Origin: Candidatus Latescibacterota bacterium
GTDB lineage: Bacteria; Latescibacterota; UBA2968
Reading direction: 5' to 3'
Assembly: GCA_965205975.1 (NCBI GenBank)
Contig: OZ242195.1
Coordinates: 5,088,001 to 5,152,000 of the forward strand
DNA: 64,000 nucleotides
Positions within the stretch are counted from its first letter, which is position 1, and each line of letters starts with the position of its first letter. Positions 1 to 64,000 of this stretch are shown piece by piece. The notes beneath the pieces are model-generated. The model had not been told where the DNA came from. It worked only from the letters and a program-made list of their open reading frames with translations, and searched no databases. Both the position numbers and the translations under genes were made by a program.

Positions 1-845
1 GCGCCGCGAACAGACCTGCACCCGCTCCCGATGAACTAACCCTGTCCAAAGTGCCTTATGACTGGAGTGATTACATAGTCAATACAGAAGGTCCGGGTGT
101 TTATGTGTATCAGGACCGGAGGCCTATTGCTCTGTCGGCATGGGATGTCGAAAATAATCGGCGCCTCGAAGTGGGTTGGCTGGAAAACAATCTGGCCAGC
201 GGCCTGGTCAATGGGGCCTGGGGCCCGCCATTTTACGAAGATGTACCCCATACATTTGTCGCCCGCGAGTGGCTGTTCATTTTTGATCGGGATTATACCG
301 AGCGAGATGATGATTCCAATTTGGCGGAGTTGTCTCAGGGCTTGATCAACGATGCGCCGGCACCGCCCATTATGTATATCCTTTTTGTTAATCGCCGCGC
401 GCTAGATCGGTTCCCGCAGGATGGCGATTCGTTTTTGATGATCGTCAATAAAATCAATACTCCCGACGATGTGTTTTCATTTAGCACGCAGGGGATTCTC
501 CGCGGTGATCAAGAGATGGCGGTGGAGGATTTGACAAAAATTCTGGCGGTGCCCAATCCGTATCTGGGGCGTTCGTCTTATGAATTTAGCTCTCTTGCAC
601 GCCAGATGCGTTTTACCAATCTTCCCGCGCAATGCACGATCCGAATTTTCAGTCTGTCGGGCGATCTGGTGCGAACGATTGAGCACAACAACGGTCTGTC
701 GTTTGATACCTGGGATCTGAAAACAGATCAGGGCGTGCTGGTTGCCAGCGGCATTTATATCGCGCATTTTGACGCGCCAAATATCGGTACGCATTTTATC
801 AAGTGCGCGGTGTTCATGGAAGCTGAGACGCTGAACTCATTTTAA
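1..845 (+). CDS. 3' part of a large secreted protein with a T9SS-like C-terminal sorting domain (5'-truncated by the window edge)
   Basis: The frame is open from base 3. The C-terminus VPNPY..MRFTNLP..CTIRIFSLSGDLVRTIEH..WDL..VASGIYI matches the CTD/FlgD-Ig-like pattern, and a PorV-like gene follows immediately. Confidence 0.8.
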   Translation, partial: AANRPAPAPDELTLSKVPYDWSDYIVNTEGPGVYVYQDRRPIALSAWDVENNRRLEVGWLENNLASGLVNGAWGPPFYEDVPHTFVAREWLFIFDRDYTERDDDSNLAELSQGLINDAPAPPIMYILFVNRRALDRFPQDGDSFLMIVNKINTPDDVFSFSTQGILRGDQEMAVEDLTKILAVPNPYLGRSSYEFSSLARQMRFTNLPAQCTIRIFSLSGDLVRTIEHNNGLSFDTWDLKTDQGVLVASGIYIAHFDAPNIGTHFIKCAVFMEAETLNSF

Positions 846-871
846 CGAACCGCTGAATGGAGGAATAACTT

Positions 872-1927
872 ATGTTCAGGCAGATGATTTTTCTGTTTGC
901 CGCGCTGGCATTGATCGCTCAGGATGCCCGTGCAGGCGATGAGAGCCGCATCGGCACAGCTGCGGCACAAGAGTTGCGCATTCCAATTGGTTCGCGCGGT
1001 ACAGCACTTGGGGGCGCCATACTGGCTCATGTAAAAGGCGCAGAGGCATTGCAGTGGAATCCCTCGGGATTGGTATTTGGAATGCATAAGCGCGAAGCCG
1101 TGTTTTCATATCTGGATTATATCGCGGATATGAATGTGAATTATTTTGCGATTACTACACGTCTAAGGGATGATATTTCGGTGGGGATCAGTGCCCGCGT
1201 GTTTGCGGTGGGCGATATTGTTGTGACGACCGAGGAATCGCCCGAAGGCACGGGTGAGATACTTTCGCCGAGGTTTTCGTGTGTGACATTTACGTATTCG
1301 CAATTGTTGACAGATCGCGTGTCGTTTGGCACCACGATTAAATATATCCACGAGGCGATTAAGCGAGAGGTGGCCAATGGTCTGGCATTTGACTTTGGGT
1401 TTCAGTACAAAACCGCGCTAAAAGGTTTGACGCTGGGTATTGCCATGCGAAACTATGGTCCAGACATGCGGTTTGATGGTCCGGATCTGGATCGGGTGGT
1501 GAAATTGCAAGACGCGGTTCCAGAGGCTGATCCCCAAGCCGGGTCGCGCACTTTCCGCACGTCGCTGGCCGCCGCCGAGTTGCCCACGTCCATAGAAATT
1601 GGTTTTTCCTATAATTTCTATGAAGACGCGCTGGGCAAAGCTATTTTTTCTGCGACCTTCCGCAATAATAATCTGGCAACTGATGAGTATCAGGCTGGCG
1701 TTGAGTATTCGATGAAGCAAATTCTTCAGTTGCGCGGAGGGTATGTGACATCTCCAACGGGCGATGCCCTGCCCAACGGGTTTAATAAGGAGTATATTCT
1801 GGGCCCGACGTTTGGATTTGGTCTCAATGTGCCCATGGGAAATATGGCTTTTCAAGTGGATTATGCCTATGGCAGAACCGAGTACTTTCAGGATAATCAC
1901 TGGGTGACTGTGGGGCTTGGGTTCTGA
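872..1927 (+). CDS. PorV/PorQ family outer-membrane beta-barrel protein
   Basis: Signal peptide, the L.IPIGSRGTALGGA..WNPSGL motif, alternating beta-strands, C-terminal Phe and a GGAGG RBS. Confidence 0.85.
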   Translation: MFRQMIFLFAALALIAQDARAGDESRIGTAAAQELRIPIGSRGTALGGAILAHVKGAEALQWNPSGLVFGMHKREAVFSYLDYIADMNVNYFAITTRLRDDISVGISARVFAVGDIVVTTEESPEGTGEILSPRFSCVTFTYSQLLTDRVSFGTTIKYIHEAIKREVANGLAFDFGFQYKTALKGLTLGIAMRNYGPDMRFDGPDLDRVVKLQDAVPEADPQAGSRTFRTSLAAAELPTSIEIGFSYNFYEDALGKAIFSATFRNNNLATDEYQAGVEYSMKQILQLRGGYVTSPTGDALPNGFNKEYILGPTFGFGLNVPMGNMAFQVDYAYGRTEYFQDNHWVTVGLGF

Positions 1928-1949
1928 GAAGTGCGTCCTGCGAGGCAAG

Positions 1950-1996
1950 AAATAAAAAAGCTCAGAAATCATTGCGATCTCTGAGCTTTTTTATTT
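1950..1996. terminator. Bidirectional rho-independent terminator
   Basis: AAATAAAAAAGCTCAGA...TCTGAGCTTTTTTATTT, a 17-bp inverted repeat with A/T tails between convergent genes. Confidence 0.85.
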
Positions 1997-2018
1997 GAGG
2001 GGTGATAGGTGTCTTCCC

Positions 2019-3068
2019 CTATTGAAGCATTTTGCAATCTTCATCTTTTACGTTACAACTTGAGTTGTTGTAATATTCTTTGAGCTTGCGCTGGAGGGTG
2101 CGAAGGCTAATGCCCAGCCTTTTGGCCGCATGTGTGCGGTTGCCATTAACGCAGTTCAGGGTGTAGTCTATGATGAGTTTTTCAACGGTGTGTAGGGATA
2201 GTCCTTCGAGCATGCTCAAATCGATGTTCACGGCATTTGAATCCTCGCGCTGAGGCGTATAAATATCGGAGGGCAGATCAGTCGGTAATATGGTGTCTCT
2301 TTTGACCATAACGGCGAGACGTTCGAGAATATTTTTGAGTTCGCGCACGTTGCCTGGCCATGAATAGGTCATGAGATACAGGATCGTCTCGGGAGCGAGT
2401 TCTTTAGGTGCGAGGTCGTTGTCCTGAGCAAAGTTTTTGAGAAAATTGGTTGCCATTGCGGGGATGTCTTCGGGATGTAGCCGCAAAGGGGGCATATCAA
2501 TGTGAAGGACATTGAGGCGATAGTAGAGATCTTCGCGGAATGAGCCATTGGCAACGGCTTTTTTGAGGTCGATATTTGTGGCGGCAATAATCCGCACATC
2601 GATGTCGATGGGGTCTGTACTGCCCACGCGCATTATCTGCTGGCTTTCCAGAACGCGCAACCACTTGGCCTGTACGTCAAGGCCCAGGTCGCCGATTTCA
2701 TCGAGAAATAAGGTGCCGCGATGTGCTGCCTCAAATACGCCCTGTCGGGTCGTGGTCGCACTGGTAAAAGCCCCTTTGATATGGCCGAAGAGATGGCTTT
2801 CGGTCAGTTCGCGGGGAATTGCAGCACAATTTACAGTAATAAAAGGATGAGCGGCTCTGGAGCCGATGTCGTGGAGTGTTTTTGCAGCCAGTTCTTTGCC
2901 TGTACCACTTTCTCCTGTGATGAGCACAGTCGTCTTAAAAGGAGCCAGGTATTGAATCTGGTCTCTGATTTTCGCTATGCATGTCGATGCACCTTGAAGC
3001 AGGTGTTCTGTTTTGTCCTTTTCGTTCTGCTCATCTCTGGGTTCGGTAATCAGTATCTGTTTTTGCAT
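2019..3068 (-). CDS. Sigma54-dependent enhancer-binding protein (AAA+ plus Fis HTH) lacking an N-terminal sensory/REC domain
   Basis: GESGTGKE Walker A, GAFTSA loop, LFLDEIG, WPGNVREL and a C-terminal GNRTHAAKRLGISLRTLQRK HTH. Only about 20 residues precede the AAA domain. Confidence 0.92.
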   Translation of the reverse strand: MQKQILITEPRDEQNEKDKTEHLLQGASTCIAKIRDQIQYLAPFKTTVLITGESGTGKELAAKTLHDIGSRAAHPFITVNCAAIPRELTESHLFGHIKGAFTSATTTRQGVFEAAHRGTLFLDEIGDLGLDVQAKWLRVLESQQIMRVGSTDPIDIDVRIIAATNIDLKKAVANGSFREDLYYRLNVLHIDMPPLRLHPEDIPAMATNFLKNFAQDNDLAPKELAPETILYLMTYSWPGNVRELKNILERLAVMVKRDTILPTDLPSDIYTPQREDSNAVNIDLSMLEGLSLHTVEKLIIDYTLNCVNGNRTHAAKRLGISLRTLQRKLKEYYNNSSCNVKDEDCKMLQ

Positions 3069-3248
3069 AGTCCTCCCATCTGTTAGAGATAGGATTTTGA
3101 CGGATTTTTTAGCTATTACTCTCTTTCTATTAGACTATCAGATGTACGCTTAGTTCCGCATTGGATTGTTAAAATTTGTAATCCGAAAATTTGTACCTGA
3201 GCATTGAGGCGCGATCTTTTTTTGATCGTGTCTTTTTTATTTTGCAGT

Positions 3249-3283
3249 GCGACACTATGACGCACCCGGCGACATTTTGACGC
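3249..3283. promoter_or_regulatory. Tandem palindromic upstream activator sites (GCGACA-N3-TGACGC x2)
   Basis: GCGACACTATGACGC (3249-3263) and GCGACATTTTGACGC (3269-3283); the same motif recurs at 22838-22884 and 24427-24459. Confidence 0.7.
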
Positions 3284-3430
3284 TGTTAGCGCGGTTGATT
3301 TTTACTGTTTTGTAAAAATAAAAATAATTTTTACGCTCAAGACAGTGTATAGAGTTGACTTAAAAACCCGTGAGTAATTGCTCAGATATTTTGATAGACT
3401 TTTGCTAATTTCATGGATGATTTGTCTATA

Positions 3431-3443
3431 AATCAATGAGTTA
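3431..3443 (+). promoter_or_regulatory. IHF-binding site
   Basis: AATCAATGAGTTA matches WATCAANNNNTTR and lies between the activator sites and the -24/-12 promoter. Confidence 0.6.
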
Positions 3444-3562
3444 GGCATATATAAAAAAGATCTATGTGTATCGAAAAACGCCAGGGCAAAAAGATATTTC
3501 ACATTTGCGCCCTGGGCGATTGAAAAAAATTAAGTGAATCCCAGTGCTCTTAAAGCAAGAAC

Positions 3563-3578
3563 TGGCACTCATTTTGCT
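3563..3578 (+). promoter_or_regulatory. Sigma54 -24/-12 promoter
   Basis: TGGCACTCATTTTGCT versus consensus TGGCACG-N4-TTGCW, with exact spacing. Confidence 0.8.
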
Positions 3579-3820
3579 TAAGGTATGACTGATGTTTGAT
3601 GACATCTTTGCTACCAGGCGAGCACTGCTATGGAGAAGTGCTGACCTTTAGCAAAATCGTGTGAGGGGGGAGACGCACCCCCCTCACATATTAAGCATTG
3701 AGAACATGAGTAGAGATTGAAAAGTCTATACTGAAAGGAGGGTACGGGGAAATAGAAAATGCGCTGGGGTAATTGTAGAAGAAGTCGATCGTAAACACAT
3801 TTCACAAAGGAGCAGTATCC

Positions 3821-6481
3821 ATGTCCAAAAAGCTCTGGTTTTACGCCTCCGGATTTTTCGCCGGAGTTGGCATGTGCCTGGCGGGTCTGGTCACACAGGC
3901 TCAGGCTCAATGGCCCGGCAATGCCAGAATCTCGATGTCCCGGGGTCAAATCGGTCACACGCTCCACAATCCGGGCATGACGGGAAAGAAAGATAACACG
4001 ACAAAGCTGGCACAGTCTTCGTTTTCGTATCCTCAGGGCCGCAATATCAAGGTGTATTCGGGCGGTTCTGAGCGCGAAGGCTGGAATGCCAAGTCAAATA
4101 CAGGTGGTGAAGGCTTCTGGGTGCTTTCCAATACGGGTGGCAGCCCCCACGGTACGTATGCAGGTCCGCGTATTACGTCTTCAGACCTTGTTGGTCGTGC
4201 CCACGATATGACGCAGATGCCCGAAGCCTATGTAGGCGTTGTAGAAGATGAGAATTGGGCAATGGCGATTCGCAGAGATAGTGGTGCGGACGCGCCCAAT
4301 ATCGCGGGATCGACGGTTGCAGACCGCCTGACCAACTGGTGGCCGAGTGCTCACGGTATTTCCAGCCCAACCCCTGGGACAAATAGGGCTGTTGTTGTCT
4401 GGAACTTCCGTTTTGGTCGCTACAACAGCAATGAGCCTTTTGCCAATCGCATTGGTTCTGGAGAATTCCCGCAGTACAGTGCGCCTTCGTGGGTGGAATC
4501 GCTGTCTGAGGATGATTTTCCCGAGATGATCGGTATTCAAGAAGGCGGTTCTTCTGCCACGGGTCTGGAGTGGACGCGCAAGTGGTTTTCCACGGCACAT
4601 CCCGATCACGATGAGTATTTTGTCGTTGACAACGAAGTGGTGAACAATTCGGGTTCGACGGCTGAAGGTGTGTATATCACCTTTGCCAACCGATTCCACG
4701 CGGGTCAGGCATCGGGCTGGCGGGGTTCGACCTCGTGGAATCACGCTTTCGATTGGACGCGCGATGATTATTATCGCAATACATTGGCAGCCAATTACCT
4801 CAACGGCGTCAGCCGTGGGGATTACACCTCTGCGCTTGGCAGATCTGCTGGTTTGCAGCGCGGTGTTGATCTTGCCAATGACGGCCATTTTATGACGTAT
4901 TACCACGATGGGGACTCCGATCATATTACCAATTTGATCAATGATATAGGCGATCAGTATCGCTATGCGATTGCCAAAGAGCGCTATACTCGCGAACAGA
5001 CCTGGGTGCGCGAGGGCATGATGCAGCACGCTCAGTATTTTGGTCTGGGCACTGTGGATGCCTTCCCGCCGTTTATGCGCTATGGCGGTGTGGATGATGA
5101 GATGTATGTGGCACCGCACGACAATCCGGCTACAGGGCACGATGAGAGCATGCAACAGCCCGCTTCGGTGCTCTTCCACGGCTATCGCGGTACGAATGAT
5201 TTTGACTATCCCTCGCCAGACCGTGCGGGCGATGCTCAGATTTACGACGCGGTTGCCAATGGCGGCTATACTGCTGAAAATGACACGCCTGGGCATTACT
5301 CAACGCTGGTATCTTATGGTCCCTACACGCTGGCACCAGGTGAGAAGGCCAAAGTGGTGGTCGCCTATGTGGCGGGATTAGCAGCAGATCACGCCAAGTA
5401 TGACGATTACAAGAAGTATGCCATGCCCTTCAACCTGGGGTGGATGAACCACTACGGTGGCAGGGGATCTGAGGCTACAGAGTTGGCAGATCGCCAGCCG
5501 GATATACCATTAGGCGAAGATGTGCTGTTCGATCACTTTGAGAATGCGATTCAGTGGTATAACTGGGGTTATGATCTTCCCAACCAGCCGCCGAATACCA
5601 AGGTGGCGTGGGATTCCAACCTTCAGGGTAAGACGCAGATTCGGTGGAGTGTCTTTGGCGAAGAGGCAATGGATCCAGATTATTCTGGCGCCCAGGCACA
5701 GGATTTGCGCGGGTATCGCATCTATCGCTCGTCTGTAGAGTATCAGGGCGAGTGGGAGTATGTGACGGAGTTTTCATTCGAGGATGCGCGTGCGGGCAAT
5801 TTGCCCACGGGTGTTTCGTATGATCCTTCTCGTACGTGGACAACGGTGAAGAGCGGTTCCTGGCCAACGGGTATTCCGCTGCTGACGAATCAGTACGTTG
5901 ATGCTGGTGTGCACGGTGGTCTCAATCCCGCTGCTGGTCCTGAGATTCCCGGCACATATCTGTTTGACGATCAAAACACAAACGCAGGCTTCCCCAACTG
6001 GTATAGTGTGCGTATGTATGACTCTGGCCACGGTGATTGGAATGGCGTGAGTAGCGTTGATGTCCTTGAAGCCTCGCAGAGCACCTCTCTGGGTTCTGTG
6101 TATGGTTCTCGCACGGGTATTGTTCCCGTGGTTCCTGGTGCAGCCGTGTTTGATCGCCTCGAAGAGCAGGTTCGCGTGGTTCCCAATCCGTTCAAGGTGG
6201 ATAGCGATTTACATACGTACAACCGCCAGCAGAATATGCGGTTTACGAATCTGCCGGGTCGCTGTCAGATCGACCTTTACGATGTGACGGGTCAGCGAAT
6301 CTGGACCTTCTACAATCAGGATCCTCTGAAGGGCGAAGTGACTTATATCCAGCTTGCCGAGAATCGTCCGTCTAACTTTGGTGAGGCGATGTTCCCTGGC
6401 ATATACTTCTGGAAAGTCACGTCTTTGATGCCGGGATCAGAAGGCGTAACACAGACCGGCACTTTCGTGATCATCAAGTAA
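3821..6481 (+). CDS. Large secreted protein (886 aa) with a T9SS-like C-terminal domain
   Basis: Signal peptide (AQAQ), YGPYTLAPGE..VVVAY segment, FN3-like GYRIYRS, C-terminal VRVVPNPF..MRFTNLPGRCQIDLYDVTG..PGIYFW, AAGGAG RBS. Confidence 0.85.
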   Translation: MSKKLWFYASGFFAGVGMCLAGLVTQAQAQWPGNARISMSRGQIGHTLHNPGMTGKKDNTTKLAQSSFSYPQGRNIKVYSGGSEREGWNAKSNTGGEGFWVLSNTGGSPHGTYAGPRITSSDLVGRAHDMTQMPEAYVGVVEDENWAMAIRRDSGADAPNIAGSTVADRLTNWWPSAHGISSPTPGTNRAVVVWNFRFGRYNSNEPFANRIGSGEFPQYSAPSWVESLSEDDFPEMIGIQEGGSSATGLEWTRKWFSTAHPDHDEYFVVDNEVVNNSGSTAEGVYITFANRFHAGQASGWRGSTSWNHAFDWTRDDYYRNTLAANYLNGVSRGDYTSALGRSAGLQRGVDLANDGHFMTYYHDGDSDHITNLINDIGDQYRYAIAKERYTREQTWVREGMMQHAQYFGLGTVDAFPPFMRYGGVDDEMYVAPHDNPATGHDESMQQPASVLFHGYRGTNDFDYPSPDRAGDAQIYDAVANGGYTAENDTPGHYSTLVSYGPYTLAPGEKAKVVVAYVAGLAADHAKYDDYKKYAMPFNLGWMNHYGGRGSEATELADRQPDIPLGEDVLFDHFENAIQWYNWGYDLPNQPPNTKVAWDSNLQGKTQIRWSVFGEEAMDPDYSGAQAQDLRGYRIYRSSVEYQGEWEYVTEFSFEDARAGNLPTGVSYDPSRTWTTVKSGSWPTGIPLLTNQYVDAGVHGGLNPAAGPEIPGTYLFDDQNTNAGFPNWYSVRMYDSGHGDWNGVSSVDVLEASQSTSLGSVYGSRTGIVPVVPGAAVFDRLEEQVRVVPNPFKVDSDLHTYNRQQNMRFTNLPGRCQIDLYDVTGQRIWTFYNQDPLKGEVTYIQLAENRPSNFGEAMFPGIYFWKVTSLMPGSEGVTQTGTFVIIK

Positions 6482-6517
6482 GGCGCGAAGCGTCAGACAT
6501 AAAAAAGGAGAAAGACA

Positions 6518-7534
6518 ATGTTTAAGAAAGCACTGCTCTTCGGTCTGGCTGTTGCGCTTGCCCTGCCGATGTATGCACAGGCTCAGGAAGAGCGGCCGAC
6601 TCAGGATTCATTAGGACCTTTTCCCGTGGATAGGACGCGCGTGCCTCCTGAAACGGATCTGATTAAGTATGCTCGCGTTACGACGACTTCTTATGGATTC
6701 TTGAAGCTGACGGGCAATGCGCGCTCAGCAGGTATGGGCGATGCGTATTCGTCTGTTGGCAATGATCTGTCGGCTGTGTTTTACAACCCTGCTGGCGCAA
6801 CGCAGATTGAGCGCTACGCGCTGACAGCTTCTTACCTGAAGTGGATTGTGGGGTCTTCAATGGGGACGTTTGCCATTGGTGCCAAGACGAATGTGGCGAC
6901 CTTTGCAGTCAACTTTGCGTATTTTACCACAGATGAATTTGAAGAGACCACCTCATCTCAACCCGGCGGCACGGGTCGCATGGCCACAGCAGGCGACATG
7001 GCTGTTGGTCTGACCATTGCCAAGCAGGTGACAGATAAGTTGAGTGTGGGTGGTAATCTGCGCTGGGTTCAGGAAGACCTGGATTTGCAGTCGTATTCGT
7101 CTTATGACATAGATTTTGGTACGCTCTTTTACACGGGCTTCCATTCCACGCGTCTGGGTATGTCGATGCGCAACTTGGGCGGCGACCAGGACGTGATAGG
7201 TCAGAAGGCGCGTTTCCCGATGGTATTCAACCTGTCGGGTGCTGCTGAAGTCTATGGCAATCTGGGTGATCCGCTGTCAGTCACAGTGGCAGTTGAACAG
7301 ATGTTCTTCACAGACTCGATCAACCGTTATCACTTTGGCGCGGAAGCATGGGTACAGAACATGCTGGCGTTGCGTGGTGGTTACAAGATCGGTTATGACT
7401 CCGAGTCGTGGACAGTGGGTGCTGGCTTGCGTCAGAAGTTAGGCGATCAGAGTGTGGGTGTGGATGTATCGTATTCAAGGGCTGAGGCACTTGATGAATA
7501 TCCCATTCGCGTTTCTGTTGGCGTTGGCTTCTAA
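6518..7534 (+). CDS. PorV/PorQ family outer-membrane beta-barrel protein
   Basis: FLKLTGNARSAGMGDAY..FYNPAG motif, signal peptide, C-terminal Phe. Confidence 0.88.
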   Translation: MFKKALLFGLAVALALPMYAQAQEERPTQDSLGPFPVDRTRVPPETDLIKYARVTTTSYGFLKLTGNARSAGMGDAYSSVGNDLSAVFYNPAGATQIERYALTASYLKWIVGSSMGTFAIGAKTNVATFAVNFAYFTTDEFEETTSSQPGGTGRMATAGDMAVGLTIAKQVTDKLSVGGNLRWVQEDLDLQSYSSYDIDFGTLFYTGFHSTRLGMSMRNLGGDQDVIGQKARFPMVFNLSGAAEVYGNLGDPLSVTVAVEQMFFTDSINRYHFGAEAWVQNMLALRGGYKIGYDSESWTVGAGLRQKLGDQSVGVDVSYSRAEALDEYPIRVSVGVGF

Positions 7535-7558
7535 GAGAGCTTTTCCCACCAGATACAC

Positions 7559-7594
7559 AAAGGGCTGCGGTCGTAAGATCGCAGCCCTTTTTTT
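7559..7594 (+). terminator. Rho-independent terminator
   Basis: AAAGGGCTGCGGTC-GTAA-GATCGCAGCCCTTT followed by a T run. Confidence 0.88.
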
Positions 7595-7656
7595 GATCGC
7601 GGATTTTCGCGGATTTTTGGATTTCGCTGATGAAAGGCGAAAAAACACGCGTTCAG

Positions 7657-7693
7657 CGGTGTATTTAACCATCTGGAATGGTTTCTTTTACCA
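7657..7693. promoter_or_regulatory. Paired PspF-like upstream activator sites
   Basis: CGGTGTATTTAACCA and TGGTTTCTTTTACCA, 22 bp apart, about 80-110 bp upstream of the pspA sigma54 promoter. Confidence 0.5.
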
Positions 7694-7769
7694 ATATCAG
7701 GTGGTTTTTTTGTGCCTTAAAAATATTTATTTGTATAAAAAACAATAAGATAGAATCTGAAGGATATTT

Positions 7770-7785
7770 TGGCACGGATATTGCA
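7770..7785 (+). promoter_or_regulatory. Sigma54 -24/-12 promoter of pspA
   Basis: TGGCACGGATATTGCA, a perfect consensus match. Confidence 0.88.
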
Positions 7786-7831
7786 TAGAGATAGATGTGA
7801 TCAATAACCAAAAATCGAAAGGAGATATTCC

Positions 7832-8494
7832 ATGGGTACTTTTTCAAGAATAAGCAATGTGGTCCGCGCTGAGGTTGACGATGTTCTGAATAAGATAGAG
7901 GATCCAAAGAAGATGGTGCGGCAGATGGTTCTGGATATGGAGGATGCGCTGGATGATGCGGTGGTTGCCGTGGCACAGGCGATGGCAAGCGAGAAGTTGC
8001 TGGCGCGTCGGATTGCTCAGAAACGGGAAGAGTCGGCTTTGTGGGCGCGCAAGGCAGAGGATGCTATGGATGCTGGTGAGGAGGAATTGGCGCGCAAGGC
8101 ACTGGTTCAGAAGGTGGCGGTTGATGAAGCGGTCAATACGCTGCAGAAAGCGCGGGGGGAAGCGGAAGAGGTGACGGAGACGCTGAAGCGGAGACTCGCA
8201 GAACTGAAGGCGAAGTTGGCGTCTGCCCGCGCGCAACAAAGCACGCTGGCGATTCGCAAACAGGTGGTGGTGCAGGAGATGCGACAAGATGCGCGTGTAG
8301 AAGCTTATGATCGGTTTGTTCGAGATGTGGCGCGCGAGGAAGCGGCGGCTGAGATTTATGCGGAGATGGCAGACGATGCACAGTTGCAAGAAGAGTTTGA
8401 TCAACTGGAGCGAAAGCAGCGCGTCGAGGCTGAGATGCGGGTGTTGAAGGAGAAAGTCAAACAGAGCGCAAGCCAGAATGATGAAATGGTTTAA
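7832..8494 (+). CDS. pspA: PspA/IM30 family phage shock protein
   Basis: MGTFSRISNVVRA..IEDPKKMVRQMVLDME, W..KAEDA...GEEELARKAL, coiled coil, and a sigma54 promoter. Confidence 0.9.
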   Translation: MGTFSRISNVVRAEVDDVLNKIEDPKKMVRQMVLDMEDALDDAVVAVAQAMASEKLLARRIAQKREESALWARKAEDAMDAGEEELARKALVQKVAVDEAVNTLQKARGEAEEVTETLKRRLAELKAKLASARAQQSTLAIRKQVVVQEMRQDARVEAYDRFVRDVAREEAAAEIYAEMADDAQLQEEFDQLERKQRVEAEMRVLKEKVKQSASQNDEMV

Positions 8495-8558
8495 GCAGGG
8501 GGCCGTCCCCTACACAGACACGATCATTGCATGTAGGGGCGACCCCCTGTGGTCGCCC
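8495..8558. repeat. GTAG-family REP-like palindromic pair
   Basis: GCAGGGGGCCGTCCCCTACA and TGTAGGGGCGACCCCCTGTGGTCGCCC in inverted orientation between convergent genes. Confidence 0.65.
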
Positions 8559-8568
8559 GCTGATGGCT

Positions 8569-9561
8569 CTATGTATTGAGATCTACTTCCTTAAACATCG
8601 GTGGCAGGGAAGCACCGTCAATCGCTTTATATTCCACTGCAGTATGGGGATACGCAAAGCCGAGGCGGTCGCTATTTGCAAATGCCTCCATAATTTTTGC
8701 GACAATTTCGGTTGATATCTTTTGTCGCTCTACGGCAATTGACTGATACCGCAAGCGCATCATAACTCCCGAATCAAAAAACTCCGCGCGCACCTCGGGT
8801 TCTTTTCCCGTCTCCTCTACAATTGTTCCCGTCACTTCCCGCGCACAAGTAATCAGTGTCTTCTCCGCCAATTTGTAATCCGAATCGTAGGATATCCTTA
8901 CGGGTACCTCATCCAGAATATATTTCGTCTCTTGAGACACGGCGTAATTGATCACCATCTGATCGAATAACACCGCATTGGGAATCAAAATGCCGCGGTT
9001 AGAAGACTCTTCACCGCCAATTGTACCGCCGACCTCACCCAGCAAAACATGCGTTGGTGAAATTTCCAAAACATCGCCCCGCACCCCCTGAATAATAATG
9101 CGATCCCCAATTTTAAAAGGCCGCTTAATCATCACCATCAACCATGCGGCCACGCCCGTTACTGGCCGCTGAAGGGACCAGCCCAAAACCATACCCACAA
9201 AAGCAACCGTCAGCCCCATTGCTGCCAGAGATCCCGACATACTCACAATGACAAAAAGAATACCAACCAGCATAAACGAATACCGCCACATCGTCAAAAA
9301 CTGCCGAATTTGTGCATCCGTGCGATGATGTTCCTCCATTGCGAGAATGATCAATCTCTTCGATATCTTATAGGCAAATAGCAACACAATCAATATCACA
9401 ACCGCATATAAAATGCCGACTATGGACTCTCCCAGCGTCTCCGACATAGACAGCTTGATATTTCGCACATAATCAAATGGCCTGGCCCGCGTCGCAACTG
9501 TCTGCAATGTATCCTGCGCGGCTTGTAATGTGTCCTGCACGACCTTCAATGTATCCGACAT
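8569..9561 (-). CDS. MscS family mechanosensitive channel
   Basis: TM helices, RPFKIGDRIIIQGVRGDV, IPNAVL, FAYPH. Confidence 0.9.
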   Translation of the reverse strand: MSDTLKVVQDTLQAAQDTLQTVATRARPFDYVRNIKLSMSETLGESIVGILYAVVILIVLLFAYKISKRLIILAMEEHHRTDAQIRQFLTMWRYSFMLVGILFVIVSMSGSLAAMGLTVAFVGMVLGWSLQRPVTGVAAWLMVMIKRPFKIGDRIIIQGVRGDVLEISPTHVLLGEVGGTIGGEESSNRGILIPNAVLFDQMVINYAVSQETKYILDEVPVRISYDSDYKLAEKTLITCAREVTGTIVEETGKEPEVRAEFFDSGVMMRLRYQSIAVERQKISTEIVAKIMEAFANSDRLGFAYPHTAVEYKAIDGASLPPMFKEVDLNT

Positions 9562-9566
9562 AATCT

Positions 9567-10457
9567 TTACCCTTTCTTATTCGTTTCTTGTGATAGTGTA
9601 GCCAAAAGCGTTGGTTCCACACTCTGCATATGCAAATCTCGCTGCGGGAATGGAATCGTAATATTTCGCTCTCGAAATGCCCGGACGATTGCAAAATTTA
9701 AATCGCTAATCACAAAATACTGGCGGGGTGGATTCTCAATCCAAACCAGCAGATCAAAATTCAGAGAACTATCGCCAAAGCCCAGAAATTGCATCTGCGG
9801 CTCGGGATCGGACAAAACCTCTGGATGCGCTCGCCCCACTTCCAGCAGTGTCTCTGCGACCAGTTCCACATCAGCACCGTAAGACACACCCACAGATGCG
9901 TGAATACGTACTTTTGACCCTTGAAAGCTCCAGTTTGTGACATTTTCAGATAGAAATTTTGAATTGGGCACAATAATCGTCACATTATCCAGGGTCTCGA
10001 CCTTTGTGCTATATGCATTGACCGCCTGTACAGTGCCTTGCACGCCGCCCACCTCCACAAAATCTCCCTCCTGCACGGGGCGCTCAAATAACATAATGAG
10101 TCCGCTGATAAAATTGTGGGTAATAGTTTGCAATCCCAGACCAATCCCCACCAACAATACCGCACTAACTGCTGCCAATGTCGTCAGATTAATCCCGGTA
10201 TATTCTATGGCGATAAATACGCCGATGCACATGGTAACAATGTGCAATAGACGACAGATAGCAGACTGCGAACCCTTATTCATGTGTATCCGTTCAAACA
10301 CATTGCGCCGCAACATCCGCTGCAACAACCGCGATATACCATAAGCAATGAGGATAATCAGCGTAGCCGTCAGCAAAATGGCTGGCGTTATTTCTATTTC
10401 GCCAAAAGAAACGATTGGTTCCTCAATTACCGTGCGTAAATTATCCCAGGGATTCAT
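9567..10457 (-). CDS. MscS family mechanosensitive channel (MscK-core-like)
   Basis: GIGLGLQ..NFISGLIMLFERPVQEGD, VPNSKF...VTNWS, FGDSSLNF, IPFPQRDLH. Confidence 0.93.
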   Translation of the reverse strand: MNPWDNLRTVIEEPIVSFGEIEITPAILLTATLIILIAYGISRLLQRMLRRNVFERIHMNKGSQSAICRLLHIVTMCIGVFIAIEYTGINLTTLAAVSAVLLVGIGLGLQTITHNFISGLIMLFERPVQEGDFVEVGGVQGTVQAVNAYSTKVETLDNVTIIVPNSKFLSENVTNWSFQGSKVRIHASVGVSYGADVELVAETLLEVGRAHPEVLSDPEPQMQFLGFGDSSLNFDLLVWIENPPRQYFVISDLNFAIVRAFRERNITIPFPQRDLHMQSVEPTLLATLSQETNKKG

Positions 10458-10459
10458 AC

Positions 10460-12436
10460 TTAATCCTCCCGAACCAATACAATAAGATCATCCGATTCAC
10501 TCAGTATATACGGCTCATCACGCGTCGGATTGAGCACAACCCCGCTGTTTTGGAAGCGAATACCCAGCGCGATTTCGCCCCGACATGCCGACATTTCCTG
10601 GAGTTCTCCAAAATTCACATTTTGACCTGCTATGCCGTAATCCAAAACCCGGCGAAAGAAAATCTCTGCACCACCGACAGTAAATAACTCTTCATAAACG
10701 ACATTGATCTCTCGACGCAACGCAACCTGTGCCAGCACGTGGCTTGCAATCAGGGGCGTAATCAATACCTCGCTGTCGTAATCTTCAAACATCGCCACAT
10801 TGTCGGAATCCAGCAAATCGACCAGAATTTCTGGTTTATGCGTACCCTCATCCAGCACATTTCTCAGCACCAGATGCACCACAATCGTCCGCGCATCTGA
10901 TTCTTCCTGTGTTTCCACCCGATCACTGCCTAAAATCACCACATTGTCATACCTATCTGGCTCCATTTCTCTTAAATTTGATAGCGAAGTGGTCTCTCCT
11001 TCGCGATGGGTGATAGCCACGCGGCGCAGATCAATGCCTTTTTGTTCTATCTCTGCTTCTCTTTCCGCCAAAGGTACAAGAGACAAAACCGAGATCTCAA
11101 ACTGTTCATCAATCTGTCGGTCGAACTCTTTGAGTAATTCCACTGCTTTGTGATTCCATCCCAAAATTAAGACGCGCCGTTTGCCCTTTTCCTTAACATA
11201 GGGCATTTCCTGAAATTTACGCGATACGCGTTCTATCTGATAATTTCTCAGTGGTTCACAGTCCCGGTGATTTTCTGCCAAAAAGACCAGCCGGTCTTCT
11301 GATTCCAAAATCAGATCCTCGGGTGGATTGAGCAGGGGGTAAAATGACTCACCCTGGGGACGCACTACGCCCAGCAAAATCGCTTTGGAATACGCACCTG
11401 ATAGATCGCCAAAACGAGACCCCGTAAACTGTTTGGAGGTGTGAATATAGATCTCATTGCCAACCCCGTGCGACAAAATCTCGTGGAACACATGCGACAA
11501 TCCCGGATGACGCACATTTTGCGCCATACATCGCGTAATAAAAACATCGCTCGCCAAAATTTCTAAAATGCCTCTATATGCCCGCTTTGCCATATCCACT
11601 TTGTCGGAATCGAAAATTTCTGTCACCAGTAAAGGTAGAGTTTCTTTGGCATCCCGCTTCTCGCCCTGATTCGATATCGACATCAGTGTTTTTATAATGC
11701 GCATATCCGATTCATCCGCACTGCCATAAGCAAAATCTGCACCGGGCAAAATAATGGCACTCGCATTTTTGAAATCCACGCGCTCCAGATGTTCTATCCG
11801 CAGAGGTATCCCCGACCGAAAAGTGATCTTCTTGGGATTCCACAGAGAACCCAGTGCCCTCCGCAATTCCATTGTGCGCTCCAGGCTCACGTCTTCGGAA
11901 AGAATTACCACGTGTAATCCGCGCGCACCGAGCAGTTGTAAAAACCGACGCACGCGACCTTCGGCGCGCATCAACTCGCTGACAATTTCAGAAGTGCGAT
12001 TGGTCCATCCCAAAATCAAAATGTGATTGCGACGCACAATGGGCGTAAGCCCGCGTTCAAAATTGCGGATCGTCTGATTGAGCCACTGCGTCATGATCGC
12101 GATCAACGACCCCATAAAAAGCACGTATCCAAGCACCGTTACCACCGTTGAGATCACGCGGCGGGGAATCCCTTCGTCATCTCCCAAATAACCCGGATCG
12201 GTCAAACGCAAAAAAGCCCACCAGATGGCTGTCTCGTGATCATCAAAAGGCGCGTCCGTTTCCTGAACCAGCAAACCACCACCAATGGCGACCAGCCCGA
12301 CCAGCGAGGCGATGAACAGCAGGTGAAAGTGGACGCCCAGCAACAACAATCGCTCAACGCGAAATTTCAGATAATTTTTTATTCGCGCAAACGGGTCAGT
12401 AGTTCGCGATCGCAATTTTAAAAAAAGATTTTCCAT
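10460..12436 (-). CDS. CASTOR/POLLUX (DMI1)-like ion channel with RCK domains
   Basis: WWAFLRLTDPGYLGDD pore, HILILGW and RVLILGWN RCK motifs, ESDARTI, GAEIFF. Confidence 0.85.
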   Translation of the reverse strand: MENLFLKLRSRTTDPFARIKNYLKFRVERLLLLGVHFHLLFIASLVGLVAIGGGLLVQETDAPFDDHETAIWWAFLRLTDPGYLGDDEGIPRRVISTVVTVLGYVLFMGSLIAIMTQWLNQTIRNFERGLTPIVRRNHILILGWTNRTSEIVSELMRAEGRVRRFLQLLGARGLHVVILSEDVSLERTMELRRALGSLWNPKKITFRSGIPLRIEHLERVDFKNASAIILPGADFAYGSADESDMRIIKTLMSISNQGEKRDAKETLPLLVTEIFDSDKVDMAKRAYRGILEILASDVFITRCMAQNVRHPGLSHVFHEILSHGVGNEIYIHTSKQFTGSRFGDLSGAYSKAILLGVVRPQGESFYPLLNPPEDLILESEDRLVFLAENHRDCEPLRNYQIERVSRKFQEMPYVKEKGKRRVLILGWNHKAVELLKEFDRQIDEQFEISVLSLVPLAEREAEIEQKGIDLRRVAITHREGETTSLSNLREMEPDRYDNVVILGSDRVETQEESDARTIVVHLVLRNVLDEGTHKPEILVDLLDSDNVAMFEDYDSEVLITPLIASHVLAQVALRREINVVYEELFTVGGAEIFFRRVLDYGIAGQNVNFGELQEMSACRGEIALGIRFQNSGVVLNPTRDEPYILSESDDLIVLVRED

Positions 12437-12452
12437 ACAGCCACCTTGTCAA

Positions 12453-13286
12453 TTACTCATCAGCAACATCCGTAAAACGCACATCAGACGGTATGAGCTT
12501 GCGTCTGGACAATTCCTTTTTAATACGACTGGTAAGATCAGTGGCGAAACTGTTCTCGTAGCGCGTGTCAAATACGTACGCTTTTACCACGAGATGTGTC
12601 AGATGCGTCTCTTCAAATTTGTCCTTGACATTGACCACCACTGGCTTTTTAAGATATGCGAGCCTGGATGTAAGCACGGCTTCGCGAGCCACATCCTCAA
12701 TCTCTTTCAAGCCAGCCCGCGCTGGCAGGTATATATCTACAACGACCTGGCAATCGAGATTCCCGGCATTGGTGTTCGACACGCCAGAGGTCAGCAATGT
12801 GGAATTCGGCACGGTGACGAGAGAATCATCAATCGTCTGTAACTTCGTACTGCGCAGACCAATCGACACGACTTCGCCGTAATAAGAGCCTACGGTCACG
12901 CGATCGCCGATTTGGAAGGACCGGTCAAACAGTACAACAATACCACCAATAAGATCATTGAGAAGATCTTTCGCGGCAAGCCCAAGTGCCAGAGCGATTG
13001 ACCCCAACAGGGCGAGCAGGGTATTTTGTTCGGGTGCGATAATAACGATAGAATAATAAATCGCAACCCCGTAAATACCGATACGCAGCAGGGGCTGGAC
13101 GCGCTTGAATAGCAAGCGATGTGAAGGAAATCGGTTGGCTCCAAAATCCAACGCGAGGCGAATGAGTGTTGTCACCGCATAAGCTATCGCAATCACCAGC
13201 AGGACAGACAGTATTTTAGCGGCGTTAATGTGTAAGCCACCGCTTCCCGTGAGTTGTTCGAGAGGTGAAGTATCCATGATGCTCAA
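12453..13286 (-). CDS. MscS family mechanosensitive channel (alternative ATG start at 13277)
   Basis: GLAAKDLLNDLIGG..DRSFQIGDRV..GEVVSIGLRST..VTVPNS. Confidence 0.9.
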   Translation of the reverse strand: MSIMDTSPLEQLTGSGGLHINAAKILSVLLVIAIAYAVTTLIRLALDFGANRFPSHRLLFKRVQPLLRIGIYGVAIYYSIVIIAPEQNTLLALLGSIALALGLAAKDLLNDLIGGIVVLFDRSFQIGDRVTVGSYYGEVVSIGLRSTKLQTIDDSLVTVPNSTLLTSGVSNTNAGNLDCQVVVDIYLPARAGLKEIEDVAREAVLTSRLAYLKKPVVVNVKDKFEETHLTHLVVKAYVFDTRYENSFATDLTSRIKKELSRRKLIPSDVRFTDVADE

Positions 13287-13300
13287 ATTCCTGTTTTAGA

Positions 13301-15802
13301 TCACAAGAGGCCGCGTCCTTCCAGCATTTCCTCTACGGCTTTCAAACCAATGGGATTAATGCGAAAACGCGTCGATTCCTGATCAAACTCGAGAATATTG
13401 TCGTTCCACAGGATCTCGAGTTCCAGTCTGGTCTGGATGAGGTCTTTGTCGAGTATTGATGATAGTTCAGCGGCAGTAAGATTGTCGTGCTGTAACACCG
13501 CGATCAGAATAAATGCCTGTTCAAGCGAGAAATTGCGCACAATTCCGAGGTCAATCTCACTGACGGGATTAACCAGGAGGAGGTCGCTTTCCGAAAGCTC
13601 GAGTGACCGCAACCAATACAGGAGGGCGACAGAAATATTCTCCTCACTGATCTCCGCCAGATTTTTGAAATAGATCTGGGACAGCACTTCCTGAACAGCC
13701 GGATCTTCTGGTCGGTGCCAGCGGTGCACGCGCCGGCGCACGGTTTTTTCCAATTCCTTGTTTGTCGCGTAACGCAGGCGGTAGCCACTCTGGTTGTGAC
13801 GCTGCATCAGAAGCATTTGAAGTTCTGCAGGCTGCCAACTCTGAATCCCGACCTCAAAGTGAAATAGGCGATTCAGGGGGAGCCACAGACCGAGATAGCC
13901 GCGCGTATGCTGGTCGAGAGAAATACCCCAGAGTATGTGGTGGTTGGTACGCGCGATGAGCCAGAGCAGGTGTTGGATTGCATCCAGATCACCGATACAT
14001 TTGAAAAACAGATTGTGACACCCTTCGAGTATCACAGCCCGTCGCGGTCCTTGCAACAATTTCAGAGATAGGTCGTCAAAGCTCCCTGCATCTTCTATCT
14101 CAAGAACATTTGCCAGATAGGATACCAGTTCAGGCGCGGTCGTCATCTTGCACTCAATTGCGGACAGGGTTACGACCGAAGCGTCATCGAACAGTCGCGA
14201 GACAGCAATATTCAACAACGTCGTTTTGCCCGCACCCCGTTGTCCGAATAAAATGAAGGAGGACGTAAGACCATCTTCCCAGCGCTGAATCGCCTGTTCA
14301 ATAGTCGCCAACTCTTCATCAAATCCGACAAATAACGCCTCGTCATTCAAAGAATCAAAAGCGAAATGAACCGTGTAATCTTCTGGCAGCCCGAGATATT
14401 TGATCGACTCCAGATTGGCTTTGTCGAGTGCCAGACGGACTTCGCGCTCGGCCGGTGCCATTAAGCCCAGGCGACGCAACACGGGTTTTACGATGCCAGA
14501 GGCGGCATTGAATAGCACGATTGCCTGTACTCGGAGAAATGACAACAGGCGCAGCACTACCTGTCTGCACGCTCTCAAGACGGTTGAAGTAATCTGACGC
14601 CCGAATCGTCCGAGTTTTGCAAGATAGAACGCAATCCGACCATAACGGGCAGCGTCCTGACCGATCAGTTCCAACCGCTCCTGGTGCTCGCATTCGAGTT
14701 CCCACAGCAGCGACTCCCACGCCATTCGGGTATAGTCGTTGAGGTCCCTCAATCGATTGATCGCGCGATTGAATCCCATCTGAACATCGGGCGACAGTAC
14801 ATCGTCTCCCTGCGACAGGCCACTCTCAACTGTGTTGATCGCGTACCTGAACGTACTGAACACGCTGTCCACGCCTTCGAGCGATCCTTCAATACGGATT
14901 TTTTCGAATTGCTGGTACGCAGTATCGGCCCTGTTTTCCAGACCGCTGAAATGGGCAGAGCCAATCTGGCGTAATGGAACAAGCCGGTAGCTCGTTCGAT
15001 TTTTCCAATTCAGATCGTGTACATAACTGACCTTTTCCGGTAGATTGTCAAAAACAGAGGAGGAATTTTGGAATGCGGCCTGGTTTAATACCTCCACCTC
15101 GGCCAGATTATTGGAATTGCTCAAATCCGCACGAAGCGAGTCGAAAATGTCTTGCACGGTTTCGCGTATCTGAGGAAGTGACTCTTGCAGGGCCTGAGGA
15201 CGACGGCGTAGCTGGATTGATACATCTTGTTGTATTCTTCGCAACTGTTCAACTGTAGATCCCGTGCGCTGACGGACGGCGTGCAGGTCTTTCTCCTGCT
15301 GCACACGCACTGCCTGGCGCACCTCAGATAGTTGGCGTCGGATGTTTCCAATGGCTGCCCTGTAGCCTGTGACCTCTTCTGGAGGCTCGGCGTAGTTATG
15401 AGTGAGACTAATGAGATCGATCAATCTCGGGCAGCGCAGCAGGCGCAGAAACCGCAGATCGAACGACACGATGGAAAAGAAAAAATTCAGAATGACGATG
15501 AGATCGGCGATCTGTAGCGGACGAAGTCCAAAACGCAACCGAGCGGACAGGTGTGTTCCCCCAGCTACATGGACGGACCACATACGCGCCAGATATTCGA
15601 CAATTAGCAAACCGATAAATAGCCATTCGAACCAGTAAGAATAATAGAGAAAATAAAAATGCAGAATGTCGTTACCCGGCCACCACTCGAACCGCTGCAG
15701 ATACGCCATGAGGGTTTTCGGCCACCAGATATCGAGGCATTGAACACCCGTATTAAAGAGCACAAGAACGAGTATCGCCCAGTTGATCCGCCGGCTGAAC
15801 AA
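13301..15802 (-). CDS. Voltage-sensor-like (S1-S4) membrane domain + coiled coil + P-loop NTPase fusion; native 5' end separated by an IS4 insertion
   Basis: EYLARMW (S2), PLQIADLIVIL (S3), LRFLRLLRCPR (S4); FVGFDEEL, GQRGAGKTT Walker A, AVILEGCHNLF; no GYG pore. Confidence 0.7.
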   Translation of the reverse strand: MFSRRINWAILVLVLFNTGVQCLDIWWPKTLMAYLQRFEWWPGNDILHFYFLYYSYWFEWLFIGLLIVEYLARMWSVHVAGGTHLSARLRFGLRPLQIADLIVILNFFFSIVSFDLRFLRLLRCPRLIDLISLTHNYAEPPEEVTGYRAAIGNIRRQLSEVRQAVRVQQEKDLHAVRQRTGSTVEQLRRIQQDVSIQLRRRPQALQESLPQIRETVQDIFDSLRADLSNSNNLAEVEVLNQAAFQNSSSVFDNLPEKVSYVHDLNWKNRTSYRLVPLRQIGSAHFSGLENRADTAYQQFEKIRIEGSLEGVDSVFSTFRYAINTVESGLSQGDDVLSPDVQMGFNRAINRLRDLNDYTRMAWESLLWELECEHQERLELIGQDAARYGRIAFYLAKLGRFGRQITSTVLRACRQVVLRLLSFLRVQAIVLFNAASGIVKPVLRRLGLMAPAEREVRLALDKANLESIKYLGLPEDYTVHFAFDSLNDEALFVGFDEELATIEQAIQRWEDGLTSSFILFGQRGAGKTTLLNIAVSRLFDDASVVTLSAIECKMTTAPELVSYLANVLEIEDAGSFDDLSLKLLQGPRRAVILEGCHNLFFKCIGDLDAIQHLLWLIARTNHHILWGISLDQHTRGYLGLWLPLNRLFHFEVGIQSWQPAELQMLLMQRHNQSGYRLRYATNKELEKTVRRRVHRWHRPEDPAVQEVLSQIYFKNLAEISEENISVALLYWLRSLELSESDLLLVNPVSEIDLGIVRNFSLEQAFILIAVLQHDNLTAAELSSILDKDLIQTRLELEILWNDNILEFDQESTRFRINPIGLKAVEEMLEGRGLL

Positions 15803-15857
15803 GTCGCCAGGACCGGCGATTTCGAGAATTTCGTATGTTCGATTTTTTATTTTTTTT

Positions 15858-17060
15858 TATAGTACACGACAAAACCTAAATGGTGTTACAAAGTGGCGGA
15901 TTCCTCAGTAAACGAATGCATTTGTGGAACTGTTGGTATTGCTGGTTTATATTGAGGAGGACATACTGCAAATAGTCCAACCCATATCGGAAGAGACTTT
16001 TCTCCATGCGCCCGTGGTTTTTAACCTTCAAAGGATTTGTTTTTGCGATCCATTCGCCGATGATATGCGCCCAAGTGCAGGCGATAGCCAAAAGCGCGAT
16101 GAGTTTTTCAATGCGGTCTTGATGTATGAGGTGGGTTTCTTCCAGATTAAATCCTCGACTTTTAAGATTTGCAAAAAGGACTTCAATGCCCCAGCGTTCT
16201 TTATAGGTATCCAATGCGGCTTGACCTTGTTGGTGTTGGTTGCTGGCAAGGATGAGGTATTGATCCTTTAATCTTATTGCAGACAGATACACAGGTAGGT
16301 CATAAACGCGGCAGGGTCTTTGTAGGCTGACCTGCTGATGGCTGTGCAAATTTTCAAAGCGTTTTTTTATGGGAATCTCTCGACCTGCCCTTGAGACAAG
16401 GGCATTTTCCTTGATGCGGATGACAAAAGGGATGTCTTGTGTATGTAGCCACCTAAACCATTCTCTTCCAATAAATTCTCTGTCTGCGACGACAACGCGG
16501 ATATGAGACTTGGGAATGCGCGTAAGCACCTGTTTCATCAACTCAATGCGTTCATCACTATTGGAATTGCCTCGTTTTGGCAACAGCATCCAACAGATAG
16601 GAAAGGCGACCCCTTCATAGATTATGCCTGCGGTTAGGATGTTGATATTGAATTTTCCTAACTTCCAATTGGTGCGATCTATTGAGACTGTAAAATCGGT
16701 CTTGATGGGTAATAAGTGTAAGATCAGTCGCGTCACGGCTTCATAAGGGATGTCAAACTCAGCGAAAAAACGCTGTATCCTGCGGTAATTTGACTGCGGT
16801 TTGACCTGTCCATTTAGCGCATTGGCCAGCTTAGTGAAGTTGACCGTGCTCAGCTTGACCAACGACAAGATGAAGGCCGCTTTGAAGGTTAGGCGTGCTT
16901 TATGCCACCCAAAATGGCCTTGCAGTATAGCGCGAAGTTGTATAACTTGAGGAGACATAGACCTGTGCCTTGTTGAGATGAGAAGGTTCGTTTTCACACA
17001 TTCAAACCTAACTCTTTTTCACTCTTTGCACAGGTCTTTTATTTTTTGTCGTGTACTTTA
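15858..17060 (-). mobile_element. IS4-family insertion sequence
   Basis: Terminal inverted repeats AGTACACGACAAAA (15861-15874) and TTTTGTCGTGTACT (17044-17057); candidate 9-bp target duplication ATTTTTTTT (15849-15857 and 17061-17069). Confidence 0.88.
15876..16997 (-). CDS. IS4-family DDE transposase (alternative ATG start at 16958)
   Basis: IDRTNWK, ADREF and the YREK-type motif YKERWGIEVLFANLK. Confidence 0.93.
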   Translation of the reverse strand: MKTNLLISTRHRSMSPQVIQLRAILQGHFGWHKARLTFKAAFILSLVKLSTVNFTKLANALNGQVKPQSNYRRIQRFFAEFDIPYEAVTRLILHLLPIKTDFTVSIDRTNWKLGKFNINILTAGIIYEGVAFPICWMLLPKRGNSNSDERIELMKQVLTRIPKSHIRVVVADREFIGREWFRWLHTQDIPFVIRIKENALVSRAGREIPIKKRFENLHSHQQVSLQRPCRVYDLPVYLSAIRLKDQYLILASNQHQQGQAALDTYKERWGIEVLFANLKSRGFNLEETHLIHQDRIEKLIALLAIACTWAHIIGEWIAKTNPLKVKNHGRMEKSLFRYGLDYLQYVLLNINQQYQQFHKCIRLLRNPPLCNTI

Positions 17061-17094
17061 ATTTTTTTTATATAATCGATCATAAATTAATCCA

Positions 17095-17197
17095 CTGGAC
17101 GCCTGCTTAAAACATGCAGAGCCTGCCCCTGCATGCCTTAAGCAGGGGCGTGACGAGCGACGGTTGTCATTGCGGCATGGTGTAAGCCGCAATCCAG
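17095..17197. repeat. Palindromic repeat doublet including a TTGTCATTGCGGCATG..AGCCGCAATCCAG copy
   Basis: The copy at 17164-17197 is near-identical to 33762-33796 and to the reverse complement of 37773-37808; an adjacent hairpin CCTGCTTAA..TTAAGCAGG is present. Confidence 0.7.
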
Positions 17198-17239
17198 CCC
17201 ATCAAAAAAATATATCAGCGAATTTTTTTGACAGACCAC

Positions 17240-18199
17240 TTAGTGTGTAGCCATCTCCGTCGCCAGATGCAGAACCGCATCGCCGCGATGCACCAGAGGC
17301 GATATGGTCCGTCCGATCACGAGGCCATCTCGCGGCGCTGTCAAATTCAGGGTGCTGCTGCCAAAAGGATCGGAAATGTCACCCAATTTCTGTCGCCTTG
17401 TGACCTGCTCTCCCATTGACACATCCAACTGCAAAATGCCACTTTGCCGCGCCCGAACCCAGGTCGTGCGCGTAACTTCGACCGAGGGCGCAACATCTGG
17501 TGCGATGGGTTCTGCGAGCATGTCCAGTGCCCACATTACTCTCAAAACGCCATTCACGCCCATTTCAATCGCGCTTTCGTTGAACCGCATGGGTTCGCCC
17601 CCTTCGTACAACAAAAGCGGAATGCCTCGCCCTGTCGCTACCCGACGCAGCGATCCTGCAGGACTGGTGCTATCGACCAGCACGGGCGCGGCAAATGCCT
17701 CGGCCACGCGCCGCGTTTCCGCATCTTTCAAATTTGCGCGTATTTGGGGCAAATTTGTTCGCGGCGGTGCTGCTGTGTGCAAGTCGATTCCGTGCGTACA
17801 CCGATAGACTACTTCGTTCGAGAAGATATGCGCCAACCGCGACGCCAGAGAACCGCGCGATGATCCGGGAAAGGATCGATTCAAATCGCGCCGATCGGGC
17901 AAATAGCGCGACTCGTACACAAAGCCAAAGACATTGATAATGGGCACAGCTACCAGTGTGCCCCTCATATTCTCGACCTGTACGTTTTCCAAAACCCGCC
18001 GAATAATTTCAATCCCATTGATCTCATCGCCGTGTAGTGCTGCACCAACAAATAGCCGGGGTCCCGCTTCCCGGCCGTGTAGCACTTCCACGGGAATCGT
18101 CATCTGGGTATGCGTGTAAAGCATAGCCAGCGGAATTTCGATATTCCTGCGCGTTCCCGGCGCAACGTTTGTTCCGCTAATTTCAAATGCCTCGCGCAT
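17240..18199 (-). CDS. Succinylglutamate desuccinylase/aspartoacylase family protein (M14-like)
   Basis: AALHGDEINGIE, DLNRSFPG, IDLHT, YEGGE; adjacent to rimK. Confidence 0.92.
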   Translation of the reverse strand: MREAFEISGTNVAPGTRRNIEIPLAMLYTHTQMTIPVEVLHGREAGPRLFVGAALHGDEINGIEIIRRVLENVQVENMRGTLVAVPIINVFGFVYESRYLPDRRDLNRSFPGSSRGSLASRLAHIFSNEVVYRCTHGIDLHTAAPPRTNLPQIRANLKDAETRRVAEAFAAPVLVDSTSPAGSLRRVATGRGIPLLLYEGGEPMRFNESAIEMGVNGVLRVMWALDMLAEPIAPDVAPSVEVTRTTWVRARQSGILQLDVSMGEQVTRRQKLGDISDPFGSSTLNLTAPRDGLVIGRTISPLVHRGDAVLHLATEMATH

Positions 18200-19102
18200 C
18201 TATCCTCTCCCACGCGTGCGTGTTCTTCCACGCTTAGTGTTCTTTTCCAAAAACGCAATAATCAAGTCCGCAACATCGATATTCGTCGCTTTTTCGATCC
18301 CCTCGAGACCGGGAGAAGTATTGACTTCCATCACCAGAGGTCCGTGATTTGACCGCAAAATATCCACGCCGGCAATATTCAAGCCCATTATCTTGGCCGC
18401 GCGCACCGCTGTTGACCGTTCTTCGGGTGTAATGCGAATCATTTCAGCAGAGCCGCCGCGATGCAGATTCGACCGAAATTCTCCGGGTTCTGCCCGGCGC
18501 ATCATTGACGCCACCACGCGCCCGCCAACCACCAGACAACGAATATCCGTGCCCCCGGCTTCCTTGATAAATTCCTGTACCAGGATATTCGCGTCTAAAC
18601 CGCGAAATGCCTCGATCACACTTTCGGCCGCAGAATCCGTTTCGGCGAGCACCACGCCAATTCCCTGTGTGCCTTCCAGCAGCTTGATCACGAGCGGCGC
18701 ACCACCCACAATATTGAGCAAGCCTTCGATATCTTTTGTCGAATGGGCAAATCCAGTCACGGGCAATCCAACGCCTTCTGCCGCCAGCAATTGCAGGGAG
18801 CGCAATTTGTCGCGCGCTCTGGTAATCGCCTGCGATTCATTGGCGGGAAACACCCCCATCATTTCAAATTGTCTGACGACCGCTGTCCCGTAAAAGGTGT
18901 ACGACGCGCCAATACGCGGAATCACTGTGTCAAAATCCAGTGATTCGCCTCGAAAAATCACGGATGGTCGATGGGATGTAATATTCATATAAAGCCGCGC
19001 ATAATCCACAACGCGTGCCTCATGGCCTCTTTCTATGGCCGCTTCTTTGAGACGCCGCGTCGAATACAAGTTTGGACCTCGCGATAAAATTCCAATTTTC
19101 AT
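18200..19102 (-). CDS. rimK: RimK alpha-L-glutamate ligase (ATP-grasp)
   Basis: [48 protein letters not shown]. Confidence 0.95.
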
Positions 19103-19112
19103 ACTTATCTCC

Positions 19113-19568
19113 TTAAGTTTGGTTTTTGGCGGGATACGCCGTTCGGAATGAACGACCAGGATCTACTATAAATCGGCCTCTGAGGGCATGGCGTCCCAAC
19201 AACATCCGAAAGCCCATTTCATCTCGGCTGGTCAATGTCAGCTCAATTTCCCAATCGCGATTGTGCATTCGCATCATAGTGCGGATCACGGGACGCCTTT
19301 CTACCTTGCCATTAGAACTTCTTATCTGGCGATCTCCAATCACCTCCGCTTCGACTTCCACCGCCTGGCGAGCGGTGCGCTGTATGGGTTGAATCTCAAA
19401 ACGCACCATCCGCTTGCCTCGCCGCCGAAACCGCTTCAGATTAAATGCGTGCAATGCAGATGACCGCGCACCCGTATCGATTTTTGCCTTGATTGCTTCG
19501 ACATTGAAATCGGGCAATGCCACCCACTCGCGCCACCCTATGATCCATATCGGTTCACGCTGTGTCAC
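19113..19568 (-). CDS. RimK-associated retropepsin-like protease (RimB / 'ATP-dependent zinc protease' family)
   Basis: [36 protein letters not shown] start at 19568 with a GGAGG RBS; the ORF track starts earlier, at 19670. Confidence 0.88.
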
Positions 19569-19670
19569 AGTTCCTCCATGAATTTTACAGACGCTTTCTA
19601 CAATGAACCCCGATCTTGAATTAGTCCCTAAATAACCTGCTATGCGTCTCTCTGTCAAGCGTTTGTACAC

Positions 19671-19706
19671 AAAAGCCCCGGACGTTATCTAACGCCCAAG
19701 GCTTCT
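19671..19706 (-). terminator. Probable rho-independent terminator after the barrel gene
   Basis: Minus strand reads AAGCCTTGGGCGTT-AGAT-AACGTCCGGGGCTTTT. Confidence 0.6.
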
Positions 19707-19852
19707 ATTCATTGGTGGTCACAGCGTCACGCATATATTCTAAACACAGTATCGGTTGGAGCCACCCATTCCCCGCTTATGTTACCACAGTGAGGGTATA
19801 TGGGCGACTCCGACCTTGTCGCAGCATGCTCGATCAATATTCGGGCGGTTTT

Positions 19853-21016
19853 TTATCGCAGGCGGTACTCGATAGCCATGTTCAGGCTCTGAGTGGCGTC
19901 TTCACCGCGCGTTTTAGCGATAGTACCGGTGATATTGAGATTGATCTGATTTTCGATGAAGAAGATGAATCCCGACCGTACCTGTCCGACTAATATTGCA
20001 TCGATGTCTGGCTCGCTGCGCGTAGAAGTTATAATGTTGCTGAGCGTAAAATCGACGCGGTTGGTCACCTCATACAGATAGTTCAGCGACAGCGACAGCG
20101 TATAGATGTCGCCAAAATCGCCGGTAAATGGCGAGGTGTACTGAGCACTGATGTCGAACTGAGATTTCCAGCCCACGGGCCGTGAGTACCTGACTCGCAG
20201 GGACATCCCCGGGTCTTGACGAGGGGTGTCTGAGTCCTTCGTCACAGCTTCAAAGCGGATGCCTGTGCGCACATCCCAGCCGATAAAGCGCTCGTTCACA
20301 TGTTCCTGGAAGAGTACTTCATCGACGCGTAGCGTGCCGACAGCACCAAATCCTCCCTCAACAAACATTCCAGACTTGGCAATAACTTCCTCCATTGCCC
20401 TGAACCATCTGGGCTTGTAACGGTCGCCAAATTGGGTCTCGAACTCCCCACGGCGCTCGATCACCTGGGCGAGCGCGATCAGTGTCTCTTTGGACAGAGG
20501 CCCCTTAATGACGCCTTCGTCTATCAGGAATTGTTCAATACGCACAGCCTGGGCGAGCGGTGTAACGCGGATGAAGCGTCCGTATCCCACGCCCGGCGTA
20601 ACATCGATGGTCGGGCGGTCAAAGTCGCTGTTGCCAGTGACGAGAAGTTCGCCAGAATAAAAAAAATCACCTTCCGGATTGAAGTACTTCCTGATCCCTG
20701 GACCTGCCACGAAACTGTAGGAGCCTTCTTGCGTGCCGTCAGAAGTTCGACGTGTCAATCCGACGCCGTTTAAGTTGAGGTCCCAGGCGTAAGGCAGGGA
20801 GTTGTAATAGCGGTGGTACACCAGAGAAGCAGAGCCGTCGCTGGTTCCGGTGTTGCTTCCACTGCCAGCATAGGAATACGTGCCTCCGAGGCGTAGCTGT
20901 TGGGCTGTGCTCACGGGAACATCGTAGTCCTCTGGAGATACAGTCTGCGCTCGTAGTTGGGAAGGTGCGATGAAGGCGACGATGAGTAAAGCCAGAACTA
21001 TGCGTGTGTTTGTCAT
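19853..21016 (-). CDS. Putative outer-membrane beta-barrel protein with an internal helical insert
   Basis: Signal peptide, amphipathic beta-strands, C-terminal EYRLR, AAGGAG RBS. Confidence 0.6.
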   Translation of the reverse strand: MTNTRIVLALLIVAFIAPSQLRAQTVSPEDYDVPVSTAQQLRLGGTYSYAGSGSNTGTSDGSASLVYHRYYNSLPYAWDLNLNGVGLTRRTSDGTQEGSYSFVAGPGIRKYFNPEGDFFYSGELLVTGNSDFDRPTIDVTPGVGYGRFIRVTPLAQAVRIEQFLIDEGVIKGPLSKETLIALAQVIERRGEFETQFGDRYKPRWFRAMEEVIAKSGMFVEGGFGAVGTLRVDEVLFQEHVNERFIGWDVRTGIRFEAVTKDSDTPRQDPGMSLRVRYSRPVGWKSQFDISAQYTSPFTGDFGDIYTLSLSLNYLYEVTNRVDFTLSNIITSTRSEPDIDAILVGQVRSGFIFFIENQINLNITGTIAKTRGEDATQSLNMAIEYRLR

Positions 21017-21064
21017 TGTATCACTCCTTTGGTTAAGGTGGTATGTTGAATATCGAGAATAGTG

Positions 21065-22684
21065 TTACTCTTCCTTTGAGTCCGAAGAGCTGTCCTCGTT
21101 TACTTCTTCCAGCCTCTGTGTCCATTGCTCCATCTGTTTTTGCGCCAGGTCGCGCCCCCCCAGGCCGAACGCAATCGCGACGGCGATAGCTGCTGAACCG
21201 AGGATGAGTCCAAAGGCGAGGGTAATGATCTCGTTTGCGATACCCATCTGTCCGAGTGCCATAAAGAGAGACAGTGCTACGATCGCAACCCGGACGGTCG
21301 CACCGAGTATGCTGCCATAGACGCCTCCTTTTCTGGACGCGATGCGACCAAATACGGCCGCGAGGTAAAGCCCGAAACCGAAGATCACCGCGCCAAAGAC
21401 GACCTTGCCAAATAGCAGCGTCAGCGTCACGAACATGCCTGCCAGTTCCTCGAAGCCGAGTTGCGCGGTTGCCTCAATAGCCGAGAAGAGGAGGACAGCC
21501 ACCATGGCGAGATATCCCGCCAGTTGCGAAGGTGGACGATCCAACGCAAAGGTTGTCTCCACTGTTGAAGACGGGCTATTCCCCTCAGAGGTCGCCTCCG
21601 CGATGGAAGGCGATCGTTCCTCAGCAACGGTCACTTCCGCTATTCCGAAGCGTTGTAGCAGCGTGTTGAAGCCCATTTGCCTGAGCACGTCGTCAACCAC
21701 GCGGGATACTAATCGAGCTACCAAATACCCGATGAGGAGGATGCCTGCGGCGACCAGGATAGACGGCACTGCGGCCAATACCCCTGCCAGCATGGAACTG
21801 GCAGGATCGGAAATAGCCTCGAAGTTTAGCGATTCGAGGGCGGCGATCGCTGCGAATATCAAGATGACCGCATAAGACAATGTACCGGCAAGCCCCGAAA
21901 GACTTTCGATACCCAGTCCAGTTGCCAGTCCCATGCGACGACCAAAATTGTTTATCCCGGTGGCGTCGAGGACGTTGGTGATTATCTGCTGGACGATGCG
22001 CGCACCGAGCCAGCCGATTAGCATGATGAGGGCGGCGGCAAACAGGTTGGGCAGGAAACCGATGATTTTGGCCATCATCTGCTGTACTGGTTGTAGCAAT
22101 CCCTGCAAGCTCAGGACATCCAGGACCGCTGGAAGTAGCACGAGAAACGTGAGCCAGTACACCACGTTGCCGATTGTCTGCGGCAGTCCGCTCTCTGTTG
22201 CGGTCTCAAGCCCGGCTGGTTCAGCCAGGCGCTGCTCGATATTTGCTCGTGATAGCACGGCTATTACGATTCTTCGCAACAGACTACCCACGAGCCAGGC
22301 AATCAAAAGCAGCGCGGCAGCGCCCAACAGCTTGGGTAAGTAGATCAAAATTTGGCTCAGCATCGCGTTGAGGGGGACGGTCACTGTCGTCAGGTCGAGT
22401 ATCTGAAAGAAGGCAACGAGCACGAAGATCATCACCAGATAGAACACTGCCTTGCTGATCCAGCGTTCAACGTGGATGTTCGCAGCGGCGTCGCGGCCCA
22501 TGACCAGTTCGAGCAATCTGTCATCTACTTGCGTTTTGAGCAGAACTCGACGGACGACCCAGGACACCAGATGAGCCACTATCCATCCGAATACGAGGAT
22601 AGTAAAAGGTAAGATGATATGTGCAAAGGGTGAGAAGTATTGCTCCCACCATTCCCAACCTGCAAACATATTTGCTATTTCCAT
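21065..22684 (-). CDS. CmpX-like / MscS TM-helix-repeat membrane protein
   Basis: Repeated YLPKLLGAAALL / FLPNLFAAAL / VPSILVAAG units and C-terminal AVAIAFGLGGRD. Start moved to ATG 22684 (AAAGGA RBS, downstream of the sigma54 promoter). Confidence 0.85.
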   Translation of the reverse strand: MEIANMFAGWEWWEQYFSPFAHIILPFTILVFGWIVAHLVSWVVRRVLLKTQVDDRLLELVMGRDAAANIHVERWISKAVFYLVMIFVLVAFFQILDLTTVTVPLNAMLSQILIYLPKLLGAAALLLIAWLVGSLLRRIVIAVLSRANIEQRLAEPAGLETATESGLPQTIGNVVYWLTFLVLLPAVLDVLSLQGLLQPVQQMMAKIIGFLPNLFAAALIMLIGWLGARIVQQIITNVLDATGINNFGRRMGLATGLGIESLSGLAGTLSYAVILIFAAIAALESLNFEAISDPASSMLAGVLAAVPSILVAAGILLIGYLVARLVSRVVDDVLRQMGFNTLLQRFGIAEVTVAEERSPSIAEATSEGNSPSSTVETTFALDRPPSQLAGYLAMVAVLLFSAIEATAQLGFEELAGMFVTLTLLFGKVVFGAVIFGFGLYLAAVFGRIASRKGGVYGSILGATVRVAIVALSLFMALGQMGIANEIITLAFGLILGSAAIAVAIAFGLGGRDLAQKQMEQWTQRLEEVNEDSSSDSKEE

Positions 22685-22739
22685 GGCAATTCCTTTCTCC
22701 ATATTGAATGGTACCTTTTTTCCTGTCAGGCAAAATAGA

Positions 22740-22755
22740 AGCAAATCCCGTGCCA
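22740..22755 (-). promoter_or_regulatory. Sigma54 -24/-12 promoter
   Basis: Minus strand TGGCACGGGATTTGCT, a perfect consensus match. Confidence 0.88.
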
Positions 22756-22837
22756 CTCTTAGAGTCGCCCAATTTGGTGATTATTACATCGTGTTGTACG
22801 ATACCGGGACCGGAGCTTGACCATCGGAGTCGTGACT

Positions 22838-22884
22838 GCGACATTGTGACTGCGACATTTTGTCGTTACCAGTCATTTTGACGT
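22838..22884. promoter_or_regulatory. Upstream activator sites (GCGACA-N3-TGTCG family)
   Basis: GCGACATTGTGACTG, GCGACATTTTGTCGT and CAGTCATTTTGACGT. Confidence 0.65.
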
Positions 22885-22982
22885 AGTGCATAACATGAAC
22901 AGGTTGTATTCCACATAGTAATGATGTAACTTTATTTCATCTCGCTTAATAATTTCAATTTTGATAGAGGTTCATACTACCG

Positions 22983-24395
22983 ATGCAGGCATTTTCCAGT
23001 CCAATCGCTTATACGCCTTTTCATGGCAGCGTGTTTGTTGCCGATAGCAACCCGAAAAATCTGGCAAACGTGACCAAAATTTTGCGGGAGAACGGTTGTG
23101 ATGAAGTTGTCGGAGCGACTGATGGCACCGTTGCAGAGCAGTTGCTCAAAACGCAGTCTCTGGATGTGGCGATCATAGATATCAACATGCCGGGTGGTAT
23201 GCAGTTGCTGAACATAGCTATCACACTGACGCCACCGCTGCCGGTAGTTATCTTCACCTCTTATGCGACTGTAAAACAAGCGGTACAGGCCCTGCGGCTG
23301 GGTGCCGTTGATTATGTGGTCAAACCAGTTGATGCCAGCGATCTGCTGACTGCCGTACATCGTGCGCTTGAACGCAAGCGGGTATTTGACCACGTTTCAG
23401 ATAAACGGGTGGAGGCGAGGACGGAATTCGGCGAATTGCTGGGGACCTCTAATGCGATGGAGGTGGTGTTTAATCAGATCCGCCGTGCGGCACCGTTCAA
23501 ATCGACGGTTCTCATCACGGGCGAAAGCGGTACTGGCAAAGAGCTGGTGGCAAGTGCTATTCACTCTCTCAGTGCCGTGAGCAATGGGCCGTTTGTTGCC
23601 ATCAACTGCTCGGCTCTGCCGGTGGGATTGGCTGATAGTGAGTTATTTGGACATGAGAAAGGTTCTTTTACCGGGGCCACACAGGACCGACAGGGGCTTT
23701 TTGAAGCAGCCCAGGGGGGGACTCTCTTCCTCGACGAAATAGGGGACTTAGATATGCAGGTGCAGACGAAATTATTGCGCGTGCTTGAGGAACAAAAAGT
23801 CCGACATGTAGGAGCGAGCCAATTTATCGATGTCAACGTGCGTGTTGTCGCGGCTTCAAATGTGGATCTGACGACGGCGGTCAAAATGGGACGATTTCGG
23901 GAAGACCTGTATTACCGCCTCAACGTCATTCATATTTCCGTCCCATCTCTCAGAGCGCGGAAGTCGGATATCCCTTTGCTGGTGCGGGTTTTTGCCGAGC
24001 GTTTCGCAGATCAGAACGGGATCGCTCCCGTTGAAATAGCGGATCGGTGTCTTGACCGTATGGCTGAATACGGCTGGCCGGGAAATGTCAGGGAACTAAA
24101 GAACATGGTGGAGCGTCTGGTGATCTATGCCTCAGACGGAAACAGGGCAATTGGAGAGAAAGACATCGAGTCCATTTTGCCAATGGATGATAGAACCACT
24201 TCCCTAAAAGATTCAGAATCTCAGAAATCGGATTTCGTGCCGAGGAGGCTGGACGAAGCAGAAAGGAAGATGATTTTGGATACGCTCAAGCATACCGGCG
24301 GAAATCGCACTCAGAGCGCCGACATTTTGGGTATCAGTGTGCGAACGCTGCAGCGGAAAATCACAGAGTACGGCGTTACGTCTCAGAAAACCTGA
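22983..24395 (+). CDS. NtrC/AtoC-type sigma54 response regulator (REC-AAA+-Fis)
   Basis: REC domain DVAIIDINMPG..KPVD, GESGTGKE, GSFTGA, WPGNVREL, GNRTQSADILGISVRTLQRK. Confidence 0.93.
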   Translation: MQAFSSPIAYTPFHGSVFVADSNPKNLANVTKILRENGCDEVVGATDGTVAEQLLKTQSLDVAIIDINMPGGMQLLNIAITLTPPLPVVIFTSYATVKQAVQALRLGAVDYVVKPVDASDLLTAVHRALERKRVFDHVSDKRVEARTEFGELLGTSNAMEVVFNQIRRAAPFKSTVLITGESGTGKELVASAIHSLSAVSNGPFVAINCSALPVGLADSELFGHEKGSFTGATQDRQGLFEAAQGGTLFLDEIGDLDMQVQTKLLRVLEEQKVRHVGASQFIDVNVRVVAASNVDLTTAVKMGRFREDLYYRLNVIHISVPSLRARKSDIPLLVRVFAERFADQNGIAPVEIADRCLDRMAEYGWPGNVRELKNMVERLVIYASDGNRAIGEKDIESILPMDDRTTSLKDSESQKSDFVPRRLDEAERKMILDTLKHTGGNRTQSADILGISVRTLQRKITEYGVTSQKT

Positions 24396-24426
24396 ACCAT
24401 TATTATTGTCCGTTTGTACATTATTC

Positions 24427-24459
24427 ACGACATAATGTCGCTGTGAGACATTATGTCGC
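24427..24459. promoter_or_regulatory. Tandem palindromic activator sites
   Basis: ACGACATAATGTCGC and GAGACATTATGTCGC. Confidence 0.65.
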
Positions 24460-24571
24460 CTGATCGCGTAATTTGCATTCTACTTTCAATGGCTTACGAT
24501 ATCAATACCGGCTGGGTTAAAGACATCGCGTTGGATGAGTTGGCACTGAAGTTCTTGGGCAAGGAGGGCGC

Positions 24572-26755
24572 ATGAGCGTGGTGCAGCAGCGGGGTATTTA
24601 TTGTGTCCTCGCTTGTTTTTTGTTCGCTTCTTCATTATGTGCTGAAGATATACGGCTTACGGTGATTCACAGCAACGATGTATCCGGGCAATTGACGCGG
24701 CGCGGAGATCGCGGTGGGATGGCTGCGCGCGTGGAGTTGATTCGCAAATTGCAGACTTCTGAGCCAGCGATTGTTCTGGATGCGGGGGATGCTCTGGGAC
24801 CCAATGCGATGTCGCGGTTTGACGGGGGGGCAACGATGTGCGCGGCGATGAATCGCGCGAATTATGCGGCTATGACGGTAGGGAATCACGATCTGTCTTT
24901 GGGGTGGGATGTTTTGGAAGCGCGGCAAAAGGAAATTGATTTTCCGATGCTGGCGGCGAATCTCGTGCGAAAAGATGGTGGAAAGCCTCCTTTGCCGGGT
25001 TATACACTGGTAAAGGTCGGCGATGTTCAGGTGGGGATTATCGGTGTGTTGGGTCGAGAGGTTGCAGATAAAATTGACCCGGGTCATCTGTCGGGTTTGA
25101 GGGTTGGCGATCCCGTCAAAGTTGTGGATTCATTGGCCGTGGTGTTGCGCGGTAAAAAGGCGCAGTGCGTTATTGTTTTGGCGCATATGGATGAAACGAG
25201 TGCTTTGAATTTTGCTCGCGGGGTTGAGGGGGTAGATCTGGTTGTCGCTGGTGGATTTAGCGATCTGGATCGCGGTTTACAGGTGCCGGGTCTGATCCGT
25301 CTGGTGAATGGTTTGACGCTGGTCGTTACGCCGAGCAATGGGATATCTGTTGGCCGCGTTGTGCTCCATCTTTCGCCGGATACTCAAGGCAATATGAAGG
25401 TGGTGGATGTTTCGACAGAGCAGATTCCGGTGGATCGATCAGTGGCGCGTGACTCGGAGACAGAGCGGTTGGTCAACGATCTCAGGCAAAGATACGAACA
25501 GGTCGCGAATCAGAGGATAGGTCGGATTGTGGGAAAGACATATCGGGATCAAGGGCATGTTGTTGCAGGGGTGATGCGGCGATATTTGGATGGCGAGGTG
25601 GGCATTATCAATCGGGGAGGATTGGGGCTTGTGCCTTCAAATCGTGTGCTCAAAGTGGGTCATATCGATCATTTGATCCCTTTTGATGACCGTCTGGTGA
25701 AGATGAGACTGACGGGGGCGCAACTTTTGAGTATTGTCAAACGCAGTCAGGATACGCTGGGGGAAGATGCACAGTTGATTTTTTCCGGTTTGGAAAAAAA
25801 TACAATTAATGGGCGTCCCATTCAAAAGAATGAATTGTATCGCGTTGCAGTTGTCGAGTTTTTGGCTAATGGCGGCGATGGATATGGCGAATTTCGCAGG
25901 GGAACAGAGGTCGTTTTTACGGGTATGCCGCTCCGACAAATGGTCGTTTATGCGCTGCGAGATACGCAGGCTGTGCTGGTTCCTCGCGAGTTTGCCACTC
26001 TGAGATCAGATGGCATTTGGCACCTGAATTGGGCTGTTAAGGGCGCGTTTAATCGCAACTATATCGATGGTACAACACTTGCATATCGCGAACAGAAAGA
26101 GCGCGTGTCATTTCTCAGTGGTAAGACCAGTCTGGCTTGGAATACGACGATGAATTTGATGGTTGTAAGAGATATGGGGAAACAAGTGCTTACGCTTGAG
26201 CAAAGTCTGGCGATTGGGCAAGTTGGAACGACGTTTGACGATTTAACGCGATCGAGAGATCAATTGGAAACAGATTTGATATATCGCTATCGCACGCAAT
26301 CTGTGGCTGATCCTTTTGTTTTGGCAGGGTACAGCACCGCGTTGAGCCGAATAGATGGGCAACGGCCCAGACTTCTGCGCGGTAGCATGGGGTTGCAGCG
26401 GCGTTTTGGGCGGACATTGACCGTTAGGTTAGGTGCTCGCGCACAGCGCGATCTGGCGGTTGACGCAACGGATCTGGGGTTGGTAGTGGGGTTGAACTAT
26501 CGGCGGTCATTGGGTAGCGGAAATTTTCGTTCGCGGGTGCGCAGCTTTACGGGGTTTACAGACCGGCATGTGGTGTCTTTAGAGAATTATAATTCGCTTA
26601 CTTTTCCATTGATTGGCGCGTTGAGTTTGTCTGTACAGCAGAACAATTTTTTGTATCGCGTCAATGAAATTCGCAATACGCCTGTTGATGGTATTGCCAA
26701 TCGGTGGGATCTGACGCTCGGTCTGGTTTATGATTTGGGGTGGAAGTGGTATTGA
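24572..26755 (+). CDS. Metallophosphatase/5'-nucleotidase-like protein fused to a C-terminal beta-barrel-like domain
   Basis: HSND, LDAGDA, GNHD, INRGG, PFDD, FLANGGDGY; the last ~245 aa are beta-strand-rich and end in WKWY. Confidence 0.8.
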   Translation: MSVVQQRGIYCVLACFLFASSLCAEDIRLTVIHSNDVSGQLTRRGDRGGMAARVELIRKLQTSEPAIVLDAGDALGPNAMSRFDGGATMCAAMNRANYAAMTVGNHDLSLGWDVLEARQKEIDFPMLAANLVRKDGGKPPLPGYTLVKVGDVQVGIIGVLGREVADKIDPGHLSGLRVGDPVKVVDSLAVVLRGKKAQCVIVLAHMDETSALNFARGVEGVDLVVAGGFSDLDRGLQVPGLIRLVNGLTLVVTPSNGISVGRVVLHLSPDTQGNMKVVDVSTEQIPVDRSVARDSETERLVNDLRQRYEQVANQRIGRIVGKTYRDQGHVVAGVMRRYLDGEVGIINRGGLGLVPSNRVLKVGHIDHLIPFDDRLVKMRLTGAQLLSIVKRSQDTLGEDAQLIFSGLEKNTINGRPIQKNELYRVAVVEFLANGGDGYGEFRRGTEVVFTGMPLRQMVVYALRDTQAVLVPREFATLRSDGIWHLNWAVKGAFNRNYIDGTTLAYREQKERVSFLSGKTSLAWNTTMNLMVVRDMGKQVLTLEQSLAIGQVGTTFDDLTRSRDQLETDLIYRYRTQSVADPFVLAGYSTALSRIDGQRPRLLRGSMGLQRRFGRTLTVRLGARAQRDLAVDATDLGLVVGLNYRRSLGSGNFRSRVRSFTGFTDRHVVSLENYNSLTFPLIGALSLSVQQNNFLYRVNEIRNTPVDGIANRWDLTLGLVYDLGWKWY

Positions 26756-26785
26756 GATCGAGCGTAACTATGTTGGTTTACCTTA

Positions 26786-27073
26786 TCAAACAAGCTCAAA
26801 TTTGCGAACCCGAATGTCGCTTGTTTTTGTTTTTATTTGAGCCAGATCATAATTCATTTGCTGACGCAACCAGCTTTCTGCACTGCCACCAAAAGCCTTC
26901 GAGAGACGCACTGCCATTTCCGTGGAAATGCCATTGTGTCCGTGAATCAGTCGAGACAAACTCGTGCGGGTTACACCCAATCCTTCGGCAGCTTCTGTAA
27001 TTGACAGGCCAAGCGGCTCGAGGCATTCTTCCAGAATAAATTTACCGGGATGAGGAGGATTCTTCATGGGCAT
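26786..27073 (-). CDS. higA: HigA family antitoxin
   Basis: [50 protein letters not shown]. Confidence 0.93.
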
Positions 27074-27085
27074 GATATTCTCCTT

Positions 27086-27337
27086 CTAATGATAGTCTTC
27101 ATAATTGACATCGGCTACATCTGATTGTTCAAAGCGGAAGGTGACGCGCCAGTTTGCACGCACTGTGACGGCCCATAAGCCAGACCGATTTCCCCTGAGT
27201 GGATGTAAACGAAAACCAGGGAAATTCATATCTACTGGATTTTCGGCCACTTCGAGCCGTGCCAAAATATTTTTTAACTTACTCACATGTTCCGGATTCA
27301 CACCACGCGAGTCGTCTCTTTCATAGAGCCGTCTCAA
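27086..27337 (-). CDS. higB: HigB/RelE family toxin, N-terminus possibly frameshifted
   Basis: PGFRLHPLRG..WAVTVRANWRVTFRF..VNYEDYH. Confidence 0.85.
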   Translation of the reverse strand: MRRLYERDDSRGVNPEHVSKLKNILARLEVAENPVDMNFPGFRLHPLRGNRSGLWAVTVRANWRVTFRFEQSDVADVNYEDYH

Positions 27338-27464
27338 TCCCCGATGTCTAAAATATCAAATGCTATTCCCTAAAATTCTAAATTCTAACAGATAATATAA
27401 CACCTGTCAATGCTAATGAAACGACATAAGTTTGTGAATGTGTGTATCCTTTAATGGTATTTCC

Positions 27465-28736
27465 ATGTTAAAAAATAAAAAAAATAGACGCCCTGTTGCG
27501 GGTGCATTGATGGTTGGATTTGCAGCGAGTTTTTTGTTGTGTGGTTATGAGTTTGTGCGGAGTGTATCCACGTCGTTGTTCATTGGCGCGTATGGGGCGC
27601 ACAATTTGCCTTTTGTGATGACGCTGGCGCCTCTGGGTACGTTCGGTATGGTTTGGATGTACGGGGTGTTGTTGTCGCGGTTTGGGTCGCGGCAGACTTT
27701 GTTTTTGACGTCGGTGCTTTCGGGTGGGGGTATTCTGGCGTGTTATGGGGGGATTTTATCTGGTTTTCATCCGGCGGTAGGGGTGTTATATGTGCTGCGC
27801 GAAGCGTATATTGTGCTGATTATTGAACAGTACTGGTCGTTTATCAATAGCGTCTTGCGCGATGATCAGGGGCGAAAGTACAATGGGCCGATCTGTGGTA
27901 TTGCGTCGGTGGGTGCGATTTGTGGGGGTTTGATTGTAGGACAAACGGCGCAGGTGATAGGCAGTGAACATCTGCTGATTTTTGCAGGGTTATCGCTTTT
28001 GCCAGCAGCCGTTCTGGCGTGGTGGGCGTATGGTCTTGGAGGGGTGCCAGTTCAGGAGCCGGAAAAGCGGGGTAAGCTGGCATTGGGTTTGTTTCGGGAA
28101 ACTCCGACTTTGCGCTATCTCGCGGGTTTGATTTTTGTCACGCAGATGGTGTCGGCAGTGCTGGATCTGCGGTTCAGTGGGCTGGTGGAAACGGCTTTGC
28201 CGATGCAGGATGAACGCACCGCTTATTTGGGGTATTTTTATGCGTTGTTGAATGCCTGTGCATTTGTGTTTCAGTTTGGCGTTGCGCCCCTGTTGTTGCA
28301 CTTTGTGTCGTTGCGAACTGCTCATCTCGGTATTCCGGTGGTTCATTTGATAACGTGTGGGGTGTTGTTGGCATATCCGACTCTGACCACTGGTGCATTG
28401 GCCTATCTGGTGTTTAAGACACTGGATTATTCGGTGTTTCGGGCAGCAAAAGAACTGCTCTATATTCCGCTTTCGTTTGATGCGAGGTACCGGGCAAAAG
28501 AAGTGATCGATGCGTTTGGTTATCGCGCGTCAAAGGGGATGACTTCGGGTTTGATTGCACTGGCGGGGATTATTTCTTACAGGGTTTTCAATATTGGGCG
28601 GTTGCCGGGATCAGTATATCCGCTTGTGGCTTTGGGCGCGTTGGGTGTATGGAGCTGGATCGCGTGGGCAATTACAAGATCGGAGGATGATAGGGGCAGG
28701 CGACTACGGGTTTCAGAGGAAGTTGCCGATTTGTAG
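27465..28736 (+). CDS. NTT/TLC (Npt1-like) MFS-type transporter
   Basis: YEFVRSVS.SLF, YWSFINSV, DYSVFRAAKELLYIPLS..RYRAKEVIDAFGYR; many TM segments. Alternative start at 27438. Confidence 0.75.
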   Translation: MLKNKKNRRPVAGALMVGFAASFLLCGYEFVRSVSTSLFIGAYGAHNLPFVMTLAPLGTFGMVWMYGVLLSRFGSRQTLFLTSVLSGGGILACYGGILSGFHPAVGVLYVLREAYIVLIIEQYWSFINSVLRDDQGRKYNGPICGIASVGAICGGLIVGQTAQVIGSEHLLIFAGLSLLPAAVLAWWAYGLGGVPVQEPEKRGKLALGLFRETPTLRYLAGLIFVTQMVSAVLDLRFSGLVETALPMQDERTAYLGYFYALLNACAFVFQFGVAPLLLHFVSLRTAHLGIPVVHLITCGVLLAYPTLTTGALAYLVFKTLDYSVFRAAKELLYIPLSFDARYRAKEVIDAFGYRASKGMTSGLIALAGIISYRVFNIGRLPGSVYPLVALGALGVWSWIAWAITRSEDDRGRRLRVSEEVADL

Positions 28737-28739
28737 AGC

Positions 28740-28768
28740 TTGACACAAAATGTCAAAACCTCTATTTT
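28740..28768 (+). promoter_or_regulatory. Sigma70-type promoter upstream of the ileS leader
   Basis: TTGACA-17 bp-TATTTT. Confidence 0.55.
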
Positions 28769-28798
28769 TAACCGCGCTGATAGGAAAAGGATAAAAAT

Positions 28799-28936
28799 AT
28801 GACTACAACCCATCAAACATCTCCACAACTGAAAAAGGGTCCTGCCCAGGTGACAGGTTATCTGACACCGGGCAGTGCCATTGGGGTTATACGTATATAT
28901 GCCGCGGAGACGCTTGTGGGGTGTTGTTTGTCGTAA
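28799..28936 (+). CDS. Putative ileS leader peptide (45 aa)
   Basis: AGGA RBS, ATG..TAA; the only Ile codons cluster as ATT GGG GTT ATA CGT ATA. Confidence 0.5.
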   Translation: MTTTHQTSPQLKKGPAQVTGYLTPGSAIGVIRIYAAETLVGCCLS

Positions 28937-28959
28937 GCTATATACTTTTTGTATGACAC

Positions 28960-28993
28960 ACCGCCAGGGGCGTTTGCCGTGGCGGTTTTTTTT
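28960..28993 (+). terminator. Attenuator-type terminator upstream of ileS
   Basis: ACCGCCA-GGGGC-GTTT-GCCG-TGGCGGT followed by a T run. Confidence 0.75.
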
Positions 28994-29043
28994 GCAGTAA
29001 TTTGGGGCGGCATTTAACCTGATGGGTGGTGGGGTTGGGGGTA

Positions 29044-29083
29044 TCCTGTTCATCCTTCCATCCTGCCCATCCTGATCCTGACA
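29044..29083. repeat. ATCCT-type short tandem repeat
   Basis: atcctgttc atccttcc atcctgccc atcctg atcctg, just before the ileS RBS. Confidence 0.55.
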
Positions 29084-29093
29084 GGAGTTTTTA

Positions 29094-32000
29094 ATGTTTG
29101 AAAAAGTAGATACAAATGTGAATTTTCCCAAAGAAGAAGAGAAGGTGCTCGCTTTTTGGGATGAGATCAGGGCATTTGAAAAGTCGCTCGAGATCAGAAA
29201 GAATAACGATGAATACGTTTTTTACGATGGGCCGCCTTTTGCGACGGGTTTGCCGCATTACGGACACTTGCTGGCAGGGACGATCAAAGATGTGATCCCG
29301 CGCTATCAAACGATGAATGGCAAATACGTAGATCGCGTCTTTGGATGGGACTGTCACGGCTTGCCCGTAGAATACGAACTCAGCCAGGAATTGGGCTTGA
29401 ATAGCAAAAGTGAGATTGAGGAATACGGGATTGCGGAATACAATGAGGCTTGCCGGGGTATTGTTTTGCGCTATACTGCCGAGTGGCGACAATTTGTCAA
29501 ACGCATTGGCCGCTGGGTGGATTTTGAAAATGGGTATCGCACGATGGACCGCGACTATATGGAGTCTATCTGGTGGGTGTTCAAGCAGCTTTGGGATAAG
29601 GGCTTGATTTACGAAGGGCACAAAATTTTGCCTTACTGCCCCCAGGATGCGACACCTTTGTCCAATTTTGAAGCCAATCAAGGGTATGAGTCCGTGCAGG
29701 ACCCGGCTATTACCGTTGCGTTCAAGCTCAAAGATGAACCGGATACGTATCTGCTGGCGTGGACGACAACGCCCTGGACACTGCCGTCAAATCTGGCTCT
29801 GACCGTGCATGAAGATGTGGATTATGTGTATGTCAAAGATGGGAATGTGACGTACGTTCTCGCTGAGGAGCGTGTGGATACCTATTATCCCTCGGGCAGA
29901 CCCGAGATTGTCAGGACCGTAAAGGGGAAGGAACTTCTCGACTTGCAATACGAACCGCTTTTTCCCTATTTTGAAGATTTGCGTGCCCAGGGGGCGTTCC
30001 GCATTATCACAGCCGAGTTTGTCACGACTGAAGAAGGAACGGGTGTTGTCCACACGGCACCTGGATTTGGCGAAGACGATGCCGAAGCCGGTCGCGTTCA
30101 CGGCGTTCCGTCTGTTTGTCCGATTGATGCCGAATGCCGTTTTACGTCTGAGGTATGTGACTATGAAGGGCGTTTTGTCAAGGATTGTGATGGCGATATT
30201 GTGAATCGGTTAAAGGAAGAGGGCAAGCTCGTTCACCGCTCTACACATCACCACAGTTATCCCCATTGCTGGCGGTGTGAGGCGCCCCTTATTTACAGGG
30301 CGATTTCGACGTGGTTTGTCAATATTGAGAAAATTAAAGAGAAGATGCTCCGTGCAAACGCACAGATCCATTGGGTGCCCGAACATATCAAGGCGGGACG
30401 TTTTGGCAATTGGCTGGAAAATGCGCGGGATTGGGCGATTTCCCGCAATCGCTATTGGGGTTGCCCGCTTCCCCTGTGGCGAAATGAGGAGACGGGTGAG
30501 ACCGTGTGTGTTGGTTCCATCGGTGAGTTGGAGGAACGTACGGGTGGAAAGTTTGACGATATTCACAAGCATTTTATAGATCCCGTAATTATTGAGGGAG
30601 AAACCGGACCTCTTACCCGCGTGCCCGAAGTGCTCGATTGCTGGTTTGAGAGCGGTTCTATGCCTTATGCACAACGCCATTATCCGTTTGAAAATAAAGA
30701 TTGGCTGGACGCGCATTTTCCGGCGGATTTTATCGCTGAGGGATTGGATCAGACGCGCGGCTGGTTTTATACGCTTGTGGTGCTCGGTGCTGCCCTTTTT
30801 GACCGTCCGCCGTTTGAGAATGTCGTGGTCAATGGCATGATCCTGGCCGAAGATGGGCGCAAAATGTCCAAGCGATTGAAGAATTATCCCGATCCGATGC
30901 ATATTATGGATACTTATGGTGCCGACGCTCTGCGTCTCAATATGCTGTCTTCACCTGTGGTGCGCGGTGAAGATCTCGCGTTTTCGGAACAGGGGGTTCA
31001 AAAGACGATGCGCAGCGTCTTACTGCCTTTGTGGAATGCGTACAGTTTTCTCGTTACTTATGCCCGTGTTGATAACTGGCAGCCCACATCGGATCGGTCA
31101 GATCATCCGCTCGATCGCTGGATTCGCGCGCGTTTGAATCATCTGGTGCGCGATATTCGCCAGGGTCTGGATCGGTGTCATTTGCAGACAGCGGCTACGC
31201 GATTTGCAACGTTTATCGATGATATGACCAACTGGTATATCCGACGCAGCCGACGGCGTTTCTGGAAGAGCGATAATGATAGTGATAAATTATCTGCTTA
31301 TGCGACGCTCTACCATGTGCTCTTGACGCTGGTCAAAGCACTGGCGCCTTTCGCGCCGTTTATCACGGAAACGATCTACCGGAATTTGCGCGCGAGCAAT
31401 ATGCCAGAGTCCGTACATCTGTGTGACTATCCCGATGTGATTGAAGCCGATCTCGACGAAAAACTCGAACGACAGATGGCACGCACGCGAACAGCGGTTG
31501 GGTTGGGCAGGTTTTTGCGGAGTCAGGCCAATGCCAGGACCCGGCATCCGTTGCGTACGGCGATTCTGGTGTCTATGCAGGAGGATGTGCGTGCAGATCT
31601 CAGGGCATTACAGGATATTATCGCGGATGAGTTAAATGTGAAAGAGGTGGATATTCGCGACGATGAAGAGGCAGTGGTGACGCTTTCTGCAAAAGCCAAT
31701 TTCAGAGCGTTGGGTCCGCGTTTGGGGAAAAATATGAAGGTGGCAGCGGGGAAGATTGCGGGTCTGAGTTTTGAGGAAATTCAATCTTTGCGCGAGGGTC
31801 ACGCGCTGTCATTGGATTTGGATGGTGCGGATCCCCTGGAACTCACAGTTGATGATATTTTGATTCAGCGAGAGGAGAAGGAAGATATGCCTGTGGCAAA
31901 TGAAGGCGATATTACTGTGGCGCTGGATTTGCACAGAGATGAAAATTTGATACGCGAAGGTCTGGCGCGCGAGATTGTCCATGTGATTCAAAATATCCGC

Positions 32001-32204
32001 AGGGAGAAGGAGCTGGATGTTTCAGATCGGATCACAGTGACTTATGGCGTGCCTGATGAAGTGGCACCTGCTTTCGAGCAGTTTCGGGATTATATCATGG
32101 GTGAGACGCTCTGTACGAGATTGGTTCGCGCAGATGAGGTGGATGGCGATGCGATTGATATAGAGGGTCACAAGGTGATGTTTGAGATTAAAGTTGAGGA
32201 ATAA
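29094..32204 (+). CDS. ileS: Isoleucyl-tRNA synthetase, type 2 (eukaryote/archaea-like)
   Basis: FYDGPPFATGLPHYGH, GWDCHGLPVE, WTTTPWTLPSN, SRNRYWG, KMSKR; no C-terminal Zn finger. Confidence 0.97.
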   Translation: MFEKVDTNVNFPKEEEKVLAFWDEIRAFEKSLEIRKNNDEYVFYDGPPFATGLPHYGHLLAGTIKDVIPRYQTMNGKYVDRVFGWDCHGLPVEYELSQELGLNSKSEIEEYGIAEYNEACRGIVLRYTAEWRQFVKRIGRWVDFENGYRTMDRDYMESIWWVFKQLWDKGLIYEGHKILPYCPQDATPLSNFEANQGYESVQDPAITVAFKLKDEPDTYLLAWTTTPWTLPSNLALTVHEDVDYVYVKDGNVTYVLAEERVDTYYPSGRPEIVRTVKGKELLDLQYEPLFPYFEDLRAQGAFRIITAEFVTTEEGTGVVHTAPGFGEDDAEAGRVHGVPSVCPIDAECRFTSEVCDYEGRFVKDCDGDIVNRLKEEGKLVHRSTHHHSYPHCWRCEAPLIYRAISTWFVNIEKIKEKMLRANAQIHWVPEHIKAGRFGNWLENARDWAISRNRYWGCPLPLWRNEETGETVCVGSIGELEERTGGKFDDIHKHFIDPVIIEGETGPLTRVPEVLDCWFESGSMPYAQRHYPFENKDWLDAHFPADFIAEGLDQTRGWFYTLVVLGAALFDRPPFENVVVNGMILAEDGRKMSKRLKNYPDPMHIMDTYGADALRLNMLSSPVVRGEDLAFSEQGVQKTMRSVLLPLWNAYSFLVTYARVDNWQPTSDRSDHPLDRWIRARLNHLVRDIRQGLDRCHLQTAATRFATFIDDMTNWYIRRSRRRFWKSDNDSDKLSAYATLYHVLLTLVKALAPFAPFITETIYRNLRASNMPESVHLCDYPDVIEADLDEKLERQMARTRTAVGLGRFLRSQANARTRHPLRTAILVSMQEDVRADLRALQDIIADELNVKEVDIRDDEEAVVTLSAKANFRALGPRLGKNMKVAAGKIAGLSFEEIQSLREGHALSLDLDGADPLELTVDDILIQREEKEDMPVANEGDITVALDLHRDENLIREGLAREIVHVIQNIRREKELDVSDRITVTYGVPDEVAPAFEQFRDYIMGETLCTRLVRADEVDGDAIDIEGHKVMFEIKVEE

Positions 32205-32251
32205 AAAAAGAGCGTCAGGAGAGGCGGCGGTTATACCCATTCCTGACGCTC
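32203..32251 (-). terminator. Hairpin terminator between convergent genes
   Basis: GAGCGTCAGGA...TCCTGACGCTC, preceded by an A run. Confidence 0.65.
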
Positions 32252-32268
32252 GACTAAAGTAAAGTGCT

Positions 32269-32511
32269 TCATTTTCTGATTTTGTACAATCCAAAAATAC
32301 CCACCGCGATCAATACGCCCGCTGTTGGTCCCGCTATGTCCAATCCCAACCAGAACCCTTCTTTCCACTCGACGCTCTCAGTGCCAAACATTTCATCTAC
32401 GACCACTACTTGCTGCTTGTTTTTCGTGAAGATCTGAGTTCCGTCTATGATCCACTTTGCACCTATACCTATCGCGAGTATAAATGTGATTACGCTGATA
32501 ATTTTCCACAT
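32269..32511 (-). CDS. Small two-TM membrane protein
   Basis: Two hydrophobic segments, GGAG RBS, co-oriented directly after the porin-like gene. Confidence 0.7.
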   Translation of the reverse strand: MWKIISVITFILAIGIGAKWIIDGTQIFTKNKQQVVVVDEMFGTESVEWKEGFWLGLDIAGPTAGVLIAVGIFGLYKIRK

Positions 32512-32530
32512 GGGCTACTCCACACAGGTG

Positions 32531-33676
32531 TTAATAAAACACATGCAGTTGTAATGCGTAGCGCGATGAGCGGAAGGTTTCTGTGTCGAGGATGCGATAT
32601 TCGGGGCGCAATTCTATTTGCGGTGTTAGAAAAATTTGCATGCCAAATACAGCCTGCTTCGTCGTCAGATCAACAGAGCGCGCTGATGTGCGGATATGCG
32701 TTACTTCGCCGGTTTCCCCCCGCGCGAACAAGAGCAGTCCGGGTATTGCTTGAAGTGTGATATCAACCGAGGCGGTTTTTGCCTCGCGCACACCTTCTTT
32801 ATCGGATAGGACATATTCGGCCATGAGGGCGATCTTGTCCTGCAATCCGACGCCCGCAAAGAGGTTGGTCATCAAGAAATCGCCGTTTTTGAGCCACGAT
32901 CCTCCCAGATAAAAATTCATTTTTTGTTCGACCAATTTGGGCCACAATACGATACGCCCCAGGAATGAGGGTTTGTCGCGGTTTTCGATCAGAGAGGCGT
33001 CTTGTTGTACGGTATTTTCGGAGAGTGCGCGGGCAGAATAAATGCCTGCGGTTAGCGATAGCCACAATTTTTTGTAATAATGCACTTCTGCGCCGTATTC
33101 TGCGTAATTGGGCGCAATTAGCGATGTGGCTCCGGCAACGTCGGGTGTTTGGCGCACGAGCATGGTGTGGTCGTCATACCGCATGCCAATGGTTGGCTGG
33201 AAATGTCCGACGCGCAATGCGGGCCAGTTGTAATTGGGTTGATATATTGCCGATGCTGTCCACGCGCGCTGTCCCGCGTATTTTTCGGGTCCAAAATTAT
33301 AAGAGCCTTCGATTTTCAGGGCATTTGAGGGACGGACAACGCTATATAGCGCGACTTGCATGGGAAATACTTTGCGCTCGGCTTCTGGCGATGTGTGAGA
33401 TCGCGCCATTTGTCCGCGGAGATCTGCGCCCATGAGTACCAGGCCATCGGCATAAGCGGTTTTGCCCGGCAAGACGTAATTGGGTGCGAGCAATCCCACG
33501 CCATCCATTGAGTATTGCCCCAGTTCGTCTCGCTGTGCCCCGCCCTGCGCGGTGATGTGACAGTTCACACATCGATTGGCCGTCAATAATGCAAATTGCG
33601 AGAGGGCATCCGCCTGCCCCACAGAGCACAGCAGGATTAATAGTCCCAGTAATCTAAAATATGCGGTATTGATCAT
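32531..33676 (-). CDS. Porin-like beta-barrel with an N-terminal CxxCH motif
   Basis: Signal peptide, RCVNCHITAQGG, beta-strands, C-terminal LQLHVFY. Confidence 0.7.
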   Translation of the reverse strand: MINTAYFRLLGLLILLCSVGQADALSQFALLTANRCVNCHITAQGGAQRDELGQYSMDGVGLLAPNYVLPGKTAYADGLVLMGADLRGQMARSHTSPEAERKVFPMQVALYSVVRPSNALKIEGSYNFGPEKYAGQRAWTASAIYQPNYNWPALRVGHFQPTIGMRYDDHTMLVRQTPDVAGATSLIAPNYAEYGAEVHYYKKLWLSLTAGIYSARALSENTVQQDASLIENRDKPSFLGRIVLWPKLVEQKMNFYLGGSWLKNGDFLMTNLFAGVGLQDKIALMAEYVLSDKEGVREAKTASVDITLQAIPGLLLFARGETGEVTHIRTSARSVDLTTKQAVFGMQIFLTPQIELRPEYRILDTETFRSSRYALQLHVFY

Positions 33677-33761
33677 GTTAAGTAGTCCATCGGAATTTTT
33701 TGATATATTGCCCAGTCATTATGAACAAAGAGTAGTGGCATCAAATAAGCGGTATAAAATT

Positions 33762-33796
33762 TTGTCATTGCGGCATGTTTTAAGCCGCAATCCAGT
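33762..33796 (+). repeat. Palindromic repeat, left island boundary
   Basis: TTGTCATTGCGGCATGTTTTAAGCCGCAATCCAGT. Confidence 0.8.
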
Positions 33797-33842
33797 CTGT
33801 TTTTCCCACTTTCCATTATCACAAGACTTATAGGCAGCCACT

Positions 33843-34574
33843 TTATGCCTTTATTGTCTCTGATTCATCAAGTGCCACTCGGTGCGCCTTATGGGATTCC
33901 TCGTAAAAGGTCATTACGTCCATATCTGGAACTTCTTCTGGTGCGAAGTACCATTTTGCAATGAGGTTATGGTCCTCCACAGCCAGCACTGTAAGGTCAA
34001 AGACTACCTCTTGAGTTGGGGATGAACGTTTAACTTTTTCGCGTACATCCTGTATATCTGCGGGGAAGGATGGACCTTGTCTGGGTACAGTGAGTTCGAC
34101 ATGACTGAAATACGGCATTTGTTGATTGAAGACCGCCAGTCCGTGTATCGGTGCGAGGATGTCGAGATAGTAGCGAAGTTTTTTGTCCTTGTAATCGCCA
34201 ACGACAACCTCGCCGACTACAGCACGCACGAGCACACGCACGAAACGCACCAGACACTCAACCTGTTCATTGCTCAATTTCAGGCTAGTTCTCGTTCTGG
34301 AACTTGAAAGTGTCAATATATCTCCGGAGATAGAGAAGCTATTGTTGTGAATAACCTCATTGCGATATGGTAGCAGTTGACAAAAGAGTGCCTTTGAATA
34401 GTCATAAAGGTAGGGTTGATTCTTGAACAGGTCGGGGAGTTGGAGATTGGATTCTTTCTTCAGCAACTTCACCTTTTTTGTGAAAATCCTGGGAACCTCT
34501 ATGCAATTCTTTTCAAATATCCACTCGAAGATCATATCCAATGTTTTGAAGGAAGCAATAAATGTGAAGGGCAT
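33843..34574 (-). pseudogene. Hypothetical protein, probably the frameshifted 3' part of a gene whose 5' part lies in the 34583 ORF
   Basis: The frame upstream of the ATG is open (LLNAT) and overlaps the end of the preceding ORF, offset by one base. No RBS. Confidence 0.5.
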
Positions 34575-34582
34575 CGTGGCAT

Positions 34583-35014
34583 TTAGGAGTGTGTAGCACC
34601 TTCAATAGCAAAGTGTTCTTTCAAGGAGGGAGGTATATTGCTATTGCTACTAACCCTTATATTGCTACCCCTCTCACCGTTTTTGATCCCAATCACTGGG
34701 GGCGCATTTTTGCCCTTAACTATATTATAGCGTTTTTCCAGAAAATCGAGAAACCAGATCTCATAATCCAATTTGGTCAGAAGCCTTCCACGCATTGTAT
34801 TTGGGGCATCAGGCATTTCTTCCCTTTTAAGTCTTGACCTGATCCTTTCGAAACGTTTTACAATATCCGGCGTGTAAAAGCGTTCGCCACAACGAAGACA
34901 AACTTCGGCTTGAACTTTCACGATCTCCTTGAGATTTCCACCTCGCAAAATTTTCTCAACTTCCTTTTCAATAATCTCTCCACCGCATACCGGACATTTG
35001 TCAAGTAGCGTCAT
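34583..35014 (-). CDS. YgiT-type (MqsA-like) zinc finger fused to an unrelated C-terminal extension
   Basis: KCPVCGG..VQAEVCLRCGERFY; AAGGAG RBS before ATG 35014. Confidence 0.75.
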   Translation of the reverse strand: MTLLDKCPVCGGEIIEKEVEKILRGGNLKEIVKVQAEVCLRCGERFYTPDIVKRFERIRSRLKREEMPDAPNTMRGRLLTKLDYEIWFLDFLEKRYNIVKGKNAPPVIGIKNGERGSNIRVSSNSNIPPSLKEHFAIEGATHS

Positions 35015-35097
35015 GATTTCGTTCTCCTTGCACGCCAATTGATCCAACCTGTTGGGAGTGGGTGATAAACAGTAATCAAGATTGCCCATTGATTTTC
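35011..35097 (-). pseudogene. C-terminal remnant of a DUF4258-like toxin
   Basis: Reads WAILITVYHPLPTGWINWRARRTKS*, with an ATGA overlap to the YgiT-type gene. No start codon. Confidence 0.55.
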
Positions 35098-35107
35098 TAC
35101 GATTACA

Positions 35108-35455
35108 TCAATACTCAATAATTGCCACAATTGCGCTGGCTATTGATTTCATAACCACTTTAGAGGTGTCGCCAATTTTTTTAACAAATCTTTGTGTATC
35201 AACACCACGGAGTTGTAACGTGTCAACTGCTGATAGCTTGGTCAATCCATTGCCACTATCAGGCATCACTTTGACATGCCAAACGTTAGAAGTAAAATAA
35301 TGTTTCCATTCCGTCAATGGAGCGACCAGCCGAATTGGTAACGTGCCAACCGCATCAGAGTTTACAACAACAACGGGGCGAGTCTTTTGGATTTCTGTGC
35401 CGACAGTTGGATCGAGATTTACCAACCAGATTTCACCGCGTTTAATACGCATCAA
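35108..35455 (-). CDS. PemK/MazF family endoribonuclease toxin
   Basis: IKRGEIWLVNLDPTVGTEIQKTRPVVVV..APLT..GLTKLS..QLRGVD. Confidence 0.93.
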   Translation of the reverse strand: MMRIKRGEIWLVNLDPTVGTEIQKTRPVVVVNSDAVGTLPIRLVAPLTEWKHYFTSNVWHVKVMPDSGNGLTKLSAVDTLQLRGVDTQRFVKKIGDTSKVVMKSIASAIVAIIEY

Positions 35456-35697
35456 TCAAAATCTCCTGCTTGCCATTCAGTTCGTTCAGCCCTTGTCTGT
35501 TCGTAGTGACTCTTCATCTGTTTGGCTTGTTGTGCTAAAATTCGGCGACGTTCATCAATGGAGAGGCTTGCAAAATTCTCTTGAGGCATCGTGTCATTGT
35601 CAACGAGGTTTTGCAAAAAATGAAAGGCAAGTGACAATTTTGTCTCTGGGAGTTTATTAGCCAGTTCTTGAACATGAGCGTGAGTAATTGTTTCCAT
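35452..35697 (-). CDS. Putative antitoxin of the MazF-like toxin
   Basis: 81 aa starting METITHAHVQEL, AGGAG RBS, stop overlaps the toxin start. Confidence 0.65.
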   Translation of the reverse strand: METITHAHVQELANKLPETKLSLAFHFLQNLVDNDTMPQENFASLSIDERRRILAQQAKQMKSHYEQTRAERTEWQAGDFD

Positions 35698-35786
35698 TTT
35701 TCTCCTCCTTAATCTCAGGGGGATATCTCTGCATATTCTCGTGTGGGATGATGTGCATCTGACTTTGCGTGATCCTGCCAAGCAAC

Positions 35787-36815
35787 TCAGGTATTCTCGA
35801 GTAGCGGAACCTCGCAAGCAACTTCAATCTGGTTAAACCCGCATGGCTCAGATTCTTGCAATTGAGGCCAAAAGACATTTTCGTAGCCAGAAGTGATTGC
35901 ATCCAACTCTGTCTTTGTCCGCCATAATAATCCCGCATCGGTTTTATAGAGCCACGCCTGGCCGAGATCATATAGCCCCTGTTCAGGGTCTTCACCCCTA
36001 AAAATGAACTGATGTGGCTTAATGAATTGATGTGGCTTTTGATTGCTGCGCCCACGAGGGAGATAATCATCAAAGTTCAACCATTCCGTCTTTTTAATGG
36101 CTACAGTAGAGACGTGCATTGTTGCTCTAACATGAACCTTGAGGTCACCGCCACCAAAAATTGAAAAGTAATCCCTGTCGGGGTTCACTGTAATAACACG
36201 TTCTGGATCTCCGTCAACGGAGGTATTGTACCTTTGAGCGACCAACTTCCTAACCCAATAAGCGAGGTCATAGATCTGTTGAAGTCGGTCACGGATATCG
36301 CTGGAAAGCTGGAGGCTAAAGTTGAGCAGGAGAGGCGAGGAAAATGATTCTGTAAACTTATTGATGTCACCACGAAGATCTGTAAGAATTCTCAGGTCAA
36401 TTTTCTCCTGAGATACGGCTTTTTTGAGCATATGGCCTAATGCATGGCGCAGGTTGTTTTCAGCCACCTGTGTGTCTATGCGATCAACTTTCGATACGAT
36501 ATAATCAATCTTACGTTCAATGCGGGCCATTGTTTCTTGCAAATGGTCCATTTTATCGTGCAGGCTGTTAATCCTGTGTGCGATGTACACAGAAACTCCC
36601 AAGTTCAAGATAGAAGCAATGAGATTGGCTCCAGCCAGGCCAGCAGATAGGCCCGATTCACCAGCGACCATAGGATTGGAGGGTATCTCGGCGCTGTCTG
36701 GCGGCAAGTATCGGATGTTCTGCGGATTAGGAATCGGCCCATTTTGACCGAGCACTTGATACGCGAGCCTTCCAGATTGCCCAGGTCCCAGTTTGTCAAA
36801 AGACACTGTGTTCAT
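35787..36815 (-). CDS. Hypothetical protein with a hydrophobic helix and coiled coil
   Basis: 342 aa ORF; AGLAGANLIASILNLGVSVY followed by heptad repeats; AAGGGGG RBS. Confidence 0.7.
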   Translation of the reverse strand: MNTVSFDKLGPGQSGRLAYQVLGQNGPIPNPQNIRYLPPDSAEIPSNPMVAGESGLSAGLAGANLIASILNLGVSVYIAHRINSLHDKMDHLQETMARIERKIDYIVSKVDRIDTQVAENNLRHALGHMLKKAVSQEKIDLRILTDLRGDINKFTESFSSPLLLNFSLQLSSDIRDRLQQIYDLAYWVRKLVAQRYNTSVDGDPERVITVNPDRDYFSIFGGGDLKVHVRATMHVSTVAIKKTEWLNFDDYLPRGRSNQKPHQFIKPHQFIFRGEDPEQGLYDLGQAWLYKTDAGLLWRTKTELDAITSGYENVFWPQLQESEPCGFNQIEVACEVPLLENT

Positions 36816-37723
36816 TGTTTCCCCCCTTTAAGTTGTTGAATTCGTTCATAAAACGAGCGATTTCATCTGAATCATGAGAACATAGTTGCGGTTTTGTATC
36901 ACCAAACATCCATCGCCGATAGTAAGACATTGCACCTGTTGTTTCACAAGAGGCAATTGCATCCGCAAAGGCTAACGAAATCATGTAGTCTAAGTCATGT
37001 TTTGTGTTTATCAAACGCTTTTTAAATTTTTCGGGTATTTTCTTAAAAGTATCCTTACCTTTGACTGTCGCAGAGCAAGGCAAGAAGCGATTTACCGAAA
37101 TGCCATATAGTCCAAGTATCATCTACGTCCTCGGGATTTAGTAAAACATCTAAACCATCCTTTTTCGCAATTTGCTTAATCGCACCTATTGCTGTTGACT
37201 GAATAACATCTTGATGGTTGACGACATTGTAACAAAATTGCACGACTTGTTCGTCATGTCCATTTTTATTTTTTATCTCTTGAGCAGATAGCGGCCAACT
37301 TGCAAAGCCTTGGAATAGTGTAACTATATCGTGGCCTTCTCGTTCTTTCACATAGATCTTAACGAGTTTTTTCATATCGGCAGGTTGATACTGCGGATTA
37401 TTCGCTATCATTTCCCGTATGCGTCTGGTTTTTTCATCATGTAAAGGGTCGCCATACCGACGGTTTTTTTTTAACTCGAACCTATACATCGGAGATACAT
37501 GTTCCCATACCTCAATAGCGTCCACGCCCGCCTTTAGTTTATTCATTGATGCGCGCCATTGGTTGGTATCATCTGTGCTACAAAGCTCGTAAATTAAAGT
37601 GTCGATTAGCACGATGCGACCACCTTGTTTACATATAGCACGAAACGGCGCACCATCTTTGCGCATGCCGCGAATGTAGTTTGCATCAATTATAATGCGT
37701 GGATTTGTCGGGTGTTCGTTCAT
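36796..37723 (-). pseudogene. PIN-like domain protein split by a frameshift near 37060
   Basis: N-terminal IIIDAN in the 37055-37723 ORF; HDLDYMISLAFADAIAS continues in the overlapping frame (36796-37122). Confidence 0.55.
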
Positions 37724-37772
37724 TGTTCTCCTTGTCTGTCAGTTTTATCTGTGGTTGGATAACCTAAAAACC

Positions 37773-37808
37773 ACTGGATTGCGGCTCAACACCATGCCGC
37801 AATGACAA
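37773..37808 (-). repeat. Palindromic repeat, right island boundary (inverted relative to the left copy)
   Basis: ACTGGATTGCGGCTCAACACCATGCCGCAATGACAA. Confidence 0.8.
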
Positions 37809-37845
37809 TCACTATTCTACGGCTCCTTTGAGATTGCTTTGCCTT

Positions 37846-37896
37846 TTCATCTGCGTTCATCTGCGTCCATCTGCGTTCATCTGCGTTCATCTGCGG
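37846..37896. repeat. 10-bp tandem repeat (TTCATCTGCG) x5
   Basis: Read directly from the sequence; the same unit occurs about 3 times at 59337-59366. Confidence 0.85.
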
Positions 37897-37908
37897 ATGC
37901 TTTTGGTC

Positions 37909-38478
37909 TTAAAAAGTCTGCCCATCTCCGGGCGGATTGCCGCCGAAAGTGACTGGCAGGCCGGTCAGGTCGCGCAAGAATATTTGCAGGCGAATGATGT
38001 GTACATTGCCCGCTCCCATGCGCATGTTCAGGCCATCTATAACTTCTGGCGTGATAAAATCGAGATTTTGCAAAAGAAAAGTGATCCCATCAAGATAATC
38101 TACAAAGGCGGCTTCAAATTCCTCGGTGTGCAATTTGAGCAGATACGGGTTTGCGGGACGCATGTCGTGCAATGTAGATTGAATGGCGTGAATCCGCGCG
38201 ATCATGGTGTTTATAAATTCCCGCGACCAGTAGAGCGGGACCAGGTCATTCGTGAGCTCGACAGTTACGCCGCTATATTCTATCAAAAAGACATCAATAG
38301 ATGTAAAAACCCGGTTGATGTCGGCAACATAGGCATCGGCCTCATCCACGGTGACATGGTCATATACCTGTTCAGCAGATGGTTCGGGCGCAGGGGTCAC
38401 GGGGTTGGACGAACCACATCCCGTGTACAACACCAGCAGTGCAAAACACAAAATCCATCGTTTCATAAAATGCCTCAT
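37909..38478 (-). CDS. Putative lipoprotein
   Basis: MKRWILCFALLVLYTG-C lipobox. Start at 38478 (ATGA overlap) or 38466. Confidence 0.7.
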   Translation of the reverse strand: MRHFMKRWILCFALLVLYTGCGSSNPVTPAPEPSAEQVYDHVTVDEADAYVADINRVFTSIDVFLIEYSGVTVELTNDLVPLYWSREFINTMIARIHAIQSTLHDMRPANPYLLKLHTEEFEAAFVDYLDGITFLLQNLDFITPEVIDGLNMRMGAGNVHIIRLQIFLRDLTGLPVTFGGNPPGDGQTF

Positions 38479-38990
38479 TCGTTGTGTCCCATATAAAGCA
38501 GACGCCGTTTCTGATATCTTCTGGTATTGTTTAAAAAGCGCGCGATTTCGTCTTCTGACAATGTGCGACGCGGTTTGGCGGGTACTCCGGCGACAAGTGT
38601 GCGCGGCGCGACCTCTGCGCCTTCCAATATCAGGGCGTGGGCAGCCACCAGTGCAGATTCGCCCACTGCCGAGCCAGTTAATACGGTTGCCCCCATTCCG
38701 ATGGTCACGCCCTGTTCTATTTGACAACCGTGCAAGATCGCATTGTGCCCTACGGTCACATTTTTACCGACATTACAGGGATAGCCCGGGTCGGTATGCA
38801 CGACAGTGCCGTCCTGGATATTTGAGCCTTCGCCGATTACAATGGGTTCAACATCACCCCGAATCACGGCGTTGAACCAGATGCTCGCGTGTGCTTCAAT
38901 CACCACGTCGCCAATTACAACAGCACCAGGCGCGATATAAGCCGACGGATCTATGTGAGGGTTTTTGTCCTTATAAGGCAAAATTGTCAT
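38475..38990 (-). CDS. Gamma carbonic anhydrase family protein (YrdA/CaiE-like)
   Basis: IWFNAVIRGD, SNIQDGTVVH, TVGHNAILHGC. Confidence 0.92.
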   Translation of the reverse strand: MTILPYKDKNPHIDPSAYIAPGAVVIGDVVIEAHASIWFNAVIRGDVEPIVIGEGSNIQDGTVVHTDPGYPCNVGKNVTVGHNAILHGCQIEQGVTIGMGATVLTGSAVGESALVAAHALILEGAEVAPRTLVAGVPAKPRRTLSEDEIARFLNNTRRYQKRRLLYMGHNE

Positions 38991-38994
38991 TGCG

Positions 38995-39954
38995 CTATCT
39001 CCGCTTGTCACCCTCAACAGGCCCCAGCGTGAAGGTCTCACCGCTTTGCGTGGCTCTGGCTCCTGTCACCAGCCCGCTTACAAAACCAAAGATGCCAAAA
39101 ATTGCGGCGGCCCAGATTGTCGTCTCTTTGACGTCGGCATTGGCCTGCCAGGCGGCAAGTGCCCCGGTTAATGCGCCCATTGCGGCACCTCCAATCCCCT
39201 GTACAATTGCCCGTTCCATCGCCACGGAGCCGCGTTCCCCAAAGAATTGCACTTTGTTAATTTTATCTACCGGAACCTTTTGTACGCTCAATTCCGTCTC
39301 GATCAAAATATTATTATCTTCATAGGCGGGCAAAAATTCGCCTTTGATTTGTTTTTTATCCTTCAGAGTGACCATTCCGGGAAAGCGTGTTTGTACTCGA
39401 AAACGCACCCTGCGTTCTTCAAAAGAGATGGCATCCTCGGTATATTGTGGGTAGGTATCGTCTATTTTGGAGGAGTCTGCAATTGTGTACTCGCCTTTTA
39501 CGATTTCATCAAAATGTTCGATGTATTCTCTCAAGCGGCGCAGATCATTTTCACTTTGCACATTCACCAGCTGTGTTTCAATGCGAGGACCTGATCGATA
39601 CTGAATTTTTACGGCGAGTTTGCCGTTGTCTTGTTTCATAAATTCGGCAAATTGAAAGCCCGCTACGCCCAGATGTAAGATCGAAAGATCTATTTTTTGA
39701 GTATAAATGGTTGCCCCCTGAAACAAAGCGTAGCGATTGCTTTCTTCTAAGTCGATTTGAGGACCCACCCGAGAGCTTAACACGATGCGCGTGCCCGATA
39801 CCTGCCGCACATCGACTATCTCCCAGCCATCATGTCCCAATTGGTAAATCCCGCGCTCGTATTGTGTTTTCTTTTCGCTTTCTGCTGCCCGAACAGGACA
39901 AACCGCAAGCAAAAAGCTCATCGCAGTGATTAATGAAATCGATTTTTTAATCAT
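38995..39954 (-). CDS. Hypothetical exported/membrane protein with a C-terminal glycine zipper
   Basis: Signal peptide; GIGGAAMGALTGALAA and a second TM segment. Confidence 0.7.
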   Translation of the reverse strand: MIKKSISLITAMSFLLAVCPVRAAESEKKTQYERGIYQLGHDGWEIVDVRQVSGTRIVLSSRVGPQIDLEESNRYALFQGATIYTQKIDLSILHLGVAGFQFAEFMKQDNGKLAVKIQYRSGPRIETQLVNVQSENDLRRLREYIEHFDEIVKGEYTIADSSKIDDTYPQYTEDAISFEERRVRFRVQTRFPGMVTLKDKKQIKGEFLPAYEDNNILIETELSVQKVPVDKINKVQFFGERGSVAMERAIVQGIGGAAMGALTGALAAWQANADVKETTIWAAAIFGIFGFVSGLVTGARATQSGETFTLGPVEGDKRR

Positions 39955-39965
39955 GAAATTCTCCT

Positions 39966-40586
39966 CTATTCGCCACAAATTGCCTCGGAAATGCCGTCTA
40001 AAATATACGGGCGATACTTGCTAAACCTCAGACGGGGATGAAACCATGTGCCTTCGGGATCTGCTGTGCCGGGGATCGAGACCATGCTGGTCAGATCAAT
40101 TCTGGACAATGTCGCCTCTCCCAAAAACCATTCTGCAATTTGTCTGGCTGTGCGATTTGGCCGACCATTTTCGATGGGAATTTCCCTGTCCATAGGAAAA
40201 AATAGCGCGCCATCTCTCAACGCAGATACATCGTTTTGATATGTCTGTGCGGCTTCGGTTATTTGACCGGGTTCCGGTATGACGACACCTGTTACACACG
40301 CAATGTCCTCTTTGGACACCACGTCGCTAAATAGCGTGCGAATGCGATTTTGCAGCCCGCCATAGTCATTTAAAAGATGTGATGACCGGGGGTTCACGCC
40401 AGCTTGAAGAAGGCCCAGTGTATTGTAGCGCGAACACTCGGATACAAAATCGTCTTCGTTGTCAAACAGTCCCACGCCAATCAGATTTTCGTCATCCATC
40501 ACATTGAGTTGCGTGAGGCCCAAATCTGGTTTGTGCTGAAGCAAATCGTAAAAACGTCGCACATCCCGTTCGTGAAAACGCTTCAT
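39966..40586 (-). CDS. Hypothetical protein, translationally coupled to argH
   Basis: 206 aa with an ATGA overlap; GVNPR and SIPGT motifs. Confidence 0.7.
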   Translation of the reverse strand: MKRFHERDVRRFYDLLQHKPDLGLTQLNVMDDENLIGVGLFDNEDDFVSECSRYNTLGLLQAGVNPRSSHLLNDYGGLQNRIRTLFSDVVSKEDIACVTGVVIPEPGQITEAAQTYQNDVSALRDGALFFPMDREIPIENGRPNRTARQIAEWFLGEATLSRIDLTSMVSIPGTADPEGTWFHPRLRFSKYRPYILDGISEAICGE

Positions 40587-41992
40587 CCAGACGCCTCTCC
40601 ATCGGTCAGCAAACGCCGTCCTGCTTCGATCTGTCTCAAAACAGAGTCGCGTCCTGTTCCGCCATCCAGATTGCGCTGTGCTGTACTGGCTTCTGCGGAC
40701 AAAATTTCTTGTACATCGGTGTCGAATACCTCAGATGCAGCGCGCAATGTCGGCAGGTCCAATTCTTCCAATTTTTGTCCGCGCGCCAGAGCGGTTTTTA
40801 CCAGTTCGCCAACGATGCGGTGACACCGGCGAAACGGTACGCCTTTTCGCGCCAGATAGTCGGCCAGATCGGTGGCTAAGATGGTGCCGTCTATGGCATT
40901 GGCCATCCGCTCGCCTTTAATTTTCATGGTCTGCCATACACCTGCAAAGACCGATAGGGACATCTGCACGGTTTCTGCGGTGTCAAAGACGGGTTCTTTG
41001 TCTTCTTGCATATCTTTGGCATAAGCCAGCGATACGCCCTTCATCACGGTGAGCAGAGACATCAGATTGCCGTACACGCGTCCTGTTTTGCCGCGTACCA
41101 GTTCCAGTGAATCGGGGTTCTTTTTTTGCGGCATCATGCTCGATCCGGTGCTGAAGGCGTCGTCCAGTTCGACAAACCCAAATTCAGAAGACGACCAGAT
41201 AATCAGGTCTTCGCAGAATCGGCTCAAGTGTGCCATCAAGATGGATGATGCCGATAAGTATTCGAGGAAATAATCGCGATCACTGACTGCATCGATGCTG
41301 TTTTCAGTGATGCGATCAAACCCCAGTTCCTCGCGCAAAAATTCTCGGTCAATCGGATACGCACTTCCCGCCAGTGCGCCCGATCCGAGGGGCATGGCAT
41401 TTGCGCGTTTCCAGCAGTCTTCAAATCGCGAGCGGTCGCGCGCCAACATCCAGAACAGGGCCATGGCATAATGCGAGAATCGGATCGGTTGTGCCTGTTG
41501 GACGTGCGTGTATCCCGGCATCAGGGTATCGAGGTGTGTTTCGGCAACGTCTAATATTACGCCCATTAACTGCTCGATTTGCGCGAGGGTGTTGGCGATT
41601 GTTTCGCGCAAGAACAGGCGTTCGTCCAGGGCGACTTGATCGTTGCGGCTGCGTCCCGTGTGGATTTTTGCGCCGGCATCGCCGATCAGTTCCGTCAAGC
41701 GCTTTTCCACTGCCGTGTGTATGTCTTCCAGATCATCCGTCAATGGCAAGGTGCCTGCGTCGAGTTCACGCTCCACGCGATTTAGACCTTTGAGGACCTG
41801 TTCCAGTTCCTGTTTTGTTAAGATACCCATTCGGGCCAATGCGCGGGCTTGCGCTCGGCTGCCTTCAATATCCATTTTGTACAGACGCCGATCAAAACCA
41901 ATGGATGCATTGAACTTTTCCATTAGTTTTTCAGTCGATCCCGCAAATCGCCCTCCCCAGAGCTTTTCGGATGATTTCGATGATTTATTCAT
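40583..41992 (-). CDS. argH: Argininosuccinate lyase
   Basis: KLWGGRF, HTGRSRNDQV, TGSSMMPQKKNPD. Confidence 0.97.
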   Translation of the reverse strand: MNKSSKSSEKLWGGRFAGSTEKLMEKFNASIGFDRRLYKMDIEGSRAQARALARMGILTKQELEQVLKGLNRVERELDAGTLPLTDDLEDIHTAVEKRLTELIGDAGAKIHTGRSRNDQVALDERLFLRETIANTLAQIEQLMGVILDVAETHLDTLMPGYTHVQQAQPIRFSHYAMALFWMLARDRSRFEDCWKRANAMPLGSGALAGSAYPIDREFLREELGFDRITENSIDAVSDRDYFLEYLSASSILMAHLSRFCEDLIIWSSSEFGFVELDDAFSTGSSMMPQKKNPDSLELVRGKTGRVYGNLMSLLTVMKGVSLAYAKDMQEDKEPVFDTAETVQMSLSVFAGVWQTMKIKGERMANAIDGTILATDLADYLARKGVPFRRCHRIVGELVKTALARGQKLEELDLPTLRAASEVFDTDVQEILSAEASTAQRNLDGGTGRDSVLRQIEAGRRLLTDGEASG

Positions 41993-42002
41993 AGTATTGT
42001 AC

Positions 42003-43241
42003 CTACAAAGCACTTTGTCCCGATGCGTGTTGGGCTTTTGCGCCGACGCCGAGTACGTTTAGGAAGCCTTCGGAATCGCGATGGTCGTAGTCGCCCACGT
42101 CTTCCATTGAGGCGGTTTCTTCGGAATAGAGAGAGTTCGGCACATTTTCCGATGACTGAAATAGTACCGTGCCTTTGTATGCGGCGACTGTGATTGTGCC
42201 CGTCAATAATTTTGCCACGGGTGCGAGCGCGCCCTGCATCATTTGAGTGGATAGATCGCAGTAATATCCCTGGTAGATTTGTTCGGCGAGGGATGAAGAA
42301 ATCGAATCGTAGAATTTTCGCGCGCGTCTGTCCAGAACTTGTTGGAGCAAGAACTCGTAACACGTGCCGAGCAGGCAAAGCCCCGGGCTTTCATATACGC
42401 CGCGCGATTTGATGCCGACAAAGCGGTTTTCCACGGTGTGAATCCCAATGCCTACGCCGTTTCGCCCGCCTATTTCATTGGCTTTCAGGATTGCGATTAC
42501 AGAATCGGTATCCGTACCATTGATTTGCACCGGGCGGCCCGCGTCTATTCTGACGGTAAATGATTCGGGCTTATCCGGTGCTTGCGTGGGAAATACGCCC
42601 ATGCCCGGTTCGATAAAATCGGCTGCGACATCGAGGTATTCGAGTTTGCCGGCTTCGTGTGTTAAGCCCAAAAAGTTGGCGTCGGTAGAATACGGTTTGT
42701 CATACGTGGCCGTAATTGGCAAATTGTGTGCATTGCAAAAGTCGATCATTTCTTTGCGCCCGCCAAATATGTCGAGAAATGCGGGGTCTCGCCAGGGGGC
42801 ATATACGGTTACGCTGGGTTTGAGCATGTTGGCAACGAGTTGAAATCGCACCTGATCGTTGCCGCGTCCGGTTGCGCCGTGCGCGAGTACGTCGATATCG
42901 CGTCGGTCCATTTCCTCCAATAATCCCCGCGTGGTGACATATCGCGCGATGCCGGTTGTATTCCAATATCCGCCTTCGTAACGCGCTTGTCCAATCAGCA
43001 TTGCAATACCCGCTTCTGCCAGATCGGTTTTTAGATCGATCAGCACGGCTTCACTTGCGCCACAGGCGAGCATGCGTTTGGATATGTCATCGATGTTCAC
43101 TTCATCGGGTTGTCCAATATCGGCGGTTAAACTCACCACGTTCACGCCGCGATCAGCCAGCCATTTTGTCACGGTGCAACTGTCCAATCCTCCCGATGAT
43201 GCAAGTGCTACTGTTTTTCCGCGCAGTTCATTAAGCGTCAT
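42003..43241 (-). CDS. argG: Argininosuccinate synthase
   Basis: SGGLDS, HGATGRGNDQVRF, ENRFVGIKSRGVYESPG. Confidence 0.95.
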   Translation of the reverse strand: MTLNELRGKTVALASSGGLDSCTVTKWLADRGVNVVSLTADIGQPDEVNIDDISKRMLACGASEAVLIDLKTDLAEAGIAMLIGQARYEGGYWNTTGIARYVTTRGLLEEMDRRDIDVLAHGATGRGNDQVRFQLVANMLKPSVTVYAPWRDPAFLDIFGGRKEMIDFCNAHNLPITATYDKPYSTDANFLGLTHEAGKLEYLDVAADFIEPGMGVFPTQAPDKPESFTVRIDAGRPVQINGTDTDSVIAILKANEIGGRNGVGIGIHTVENRFVGIKSRGVYESPGLCLLGTCYEFLLQQVLDRRARKFYDSISSSLAEQIYQGYYCDLSTQMMQGALAPVAKLLTGTITVAAYKGTVLFQSSENVPNSLYSEETASMEDVGDYDHRDSEGFLNVLGVGAKAQHASGQSAL

Positions 43242-43254
43242 GGTTTTTTCCTTT

Positions 43255-44109
43255 TCAGGTCTCGTCTAAAGCAAAACCCACACTGGTCAACATATCTATC
43301 ACATTTTCGCGTGCGTGTCGGATGCGAATATCGATTTCTTCAGCGGTAAAATCGCCACCTGTGCCGTTTACGCGCTCGATGACCACTGGACCATTAAAGC
43401 CCGCTTCGAAGGCCGTGGCAAAGATGCGTTCAAAATCCACATCTCCTTCGCCTGGAATGGGGAAGTTGTTTTCTGCTTTGGGACCAATGTGGTCTTTGGC
43501 GATTATTTTATACGTCTGGTCCGCTATATGGGGAAAATCGTCTTCGGGAGATATGCCTTCGTAATAATGGACATTTCCTGGGTCGTAACAGGCCCGCACC
43601 GAGGGCCGATCAATTTCGGGCAATAAGCGGGCCAGATGTTTTGCGGTCGCGGTATTGCCCGTATGCGGTTTGGGGGCGAGGATAATGTCTCGTTCCTGCG
43701 CATAGGTGCCCGCTTCTTTCATGTCTGCGATATATGCTTCGTGGGCAGCACGAAAGACTTCGGGCGCGAGTGGTTCATCGGGGAATCGCCGATACCCGCC
43801 CGCACCTGCCATCTGAATTGTTTCGGCATTAAGTGCCCGGCACACATCAATTCTGCGCATAAGATACCGCGCGTTATCTCTTGCTGGGGTGGATCCAAGG
43901 CCAATTACGACGGGGGTTAAACCCGCTTGCTCGCACAGGGTTTTTGTGCGATGTACGAGCGGACCATCGGGATCAAAACCGAGCGTGTCTTCGCCTTCGT
44001 GCGACCAGCCCAAACCTACGTAGGAATATCCCGAGCGGGCAACACCTTCAATTCCTCGTTCGAGAGGATAGTTTGCATAGGGCAGTGTGAGACAGACGAG
44101 TTTGATCAA
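43255..44109 (-). CDS. Sugar phosphate isomerase/epimerase (xylose isomerase-like TIM barrel)
   Basis: YDPGN, AKD, PGEGDVDF, GPVVIE. Confidence 0.8.
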   Translation of the reverse strand: MIKLVCLTLPYANYPLERGIEGVARSGYSYVGLGWSHEGEDTLGFDPDGPLVHRTKTLCEQAGLTPVVIGLGSTPARDNARYLMRRIDVCRALNAETIQMAGAGGYRRFPDEPLAPEVFRAAHEAYIADMKEAGTYAQERDIILAPKPHTGNTATAKHLARLLPEIDRPSVRACYDPGNVHYYEGISPEDDFPHIADQTYKIIAKDHIGPKAENNFPIPGEGDVDFERIFATAFEAGFNGPVVIERVNGTGGDFTAEEIDIRIRHARENVIDMLTSVGFALDET

Positions 44110-44127
44110 AAGAGGTCTCCACAGGTG

Positions 44128-44670
44128 TTAGTCGGTTTTCCGCGTGACAAATAGCGCGAGAAATCCAGGTAAAAAGGCAATGGTCCAGGAAAGCAACTTA
44201 TAGACATAATGCGGCCCGCCGAGCGCGTGACGGGTCCAGATGCCCAAAATCAAGAAGGCGAGACCAGAAGCCGCGGCGGCCAGGATACCCCGGAGCAATG
44301 TGCGTTTCAGGCTTTCGGAGATGGTGTTCACCCACCAGTGGAGCAGGGCTGCGAGTATCCACAGTTCCATCCACGAGACGACTATTGCATTAGCGCGAAT
44401 GAACGGGCGCAAGAGGTAATATCCACCGGCGGATAATATGCCAATGGCGAGGCCACCGAGTGTACCCAGCAGGATCGTTTGTGTCGTTTTGCCGCCATAG
44501 CCGAGGACAGCACCCAAACAGAGACACAACAATGCGCCGTGAAGGATGCCGGCAAACATGCGGTGTTTGATCCCGTGGTGCGCCCACAAGAAATCGCCCA
44601 GTGTGCTGAGTGCGGCGAGTATGATCGCGGCGACGAGTGCGCGTAATATTCCGTTGTATTGAACAGCCAT
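44128..44670 (-). CDS. Hypothetical multi-TM membrane protein
   Basis: About 6 TM segments; AAGGAGG RBS before ATG 44670. Confidence 0.7.
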   Translation of the reverse strand: MAVQYNGILRALVAAIILAALSTLGDFLWAHHGIKHRMFAGILHGALLCLCLGAVLGYGGKTTQTILLGTLGGLAIGILSAGGYYLLRPFIRANAIVVSWMELWILAALLHWWVNTISESLKRTLLRGILAAAASGLAFLILGIWTRHALGGPHYVYKLLSWTIAFLPGFLALFVTRKTD

Positions 44671-44730
44671 GTGCTCCTCCTTAGAAGTTGTTTTAAAATT
44701 AATAACTGGTGTTAGGCATATCAGGCGTTT

Positions 44731-44851
44731 TGTCATGCTGAGCGTAGCCGAAGCATCTTTTCCACCTGCGTCAGTAGCAGATGAACTGCCCTGAGATGCG
44801 GGCAGTTGTACCCCGTTCCTTCGACTCCGCTGCGCTCCGCTCAGAATGACA
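44731..44851. repeat. GTCAT-GCTGAGCG-type REP doublet
   Basis: TGTCATGCTGAGCGTAGCCGAAGCATCT ... CCTTCGACTCCGCTGCGCTCCGCTCAGAATGACA. Confidence 0.65.
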
Positions 44852-44908
44852 GGGCAATAGCGCATCGCCGAGAAGGGGCAAAATGAGTTTTAAAACAGTC
44901 TCTTAGAT

Positions 44909-46300
44909 TTATTCCCGATACACGGGGTTGGGCGTGGGTATCACAGCGCCGGTGTCTGTCAAGAATTGGTCGATAAGGTCATTCAATTCAGATACGCGAT
45001 CGGGGTATTCATCCGCCAGATTATTTGTTTCGCCAATGTCTTCCGATAGGTTGTAAAGTTCTACGCGGTCAGTCTGGTCGTCGTTGTCGCAATAGAATCG
45101 GATGAGTTTCCAATCGCCTTTGCGAACATAAGTCGATGGCAGGCCATCTGCTGCCGGCGTATAGTGCGGAAAGTGGCAGAAAATGGTGTCCCGCGCAAGG
45201 GGTTCGCCGCGAAGCGCGGGGGCAAAACTGATGCCGTCAACCGATGCAGGTGCTTCGAGGCCGCAGAGTTCGGTCAGTGTGGGAAAGAAATCGATGCTTT
45301 GTACGATTGCCTGATCGTTGCGGCTGCCCGCTTCTATATGACCGGGCCACGCGACAATCAGGGGTTCGCGGGTGCCGCCTTCATAGATATTTGCCTTTCC
45401 GCCTCTCAGGGGCGCGTTGCTCGTGATGGGTACATCGATATAATCGGGATGGACATTGTCTGTCGCGCTCCAGTGTACTCCGCCATTGTCCGAAAAGAAG
45501 ATTACGATGGTATTGTCTAAAATTCCCTCTTCTTCAAGTGTTCCCATTAATTGTCCTACTGCATCATCCATTGTCTCAACCATGGCTGCGTAAACGGGAT
45601 TGTGCTGGGGATATTCGAGATCGACTTCTTGCGCGTATTTTTCTATTACATCCTGTTTGGCGTGCCAGGGAGAATGTACGGAAAATTGCCAGAAATGGAG
45701 ATAAAAAGGTGTGTCTTTGTTTTCGCGAATAAATTCAATGGCTTCCAGTGCCATGCGGTCTTCCAGGTGCTCGCCGGGTTCGCCTTTGTTGGGATAGACT
45801 TTCCACGGCGCAAACCAGCCGTCGGCCAATGGGCTGGGGGCAGGTGTGTGCGGGATGTCGATGTCGAATCCGTGTTCAAACGGGCTATAAGGCTCTGCGC
45901 CCAGGTGCCATTTCCCAATGTGCGCGGTTTTGTATCCGGCATCGCGAAATACCGATGATAGGGTCTGGTATTCCGTGCTCAAGCGGGTGACGCTTTGTGC
46001 GATCAGAGCTTTGTTATGCGGCGGACCTTTTTCGCTTAAAGAGGATTCGAGTACAATGCGGTCCAGATGGCATCCCGGCGTTGTAATGCCAACGCGCGCG
46101 GGCCACAATCCCGTTATGATGCTCGCGCGAGTAGGGGAACACAGTGGGTTGGCGGCGTACGCATTGGTAAACATCATGCCGCGCTCGGCAAGGGCGTCGA
46201 TATTTGGAGTTTTGCAAAATGCGCTGCCGTATAACGACGTATCGCGCCAACCCAGGTCGTCTGCAAGAATGAATAATACATTTGGTTTGTTTTTTTCCAT
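44909..46300 (-). CDS. Arylsulfatase-family sulfatase (Cys-type)
   Basis: ADDLGW, CSPTRASIITG, GKWHLG, SDNGG. Confidence 0.95.
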   Translation of the reverse strand: MEKNKPNVLFILADDLGWRDTSLYGSAFCKTPNIDALAERGMMFTNAYAANPLCSPTRASIITGLWPARVGITTPGCHLDRIVLESSLSEKGPPHNKALIAQSVTRLSTEYQTLSSVFRDAGYKTAHIGKWHLGAEPYSPFEHGFDIDIPHTPAPSPLADGWFAPWKVYPNKGEPGEHLEDRMALEAIEFIRENKDTPFYLHFWQFSVHSPWHAKQDVIEKYAQEVDLEYPQHNPVYAAMVETMDDAVGQLMGTLEEEGILDNTIVIFFSDNGGVHWSATDNVHPDYIDVPITSNAPLRGGKANIYEGGTREPLIVAWPGHIEAGSRNDQAIVQSIDFFPTLTELCGLEAPASVDGISFAPALRGEPLARDTIFCHFPHYTPAADGLPSTYVRKGDWKLIRFYCDNDDQTDRVELYNLSEDIGETNNLADEYPDRVSELNDLIDQFLTDTGAVIPTPNPVYRE

Positions 46301-46314
46301 GAGACTCCTCTATT

Positions 46315-47460
46315 TCAGACTTTATCAATTCCCTCTTGGGTTTCGGCAATTAGGAGATCGACGACGGCGCGCAATGCCTCTATTTCAGTGGCATCCTCCA
46401 GGCGGCGGATGCGAAAGTGGTCAACCTGTCGGTCCGCACTGCTGCCGTCGCGGATGATTTCGGATATGCGGTGTAGTTCGTCTTCGCAGCCGAGTGCGCG
46501 GGCGTCTTCGTCTAACTGTTCAATTAGTCCGCGTGCGTAGTCGTCGATGTCCATGCGCCCGCCGTCGTGCGTATCCCCCAGAAACGCAAATACTCCGTAT
46601 CGCTGTGCAAGCCAGCGATTCTCGGCGATGATTTCGGTGCGCGGCTCGGAGGGCAGGGTGTCCGCTCGCGCCTGTCGCAGCAGCATGCGGATGAGGGATG
46701 CGTAGAGCGCGACAATGCATACTGCGTCTTCAACGCGCGAACAGGTGTCGCAGATGCGTATTTCTACTGTTGGATAAGCGTTGCCAGGACGGATGTCCCA
46801 CCACAATTCGCCGCCGTCTCCGATGAAGTTCAGGCGCTGGTAGTCTTCTACGAGTTGTTCGTATTCAACTTGAGAGTACAGGGGACCGGGAAGGCCTGTG
46901 CGCGGGAGGGCACTGAAGATGTTCAGGCGATAGGACTTGAAACCGGTGAGGTTTCCGCCGCTGAATGGCGACGAGGTGGATAGCGCGTGGAGCAGGGGTA
47001 GGTACCGGCGAAGTGCGGTCATGACGCGAATGCGTTCATCCGGGTTCCCGAAGCTGGCGTGGATGTGCATGCCCCCGATGAGCAACCGCCGCACGGATTC
47101 CTGGTACGTGACTGCAAATTCCTCGTAACGCTTTTGTGGTGTGGGCGTCTGTGCTGACCACGATGCGAAGGGATGGGTGGAGGCAGCTATCACTGCGGCA
47201 CCGTACTGTGAAGCGCCCTCAATGACTATCTGGCGGGTCTCCATCAGTGCTGTGCGGACTTCGGCTATTGATGTGCAGACGCGGGTGTTGGCCTCTATTT
47301 GGGAGCGCAGAAATTCCGTTACTACTTTGTGCGGACCGCTGTTCTTTTCGCATGCGGCGAGGATGCCCGGGTCGGGGTCAGCAACGAGGTCGCGGGTGTT
47401 GGGGTCAACGAGAAAGAATTCTTCTTCAACGCCGAGGGTGATTTTGAGGTCTTTATCCAT
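46315..47460 (-). CDS. Carboxylate-amine ligase (YbdK/GCS2)
   Basis: TLGVEEEFFLVD, GMHIH, SSPF, WWDIRP..PTVEIRICD. Confidence 0.92.
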   Translation of the reverse strand: MDKDLKITLGVEEEFFLVDPNTRDLVADPDPGILAACEKNSGPHKVVTEFLRSQIEANTRVCTSIAEVRTALMETRQIVIEGASQYGAAVIAASTHPFASWSAQTPTPQKRYEEFAVTYQESVRRLLIGGMHIHASFGNPDERIRVMTALRRYLPLLHALSTSSPFSGGNLTGFKSYRLNIFSALPRTGLPGPLYSQVEYEQLVEDYQRLNFIGDGGELWWDIRPGNAYPTVEIRICDTCSRVEDAVCIVALYASLIRMLLRQARADTLPSEPRTEIIAENRWLAQRYGVFAFLGDTHDGGRMDIDDYARGLIEQLDEDARALGCEDELHRISEIIRDGSSADRQVDHFRIRRLEDATEIEALRAVVDLLIAETQEGIDKV

Positions 47461-47470
47461 ATTGGGCCTT

Positions 47471-48166
47471 TTATGCGATTGCTTCGGCCAATTCTGTAAA
47501 ATCGGCAACTGTTATATCTGCGCGATACGGGGAGTCTTCGTAGGGTAAGTTATAACGGTTCACGTACGCACCTCGCATACCGCAGGCGCGGGCGCCTACC
47601 ACGTCAAACGAGTTGGCCGATACCATCATGCATTCGCCCACTTCCAGTCCGAGGATTTGCGCGGCGCGGCGATATACGGCGGGATGCGGCTTGAATGCGC
47701 CCATTGTCGTTACGGAAATGACGTCGTCAAAATCCCACTGGATCCGGTTTTTCGCCAGGTGATCGAGAAAGGCAGGGTCGCCGTTGGATAGTCCGACGAG
47801 TTTATAACGCGCAGCCAATTTTTCCAGTCCCGCTCTGACTTCGGAAAAGGGGGATAATTTCTGCCAGCAGGCAAGGAATGTCTGTACTTCCTCCTTTGAC
47901 ATTTCAATTTTATTCAGGGCGAGTACATATACAAATGCCCGTCGCACGGTTTCCAGGTAGCCTCCGTGTCCGAGCATCATGATTGTGTCCTGAAATTGTT
48001 CCAATCGCTGACGATAACGCCATTGCTGCCAGAACTGTTCCGCTGTGGTGTCGGCTCCTTTTTTGCGAAGCATTTCGTCGATAAATGGCGTTAAACTGCC
48101 ACCCAGATCCAAAATCGTGCCAAATAAGTCAAATGTCAATGCCTGTACTTGTTCTAATTTTTCCAT
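47471..48166 (-). CDS. Haloacid dehalogenase type II
   Basis: FDLFGT, LSNG, FKPHPAVY, FDVVGA. Confidence 0.9.
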   Translation of the reverse strand: MEKLEQVQALTFDLFGTILDLGGSLTPFIDEMLRKKGADTTAEQFWQQWRYRQRLEQFQDTIMMLGHGGYLETVRRAFVYVLALNKIEMSKEEVQTFLACWQKLSPFSEVRAGLEKLAARYKLVGLSNGDPAFLDHLAKNRIQWDFDDVISVTTMGAFKPHPAVYRRAAQILGLEVGECMMVSANSFDVVGARACGMRGAYVNRYNLPYEDSPYRADITVADFTELAEAIA

Positions 48167-48277
48167 TAAAACCTCAGCTTTCTCTATTTTTATTTTTCAA
48201 CACGGACAATCAAGGGTTGATTCGCTATTGCAAATAGTCTATTTTTGGGATAACGCATCGCTTTTAGGATTGGACAC

Positions 48278-48511
48278 ATGCCAACAGTCATCATCAACGG
48301 ATACAAATTTCGTTTCTATTCTTCAGATCGTTTTGAACCGCCACATATGCATGTTATCAGTGCTGAAAAGGTAGCAAAAATTTGGCTACGCCCCGTATCT
48401 GTTGAGTATAATCGGGGATACCATCGCGCAGAATTGAATCAAATTGTGAAGCTTACCCGAGAAAACATAGAACAGTTAGAGGAAGCCTGGGATGCTTACT
48501 TCTCCAGATAA
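48278..48511 (+). CDS. DUF4160 domain protein (putative toxin-antitoxin component)
   Basis: MPTV..GYKFRFYSSD..EPPHMHV..AKIWL. Confidence 0.88.
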   Translation: MPTVIINGYKFRFYSSDRFEPPHMHVISAEKVAKIWLRPVSVEYNRGYHRAELNQIVKLTRENIEQLEEAWDAYFSR

Positions 48512-48752
48512 AAAGACAGTTATTGCAACAAGCGTCCGTTTTGATGATGGTCTTCTATATGTCGCATTAAGCGATGGACGCGAAATAAGTCTGCGGTTGG
48601 ACAATATTCATTGGCTGGACTGGTTATACAGGGCAACCGATGAACAACGTGCCAACTGGTCAATAGAACCGGGCGGTTTTGCTATTTATTGGGAAGACTT
48701 AGATGATGGTATCGAACTTTGCCATCTCTTGAGTCTTGAATCCCTTTTTTGA
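48492..48752 (+). CDS. DUF2442 domain protein (putative toxin-antitoxin partner)
   Basis: LSDGREI..AT.EQRANW..G.AIYWEDLDDGI. Confidence 0.88.
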   Translation: MLTSPDKKTVIATSVRFDDGLLYVALSDGREISLRLDNIHWLDWLYRATDEQRANWSIEPGGFAIYWEDLDDGIELCHLLSLESLF

Positions 48753-48753
48753 G

Positions 48754-49764
48754 CTATTCGACAGAGCCTACCGGTATTTCCACTCTGCGACCTGTGCGAG
48801 CAGATTCATGGGCGGCGAGGGAAATCGCAATGGTGCGTCTGCCGTCGTGGCCGCTGGACTGCGGTTGTTCACCTGTTCGGATACAGTTTAAAAAATAGGT
48901 CATTTCTTCCAGCAATCCGTTGTTCCACTCATAAGTCAGGTGTTCGGGTTTTTCTCCCACCCGGTTGAGGGTGAGTTGCGCGCCTGTGCCACTGGTGATT
49001 TTTACTGAGCCTTCGGTGCCAGCCACGCCCAGTTCATAGCTTCCACCCGGATAAATTCTGCTGCTGCTTAAAGATCCGATTGCGCCTGAACTGAATTCCA
49101 GATTGATAAAGATACTTTCCTCTACGGTGTTATCCGACGCATCGTCGTATCGCATCACAGCCTGAACAGCGCGCACTTCGCCAGCCATCCAGGTGAGTTG
49201 ATCCAGTTCGTGGCTGTGCATTGAAAAAAGCCCGCCGTATCTCTCCCGATCCAATTGCCATCCCGCCACGCCTCCAGGTGCTCCTGTGCCCAATCGCACG
49301 GTATGCGCCATGCGCACCTCGCCAATTTGTCCTTCATCGATCAATTGTTTCATTTCGCGGTAGGCATTTTGAAATCGCCGCACATATCCGATCATTAAAA
49401 AGACACCGGCATGATCAGCCGCTTCAATCATGGCGTCGCAATCTTCAACTGTGAGTGCCATTGGTTTTTCGCAGAAGACATGCGCGCCTGCTGTGGCGGC
49501 ATCAACTGTAATGGGGCTGTGTACAAAATTGGGTGTTACGACGAGTACGGCGTCTGGGGATTGCGCCGATAGCATGGTTCGGTGATCGTCGTAAACCGCT
49601 GGTTGGGACGAGAGTTTGCCGGATAGAGCCTCTGCCGAATCCCGTTCATGATCGCAAACTGCCACCAGTTCTGCGCCTTCTATGCTCTCTACGTTGGCGG
49701 CGTGACGCGATCCCAGTCCTCCGCAGCCGACGAGTCCTATTTTGAGCATTTGATCTGACGCCAT
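48754..49764 (-). CDS. Gfo/Idh/MocA oxidoreductase
   Basis: GCGGLG, HVFCEKPMA, GYVRRF, HELD. Confidence 0.92.
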   Translation of the reverse strand: MASDQMLKIGLVGCGGLGSRHAANVESIEGAELVAVCDHERDSAEALSGKLSSQPAVYDDHRTMLSAQSPDAVLVVTPNFVHSPITVDAATAGAHVFCEKPMALTVEDCDAMIEAADHAGVFLMIGYVRRFQNAYREMKQLIDEGQIGEVRMAHTVRLGTGAPGGVAGWQLDRERYGGLFSMHSHELDQLTWMAGEVRAVQAVMRYDDASDNTVEESIFINLEFSSGAIGSLSSSRIYPGGSYELGVAGTEGSVKITSGTGAQLTLNRVGEKPEHLTYEWNNGLLEEMTYFLNCIRTGEQPQSSGHDGRRTIAISLAAHESARTGRRVEIPVGSVE

Positions 49765-49777
49765 GTGGCATCTCCTC

Positions 49778-50791
49778 CTATCTCAGGTGAACAGGTGCGC
49801 CCCGATCCCGTGCGGATGCTTCAGCGGCGAAGCAGGCCAGATGGGTGTTGACCGCTACTGATAGATTGTCGTGGGATTCCATATCGGTCGTGATACAGTC
49901 GATGAAGTGGTCGATCATTTCCTGGAAGGGGTGGTGTGATACTGCGCCGCTGTCTGGCAATACGGTTGGAATCTCAGCCAGATCCTGTTGTCCGGGGATT
50001 TGTTTTGTATAAAATCGGTTGTTGCGGATTATGCCTTCGTCGCCAAATACTTCCAGGTTGAATACATAGGGCATAAAAAATTCGGTCGATCCGGAAATTT
50101 TTCCCGCGGTGCCGCGTTCGAACTGAACCGCGGCTGCGGTTGTTGCGAGATATGTTTCGGGATGACTGGAATTGCGAGCAGAGACGCCCGATACCTGAAT
50201 GATGGGGTCGTTATCCAGCACATATCGCGCAGCATCCACTGCATGACAGCCTCCGTGTACAATAGCCCCGGCATTCATGGGATTCCACCCGGGTTTTTCA
50301 AATTTTTTGGGGCGCTGATGGGTTGGTCCGTGCCAGTAGTCGGCCTGTACGAGAAGTGGCTGTCCGATCCATCCTTTTTCAATGGCCTGTTTGATGGACA
50401 GCACCATTGGGTTCCATCGCAGGACAAAGCTCACGACGGTTTTTACCCCGGCTTTTTGAACCGCTGCATCCATGGCGTGAAGTTCGTCTGGGTTCAAGGC
50501 CACGGGTTTTTCGATCAGGATGTGTTTGCCAGCTTCGGCTGCTGCGATGGCTTCTGCGGCGTGTAAATCCGGGGGGGTGCAAATCGATACCAGGTCCACG
50601 CCGGGATGGGCGATCATGCGGTCGTAAGAATCGAATAGTTCACAATCTATACCGCAGGCGATGGCCTTTTTTTTCGCGCTTTCTAACGTGCGACTGCCAA
50701 TGGCTACGACCCGGGTATGGGGATTGTTCTGGTATGCTTTGATATGTTCGGTGGATACATTTCCCGCGCCCTGAATTGCCACGCCGATCAT
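49778..50791 (-). CDS. Gfo/Idh/MocA oxidoreductase
   Basis: GAGNV, ICTPPDLH, HILIEKP, GCHAVD. Confidence 0.9.
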   Translation of the reverse strand: MIGVAIQGAGNVSTEHIKAYQNNPHTRVVAIGSRTLESAKKKAIACGIDCELFDSYDRMIAHPGVDLVSICTPPDLHAAEAIAAAEAGKHILIEKPVALNPDELHAMDAAVQKAGVKTVVSFVLRWNPMVLSIKQAIEKGWIGQPLLVQADYWHGPTHQRPKKFEKPGWNPMNAGAIVHGGCHAVDAARYVLDNDPIIQVSGVSARNSSHPETYLATTAAAVQFERGTAGKISGSTEFFMPYVFNLEVFGDEGIIRNNRFYTKQIPGQQDLAEIPTVLPDSGAVSHHPFQEMIDHFIDCITTDMESHDNLSVAVNTHLACFAAEASARDRGAPVHLR

Positions 50792-50804
50792 CGCAATTTC
50801 CTTT

Positions 50805-52769
50805 TTAATAATTGTGTACATTGTGCCCGCGTGCGGGGAACCACACCCAATCGATGGCGAAGACCAGAGCTGTACTCAAAGCCTGGGCGACGATCAATCC
50901 AATAAAAAAGGGCTTGCCGCGTTCGTAGAGATCCACGCCGCCTATTCTCATCAGCAGGGATTTGATTGCCCAGACGATCAGAATTGAAAATACGACCTTT
51001 GTGACGCCGTAGTTGCCCTGTATGGCCAGGCCAATGGGATGCAGGGGCCACCAGGGGAGCCAATAGCGCGCCATCGTGAACGCGGCCATAGCTGCCGCAC
51101 CGATTAAAGCCCATATCGCCAATCCGCCTTTGCCACCCATTGGAATTGGGTTGCGGATGGAGTTGATAGCTTTGTTAAATGCGCCAGGCGCGGCGTTTTT
51201 GAGTCCCATGTTGCCCAGGTTGTACGCGCCATAAGCGTATCCCAGGTACAGTGTGTTGGCAATGGAAACCACATAGCCCAGGATGAGTGATATCCCGATC
51301 ATCAGGGCAATCTGTCTGGGTTTTACCACGCGATCTACGGCTTTGACCGATTGTGTCATAGCGGGCATGACATAGCCTTTGCCAGCGCTGTTAAATATCC
51401 GCATAAACGATAGGATTGTGACACTTTGCCCGCTGATTGTTGGTGTGCCCCAAATTTGCAACGCCGCGTCAAAAGGCTGTACCTGATAGTACACGTACAC
51501 GAGGCCGAGTTCGGCAACCACGCGAGAAAGCCCCAAAAATGTCAACAGGGCAATTGGCAAAAATGTGAGGATGACGAATAGTGCCAGGCCCGCAGCGTAT
51601 AACCACGCGGCGACAAACGATAGGGAGACAATCAGGCCGATCACAGCCGTGCGATACGATAGTAATTCGCCGCTGTCATCGACATCGCAATCTATATGCA
51701 TGGCTTTTCGCCAGACATCTGTGAGATGTGCGCGGCCCATCCACAGGCTCCAAATCGCCAGAAAAATGAGTGCGCCCCCGCTTTGCCAACCCAGTGCGGG
51801 GCTTTGCCACTGTCGGTCTGCTGCACCCGGCGTGTACCCAAATTTGTTGAATAAAAGGACTTCAAAGCCAGATAAAAACACCCATACCCAAACGCTGAAT
51901 AGCACGTCCAATCGCGCAAAATAACCGAAGCCAATTGCGTAAAAACTGACTCTGCGAATTAAAAAAGGATAGTCGGGATAGAACCGAAACTGCCCGCCTT
52001 CAAACGGGATGTGCGGAAAAATCGGTGTGAAGTACGACCCGATGTTCCAGACTTTCAGCAGCATCACGAGACCAAACGCGATCCAGAAAAGCGGCGACGA
52101 AAAAACTTGAGATAGCTTGCCCCCTTTTTGGGTCTGGGTCAATAGTGTGCCGACTTCTACGATGGGATAGGTCAAGCGTTCGTGATCTACCCACTGTCGG
52201 CGCAACATGACGACCACACAAAAAACGGCAAATGCGACTGCGCCGAGGAAACATGTCCACCAGAAAAGCGGGGTTATCCACGCGCCAAGTGCGGGGATAT
52301 GGCCTGCGGGCGTGCCTTCGTAAAACCAGTTCATCGCGCCCGTATCATTTTGCGGTGCCAGCCACGTTGGGATATTGTGATGGAGATAAAAATTCCATCC
52401 ATTTTCTGGCGTGGCAAAATAATACACCCCGGCCAAGACACCGATGAGGTGCCCGGTAACGCCGTCATAAGGCACAATTGCGGCGACGAGTCCCATCCCC
52501 AAAACCACGCGCAATTCCGGTGGTGTGAGCACGAGAGAGGGCAAGAACCGGCGCGCGATGATGTTCAATACGGCCAGCGATAAGAATGGAAAGAACAGTG
52601 CCAGGGGGAAATGGCTGCGACTGATATTGGAGCCGCTCATGTAGTAAGCCATCCACTCGTCCCACAAGACGGTTGCGATGATGATCACGATGGCTACAAA
52701 AATGGCCCGGGGCGTTACGGCGCGGCCGCTTTGAACCTCAGGTGCCCGATATGTCGATGCTTCTGCCAT
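50805..52769 (-). CDS. DUF6785-like polytopic membrane protein (putative transporter)
   Basis: YFATPENGW, LRRQWVDHERLTYP, WWPLHPIG, PFFIGLI; many TM segments. Confidence 0.75.
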   Translation of the reverse strand: MAEASTYRAPEVQSGRAVTPRAIFVAIVIIIATVLWDEWMAYYMSGSNISRSHFPLALFFPFLSLAVLNIIARRFLPSLVLTPPELRVVLGMGLVAAIVPYDGVTGHLIGVLAGVYYFATPENGWNFYLHHNIPTWLAPQNDTGAMNWFYEGTPAGHIPALGAWITPLFWWTCFLGAVAFAVFCVVVMLRRQWVDHERLTYPIVEVGTLLTQTQKGGKLSQVFSSPLFWIAFGLVMLLKVWNIGSYFTPIFPHIPFEGGQFRFYPDYPFLIRRVSFYAIGFGYFARLDVLFSVWVWVFLSGFEVLLFNKFGYTPGAADRQWQSPALGWQSGGALIFLAIWSLWMGRAHLTDVWRKAMHIDCDVDDSGELLSYRTAVIGLIVSLSFVAAWLYAAGLALFVILTFLPIALLTFLGLSRVVAELGLVYVYYQVQPFDAALQIWGTPTISGQSVTILSFMRIFNSAGKGYVMPAMTQSVKAVDRVVKPRQIALMIGISLILGYVVSIANTLYLGYAYGAYNLGNMGLKNAAPGAFNKAINSIRNPIPMGGKGGLAIWALIGAAAMAAFTMARYWLPWWPLHPIGLAIQGNYGVTKVVFSILIVWAIKSLLMRIGGVDLYERGKPFFIGLIVAQALSTALVFAIDWVWFPARGHNVHNY

Positions 52770-52770
52770 T

Positions 52771-54666
52771 TTATTCCAAATGCCAATCGGGGTCTTCGAG
52801 GGCTTCATAGACCACGCCGCCTTCGACCTGCATCGGCATGGGCACACCGGTGAGATAACAGATTGTGGGCGCGACATCGATTGAGCGCACTTGTTTTGTG
52901 AGCAGGCCAGTCTGCTTAATTCCCGCGCCCGCAATCACAAATGTCGAATGCTGACCGGCCATGCCAAAGCTCACCGAGGGCAATTGCTTGCCGTGCGCGC
53001 CGTCAAATTCGGGATGCAGTGCATAGACCACATCGCCGACCAGATCGCTCCACAAGTTGACCATTTCGGCATTTTCGCGGCTCAGAGCCAGCGCGAAGGG
53101 GTGGCGCCCAGTGGCTTCGTCTTTGTATTCCATCAGCGCGGCAATTAGTTCTCGGCGCACTGTTTCGTAATCGTCCTGGGGAACAATTCCGTCGGGTTCG
53201 CGCCCTTCCAGATTGATGAAGATATGCACCAATCCCACATCGCAGGCGCGCGTTTTGCTCCAGTCGATTTGCCCATTTTCGTGGTATTTCACAAATCCCG
53301 TTTCTGTGAGGACTTTGCGGATGTTGACCGCGGGGAATTGATTGGATGTGCCGCCGTGATCGGCTACCACTGCGACGACGGTATCGTCATCGGCAATATC
53401 GTCAACGATGCGACCGATCATGCGATCAATTGACTGATAGGTGCGGAAGACGCCTTCGCGCGACCGCTCGAGGACCGATTGCTCGGCACCGCTCGTGGGA
53501 TCGGCCTGTCCGAGGAAGAAGTGGCTCGTATAATCCGACGCGTGCGTTTCAATCATCAGCAGATCCCATGGGCGAGATCCCGTCAGATACTGCGCCACAT
53601 CGGCCAGTCGCTGGTGGTGGAATTCCAGCAATTCAAAATACGTGTCGTCGTCAATTACGCCCAGGGCATCGCGGGCGGGATTTTGCAAGAAGTTACCGAC
53701 GTTTTCGTCGATTTCCCGCGCGATTGACGCCGGTTTGGTATAGCCATCGGGAGGCCAGATTTGCGGTACGAATAGCTCGAACATATCGGCATTTTCGGTC
53801 AGGGAGATCAGCTTCATCTGTACGTGACCGCTTACCTGTTCGCCGTCGATTTCAAATGTGTCGAGCCACCAATCGCTCCATTCGCCCGCGCCGAGGTCAC
53901 ATACTTTTGTATCCCCGTCCCGCGTGTGGCATACGGACACGCGATCGTATCCCTTTGCGGTTGTCGCGTAGATCAAACCGTAGAATGGTTTGGGCGTGCC
54001 TTTCTTTCCCCGGTTCATGGGTGCGCGCCCGCGTGCCAGAGGCGTGATCACCATTTCGACTTCGAGCGGTGGCTTTTCGGAATCGGGCAGTGCTGTCCAT
54101 CCATCTGCCGCTTTGAGGGTGACGGGATCAAATTCTGATACGGTTTGCAGGGCACTCGGGTCCAGTGTTTCGGGGTCGCGCTGTACGACCAGTCGCCGCG
54201 GTGCCCACTTGCCTCCTACAAATAAGTGATAGCCCGCGACTTGATGGTGATTGGATACGCCGGGTCCCGTACCTTCCACCTGGATCCCGGTCGTGACGGT
54301 GGGCGGCCACGACATTTCCCATTTGACCAGAATTGGCGTTTTACCCGCACGTTCATAAGTGTTCCAGATATATTCCGATTTGGACAGATCCGTATTGATG
54401 CCCCAGACGGTCTGATCCAGTCGTTTGCCCAGGGCGCGGATGTTAAAATCCATCACTTCGTGATTGCCCGGCCATGATCCCGTGGCTATAGCCGTCCATC
54501 CCGGTGGCGTGAGGGTGGGAAATACGCCAATCATGGGGCGCCAGGCTCCGCGTTCCATTAGTTTTGCGACATTGGGCATGTGTCCCCAGTCGGCCAGGTT
54601 TTTCACTATTTCCATGCTCGCCCCATCCATCCCTATGACAATTGCCTTTTTTGCTGGACTTTCCAT
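52771..54666 (-). CDS. Alkaline phosphatase superfamily / type I phosphodiesterase
   Basis: IGMDGA, TPPGW..ATG, ADHG, INLEGREPDGIV, IDVAPT. Confidence 0.88.
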   Translation of the reverse strand: MESPAKKAIVIGMDGASMEIVKNLADWGHMPNVAKLMERGAWRPMIGVFPTLTPPGWTAIATGSWPGNHEVMDFNIRALGKRLDQTVWGINTDLSKSEYIWNTYERAGKTPILVKWEMSWPPTVTTGIQVEGTGPGVSNHHQVAGYHLFVGGKWAPRRLVVQRDPETLDPSALQTVSEFDPVTLKAADGWTALPDSEKPPLEVEMVITPLARGRAPMNRGKKGTPKPFYGLIYATTAKGYDRVSVCHTRDGDTKVCDLGAGEWSDWWLDTFEIDGEQVSGHVQMKLISLTENADMFELFVPQIWPPDGYTKPASIAREIDENVGNFLQNPARDALGVIDDDTYFELLEFHHQRLADVAQYLTGSRPWDLLMIETHASDYTSHFFLGQADPTSGAEQSVLERSREGVFRTYQSIDRMIGRIVDDIADDDTVVAVVADHGGTSNQFPAVNIRKVLTETGFVKYHENGQIDWSKTRACDVGLVHIFINLEGREPDGIVPQDDYETVRRELIAALMEYKDEATGRHPFALALSRENAEMVNLWSDLVGDVVYALHPEFDGAHGKQLPSVSFGMAGQHSTFVIAGAGIKQTGLLTKQVRSIDVAPTICYLTGVPMPMQVEGGVVYEALEDPDWHLE

Positions 54667-54705
54667 ATACTCCTCCTCAAAGTGATTGAAGAACGTCTCG
54701 CGTTA

Positions 54706-55419
54706 TCACACGTCGCGTTTGTAATAATTTTCCCAGCGTTCAGCCGGTTCGTAACCCAAAATGCGTTTTGCTTTTTCCATGGTGTATTTCTGGTGCGCTG
54801 TCATACTCACCATGTTGAATTCCTGATAATTATCCGGCACGGATTCGATATCCAGCGCGAGACAACACGCATGGGCCAGGTCTTTCCAAAATATGCGAAA
54901 TGGAGGGAAGTCCTCGCCTTTGATTGGCTCACTCGGCTCCAGACCCAGGCCGTTGAATACAAAACAAATCGTCTGTATATCGTATATTCGCGCATACGTG
55001 CGACATATCTCGTAGCTGAGCATTTTGGTTATGCCGTAATACCCGGTGCCGGGGGCGCGGGGGACATCGGTGATTTCAAAATCCTGATCGTAATAACTCC
55101 GCACCAGTTGTGGTCCCGTATGCACCACTTTTTTGATGCCCAATTCGGCGGCGGCTTTCATGACGTGCAGCGCGCCCAGTGTACTGACGTGAAAGCTCAG
55201 TATGGGGTCGGGACGGTTCACTGTAAAATTCATCACCGCGTCCATGCCCCGCATTGCATCGCGCACCTGGTCGTAATCGCGCATATCTACATGTTCGATG
55301 GGCCGACCATCGGGATAGGGCTTTACGTCGGCCAATGTGAAATCGCAATGCGGTTCCATATCCGGTATGATATTGGGAGCAATCTGTCCCGAAGCACCCA
55401 GCAAAAGTACTTTTTTCAC
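54706..55419 (-). CDS. NAD-dependent epimerase/dehydratase family protein
   Basis: LLGASGQIA, YGITK, KAKRILGYEP. Confidence 0.85.
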   Translation of the reverse strand: MKKVLLLGASGQIAPNIIPDMEPHCDFTLADVKPYPDGRPIEHVDMRDYDQVRDAMRGMDAVMNFTVNRPDPILSFHVSTLGALHVMKAAAELGIKKVVHTGPQLVRSYYDQDFEITDVPRAPGTGYYGITKMLSYEICRTYARIYDIQTICFVFNGLGLEPSEPIKGEDFPPFRIFWKDLAHACCLALDIESVPDNYQEFNMVSMTAHQKYTMEKAKRILGYEPAERWENYYKRDV

Positions 55420-56183
55420 GCGTCACCTCCACGCCAGATGGCTTCAAAATTGTGTTGCGGTTGAAATCCTCGCAATTGAGATCCACTAATTTTGCCGACC
55501 AGATATTTTGGATTTGGAATGTCTGCACAAATGTGATGGAGGGCAAATCGCCTGTTCCATTTCAATTCGGACTGGGCATCGCGATTGAGCGATAGGCGAA
55601 ATGCCCGCGCCGCATCGCGATAATCGACCCACATGAGGTCTGGGTCCAGTGGGGAAGCATCTTCTTCTGCTATTAGCTTGCCCAGTCGCAATACTGTGAC
55701 GGCTACGGGAAAATCGCGCGCAAATTCGCGTGCTGTCATTTCGCCGAGATACCGCGTAAGTTGGAATTTGTCCGTGGATGGCAAGGGACGCCACATTTCG
55801 CTGATATATACATCATCGGGATAGGCTTCAAATATTTGGAGGGTGCTTCCATATACAAACCGCTTTATACCGGCATCTATACCAGCTTTGAATAGGACAT
55901 GGGTGCCCCGCGTTGCCAAATCGAGTAATTCACGTTCGCAGGCGAAATCGTCTTCTGGTAGATTGGGGGGTGGCTCACCTGTGTATATAATAGCCTGCAT
56001 GTTTCGAACAGCACGCCACGCTACGTCTGGGTCGCGCAGGTCGCCTTCAAAATAGGTGATGTTTTCATCCTGTTCAGAAGGCGGGTCGCCCGTTCCCCAT
56101 AGTCGCAACTGGTTGCCTGGTGCCAATTCTCTGGCGATGGCCTGTCCCAGATGGCTCTCGGCTCCTGTTATCAGTACATTCAT
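55416..56183 (-). CDS. NAD-dependent epimerase/dehydratase family protein (atypical)
   Basis: VLITGAESHLG, GDLRD, RFVYGST; the catalytic YxxxK reads FQLTR. Confidence 0.75.
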   Translation of the reverse strand: MNVLITGAESHLGQAIARELAPGNQLRLWGTGDPPSEQDENITYFEGDLRDPDVAWRAVRNMQAIIYTGEPPPNLPEDDFACERELLDLATRGTHVLFKAGIDAGIKRFVYGSTLQIFEAYPDDVYISEMWRPLPSTDKFQLTRYLGEMTAREFARDFPVAVTVLRLGKLIAEEDASPLDPDLMWVDYRDAARAFRLSLNRDAQSELKWNRRFALHHICADIPNPKYLVGKISGSQLRGFQPQHNFEAIWRGGDA

Positions 56184-56890
56184 AATTTATCCTCCAGATC
56201 AGATTCCCATCCAAATTGCTGGCATAAGCGCTGAATGGGGCCGGGGATTGGCGCGGAGATTTCGATCCATTTCTCCGATTTGGGGTGTGCAAAACCGATG
56301 CGGGTAGCCATTAGGAGCAATCGGTCAATTTCAAAATGGGATTGAAAAAAGCGATTGTGATGGCGGTCTCCATAGCGCGTATCGCCGATGATTGGATGGT
56401 GCAGATGCGCACAGTGGCGGCGGATTTGGTGTTGCCGACCTGTTACTGGCATTGCGCGCATGAGCGAATACCGCGCGGTTTCATATCGGCCCACGGGGTA
56501 CGGTAGTTCAACTGTGCCTTTGCAGTGAAAATCTGTGACGGCATCGACGGGCGACGATGTGTTAGGTGGGCAATAGGCGTGGTGTATCCGCCCTTTGTCT
56601 GGTAAGTACCCGCGCACTACGACCAGATATTCTTTTTTTACCTGTCGCGCTGAAAATGCAGCGCCCAATGTGCGTGCGATTTCAGGGCGAAGTGCGAATA
56701 GTACAACGCCCGATGTCCCGCGATCCAGGCGGTGAACCGGATAAACCCACTGCCCGAGTTGATTTCGCAATACGGGCATACAACACATGGTCGATCGATC
56801 CAGGTGGGTCTGGTGTACAAACCAGCCACACGGTTTTTGTATGGCAACAAGATCATTGTCGCCATACAGGATGTTCAGCTTCAAAATCAA
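56180..56890 (-). CDS. RluA/TruC family pseudouridine synthase
   Basis: VHRLDRGTSG, TGRQHQIRRH, HPIIGD.RYG; most like TruC. Confidence 0.9.
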   Translation of the reverse strand: MILKLNILYGDNDLVAIQKPCGWFVHQTHLDRSTMCCMPVLRNQLGQWVYPVHRLDRGTSGVVLFALRPEIARTLGAAFSARQVKKEYLVVVRGYLPDKGRIHHAYCPPNTSSPVDAVTDFHCKGTVELPYPVGRYETARYSLMRAMPVTGRQHQIRRHCAHLHHPIIGDTRYGDRHHNRFFQSHFEIDRLLLMATRIGFAHPKSEKWIEISAPIPGPIQRLCQQFGWESDLEDKL

Positions 56891-56896
56891 TTCTCG

Positions 56897-57595
56897 CTAC
56901 TTAATCTCGAGCAATTCCAATTCGAATATAAGCGTTGAATTGGGACTAATTTGCCCGGCTTGCCGCGCGCCATAAGCCAGATAGGAGGGGATATAGAGTT
57001 CCCATTTTGATCCTGAGGGCATGAGTTGCAGGGCTTCTGTCCAGCCGGGAATGAGTTGATCTACGCGAAATTGCGCCGGTTCCCCGCGGCTATAAGAACT
57101 GTCAAATTCCGTGCCGTCGAGCAATGTCCCGCGATAGTGGCATACTACTGAGTCAGTTTTTTGGGGTTTCGCCCCGTCGCCGGCTTTGATCACTTTGTAT
57201 TGCAAGCCGCTGTCCAATGTCACTACGCCTTCTTTTTTCATGTTTTCCGCGAGGAAAGCCTCGCCAGCTTTTTTGTTTTCTGCTGCCATTTTGTTTTTCT
57301 CCGCTTGTTGTTGTGCCATTTGTTCCTGTCTTATCTCGAGTATAAATTTTACTGCCTCGTCCCAGGAAAGCAGGGGGGATTCTCCAGAATAACCGTCTTT
57401 GAATCCCTGTACAAATACATCCAGATCAATAGCCATGCCCTGCTGCTGTTTTAATTGATGGGATAAATCTAAGCCTATTGCATAACTCAGCTTATGTTCC
57501 TTGTCCTCGAGGTTGACTTCTACAAATTCGGGTTTTTCCTGTGCCTGGCAACCCAATAAGCCAGCAGCAATGAATACTGCAAAAAGACGCTTCAT
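56897..57595 (-). CDS. FKBP-type peptidyl-prolyl isomerase (FkpA/Mip-like lipoprotein)
   Basis: LLGC lipobox, SYAIG, SGLQYKV, HYRGTL.DGTEFDSS, IPGWTEAL. Confidence 0.95.
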   Translation of the reverse strand: MKRLFAVFIAAGLLGCQAQEKPEFVEVNLEDKEHKLSYAIGLDLSHQLKQQQGMAIDLDVFVQGFKDGYSGESPLLSWDEAVKFILEIRQEQMAQQQAEKNKMAAENKKAGEAFLAENMKKEGVVTLDSGLQYKVIKAGDGAKPQKTDSVVCHYRGTLLDGTEFDSSYSRGEPAQFRVDQLIPGWTEALQLMPSGSKWELYIPSYLAYGARQAGQISPNSTLIFELELLEIK

Positions 57596-57616
57596 GTTTT
57601 CTCCTGAATGATAGGG

Positions 57617-57696
57617 TGCGAATCTACGAATCTGCGAATCTACGAATCTGCGAATCTACGAATCTGCGAATCTACGAATCTGCGAATCTACGAATC
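57617..57696. repeat. Perfect 16-bp tandem repeat (TGCGAATCTACGAATC) x5
   Basis: Read directly from the sequence. Confidence 0.95.
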
Positions 57697-57765
57697 AATG
57701 TAGGGGCGGTGCCCCTGTGCCCTCCCGTTGGGTGGTGGGGCGGGGTTCGTCTATTCGTCTATTCG
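57694..57765 (+). repeat. 72-bp direct repeat copy 1 (GTAG REP-like core)
   Basis: ATCAATGTAGGGGCGGTGCCCCTGTGCCC.CCCGTTGGGTGGT.GGGCGGGGTTCGTCTATTCG; 3 mismatches to copy 2. Confidence 0.9.
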
Positions 57766-59279
57766 CCAAATCGCGTTTTTACTTCCGATAGCACAATATC
57801 TGGAATATCCTCTGTGCGCTCAACTGCATAAACACAAATGTGATCCGCAACAGCAGCCCGCTGACGGAATCGTTGGGCATCCCGGTTTTGCGCTACGTGA
57901 ACAGCGGTTACCCGGTTTTCTTTTTGGATCAGAAATTGCATCAGTGCATCGAGGTTGGTGATCTGCATATCTGTTATGAGAAAAATATCCACATGATTTT
58001 TGAGAAGGGGGTCCAGATCGGGCAGATGTAACGCGGTTCCACCACCGAAGTAGCGGCACAGTGTGAAGAATACGCGCTTGCGATCTCTTGAGAAATCCAG
58101 TACTTCTTTTCCTCCTGCCTGTGCATCGCTAAAATTGTAAACGGCCACGCGCTTGCCCCGTCGCAAATACGCGTCGGCCGCGCATCCGGCACCTAAGACA
58201 GCGTGGGATGTTTCTCGACACGGATCGACCATACTGCCCGATGAATCGACAATGACCACACAATCGGGTATGCCATCGCCATCGCCGTGGGTTTCGCCAT
58301 CTCGCCAGTTCCACATCTGGGAAATGCCCGGCATGACGCGCCCAAAACTCGTCCACACATCGATATGTTGAACGGGTTTGCCAATTTCCCAGGGCGAGTG
58401 AGAATGCGGATGTAATCCGCCCACTTTTTCCAGGGGTATGGTTTGCACGGGCAAGCGAAATGCGGATGCGCGCGCCATGTAGAACAAGAGGTCGGCATCT
58501 GAGGGCGTGCCTTTGCCCCGGCCCATATCGGGCATCATGTTGGCGTCTTGTAGTTCGTCGGCAAAATCGCGCACCATTTCTCGAAAGGCATAAAATCCCT
58601 GCTCGGCAAATTGCGCCATTCCCTCCGCGAGTTCGCCTGCGGAATACTGCTGGGTATCGCCCATCATGCCACCCTGTCCATTTCCATCGTCCATTTCTTT
58701 TTGGATTAACGGGGCAATTACCTGTGCAAATGACCGAAGGCTATCGCCCCACTGCGAGGTGTCCAGATAGGGTATGCGGGCGAGCCGATCTACTTCGTCG
58801 CGATCTTCCACGCCCAAATTTTCCCCCCAAAGGCGCTGATACAATGCCCGAATTACGTCTGTCACTTCACTCGATTCAGTGTGGCGATACACTTCGGACA
58901 ATTTTGATTCGCGCTCGCGCACGGCATGGGTATCGACCACTACGTCCGAGAAATATTCGACTACCTGCTTGACCAATGCCCCATCCAATAACACGGGTTT
59001 GAGCGTGGCATATAGCTTTAAATGCGTCTCAAAATCCCAGGGACAAACAGTGTGATGCCCCACGCCGTGGTCCAGCAGTGCAGAGGTGGCGTCTTCTATG
59101 TCCATTACTTGCGCGAGGGCGGTCAGCCGATTGGCATTCAATTGGATCACTTTGTCCGTCATTTGAATGCTCGCGGCTTCGTCGCCTGTTTCGATTACTT
59201 CTGGCGTCGGCAATTCGGGAAATAGATGGCGCTTGCGAACAGCGGGCCAAATGCGCTGGATGATGTCGTTGAAGTTCAT
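57759..59279 (-). CDS. VWA-domain protein with a degenerate metallopeptidase-like N-terminus
   Basis: VDSSGSM MIDAS, GGGT, LITD; N-terminal DHGVGHH..P.D. Confidence 0.8.
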   Translation of the reverse strand: MNFNDIIQRIWPAVRKRHLFPELPTPEVIETGDEAASIQMTDKVIQLNANRLTALAQVMDIEDATSALLDHGVGHHTVCPWDFETHLKLYATLKPVLLDGALVKQVVEYFSDVVVDTHAVRERESKLSEVYRHTESSEVTDVIRALYQRLWGENLGVEDRDEVDRLARIPYLDTSQWGDSLRSFAQVIAPLIQKEMDDGNGQGGMMGDTQQYSAGELAEGMAQFAEQGFYAFREMVRDFADELQDANMMPDMGRGKGTPSDADLLFYMARASAFRLPVQTIPLEKVGGLHPHSHSPWEIGKPVQHIDVWTSFGRVMPGISQMWNWRDGETHGDGDGIPDCVVIVDSSGSMVDPCRETSHAVLGAGCAADAYLRRGKRVAVYNFSDAQAGGKEVLDFSRDRKRVFFTLCRYFGGGTALHLPDLDPLLKNHVDIFLITDMQITNLDALMQFLIQKENRVTAVHVAQNRDAQRFRQRAAVADHICVYAVERTEDIPDIVLSEVKTRFGE

Positions 59280-59331
59280 GGATTAGTGATTAGTGGTTAA
59301 GGGTTAGTCCGCCCAGCCCCCAATCCCTCTA

Positions 59332-60138
59332 TTATTTTATCTGCGTCCATCTGCGTCCATCTGCGGATGCTTTTTCCCCTCTGAGCATTTGGTCGCGGTG
59401 GTAAATCGCGCCGCCTTCAACATTGCCCACACCTCCCAGGCGTCCATTGATGTGGATTTCGCCGGCTTGCATTTGTTCGCCAATAGATCTGCCGGCGTCT
59501 CCCGATACTTCAATCCGCCCGTCGATCATACCTGCACCCAGATAGTGTCGGACATTCCCCTCGACCTTTAGGCAACCCCCCATGAGCGAAATGCCCGTGA
59601 GGTCGCCCAGGTCGCCCACAATGGTGAGTGTAATGTCTTTGCGAAGGCGATATCCCATAAGAGACAGGCGCAAATCGTGACCTGTGAGATCGAGATGAAT
59701 ATCCGATTGAGACGATGCGTTGCAAAAGGCCGATAAGAACAAGCCGAGGGGTTCCATGACAAAAAAAGCCGCGTCATTACTTTGAAGGGCGTGCGCGCAA
59801 AATGCTTCGAGATCAGTCATTTCCCAATCGATTTTTCCCACTATCTGCGATGCCGCAGCATAGGTCGATTCAATGGTTTTGCGGTCGGCTTGCCAGAGCC
59901 CCTCGCCGACGCATTCGGCGATCAGGGTGCGGTAAGCTGCCGTCAACCGATCCATTGCCTCGGTGTGAGATGCGAGAATTTCATCCATGGGCAGGGCGCG
60001 CTTTTTGCGTGTGTTTTCGACAAATTCGGCGAAGGGATTGCGCTTTGGGGATAGCAAGCCATTGACGCGCACTGCGTTTTCAGGGTTCAAATCGGATGAT
60101 GCAATCCGATCAAATTCTCGAAATGGATTTTTTCGCAT
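59332..60138 (-). CDS. GXGXG (FwdC / GltB-C-like) beta-helix domain protein
   Basis: GLFLSA; GDLGDLTG..MGG.LKVEGNV..LGAGM.DGRIEVSGDAG..IGE.M.AGEIHING. Confidence 0.75.
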   Translation of the reverse strand: MRKNPFREFDRIASSDLNPENAVRVNGLLSPKRNPFAEFVENTRKKRALPMDEILASHTEAMDRLTAAYRTLIAECVGEGLWQADRKTIESTYAAASQIVGKIDWEMTDLEAFCAHALQSNDAAFFVMEPLGLFLSAFCNASSQSDIHLDLTGHDLRLSLMGYRLRKDITLTIVGDLGDLTGISLMGGCLKVEGNVRHYLGAGMIDGRIEVSGDAGRSIGEQMQAGEIHINGRLGGVGNVEGGAIYHRDQMLRGEKASADGRRWTQIK

Positions 60139-60153
60139 GTCTGGCTCCTGGAA

Positions 60154-61476
60154 TTACGAAAATTCGGGGCGCACAGGCTCTTGTCCCAGGTCGCGCATAA
60201 TTTCCATGTAAATGGGGTGTTCGCCCTGAATGGGTTTCTCGTCGGCACCATTCAAGATGTGGTTGGCAGTCATTAGAGCTGTTTGGATGCGTTCGCTTTG
60301 CTCGGTATAGCGCCGAAAGACTTGCCGCACCGCTTCTCGCGCTCTGTGAATAGGCAATACATCGTCCCGGTGGTCTTGCGTTTCTTCCTCATCTCGCCAT
60401 TGAATGCGATGAGCACATGTGTATGGCAATATCGTGCGGATATGTTCGATATCCACTTCTTTGTCGCGCAGCACCCAGGCGAGTGCCTGTGCGTAGCGCC
60501 GGATGGAGATGGGCAGGCGATTGGACGGACAGGTTTGTACTTCGTAACACAGGTAGCCCGTGTAATGACAGCCTTCGCCACAGACTTCATTTGTGCGTTT
60601 TTGTCCGTATTTGCAGCAGAAAGACAATTCGGCCAAAAAGGTTCGAACATAGGCACTGGCATCGGTCTGGAAAGGCAATGCGCTCATTTCACTGCGAATG
60701 GTTTCGCGCTCTGCACGCCCCAGGGTAGGTACGGACAAACGTTCGGAGATCGCTTGTCCATAATCCTCGCAAATCGCTTCCACCTCTGCTTCGGCATTGG
60801 GGGTGACCAGACACGCCTGGAGTGCCTGCTCGCGTTGGGGATCTCTCAGGAGATGTGCGGGAGAGGATTCAGTGCCGATCATCCAGGACAAATTCGCGCC
60901 CGGATATTTGGATTCTACCATTACATCAAAGCGATCCAGGAGAGGTACAACGATGGTATTTGTTCCGCGATCCTGATAGTTGGCCGTTGCGAACAAACAG
61001 TATTCTTCGTTGATTTGCATCTGGTTCAAGTAGGACCAGTTGCCGCGATCCACGCCGTTGAGGATCAAGCTCTGCTTTGTTTCCGGCAGGCGGTTGATTT
61101 CATCTACGACTTTGACGGGCAAGACGGAAAATGCCGACCAGACCACATCTTCTTCGCCGCGATTGAGTGCGCCGAGGTTTGGGCGCCCGACAATTTTTTC
61201 TTCGGTCTGCTCGGGGTGTCCACTTACTTCGGCTTCCCACACAGCCCCCAATGGCATGCGATATAGTAGCGCTCCGATATATTCTGCCGACGTTGTTTTG
61301 CCCAGGCCGGGTTCGCCTACGATCAGAATTTTGCCACCCAATAATCCCGTTAGCGCGCTGAGCAACAAAGCGGCATTGTGTTTTTGTCCTTCGATCTCCA
61401 GGTCTGCCCGATTAAAATACAACCGATTCTGGATAAAGGTCAAGATATCGTGTACTGTTGTTTGTAAATCGGCCAT
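60154..61476 (-). CDS. MoxR-like AAA+ ATPase with a Cys-rich insert
   Basis: GEPGLGKTT, VDEINRLPETKQS, FATAN, LLDRFDV; CCKY..C...CHY...LC. Confidence 0.85.
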   Translation of the reverse strand: MADLQTTVHDILTFIQNRLYFNRADLEIEGQKHNAALLLSALTGLLGGKILIVGEPGLGKTTSAEYIGALLYRMPLGAVWEAEVSGHPEQTEEKIVGRPNLGALNRGEEDVVWSAFSVLPVKVVDEINRLPETKQSLILNGVDRGNWSYLNQMQINEEYCLFATANYQDRGTNTIVVPLLDRFDVMVESKYPGANLSWMIGTESSPAHLLRDPQREQALQACLVTPNAEAEVEAICEDYGQAISERLSVPTLGRAERETIRSEMSALPFQTDASAYVRTFLAELSFCCKYGQKRTNEVCGEGCHYTGYLCYEVQTCPSNRLPISIRRYAQALAWVLRDKEVDIEHIRTILPYTCAHRIQWRDEEETQDHRDDVLPIHRAREAVRQVFRRYTEQSERIQTALMTANHILNGADEKPIQGEHPIYMEIMRDLGQEPVRPEFS

Positions 61477-61547
61477 GTTTGTTACTCGCATACGGTAACG
61501 AATCAGCGAATCAGCGGAACGGGGTACAACTGGTGTCAGGCCAGTTC

Positions 61548-61619
61548 ATCAATGTAGGGGCGGTGCCCCTGTGCCCGCCCGTTGGGTGGTTGGGCGGGGT
61601 TCGTCTATTCGTCTGTTCG
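61548..61619 (+). repeat. 72-bp direct repeat copy 2
   Basis: Matches 57694-57765. Confidence 0.9.
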
Positions 61620-61695
61620 TCTATTCGTCTATTCGTCTATTCGTCTATTCGTCTGTTCGTCTATTCGTCTGTTCGTCTATTCGTCTATTCGTCCA
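61600..61695. repeat. 8-bp tandem repeat (TTCGTCTR) about 12 copies
   Basis: Read directly from the sequence; it overlaps the stop codon of the permease. Confidence 0.95.
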
Positions 61696-62501
61696 GCGGA
61701 GCGGCGGCGCAGCCATTCGACGGTGAGCAGTAGCAACACGGCGAAGGCGATCAAGAATGTTGCGACGGCGAGAATGGTCGGGCTGATTTGCTCGCGAATG
61801 CCTGCCCACATCTGGCGCGGGATTGTGCGCTGTTCAATGCCGCCCATAAAAAGGACGACAACTACTTCGTCGAAAGATGTTGCAAACGCGAAAAGCGCGC
61901 CAGAAATAACGCCCGGTGCGATTAGCGGTAGTTGTACCCTGCGGAATGTGAGGATCGGTGAGGCACCAAGGCTTGCGGCAGCGCGCGTCAGGTTTGTATC
62001 AAAGGCGGATAGCGTAGCGGTTACGGTGATTACGACAAATGGCGTGCCCAGTGCGGCGTGGGATAGGATCAATCCGATGTGGGTTTGTGCGAGGCCCAGG
62101 GCTGAATAAAAAAAGAACATGCCCGCCGCGGAGATGATCACCGGTGTGACCATCGGCGAGATCAATAGTGCCATTGCGATGCGACGACCGGGCATGGCGG
62201 GGCTGGATAGACCCAGCGCGGCGAGTGTGCCCAGCGCGGTTGCCAGTGCGGTGGAAGCGATGCCGATGATCAGGCTGTTGATCAGTCCGCGCGTCCACAG
62301 TTCGTTTTCGACAATTTGCCGATACCAGCGCAGGGAATACGCTTCGGCGTCCAGGCGCAGCATGCCTTCGGTGAAGGTGAAGTAGGGTTCGGCATTGAAG
62401 CTCAAGGGTACGATCACCAGAATTGGCGCGATCAGGAACGCGAAGATCAGGGTACAGGAGGCCAGGTACGCGCCCCGGCCAATGCGTTGTGTTGAGATCA
62501 T
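61677..62501 (-). CDS. Spermidine/putrescine-type ABC permease (PotC-like)
   Basis: YSLRWY, AAASLGA EAA loop, FATSFDEVVV. Confidence 0.9.
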   Translation of the reverse strand: MISTQRIGRGAYLASCTLIFAFLIAPILVIVPLSFNAEPYFTFTEGMLRLDAEAYSLRWYRQIVENELWTRGLINSLIIGIASTALATALGTLAALGLSSPAMPGRRIAMALLISPMVTPVIISAAGMFFFYSALGLAQTHIGLILSHAALGTPFVVITVTATLSAFDTNLTRAAASLGASPILTFRRVQLPLIAPGVISGALFAFATSFDEVVVVLFMGGIEQRTIPRQMWAGIREQISPTILAVATFLIAFAVLLLLTVEWLRRRSAGRIDE

Positions 62502-62502
62502 G

Positions 62503-63717
62503 TTAGCCCAACCTCATGCGGTCAATGCCAACTATGCGGTCGTAGAGCAGATAGAGCGCGATTACGCATACCAGCAAGATGCCGCCAAGTGCTCCGGCCA
62601 GACTCCAGTTGAGCGAGGTTTGCATGTGATAAGCGATCATGTTGGAGATGAGTTGTCCGGTACTGCCGCCTACCAGCGCAGGGGTGATGTAGTAGCCGAT
62701 GGCAAGGATGAATACCAACAGTGATCCGGCACCTACACCGGGCAGGGTCTGCGGCCAGTACACGCGCCAAAATGCCTGAAAGGAATTCGCACCCAGCGAC
62801 GCGGCGGCACTCATCTGGCTCGGTGGGATGGCGCGCATGATGGAGTATAGGGGCAGGATCATAAAGGGCAGGAGCACATGGGTCATTGCCACGAGTGTGC
62901 CAATCATATTGTAGATCATGGCGAGGCGGCCGTCGTCGCCGATCAGCCCAATTGTGACGAGTAAGTCGTTGATTACGCCCTGGGTCTGGAGCAGTACGAT
63001 CCAGGATGTCGTTCTCACCAGAAGCGATGTCCAGAAGGGTACGAGTACGAGGATGAGGAGCAGATTTGCGATGCGCGGAGGCGAATGCGCGATTAAGTGG
63101 GCGATGGGATAGCCGAGTAGAAGGCAGATCGCGGTGATGCCGAGGCTCACGACAAAGGTGCGCCACAAGAGGGACAGATAGATGCGGCGCTCTGGGGGCT
63201 GGCGAGCGATGGATCCGTCGGGCAGGGGTTTCAGGTCAATGGCATTGAGATAGTGCCGCGCGGTGAAACGGTCCCCGGCACTGCGGATCGCGTACCAGGT
63301 TTGTACATCGCCCCATGCGGAATTCAGGCCGATCATGGCATCGCGATAGGGACCTTCGAGGACGTTTTGCAACGATCTTGCACTGCGCGTGAAAACGCTG
63401 CGCAGGCCCGGATGTACGCGGTTGACGCGGGTGGCAACCCGACCCAGCGAGCGATCTGTGCGCGCTTTTAATAGCTCGCGTGCAGCCGCTGCGTACACTG
63501 CTTCGTCGGGTGTGCTCTTTCCATCCCACTTCCTCAGCAGGTCGAGGGTTTCAGGCAGGGCATTGCCTACTGTGGGATCGTACACACTGTGTACGAGCAT
63601 TGTCGCCAGGGGCGCGATAAATGTGACGCCAATAAATGCCAGTAATGGCAACACCAGTCCCGTAGCGCGTAGTCGCGGACGGAGGATGGTGGTTTTTATG
63701 TCTGTGTTTGATTGCAT
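62503..63717 (-). CDS. Spermidine/putrescine-type ABC permease (PotB-like)
   Basis: LLLGYPIA, PFWTSLLVRT, HVLLPFMILPLYS, GYYITPALVGG. Confidence 0.9.
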   Translation of the reverse strand: MQSNTDIKTTILRPRLRATGLVLPLLAFIGVTFIAPLATMLVHSVYDPTVGNALPETLDLLRKWDGKSTPDEAVYAAAARELLKARTDRSLGRVATRVNRVHPGLRSVFTRSARSLQNVLEGPYRDAMIGLNSAWGDVQTWYAIRSAGDRFTARHYLNAIDLKPLPDGSIARQPPERRIYLSLLWRTFVVSLGITAICLLLGYPIAHLIAHSPPRIANLLLILVLVPFWTSLLVRTTSWIVLLQTQGVINDLLVTIGLIGDDGRLAMIYNMIGTLVAMTHVLLPFMILPLYSIMRAIPPSQMSAAASLGANSFQAFWRVYWPQTLPGVGAGSLLVFILAIGYYITPALVGGSTGQLISNMIAYHMQTSLNWSLAGALGGILLVCVIALYLLYDRIVGIDRMRLG

Positions 63718-63789
63718 AGATTAGTTTTGAGGTCGCGGAAAAACTCGTGACACTGTTGCGAGTTTTTATCGGTAAGTGCCATGCGCTCG

Positions 63790-63910
63790 AATCAAGTGCC
63801 TGCCTGAATTGTGTTGGTCATTTCTCCCGAAATCACTCGAAAGAGCCGGACTTAGGGGGTAACTTGAGGGGTAACTTAGGGGGTAACTTGGGGGGTAACT
63901 TCCCCAGTAG
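63790..63910 (-). pseudogene. Remnant of a TPQV-repeat / winged-HTH C-terminus (Fic or RecG-C-like proteins)
   Basis: 12-bp repeat x4 reading GEVTPQVTP*VTPQVTP*VRLFRVISGEMT, with in-frame stops. Confidence 0.5.
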
Positions 63911-64000
63911 TCCGATCCTTCCCCCTTGAGTTAGACGCCTTCGTACTTTTGGATCTGGCTGATAACCCGGTGTCCACACCGTCAGCACGTATGCACCGGA

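Follow-up and report, generated by a model that had tools for sequence, protein, structure and literature searches.

It was found that a gene of a Candidatus Latescibacterota bacterium joins a pore-less voltage-sensor domain to an AAA+-fold/winged-helix module, and that the conserved unit at this locus consists of two genes, the one for this module and one for a dedicated MscS channel (MscS1). I hold with moderate confidence that the fusion protein and MscS1 form an MscS channel with a dedicated auxiliary, possibly voltage-informed subunit, which is the best explanation of the locus as a whole. The pairing points to a helper subunit not described before, through which MscS1 may be tuned by membrane voltage. 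The DNA stretch analysed (the window) is 64,000 nucleotides long, from contig OZ242195.1.

Gene layout and an insertion element in the fusion gene

The minus strand of the window has five co-oriented ORFs with intergenic gaps of 14, 16, 2, and 5 nucleotides, so the original prediction of five tightly packed genes (gaps of 2–16 bp) was right. They encode, in order, the fusion protein, MscS1, a CASTOR/POLLUX-like protein, MscS2, and MscS3. The end coordinate of that prediction, 17083, is the start codon of the fusion gene. It did not mention an insertion sequence (IS) inside this gene. This element (15857..17061, minus strand) cuts the gene after codon 7–8 and parts the start codon from the remainder. 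The severed 5′ stub (17061..17083, minus strand) consists of the start codon and the first seven to eight codons, and its translation corresponds to the N-terminus of intact 856-residue homologues. The element carries a DDE_Tnp_1 transposase (15876–16997; PF01609, 61.9 bits), 24-nucleotide terminal inverted repeats (15857–15880 and 17038–17061; 88% complementary), and an A-rich target duplication of about 9 nucleotides. There is one copy in the genome of the window, and at least eight copies with 90–91% identity are dispersed in another genome (G072). Taken together, the DDE transposase, the inverted repeats, the target duplication, and the dispersed copies identify it as an IS, presumably of the IS4 family, a name taken from PF01609 rather than from a match in an IS database. 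The insertion is polymorphic; contigs from both read runs (X1 and X3) skip the element, with the joint at 15848–17061. Different IS insertions lie in the sensor region of two of the nine genus assemblies with the two-gene unit. A promoter and terminator scan of the locus gave a signal no better than chance. In two RNA runs of one study, low-depth contigs of relatives span all five genes and none runs over the IS; coming without a silent control, these contigs do not show transcription.

Voltage sensor of the fusion protein

Residues are numbered in the 851-residue reading that starts at window position 15856. Residues 1–152 (15401..15856, minus strand) form a pore-less Kv-type voltage-sensor domain, S0–S4. 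The family profile matched the KCNQ1 voltage-sensor domain (6mie) with E 2.2e-14, and the sensor model aligned with KCNQ4 (7vnp) over 124 residues (Z 11.9, rmsd 2.9), while PF00520 scored 24.1 bits on the window protein, slightly below the 25-bit cut-off. The profile and structure checks proposed for the N-terminus thus came out in favor of a voltage sensor. The predicted S1–S4 motifs are all in place (E87/R91, D118, and R135/R138/R141/R144). The acidic countercharges of S2 and S3 are E77, E87, and D118, and the four S4 arginines lie at every third position.

The domain is co-linear with bacterial 6TM Kv proteins as far as the end of S4. As predicted from the lack of a TxGYG motif, the S5-P-S6 pore is missing in the window protein, while it is present in nine out of nine Kv controls; a GYG pattern in 3 of 32 fusions falls in the lid region. 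Thus, the protein is not a 6TM voltage-gated K+ channel. The selectivity filter of Hv1 is an Asp in the middle of S1. Among 33 fusion sequences, 30 have Asn at this position and three have Ser or Gly; Asp occurs in none, and an Hv1-like proton channel was rejected. A voltage-sensing phosphatase (VSP) was also rejected, since S4 is followed not by a PTEN-like phosphatase but by a helical stalk and an AAA+ fold.

The fusion itself is conserved. It was found in 27 full-length homologues, and the gene is under purifying selection. Apart from S0–S1 (0.57, with few synonymous changes behind it), the domain-level dN/dS values, nine in number, all lie below 0.3; the value of S4 is 0.24. In a sensor tree, the 33 fusions are set apart from nine Kv proteins with 100/100 support, although this unrooted tree with Kv proteins of one phylum shows neither a single origin nor a donor.

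Does the sensor still sense? The S3 Asp is present in all 33 sensor sequences and the second S2 Glu in 31. There are six S4 basic residues in 9 sequences, five in 6, four in 10, and three in 8. The S2 Phe, which I take to be the charge-transfer-centre feature of Kv sensors, is present in 19 of the 33 fusions and in all nine Kv controls. It is replaced by Leu in all 12 genus sequences (Leu84 in the window protein), and the fifth S4 basic position is Asp in the lineage of the window. That lineage has thus lost two gating features. It is rather unlikely, yet conceivable, that the sensor, once captured, serves just to anchor the same MscS1 partner protein in the membrane, with its fold kept, its gating residues drifting, and no voltage signal passing. 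The membrane domain is absent from most family members or is of an unrelated kind, the S2 Arg and S3 Asp that form a structural salt bridge are kept in 33/33 sequences while S4 and the charge-transfer Phe vary by lineage, and many fusion branches are longer than the Kv branches. On the other hand, the full Kv set (all six S4 basics and the Phe) persists in 9 of 33 sequences, no sequence has fewer than three basics, and the genus keeps R2 and R3 in 12/12, R4 in 11, and R1 in 10 sequences. The low dN/dS of S4 also argues against a mere anchor, and three or four S4 basics are enough for function in Hv1 and VSP. Sensing of membrane potential by the fusion protein is plausible. A working voltage input may exist in the sensor-fusion family, at somewhat less than an even chance, and is more doubtful in the genus of the window.

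Stalk, AAA+ core, and winged helix

The stalk (residues 165–405; 14642..15364, minus strand) had been described as a coiled coil; it is modelled instead as an elongated helical bundle with a beta-hairpin (pLDDT 85.7). A fold search with it returned no significant match; the best, a designed bundle (Z 14.6) and dynamin stalks (Z 10.8), are within the chance range for helical bundles. Residues from about 250 to 485 are homologous to the second helical repeat of soluble family members of about 1000 residues (HHalign probability 96%). A basic amphipathic helix (residues 396–466; 14459..14671, minus strand) has a net charge of +10 over residues 413–466 and a hydrophobic moment of up to 0.64, and it would lie on the inner surface of the membrane.

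Residues 486–765 (13562..14401, minus strand) form an ORC/Cdc6-like AAA+ core and lid. The model matched Cdc6 (Z 15.7, rmsd 3.5, 245 aligned residues) and TnsC (Z 15.1); Orc1/Cdc6 2qby matched over residues 494–849 (Z 15.2), and Foldseek returned RuvB and ORC for the core. The predicted P-loop is indeed an intact Walker A motif, GxxGxGK[T/S] (14222–14245, minus strand), whose Lys is kept by 32 of the 34 sensor-type proteins and by 89 of the 131 others. In contrast, the Walker B motif (14021–14041, minus strand) is non-canonical: hhhhE-G rather than hhhhDE. Its first position is Glu in 30/34 sensor-type and 127/131 other members, while the second is mostly Gly, Asp, or Asn and is Glu in only 1/34 and 8/131, respectively. 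The word ATPase in the original prediction is doubtful, since the catalytic Walker B glutamate position is Gly in 26 of the 34 sensor-type members. Position 742, which I take to be the counterpart of the Cdc6 sensor-2 motif position without a residue-level structural alignment, is Arg in none of the 34 sensor-type sequences; R686 is invariant in 165/165 and could serve. It is reasonably likely that the module binds a nucleotide; motor-like hydrolysis seems unlikely. With its non-canonical Walker B, the module is more probably a switch or scaffold than a motor.

The C-terminal domain (residues 766–851 with the stop codon; 13301..13561, minus strand), for which a wHTH had been suspected, matches a MarR-type winged helix (Z 12.0, rmsd 1.6, 76 aligned residues). 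It is the most constrained region of the fusion protein (dN/dS = 0.071). Its net charge is −8 in the window protein and −3 to −11 in all 16 sensor-type sequences, with −2 to −5 in the recognition helix.

No curated model reaches its cut-off on the AAA+/winged-helix module, NCBIfam has no name for the fusion or its relatives, and the relatives in the ESM Atlas fall in unnamed or AAA-labelled clusters, mostly of Bacteroidota. The module is widespread and mostly soluble, and the sensor is one of several swappable N-termini; other membrane domains attached to it across bacteria are a CPA antiporter and an APC permease. Its loci are neighbored by ion-handling genes (Trk/Ktr, CPA, MgtE, and APC).

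The module–MscS1 pair and the separable neighbors

MscS1 (12453..13286, minus strand, with an alternative ATG start at 13277) belongs to a dedicated MscS subtype. PF00924 scored 78.5, 80.1, and 38.7 bits on MscS1, MscS2, and MscS3 (cut-off, 20.2), each with a beta-domain after the membrane helices, and their mutual identity of only 19–28% agrees with the prediction of three different paralogues. The subtype profile, which includes MscS1 itself, gave 385 bits for MscS1 versus 90 and 48 bits for the other two. The dN/dS of MscS1 is 0.084.

The predicted association of the fusion with MscS was borne out. Of 25 genome loci with the module, 23 have an adjoining MscS gene and two stop at contig edges. 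An MscS gene also adjoins the module in 42/42 further loci (39 with the full-length subtype and three with short divergent forms) and in 17 of 20 metagenome loci. In a reciprocal test of 251 Bacteroidota genomes, the module was found in 52, the MscS1 type in 49, and both in 47. In both genomes with MscS1 alone, the gene is immediately preceded by a divergent module (HHalign 97% and 98%), and among the five module-only loci, both of the two inspected have a divergent MscS directly downstream. In the class of the window, MscS1 was found in 17 of 132 genomes, and all 17 have the module. All these genomes are related, and the counts overstate independence. Both genes are missing in 12 of the 21 genus genomes; being present in only nine, the unit is dispensable. 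None of the 19 long MscS1 forms found is fused to the module or the sensor, which is weak evidence. The correlation between module and MscS1 distances (r 0.92) was left out because shared ancestry explains it.

Complex prediction gave a score of 0.55 for the fusion module with MscS1 versus 0.00 for the best of three controls, with contact agreement of at least 97% between runs and a partner pLDDT of at least 76, no interface being given. This is a weak pass of the modelling check; in a calibration that is rough for this case, no more than 18 of 157 solved complexes scored 0.60 or less, and the two mismatches that passed, of 215, fell in this range as well. In summary, the module and MscS1 are very likely a functional pair, and direct binding between them, weakly supported by these models, is probable. 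The module may also affect MscS1 gating.

Could the pair serve defence? A STAND-like cell-death pair, in which the NTPase senses infection or depolarization and opens MscS1 as an effector pore, would suit the STAND proteins among the fold matches (Avs3, Z 13.4), the patchy distribution, and the recurring IS disruptions. It is very unlikely, because PADLOC found nothing on the window proteins and one weak match among the 10 proteins scanned, the protein ends at the winged helix with no repeat or effector domain beyond, the neighbors handle ions, and the gene pair is single-copy and fixed in 47 Bacteroidota genomes. Slightly less probable still is a chaperone role, in which the module, as an active AAA+ protein, would build, recycle, or remove MscS1 heptamers. 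The AAA+ fold and Walker A are present, and strict gene coupling suits a dedicated assembly factor equally well; however, the family lacks the Walker B DE pair, 42 of the 131 members without a sensor have another residue for the Walker A Lys, and no sensor-type member has Arg at the presumed position of the Cdc6 sensor-2 motif.

The CASTOR/POLLUX-like protein (10460..12436, minus strand) has a two-helix pore lacking TVGYG, followed by Castor_Poll_mid and tandem RCK domains. The channel assignment was correct (PF06241, 70.7 bits versus a cut-off of 26.7; LjCASTOR 6o6j, E 2.9e-39), but its missing sensor is the CASTOR norm; these channels are Ca2+/RCK-gated and have no voltage sensor, as far as the available text of PMC6697748 goes. 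CASTOR and MscS2 (9567..10457, minus strand), which is closest to the MscK core and accompanies the CASTOR-like gene within the genus, are kept without the fusion and MscS1 in 8 of 21 genus genomes. MscS3 (8569..9561, minus strand) is accessory and is absent at the locus in three fusion-keeping genus genomes. Thus, the proposed survey of neighborhoods showed a constant MscS and a separable CASTOR, and the claim of one five-gene system did not hold. A single system of all five genes, in which the sensor might, for instance, gate the CASTOR-like pore in trans, retains hardly any probability, and as an obligate unit it is largely refuted. The genes are tightly packed in the window, 13 of the 15 class genomes with the sensor fusion also have CASTOR, and CASTOR lies within about 5 kb of the fusion at four loci (L009–L012). 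However, it is on the opposite strand there, and 12 class genomes have CASTOR without the sensor fusion (one as a fragment). Five fusion-bearing genomes that are more distant or are incomplete yielded no long CASTOR gene; PF06241 had no match in G163 and G170 and matched only ORFs of 347–383 residues in G171, G623, and G624. A channel split between sensor and CASTOR was rejected in view of CASTOR retained without the fusion and by the fusion without a long CASTOR gene. The CASTOR-like gene is an ordinary uncharacterized bacterial homologue, not a half-channel.

Equally remote is a regulator of transcription that is tethered to the membrane and uses its winged helix to bind DNA ahead of the channel genes; MarR/ArsR-like folds and the layout of DNA-binding Cdc6 and TnsC recall it, but the domain is acidic, and the module is tied to one channel subtype and not to a promoter position, MscS lying upstream at L023, L106, and L127.

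Proposed mechanism and known systems

In the preferred reading, the fusion protein and MscS1 would be a two-gene unit of a channel and its helper subunit. The AAA+-fold/winged-helix module may dock onto MscS1 from the cytoplasm. As a switch or scaffold with a bound nucleotide, and not as a motor, it would set the timing of MscS1 opening, which would release ions or osmolytes. In this lineage, S0–S4 of an ordinary 6TM K+ channel may have been joined to the module at the S4 end, replacing the first helical repeat. The sensor would keep the subunit in the membrane beside MscS1, and changes in membrane potential may pass via the stalk to the module, at least where S4 is intact. I tentatively suggest a broader principle, in-trans voltage control of MscS: a separate pore-less sensor would move a stalk and a nucleotide-binding AAA+/winged-helix clamp on the MscS cage, and a single pore would respond to tension, voltage, and the energy state of the cell. 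In other phyla, the clamp would take antiporter or permease inputs.

MscS channels are regarded as self-sufficient valves, and a dedicated partner would give bacteria a further level of control over osmotic balance and ions. About one-fifth of the sampled Bacteroidota genomes (52/251) have the module, and it also occurs in several other phyla. In the sensor-bearing form, prokaryotes would have a case in which a voltage sensor acts on another protein, next to VSP and SLC9C1 of eukaryotes. A long-standing question becomes testable, namely which proteins bacteria use to read membrane potential and for what purpose; the pair is compact enough for expression in MscS-free E. coli and patch clamp. 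A literature search, mostly at abstract level, found no description of a sensor/AAA+ fusion or of a module–MscS pairing, in line with the earlier statement that no characterized voltage-sensor/NTPase fusion was known.

Among known systems, the CASTOR-like protein shares the tandem RCK gating ring and an MthK-like pore region without the K+ signature with CASTOR/POLLUX/DMI1 (6o6j and 7vm8) and MthK; two hydrophobic helices were detected in it, versus four predicted in plants in the available text of PMC6697748. MscS1 shares three membrane helices, the beta-domain, and the alpha/beta cage with the MscS family (E. coli MscS, MscK, and YnaI; T. tengcongensis MscS 3t9n) but stands apart as a subtype of its own, with basic residues conserved in its cytoplasmic part (R54, K211, K232, and R239) and with a constant partner gene. 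FtsZ, the single published partner of the cage that was found (PMC4440785), is not a dedicated subunit. The module has the AAA+ core, lid, winged helix, and Walker A in common with ORC1/Cdc6, TnsC/MuB, RuvB, and STAND NTPases, at 10–17% identity; unlike them, it lacks the Walker B DE, has an acidic winged helix, and is membrane-anchored and MscS-coupled, and the C-terminal sensor repeats or effector domain of STAND/Avs are not in the fusion protein. The S0–S4 part is shared with 6TM Kv-like "ion transporter" channels and KCNQ (Kv7) of PF00520; identity to Kv proteins reaches 57% for the least-diverged fusions, against proteins of the same phylum, and is 37% for the window protein. In contrast to Kv channels, S4 leads into a soluble stalk instead of S5-pore-S6, and the window copy has Leu for Phe and four S4 basics, not six. 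Ci-VSP/TPTE and the sperm exchanger SLC9C1/sNHE likewise wire a voltage sensor to a non-pore partner; as the available text of PMC10651576 describes them, these are eukaryotic and their effector is a phosphatase or an exchanger, whereas the effector of the fusion protein is an AAA+-fold module apparently acting on a separate channel.

The five-gene locus and its separability

The window carries five tightly packed genes on the minus strand, as the original prediction held: the fusion ORF (13301-15802; Pfam Ion_trans and AAA-like matches, both below cut-off), MscS1 (12453-13286; Pfam MscS), a CASTOR/RCK gene (10460-12436; Pfam CASTOR/RCK), MscS2 (9567-10457; Pfam MscS), and MscS3 (8569-9561; Pfam MscS). 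The intergenic gaps are 14, 16, 2, and 5 nt in this order. The three MscS proteins are different paralogues, as proposed, with pairwise identities of just 19-28%. The nearest named records are Candidatus Latescibacterota genomes (82-92% protein identity).

Do the five genes form one system? This reading, originally proposed, is among the weaker ones. In the 21 genomes of the genus, nine have the fusion and MscS1, eight have CASTOR and MscS2 without either, one has fragments, and three have none. In one genome (G086), the match still covers roughly 90 nt at the 3′ end of MscS1, suggesting that the genes were lost through a deletion. Three genomes (G072, G083, and G084) have no MscS3 at the locus, and CASTOR has the opposite orientation in four loci (L009-L012). 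In five fusion genomes that are incomplete or more distant, the long CASTOR gene was not found. Nevertheless, 13 of the 15 fusion genomes have CASTOR versus 12 of the 117 other genomes of the class, and thus a looser regional link with the fusion is real. The absence of a voltage sensor from CASTOR had been pointed out. CASTOR channels are pore-plus-RCK proteins (PMC6697748), so the window CASTOR lacks nothing. The finding reduces to a two-gene unit, the fusion and MscS1; the observation behind the original prediction is partly confirmed and its interpretation partly supported.

Other genes lie nearby. A fourth MscS-superfamily gene (21065-22756, minus strand; 563 aa, above the NCBIfam NF033912 cut-off) is of the conserved-TM-helix (CmpX-like) type and is found upstream of the fusion in five genus loci. 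A tight cluster of Zn_protease (PF05618), RimK, and AstE/AspA genes (17240-19670, minus strand) is immediately upstream of the fusion; L010 and L012 also have it close to the pair, and L001, L002, L006, and L008 lack it at the locus. A literature search found nothing on this cluster with mechanosensitive channels. A 727-aa 5′-nucleotidase-like protein and a TLC-like, nucleotide-transporter-like membrane protein are encoded at 24572-28736 (plus strand). The nucleotidase-like gene recurs beside CASTOR or near the pair (L001, L002, L008-L012), a hint of a larger island joining nucleotides and ion channels. In L010-L012, an HTH_17 plus GspE/PilB-like ATPase gene (L010:11881-13326, minus strand) separates the MscS genes from the nucleotidase-like gene. 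A PspA/IM30-family gene (7832-8494, plus strand) converges on the channel genes and is near the locus in seven genus loci. The gene at 3821-6481 (plus strand) encodes a protein of 886 aa that looks secreted and matches no Pfam family; a PorV-like beta-barrel gene (6518-7534, plus strand) comes next.

Coupling of the AAA+/winged-helix module to MscS1

Of 25 genome loci, 23 have an MscS gene adjoining the C-terminal module of the fusion, and two stop at or within the gene. The same holds for all of the 42 best-scoring further loci (39 with the MscS1 subtype and three with a short divergent one) and for 17 of 20 metagenome loci, some of which duplicate earlier ones; for the three exceptions, 190, 400, and 920 nt of sequence are available downstream. 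In a set of 251 Bacteroidota genomes, the module was found in 52 and the MscS1 subtype in 49; 47 carry both, in each case on one contig within about 3 kb. The two genomes with MscS1 only have a divergent module immediately upstream, and both inspected module-only cases (of five) have a divergent MscS immediately downstream. In the window's class, the MscS1 subtype occurs in 17 of 132 genomes, namely 15 with the sensor fusion and two with the soluble form. Given the relatedness of these genomes, the counts cannot be read as independent trials, but the link holds in at least four phyla. The predicted association with MscS is conserved, specifically for one subtype. Some MscS1-subtype proteins (P0174-P0192) have long N-terminal helical extensions, probably periplasmic, following a signal-like segment.

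A full-length search returned 27 whole fusion homologues (36-93% identity), while the module alone matched 2289 clusters (E <= 0.001). The best 150 of these are mostly proteins of about 1000 residues with no predicted membrane helix; four have a CPA Na+/H+ exchanger, and some are about 400 residues long (the Pfam scan covered 54 proteins of the family). In genome loci, the module also follows an APC permease (L105:4701-9716, 1672 aa), a CPA exchanger (L104:6058-10551, 1498 aa), or a six-helix membrane region of no assigned family (L107:5355-8576, 1074 aa), each with an MscS gene next. Some class genomes encode a second copy of the module, a soluble paralogue; after it comes an MscS-like protein of 172-185 aa (L046:2523-3077, L051:566-1120, and L109:8832-9347) in which most of the membrane part is missing and the cage motifs are kept.

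Among 168 genomes of the phylum, 15 have the sensor form (13 whole and two cut by contig ends), all in the window's class. Records labelled Gemmatimonadota or Planctomycetota by NCBI belong to this class, and thus the spread is narrower than the labels imply. Outside it are three Entotheonella records, one Acidobacteriota-labelled record, and four metagenome contigs (three near-identical).

The fusion protein and its interrupted gene

Residues 1-152 of the fusion (851-residue reading) are a voltage sensor, and the predicted pore-less Kv-type S1-S4 was borne out. The family profile matches KCNQ1 (E 2.2e-14), and the structure model (mean pLDDT 79) matches KCNQ4 (Z 11.9, rmsd 2.9). The sensor is co-linear with ordinary bacterial Kv proteins of 270-310 residues through the last S4 turn, where the latter enter the pore. 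Outside the window, the genome also encodes a complete Kv-like channel of 280 aa whose pore has TVGYG (G000:C1:271807-272229). Is the sensor merely a membrane anchor? This is the main rival to a voltage input. All six S4 basic residues and the charge-transfer Phe are present in nine of 33 fusion rows versus eight of nine Kv controls, and just three S4 basics remain in eight of the 33. The window sensor has four S4 arginines, Leu84 in place of the charge-transfer Phe, and Asp at the fifth S4 position. The S1 Asp of Hv1 is in none of the 33 fusion rows.

The expected coiled coil instead models as an elongated helical bundle (residues 165-405), for which a fold search gave no significant match; a basic amphipathic helix comes after it. 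The soluble form has two helical repeats; fusion residues of about 250-485 match the second with a probability of 96% (59% for the first repeat). Thus, the sensor occupies the place of the first repeat. The P-loop domain and winged helix were found as predicted: residues 486-851 comprise an AAA+ core, lid, and winged helix, with Cdc6/ORC and TnsC as nearest folds. Of the 34 sensor-type members, 32 have an intact Walker A; among the 131 non-sensor members, 42 have another residue in place of its Lys. The proposed ATPase keeps the AAA+ fold and Walker A, but a Walker B DE pair was found nowhere in the module family. Simple pairwise counts on seven sequences of the genus give a dN/dS of 0.18 for the fusion gene as a whole. 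Within it, the sensor has 0.22, the AAA core 0.15, and the winged helix 0.07, and MscS1 has 0.08; the S0-S1 stretch gives 0.57 with few synonymous changes.

The fusion frame is open as far as 15856, where an IS4-family element (DDE transposase, 24-nt inverted repeats) starts; the start codon is on its far side, at 17083. Intact homologues have 856 residues, and their N-terminus resembles the stub joined to the remainder of the window gene. In both read runs X1 and X3, from which the assembly may itself derive, a contig joins across 15849-17060, skipping the element. Its depth is close to that of the flanking genes (96.8 in X1, where the four longest flanking pieces have 67-75, and 33.6 versus 21-34 in X3), while the depth of the element's own contigs is higher by a factor of about 2.5, all depths being sums over several organisms. 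Thus, an intact allele is present in these samples and the insertion is polymorphic. A second X1 joint (depth 12.5; 15857-17239, 1381 nt skipped) probably reflects a related strain in which less sequence lies between AstE gene and fusion. In another genus genome (G083), a different, unrelated element (DUF772 transposase; L008:8352-9884) lies about 220 nt into the fusion gene, within its sensor region. An Entotheonella record has a frame break in the AAA domain (L019:11814-11854), which may be an assembly error.

A candidate MscS1 subunit and known systems

The best reading is that the fusion is an auxiliary subunit of MscS1. The module would dock onto MscS1 from the cytoplasm and serve as a nucleotide-bound switch or clamp, and the sensor would anchor the subunit and may pass voltage via the stalk. 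A voltage input to the unit is putative but testable. Complex prediction for two MscS1 chains and fusion residues 477-851, from paired 61-row alignments, scored 0.55, whereas the best of three controls reached 0.00; contact agreement was at least 97% and partner pLDDT at least 76. This was graded as a weak pass under a calibration that fits only roughly here: the mark was attained by 116 of 157 solved complexes and two of 215 mismatches, and passing scores at 0.60 or under came from only 18 of the 157 and both mismatches. With gene coupling as the prior, the prediction makes direct binding of the module to MscS1 fairly likely. All 16 sensor-type rows have an acidic winged helix and the MscS1 cage has conserved basic residues, a candidate interface. 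Readings of the fusion as part of a defence system, a chaperone, or a transcription factor are weaker.

A literature search, largely confined to openly accessible journals, gave no account of this sensor/AAA+ fusion or a dedicated ATPase-fold MscS partner, and the two-gene unit appears to be undescribed in print. The nearest case it returned is FtsZ, which binds the E. coli MscS cage (PMC4440785). The fusion shares the fold of Cdc6/STAND proteins but departs from them at Walker B. As in VSP and SLC9C1 (PMC10651576), a sensor is wired to a non-pore effector, although the fusion belongs to neither family.
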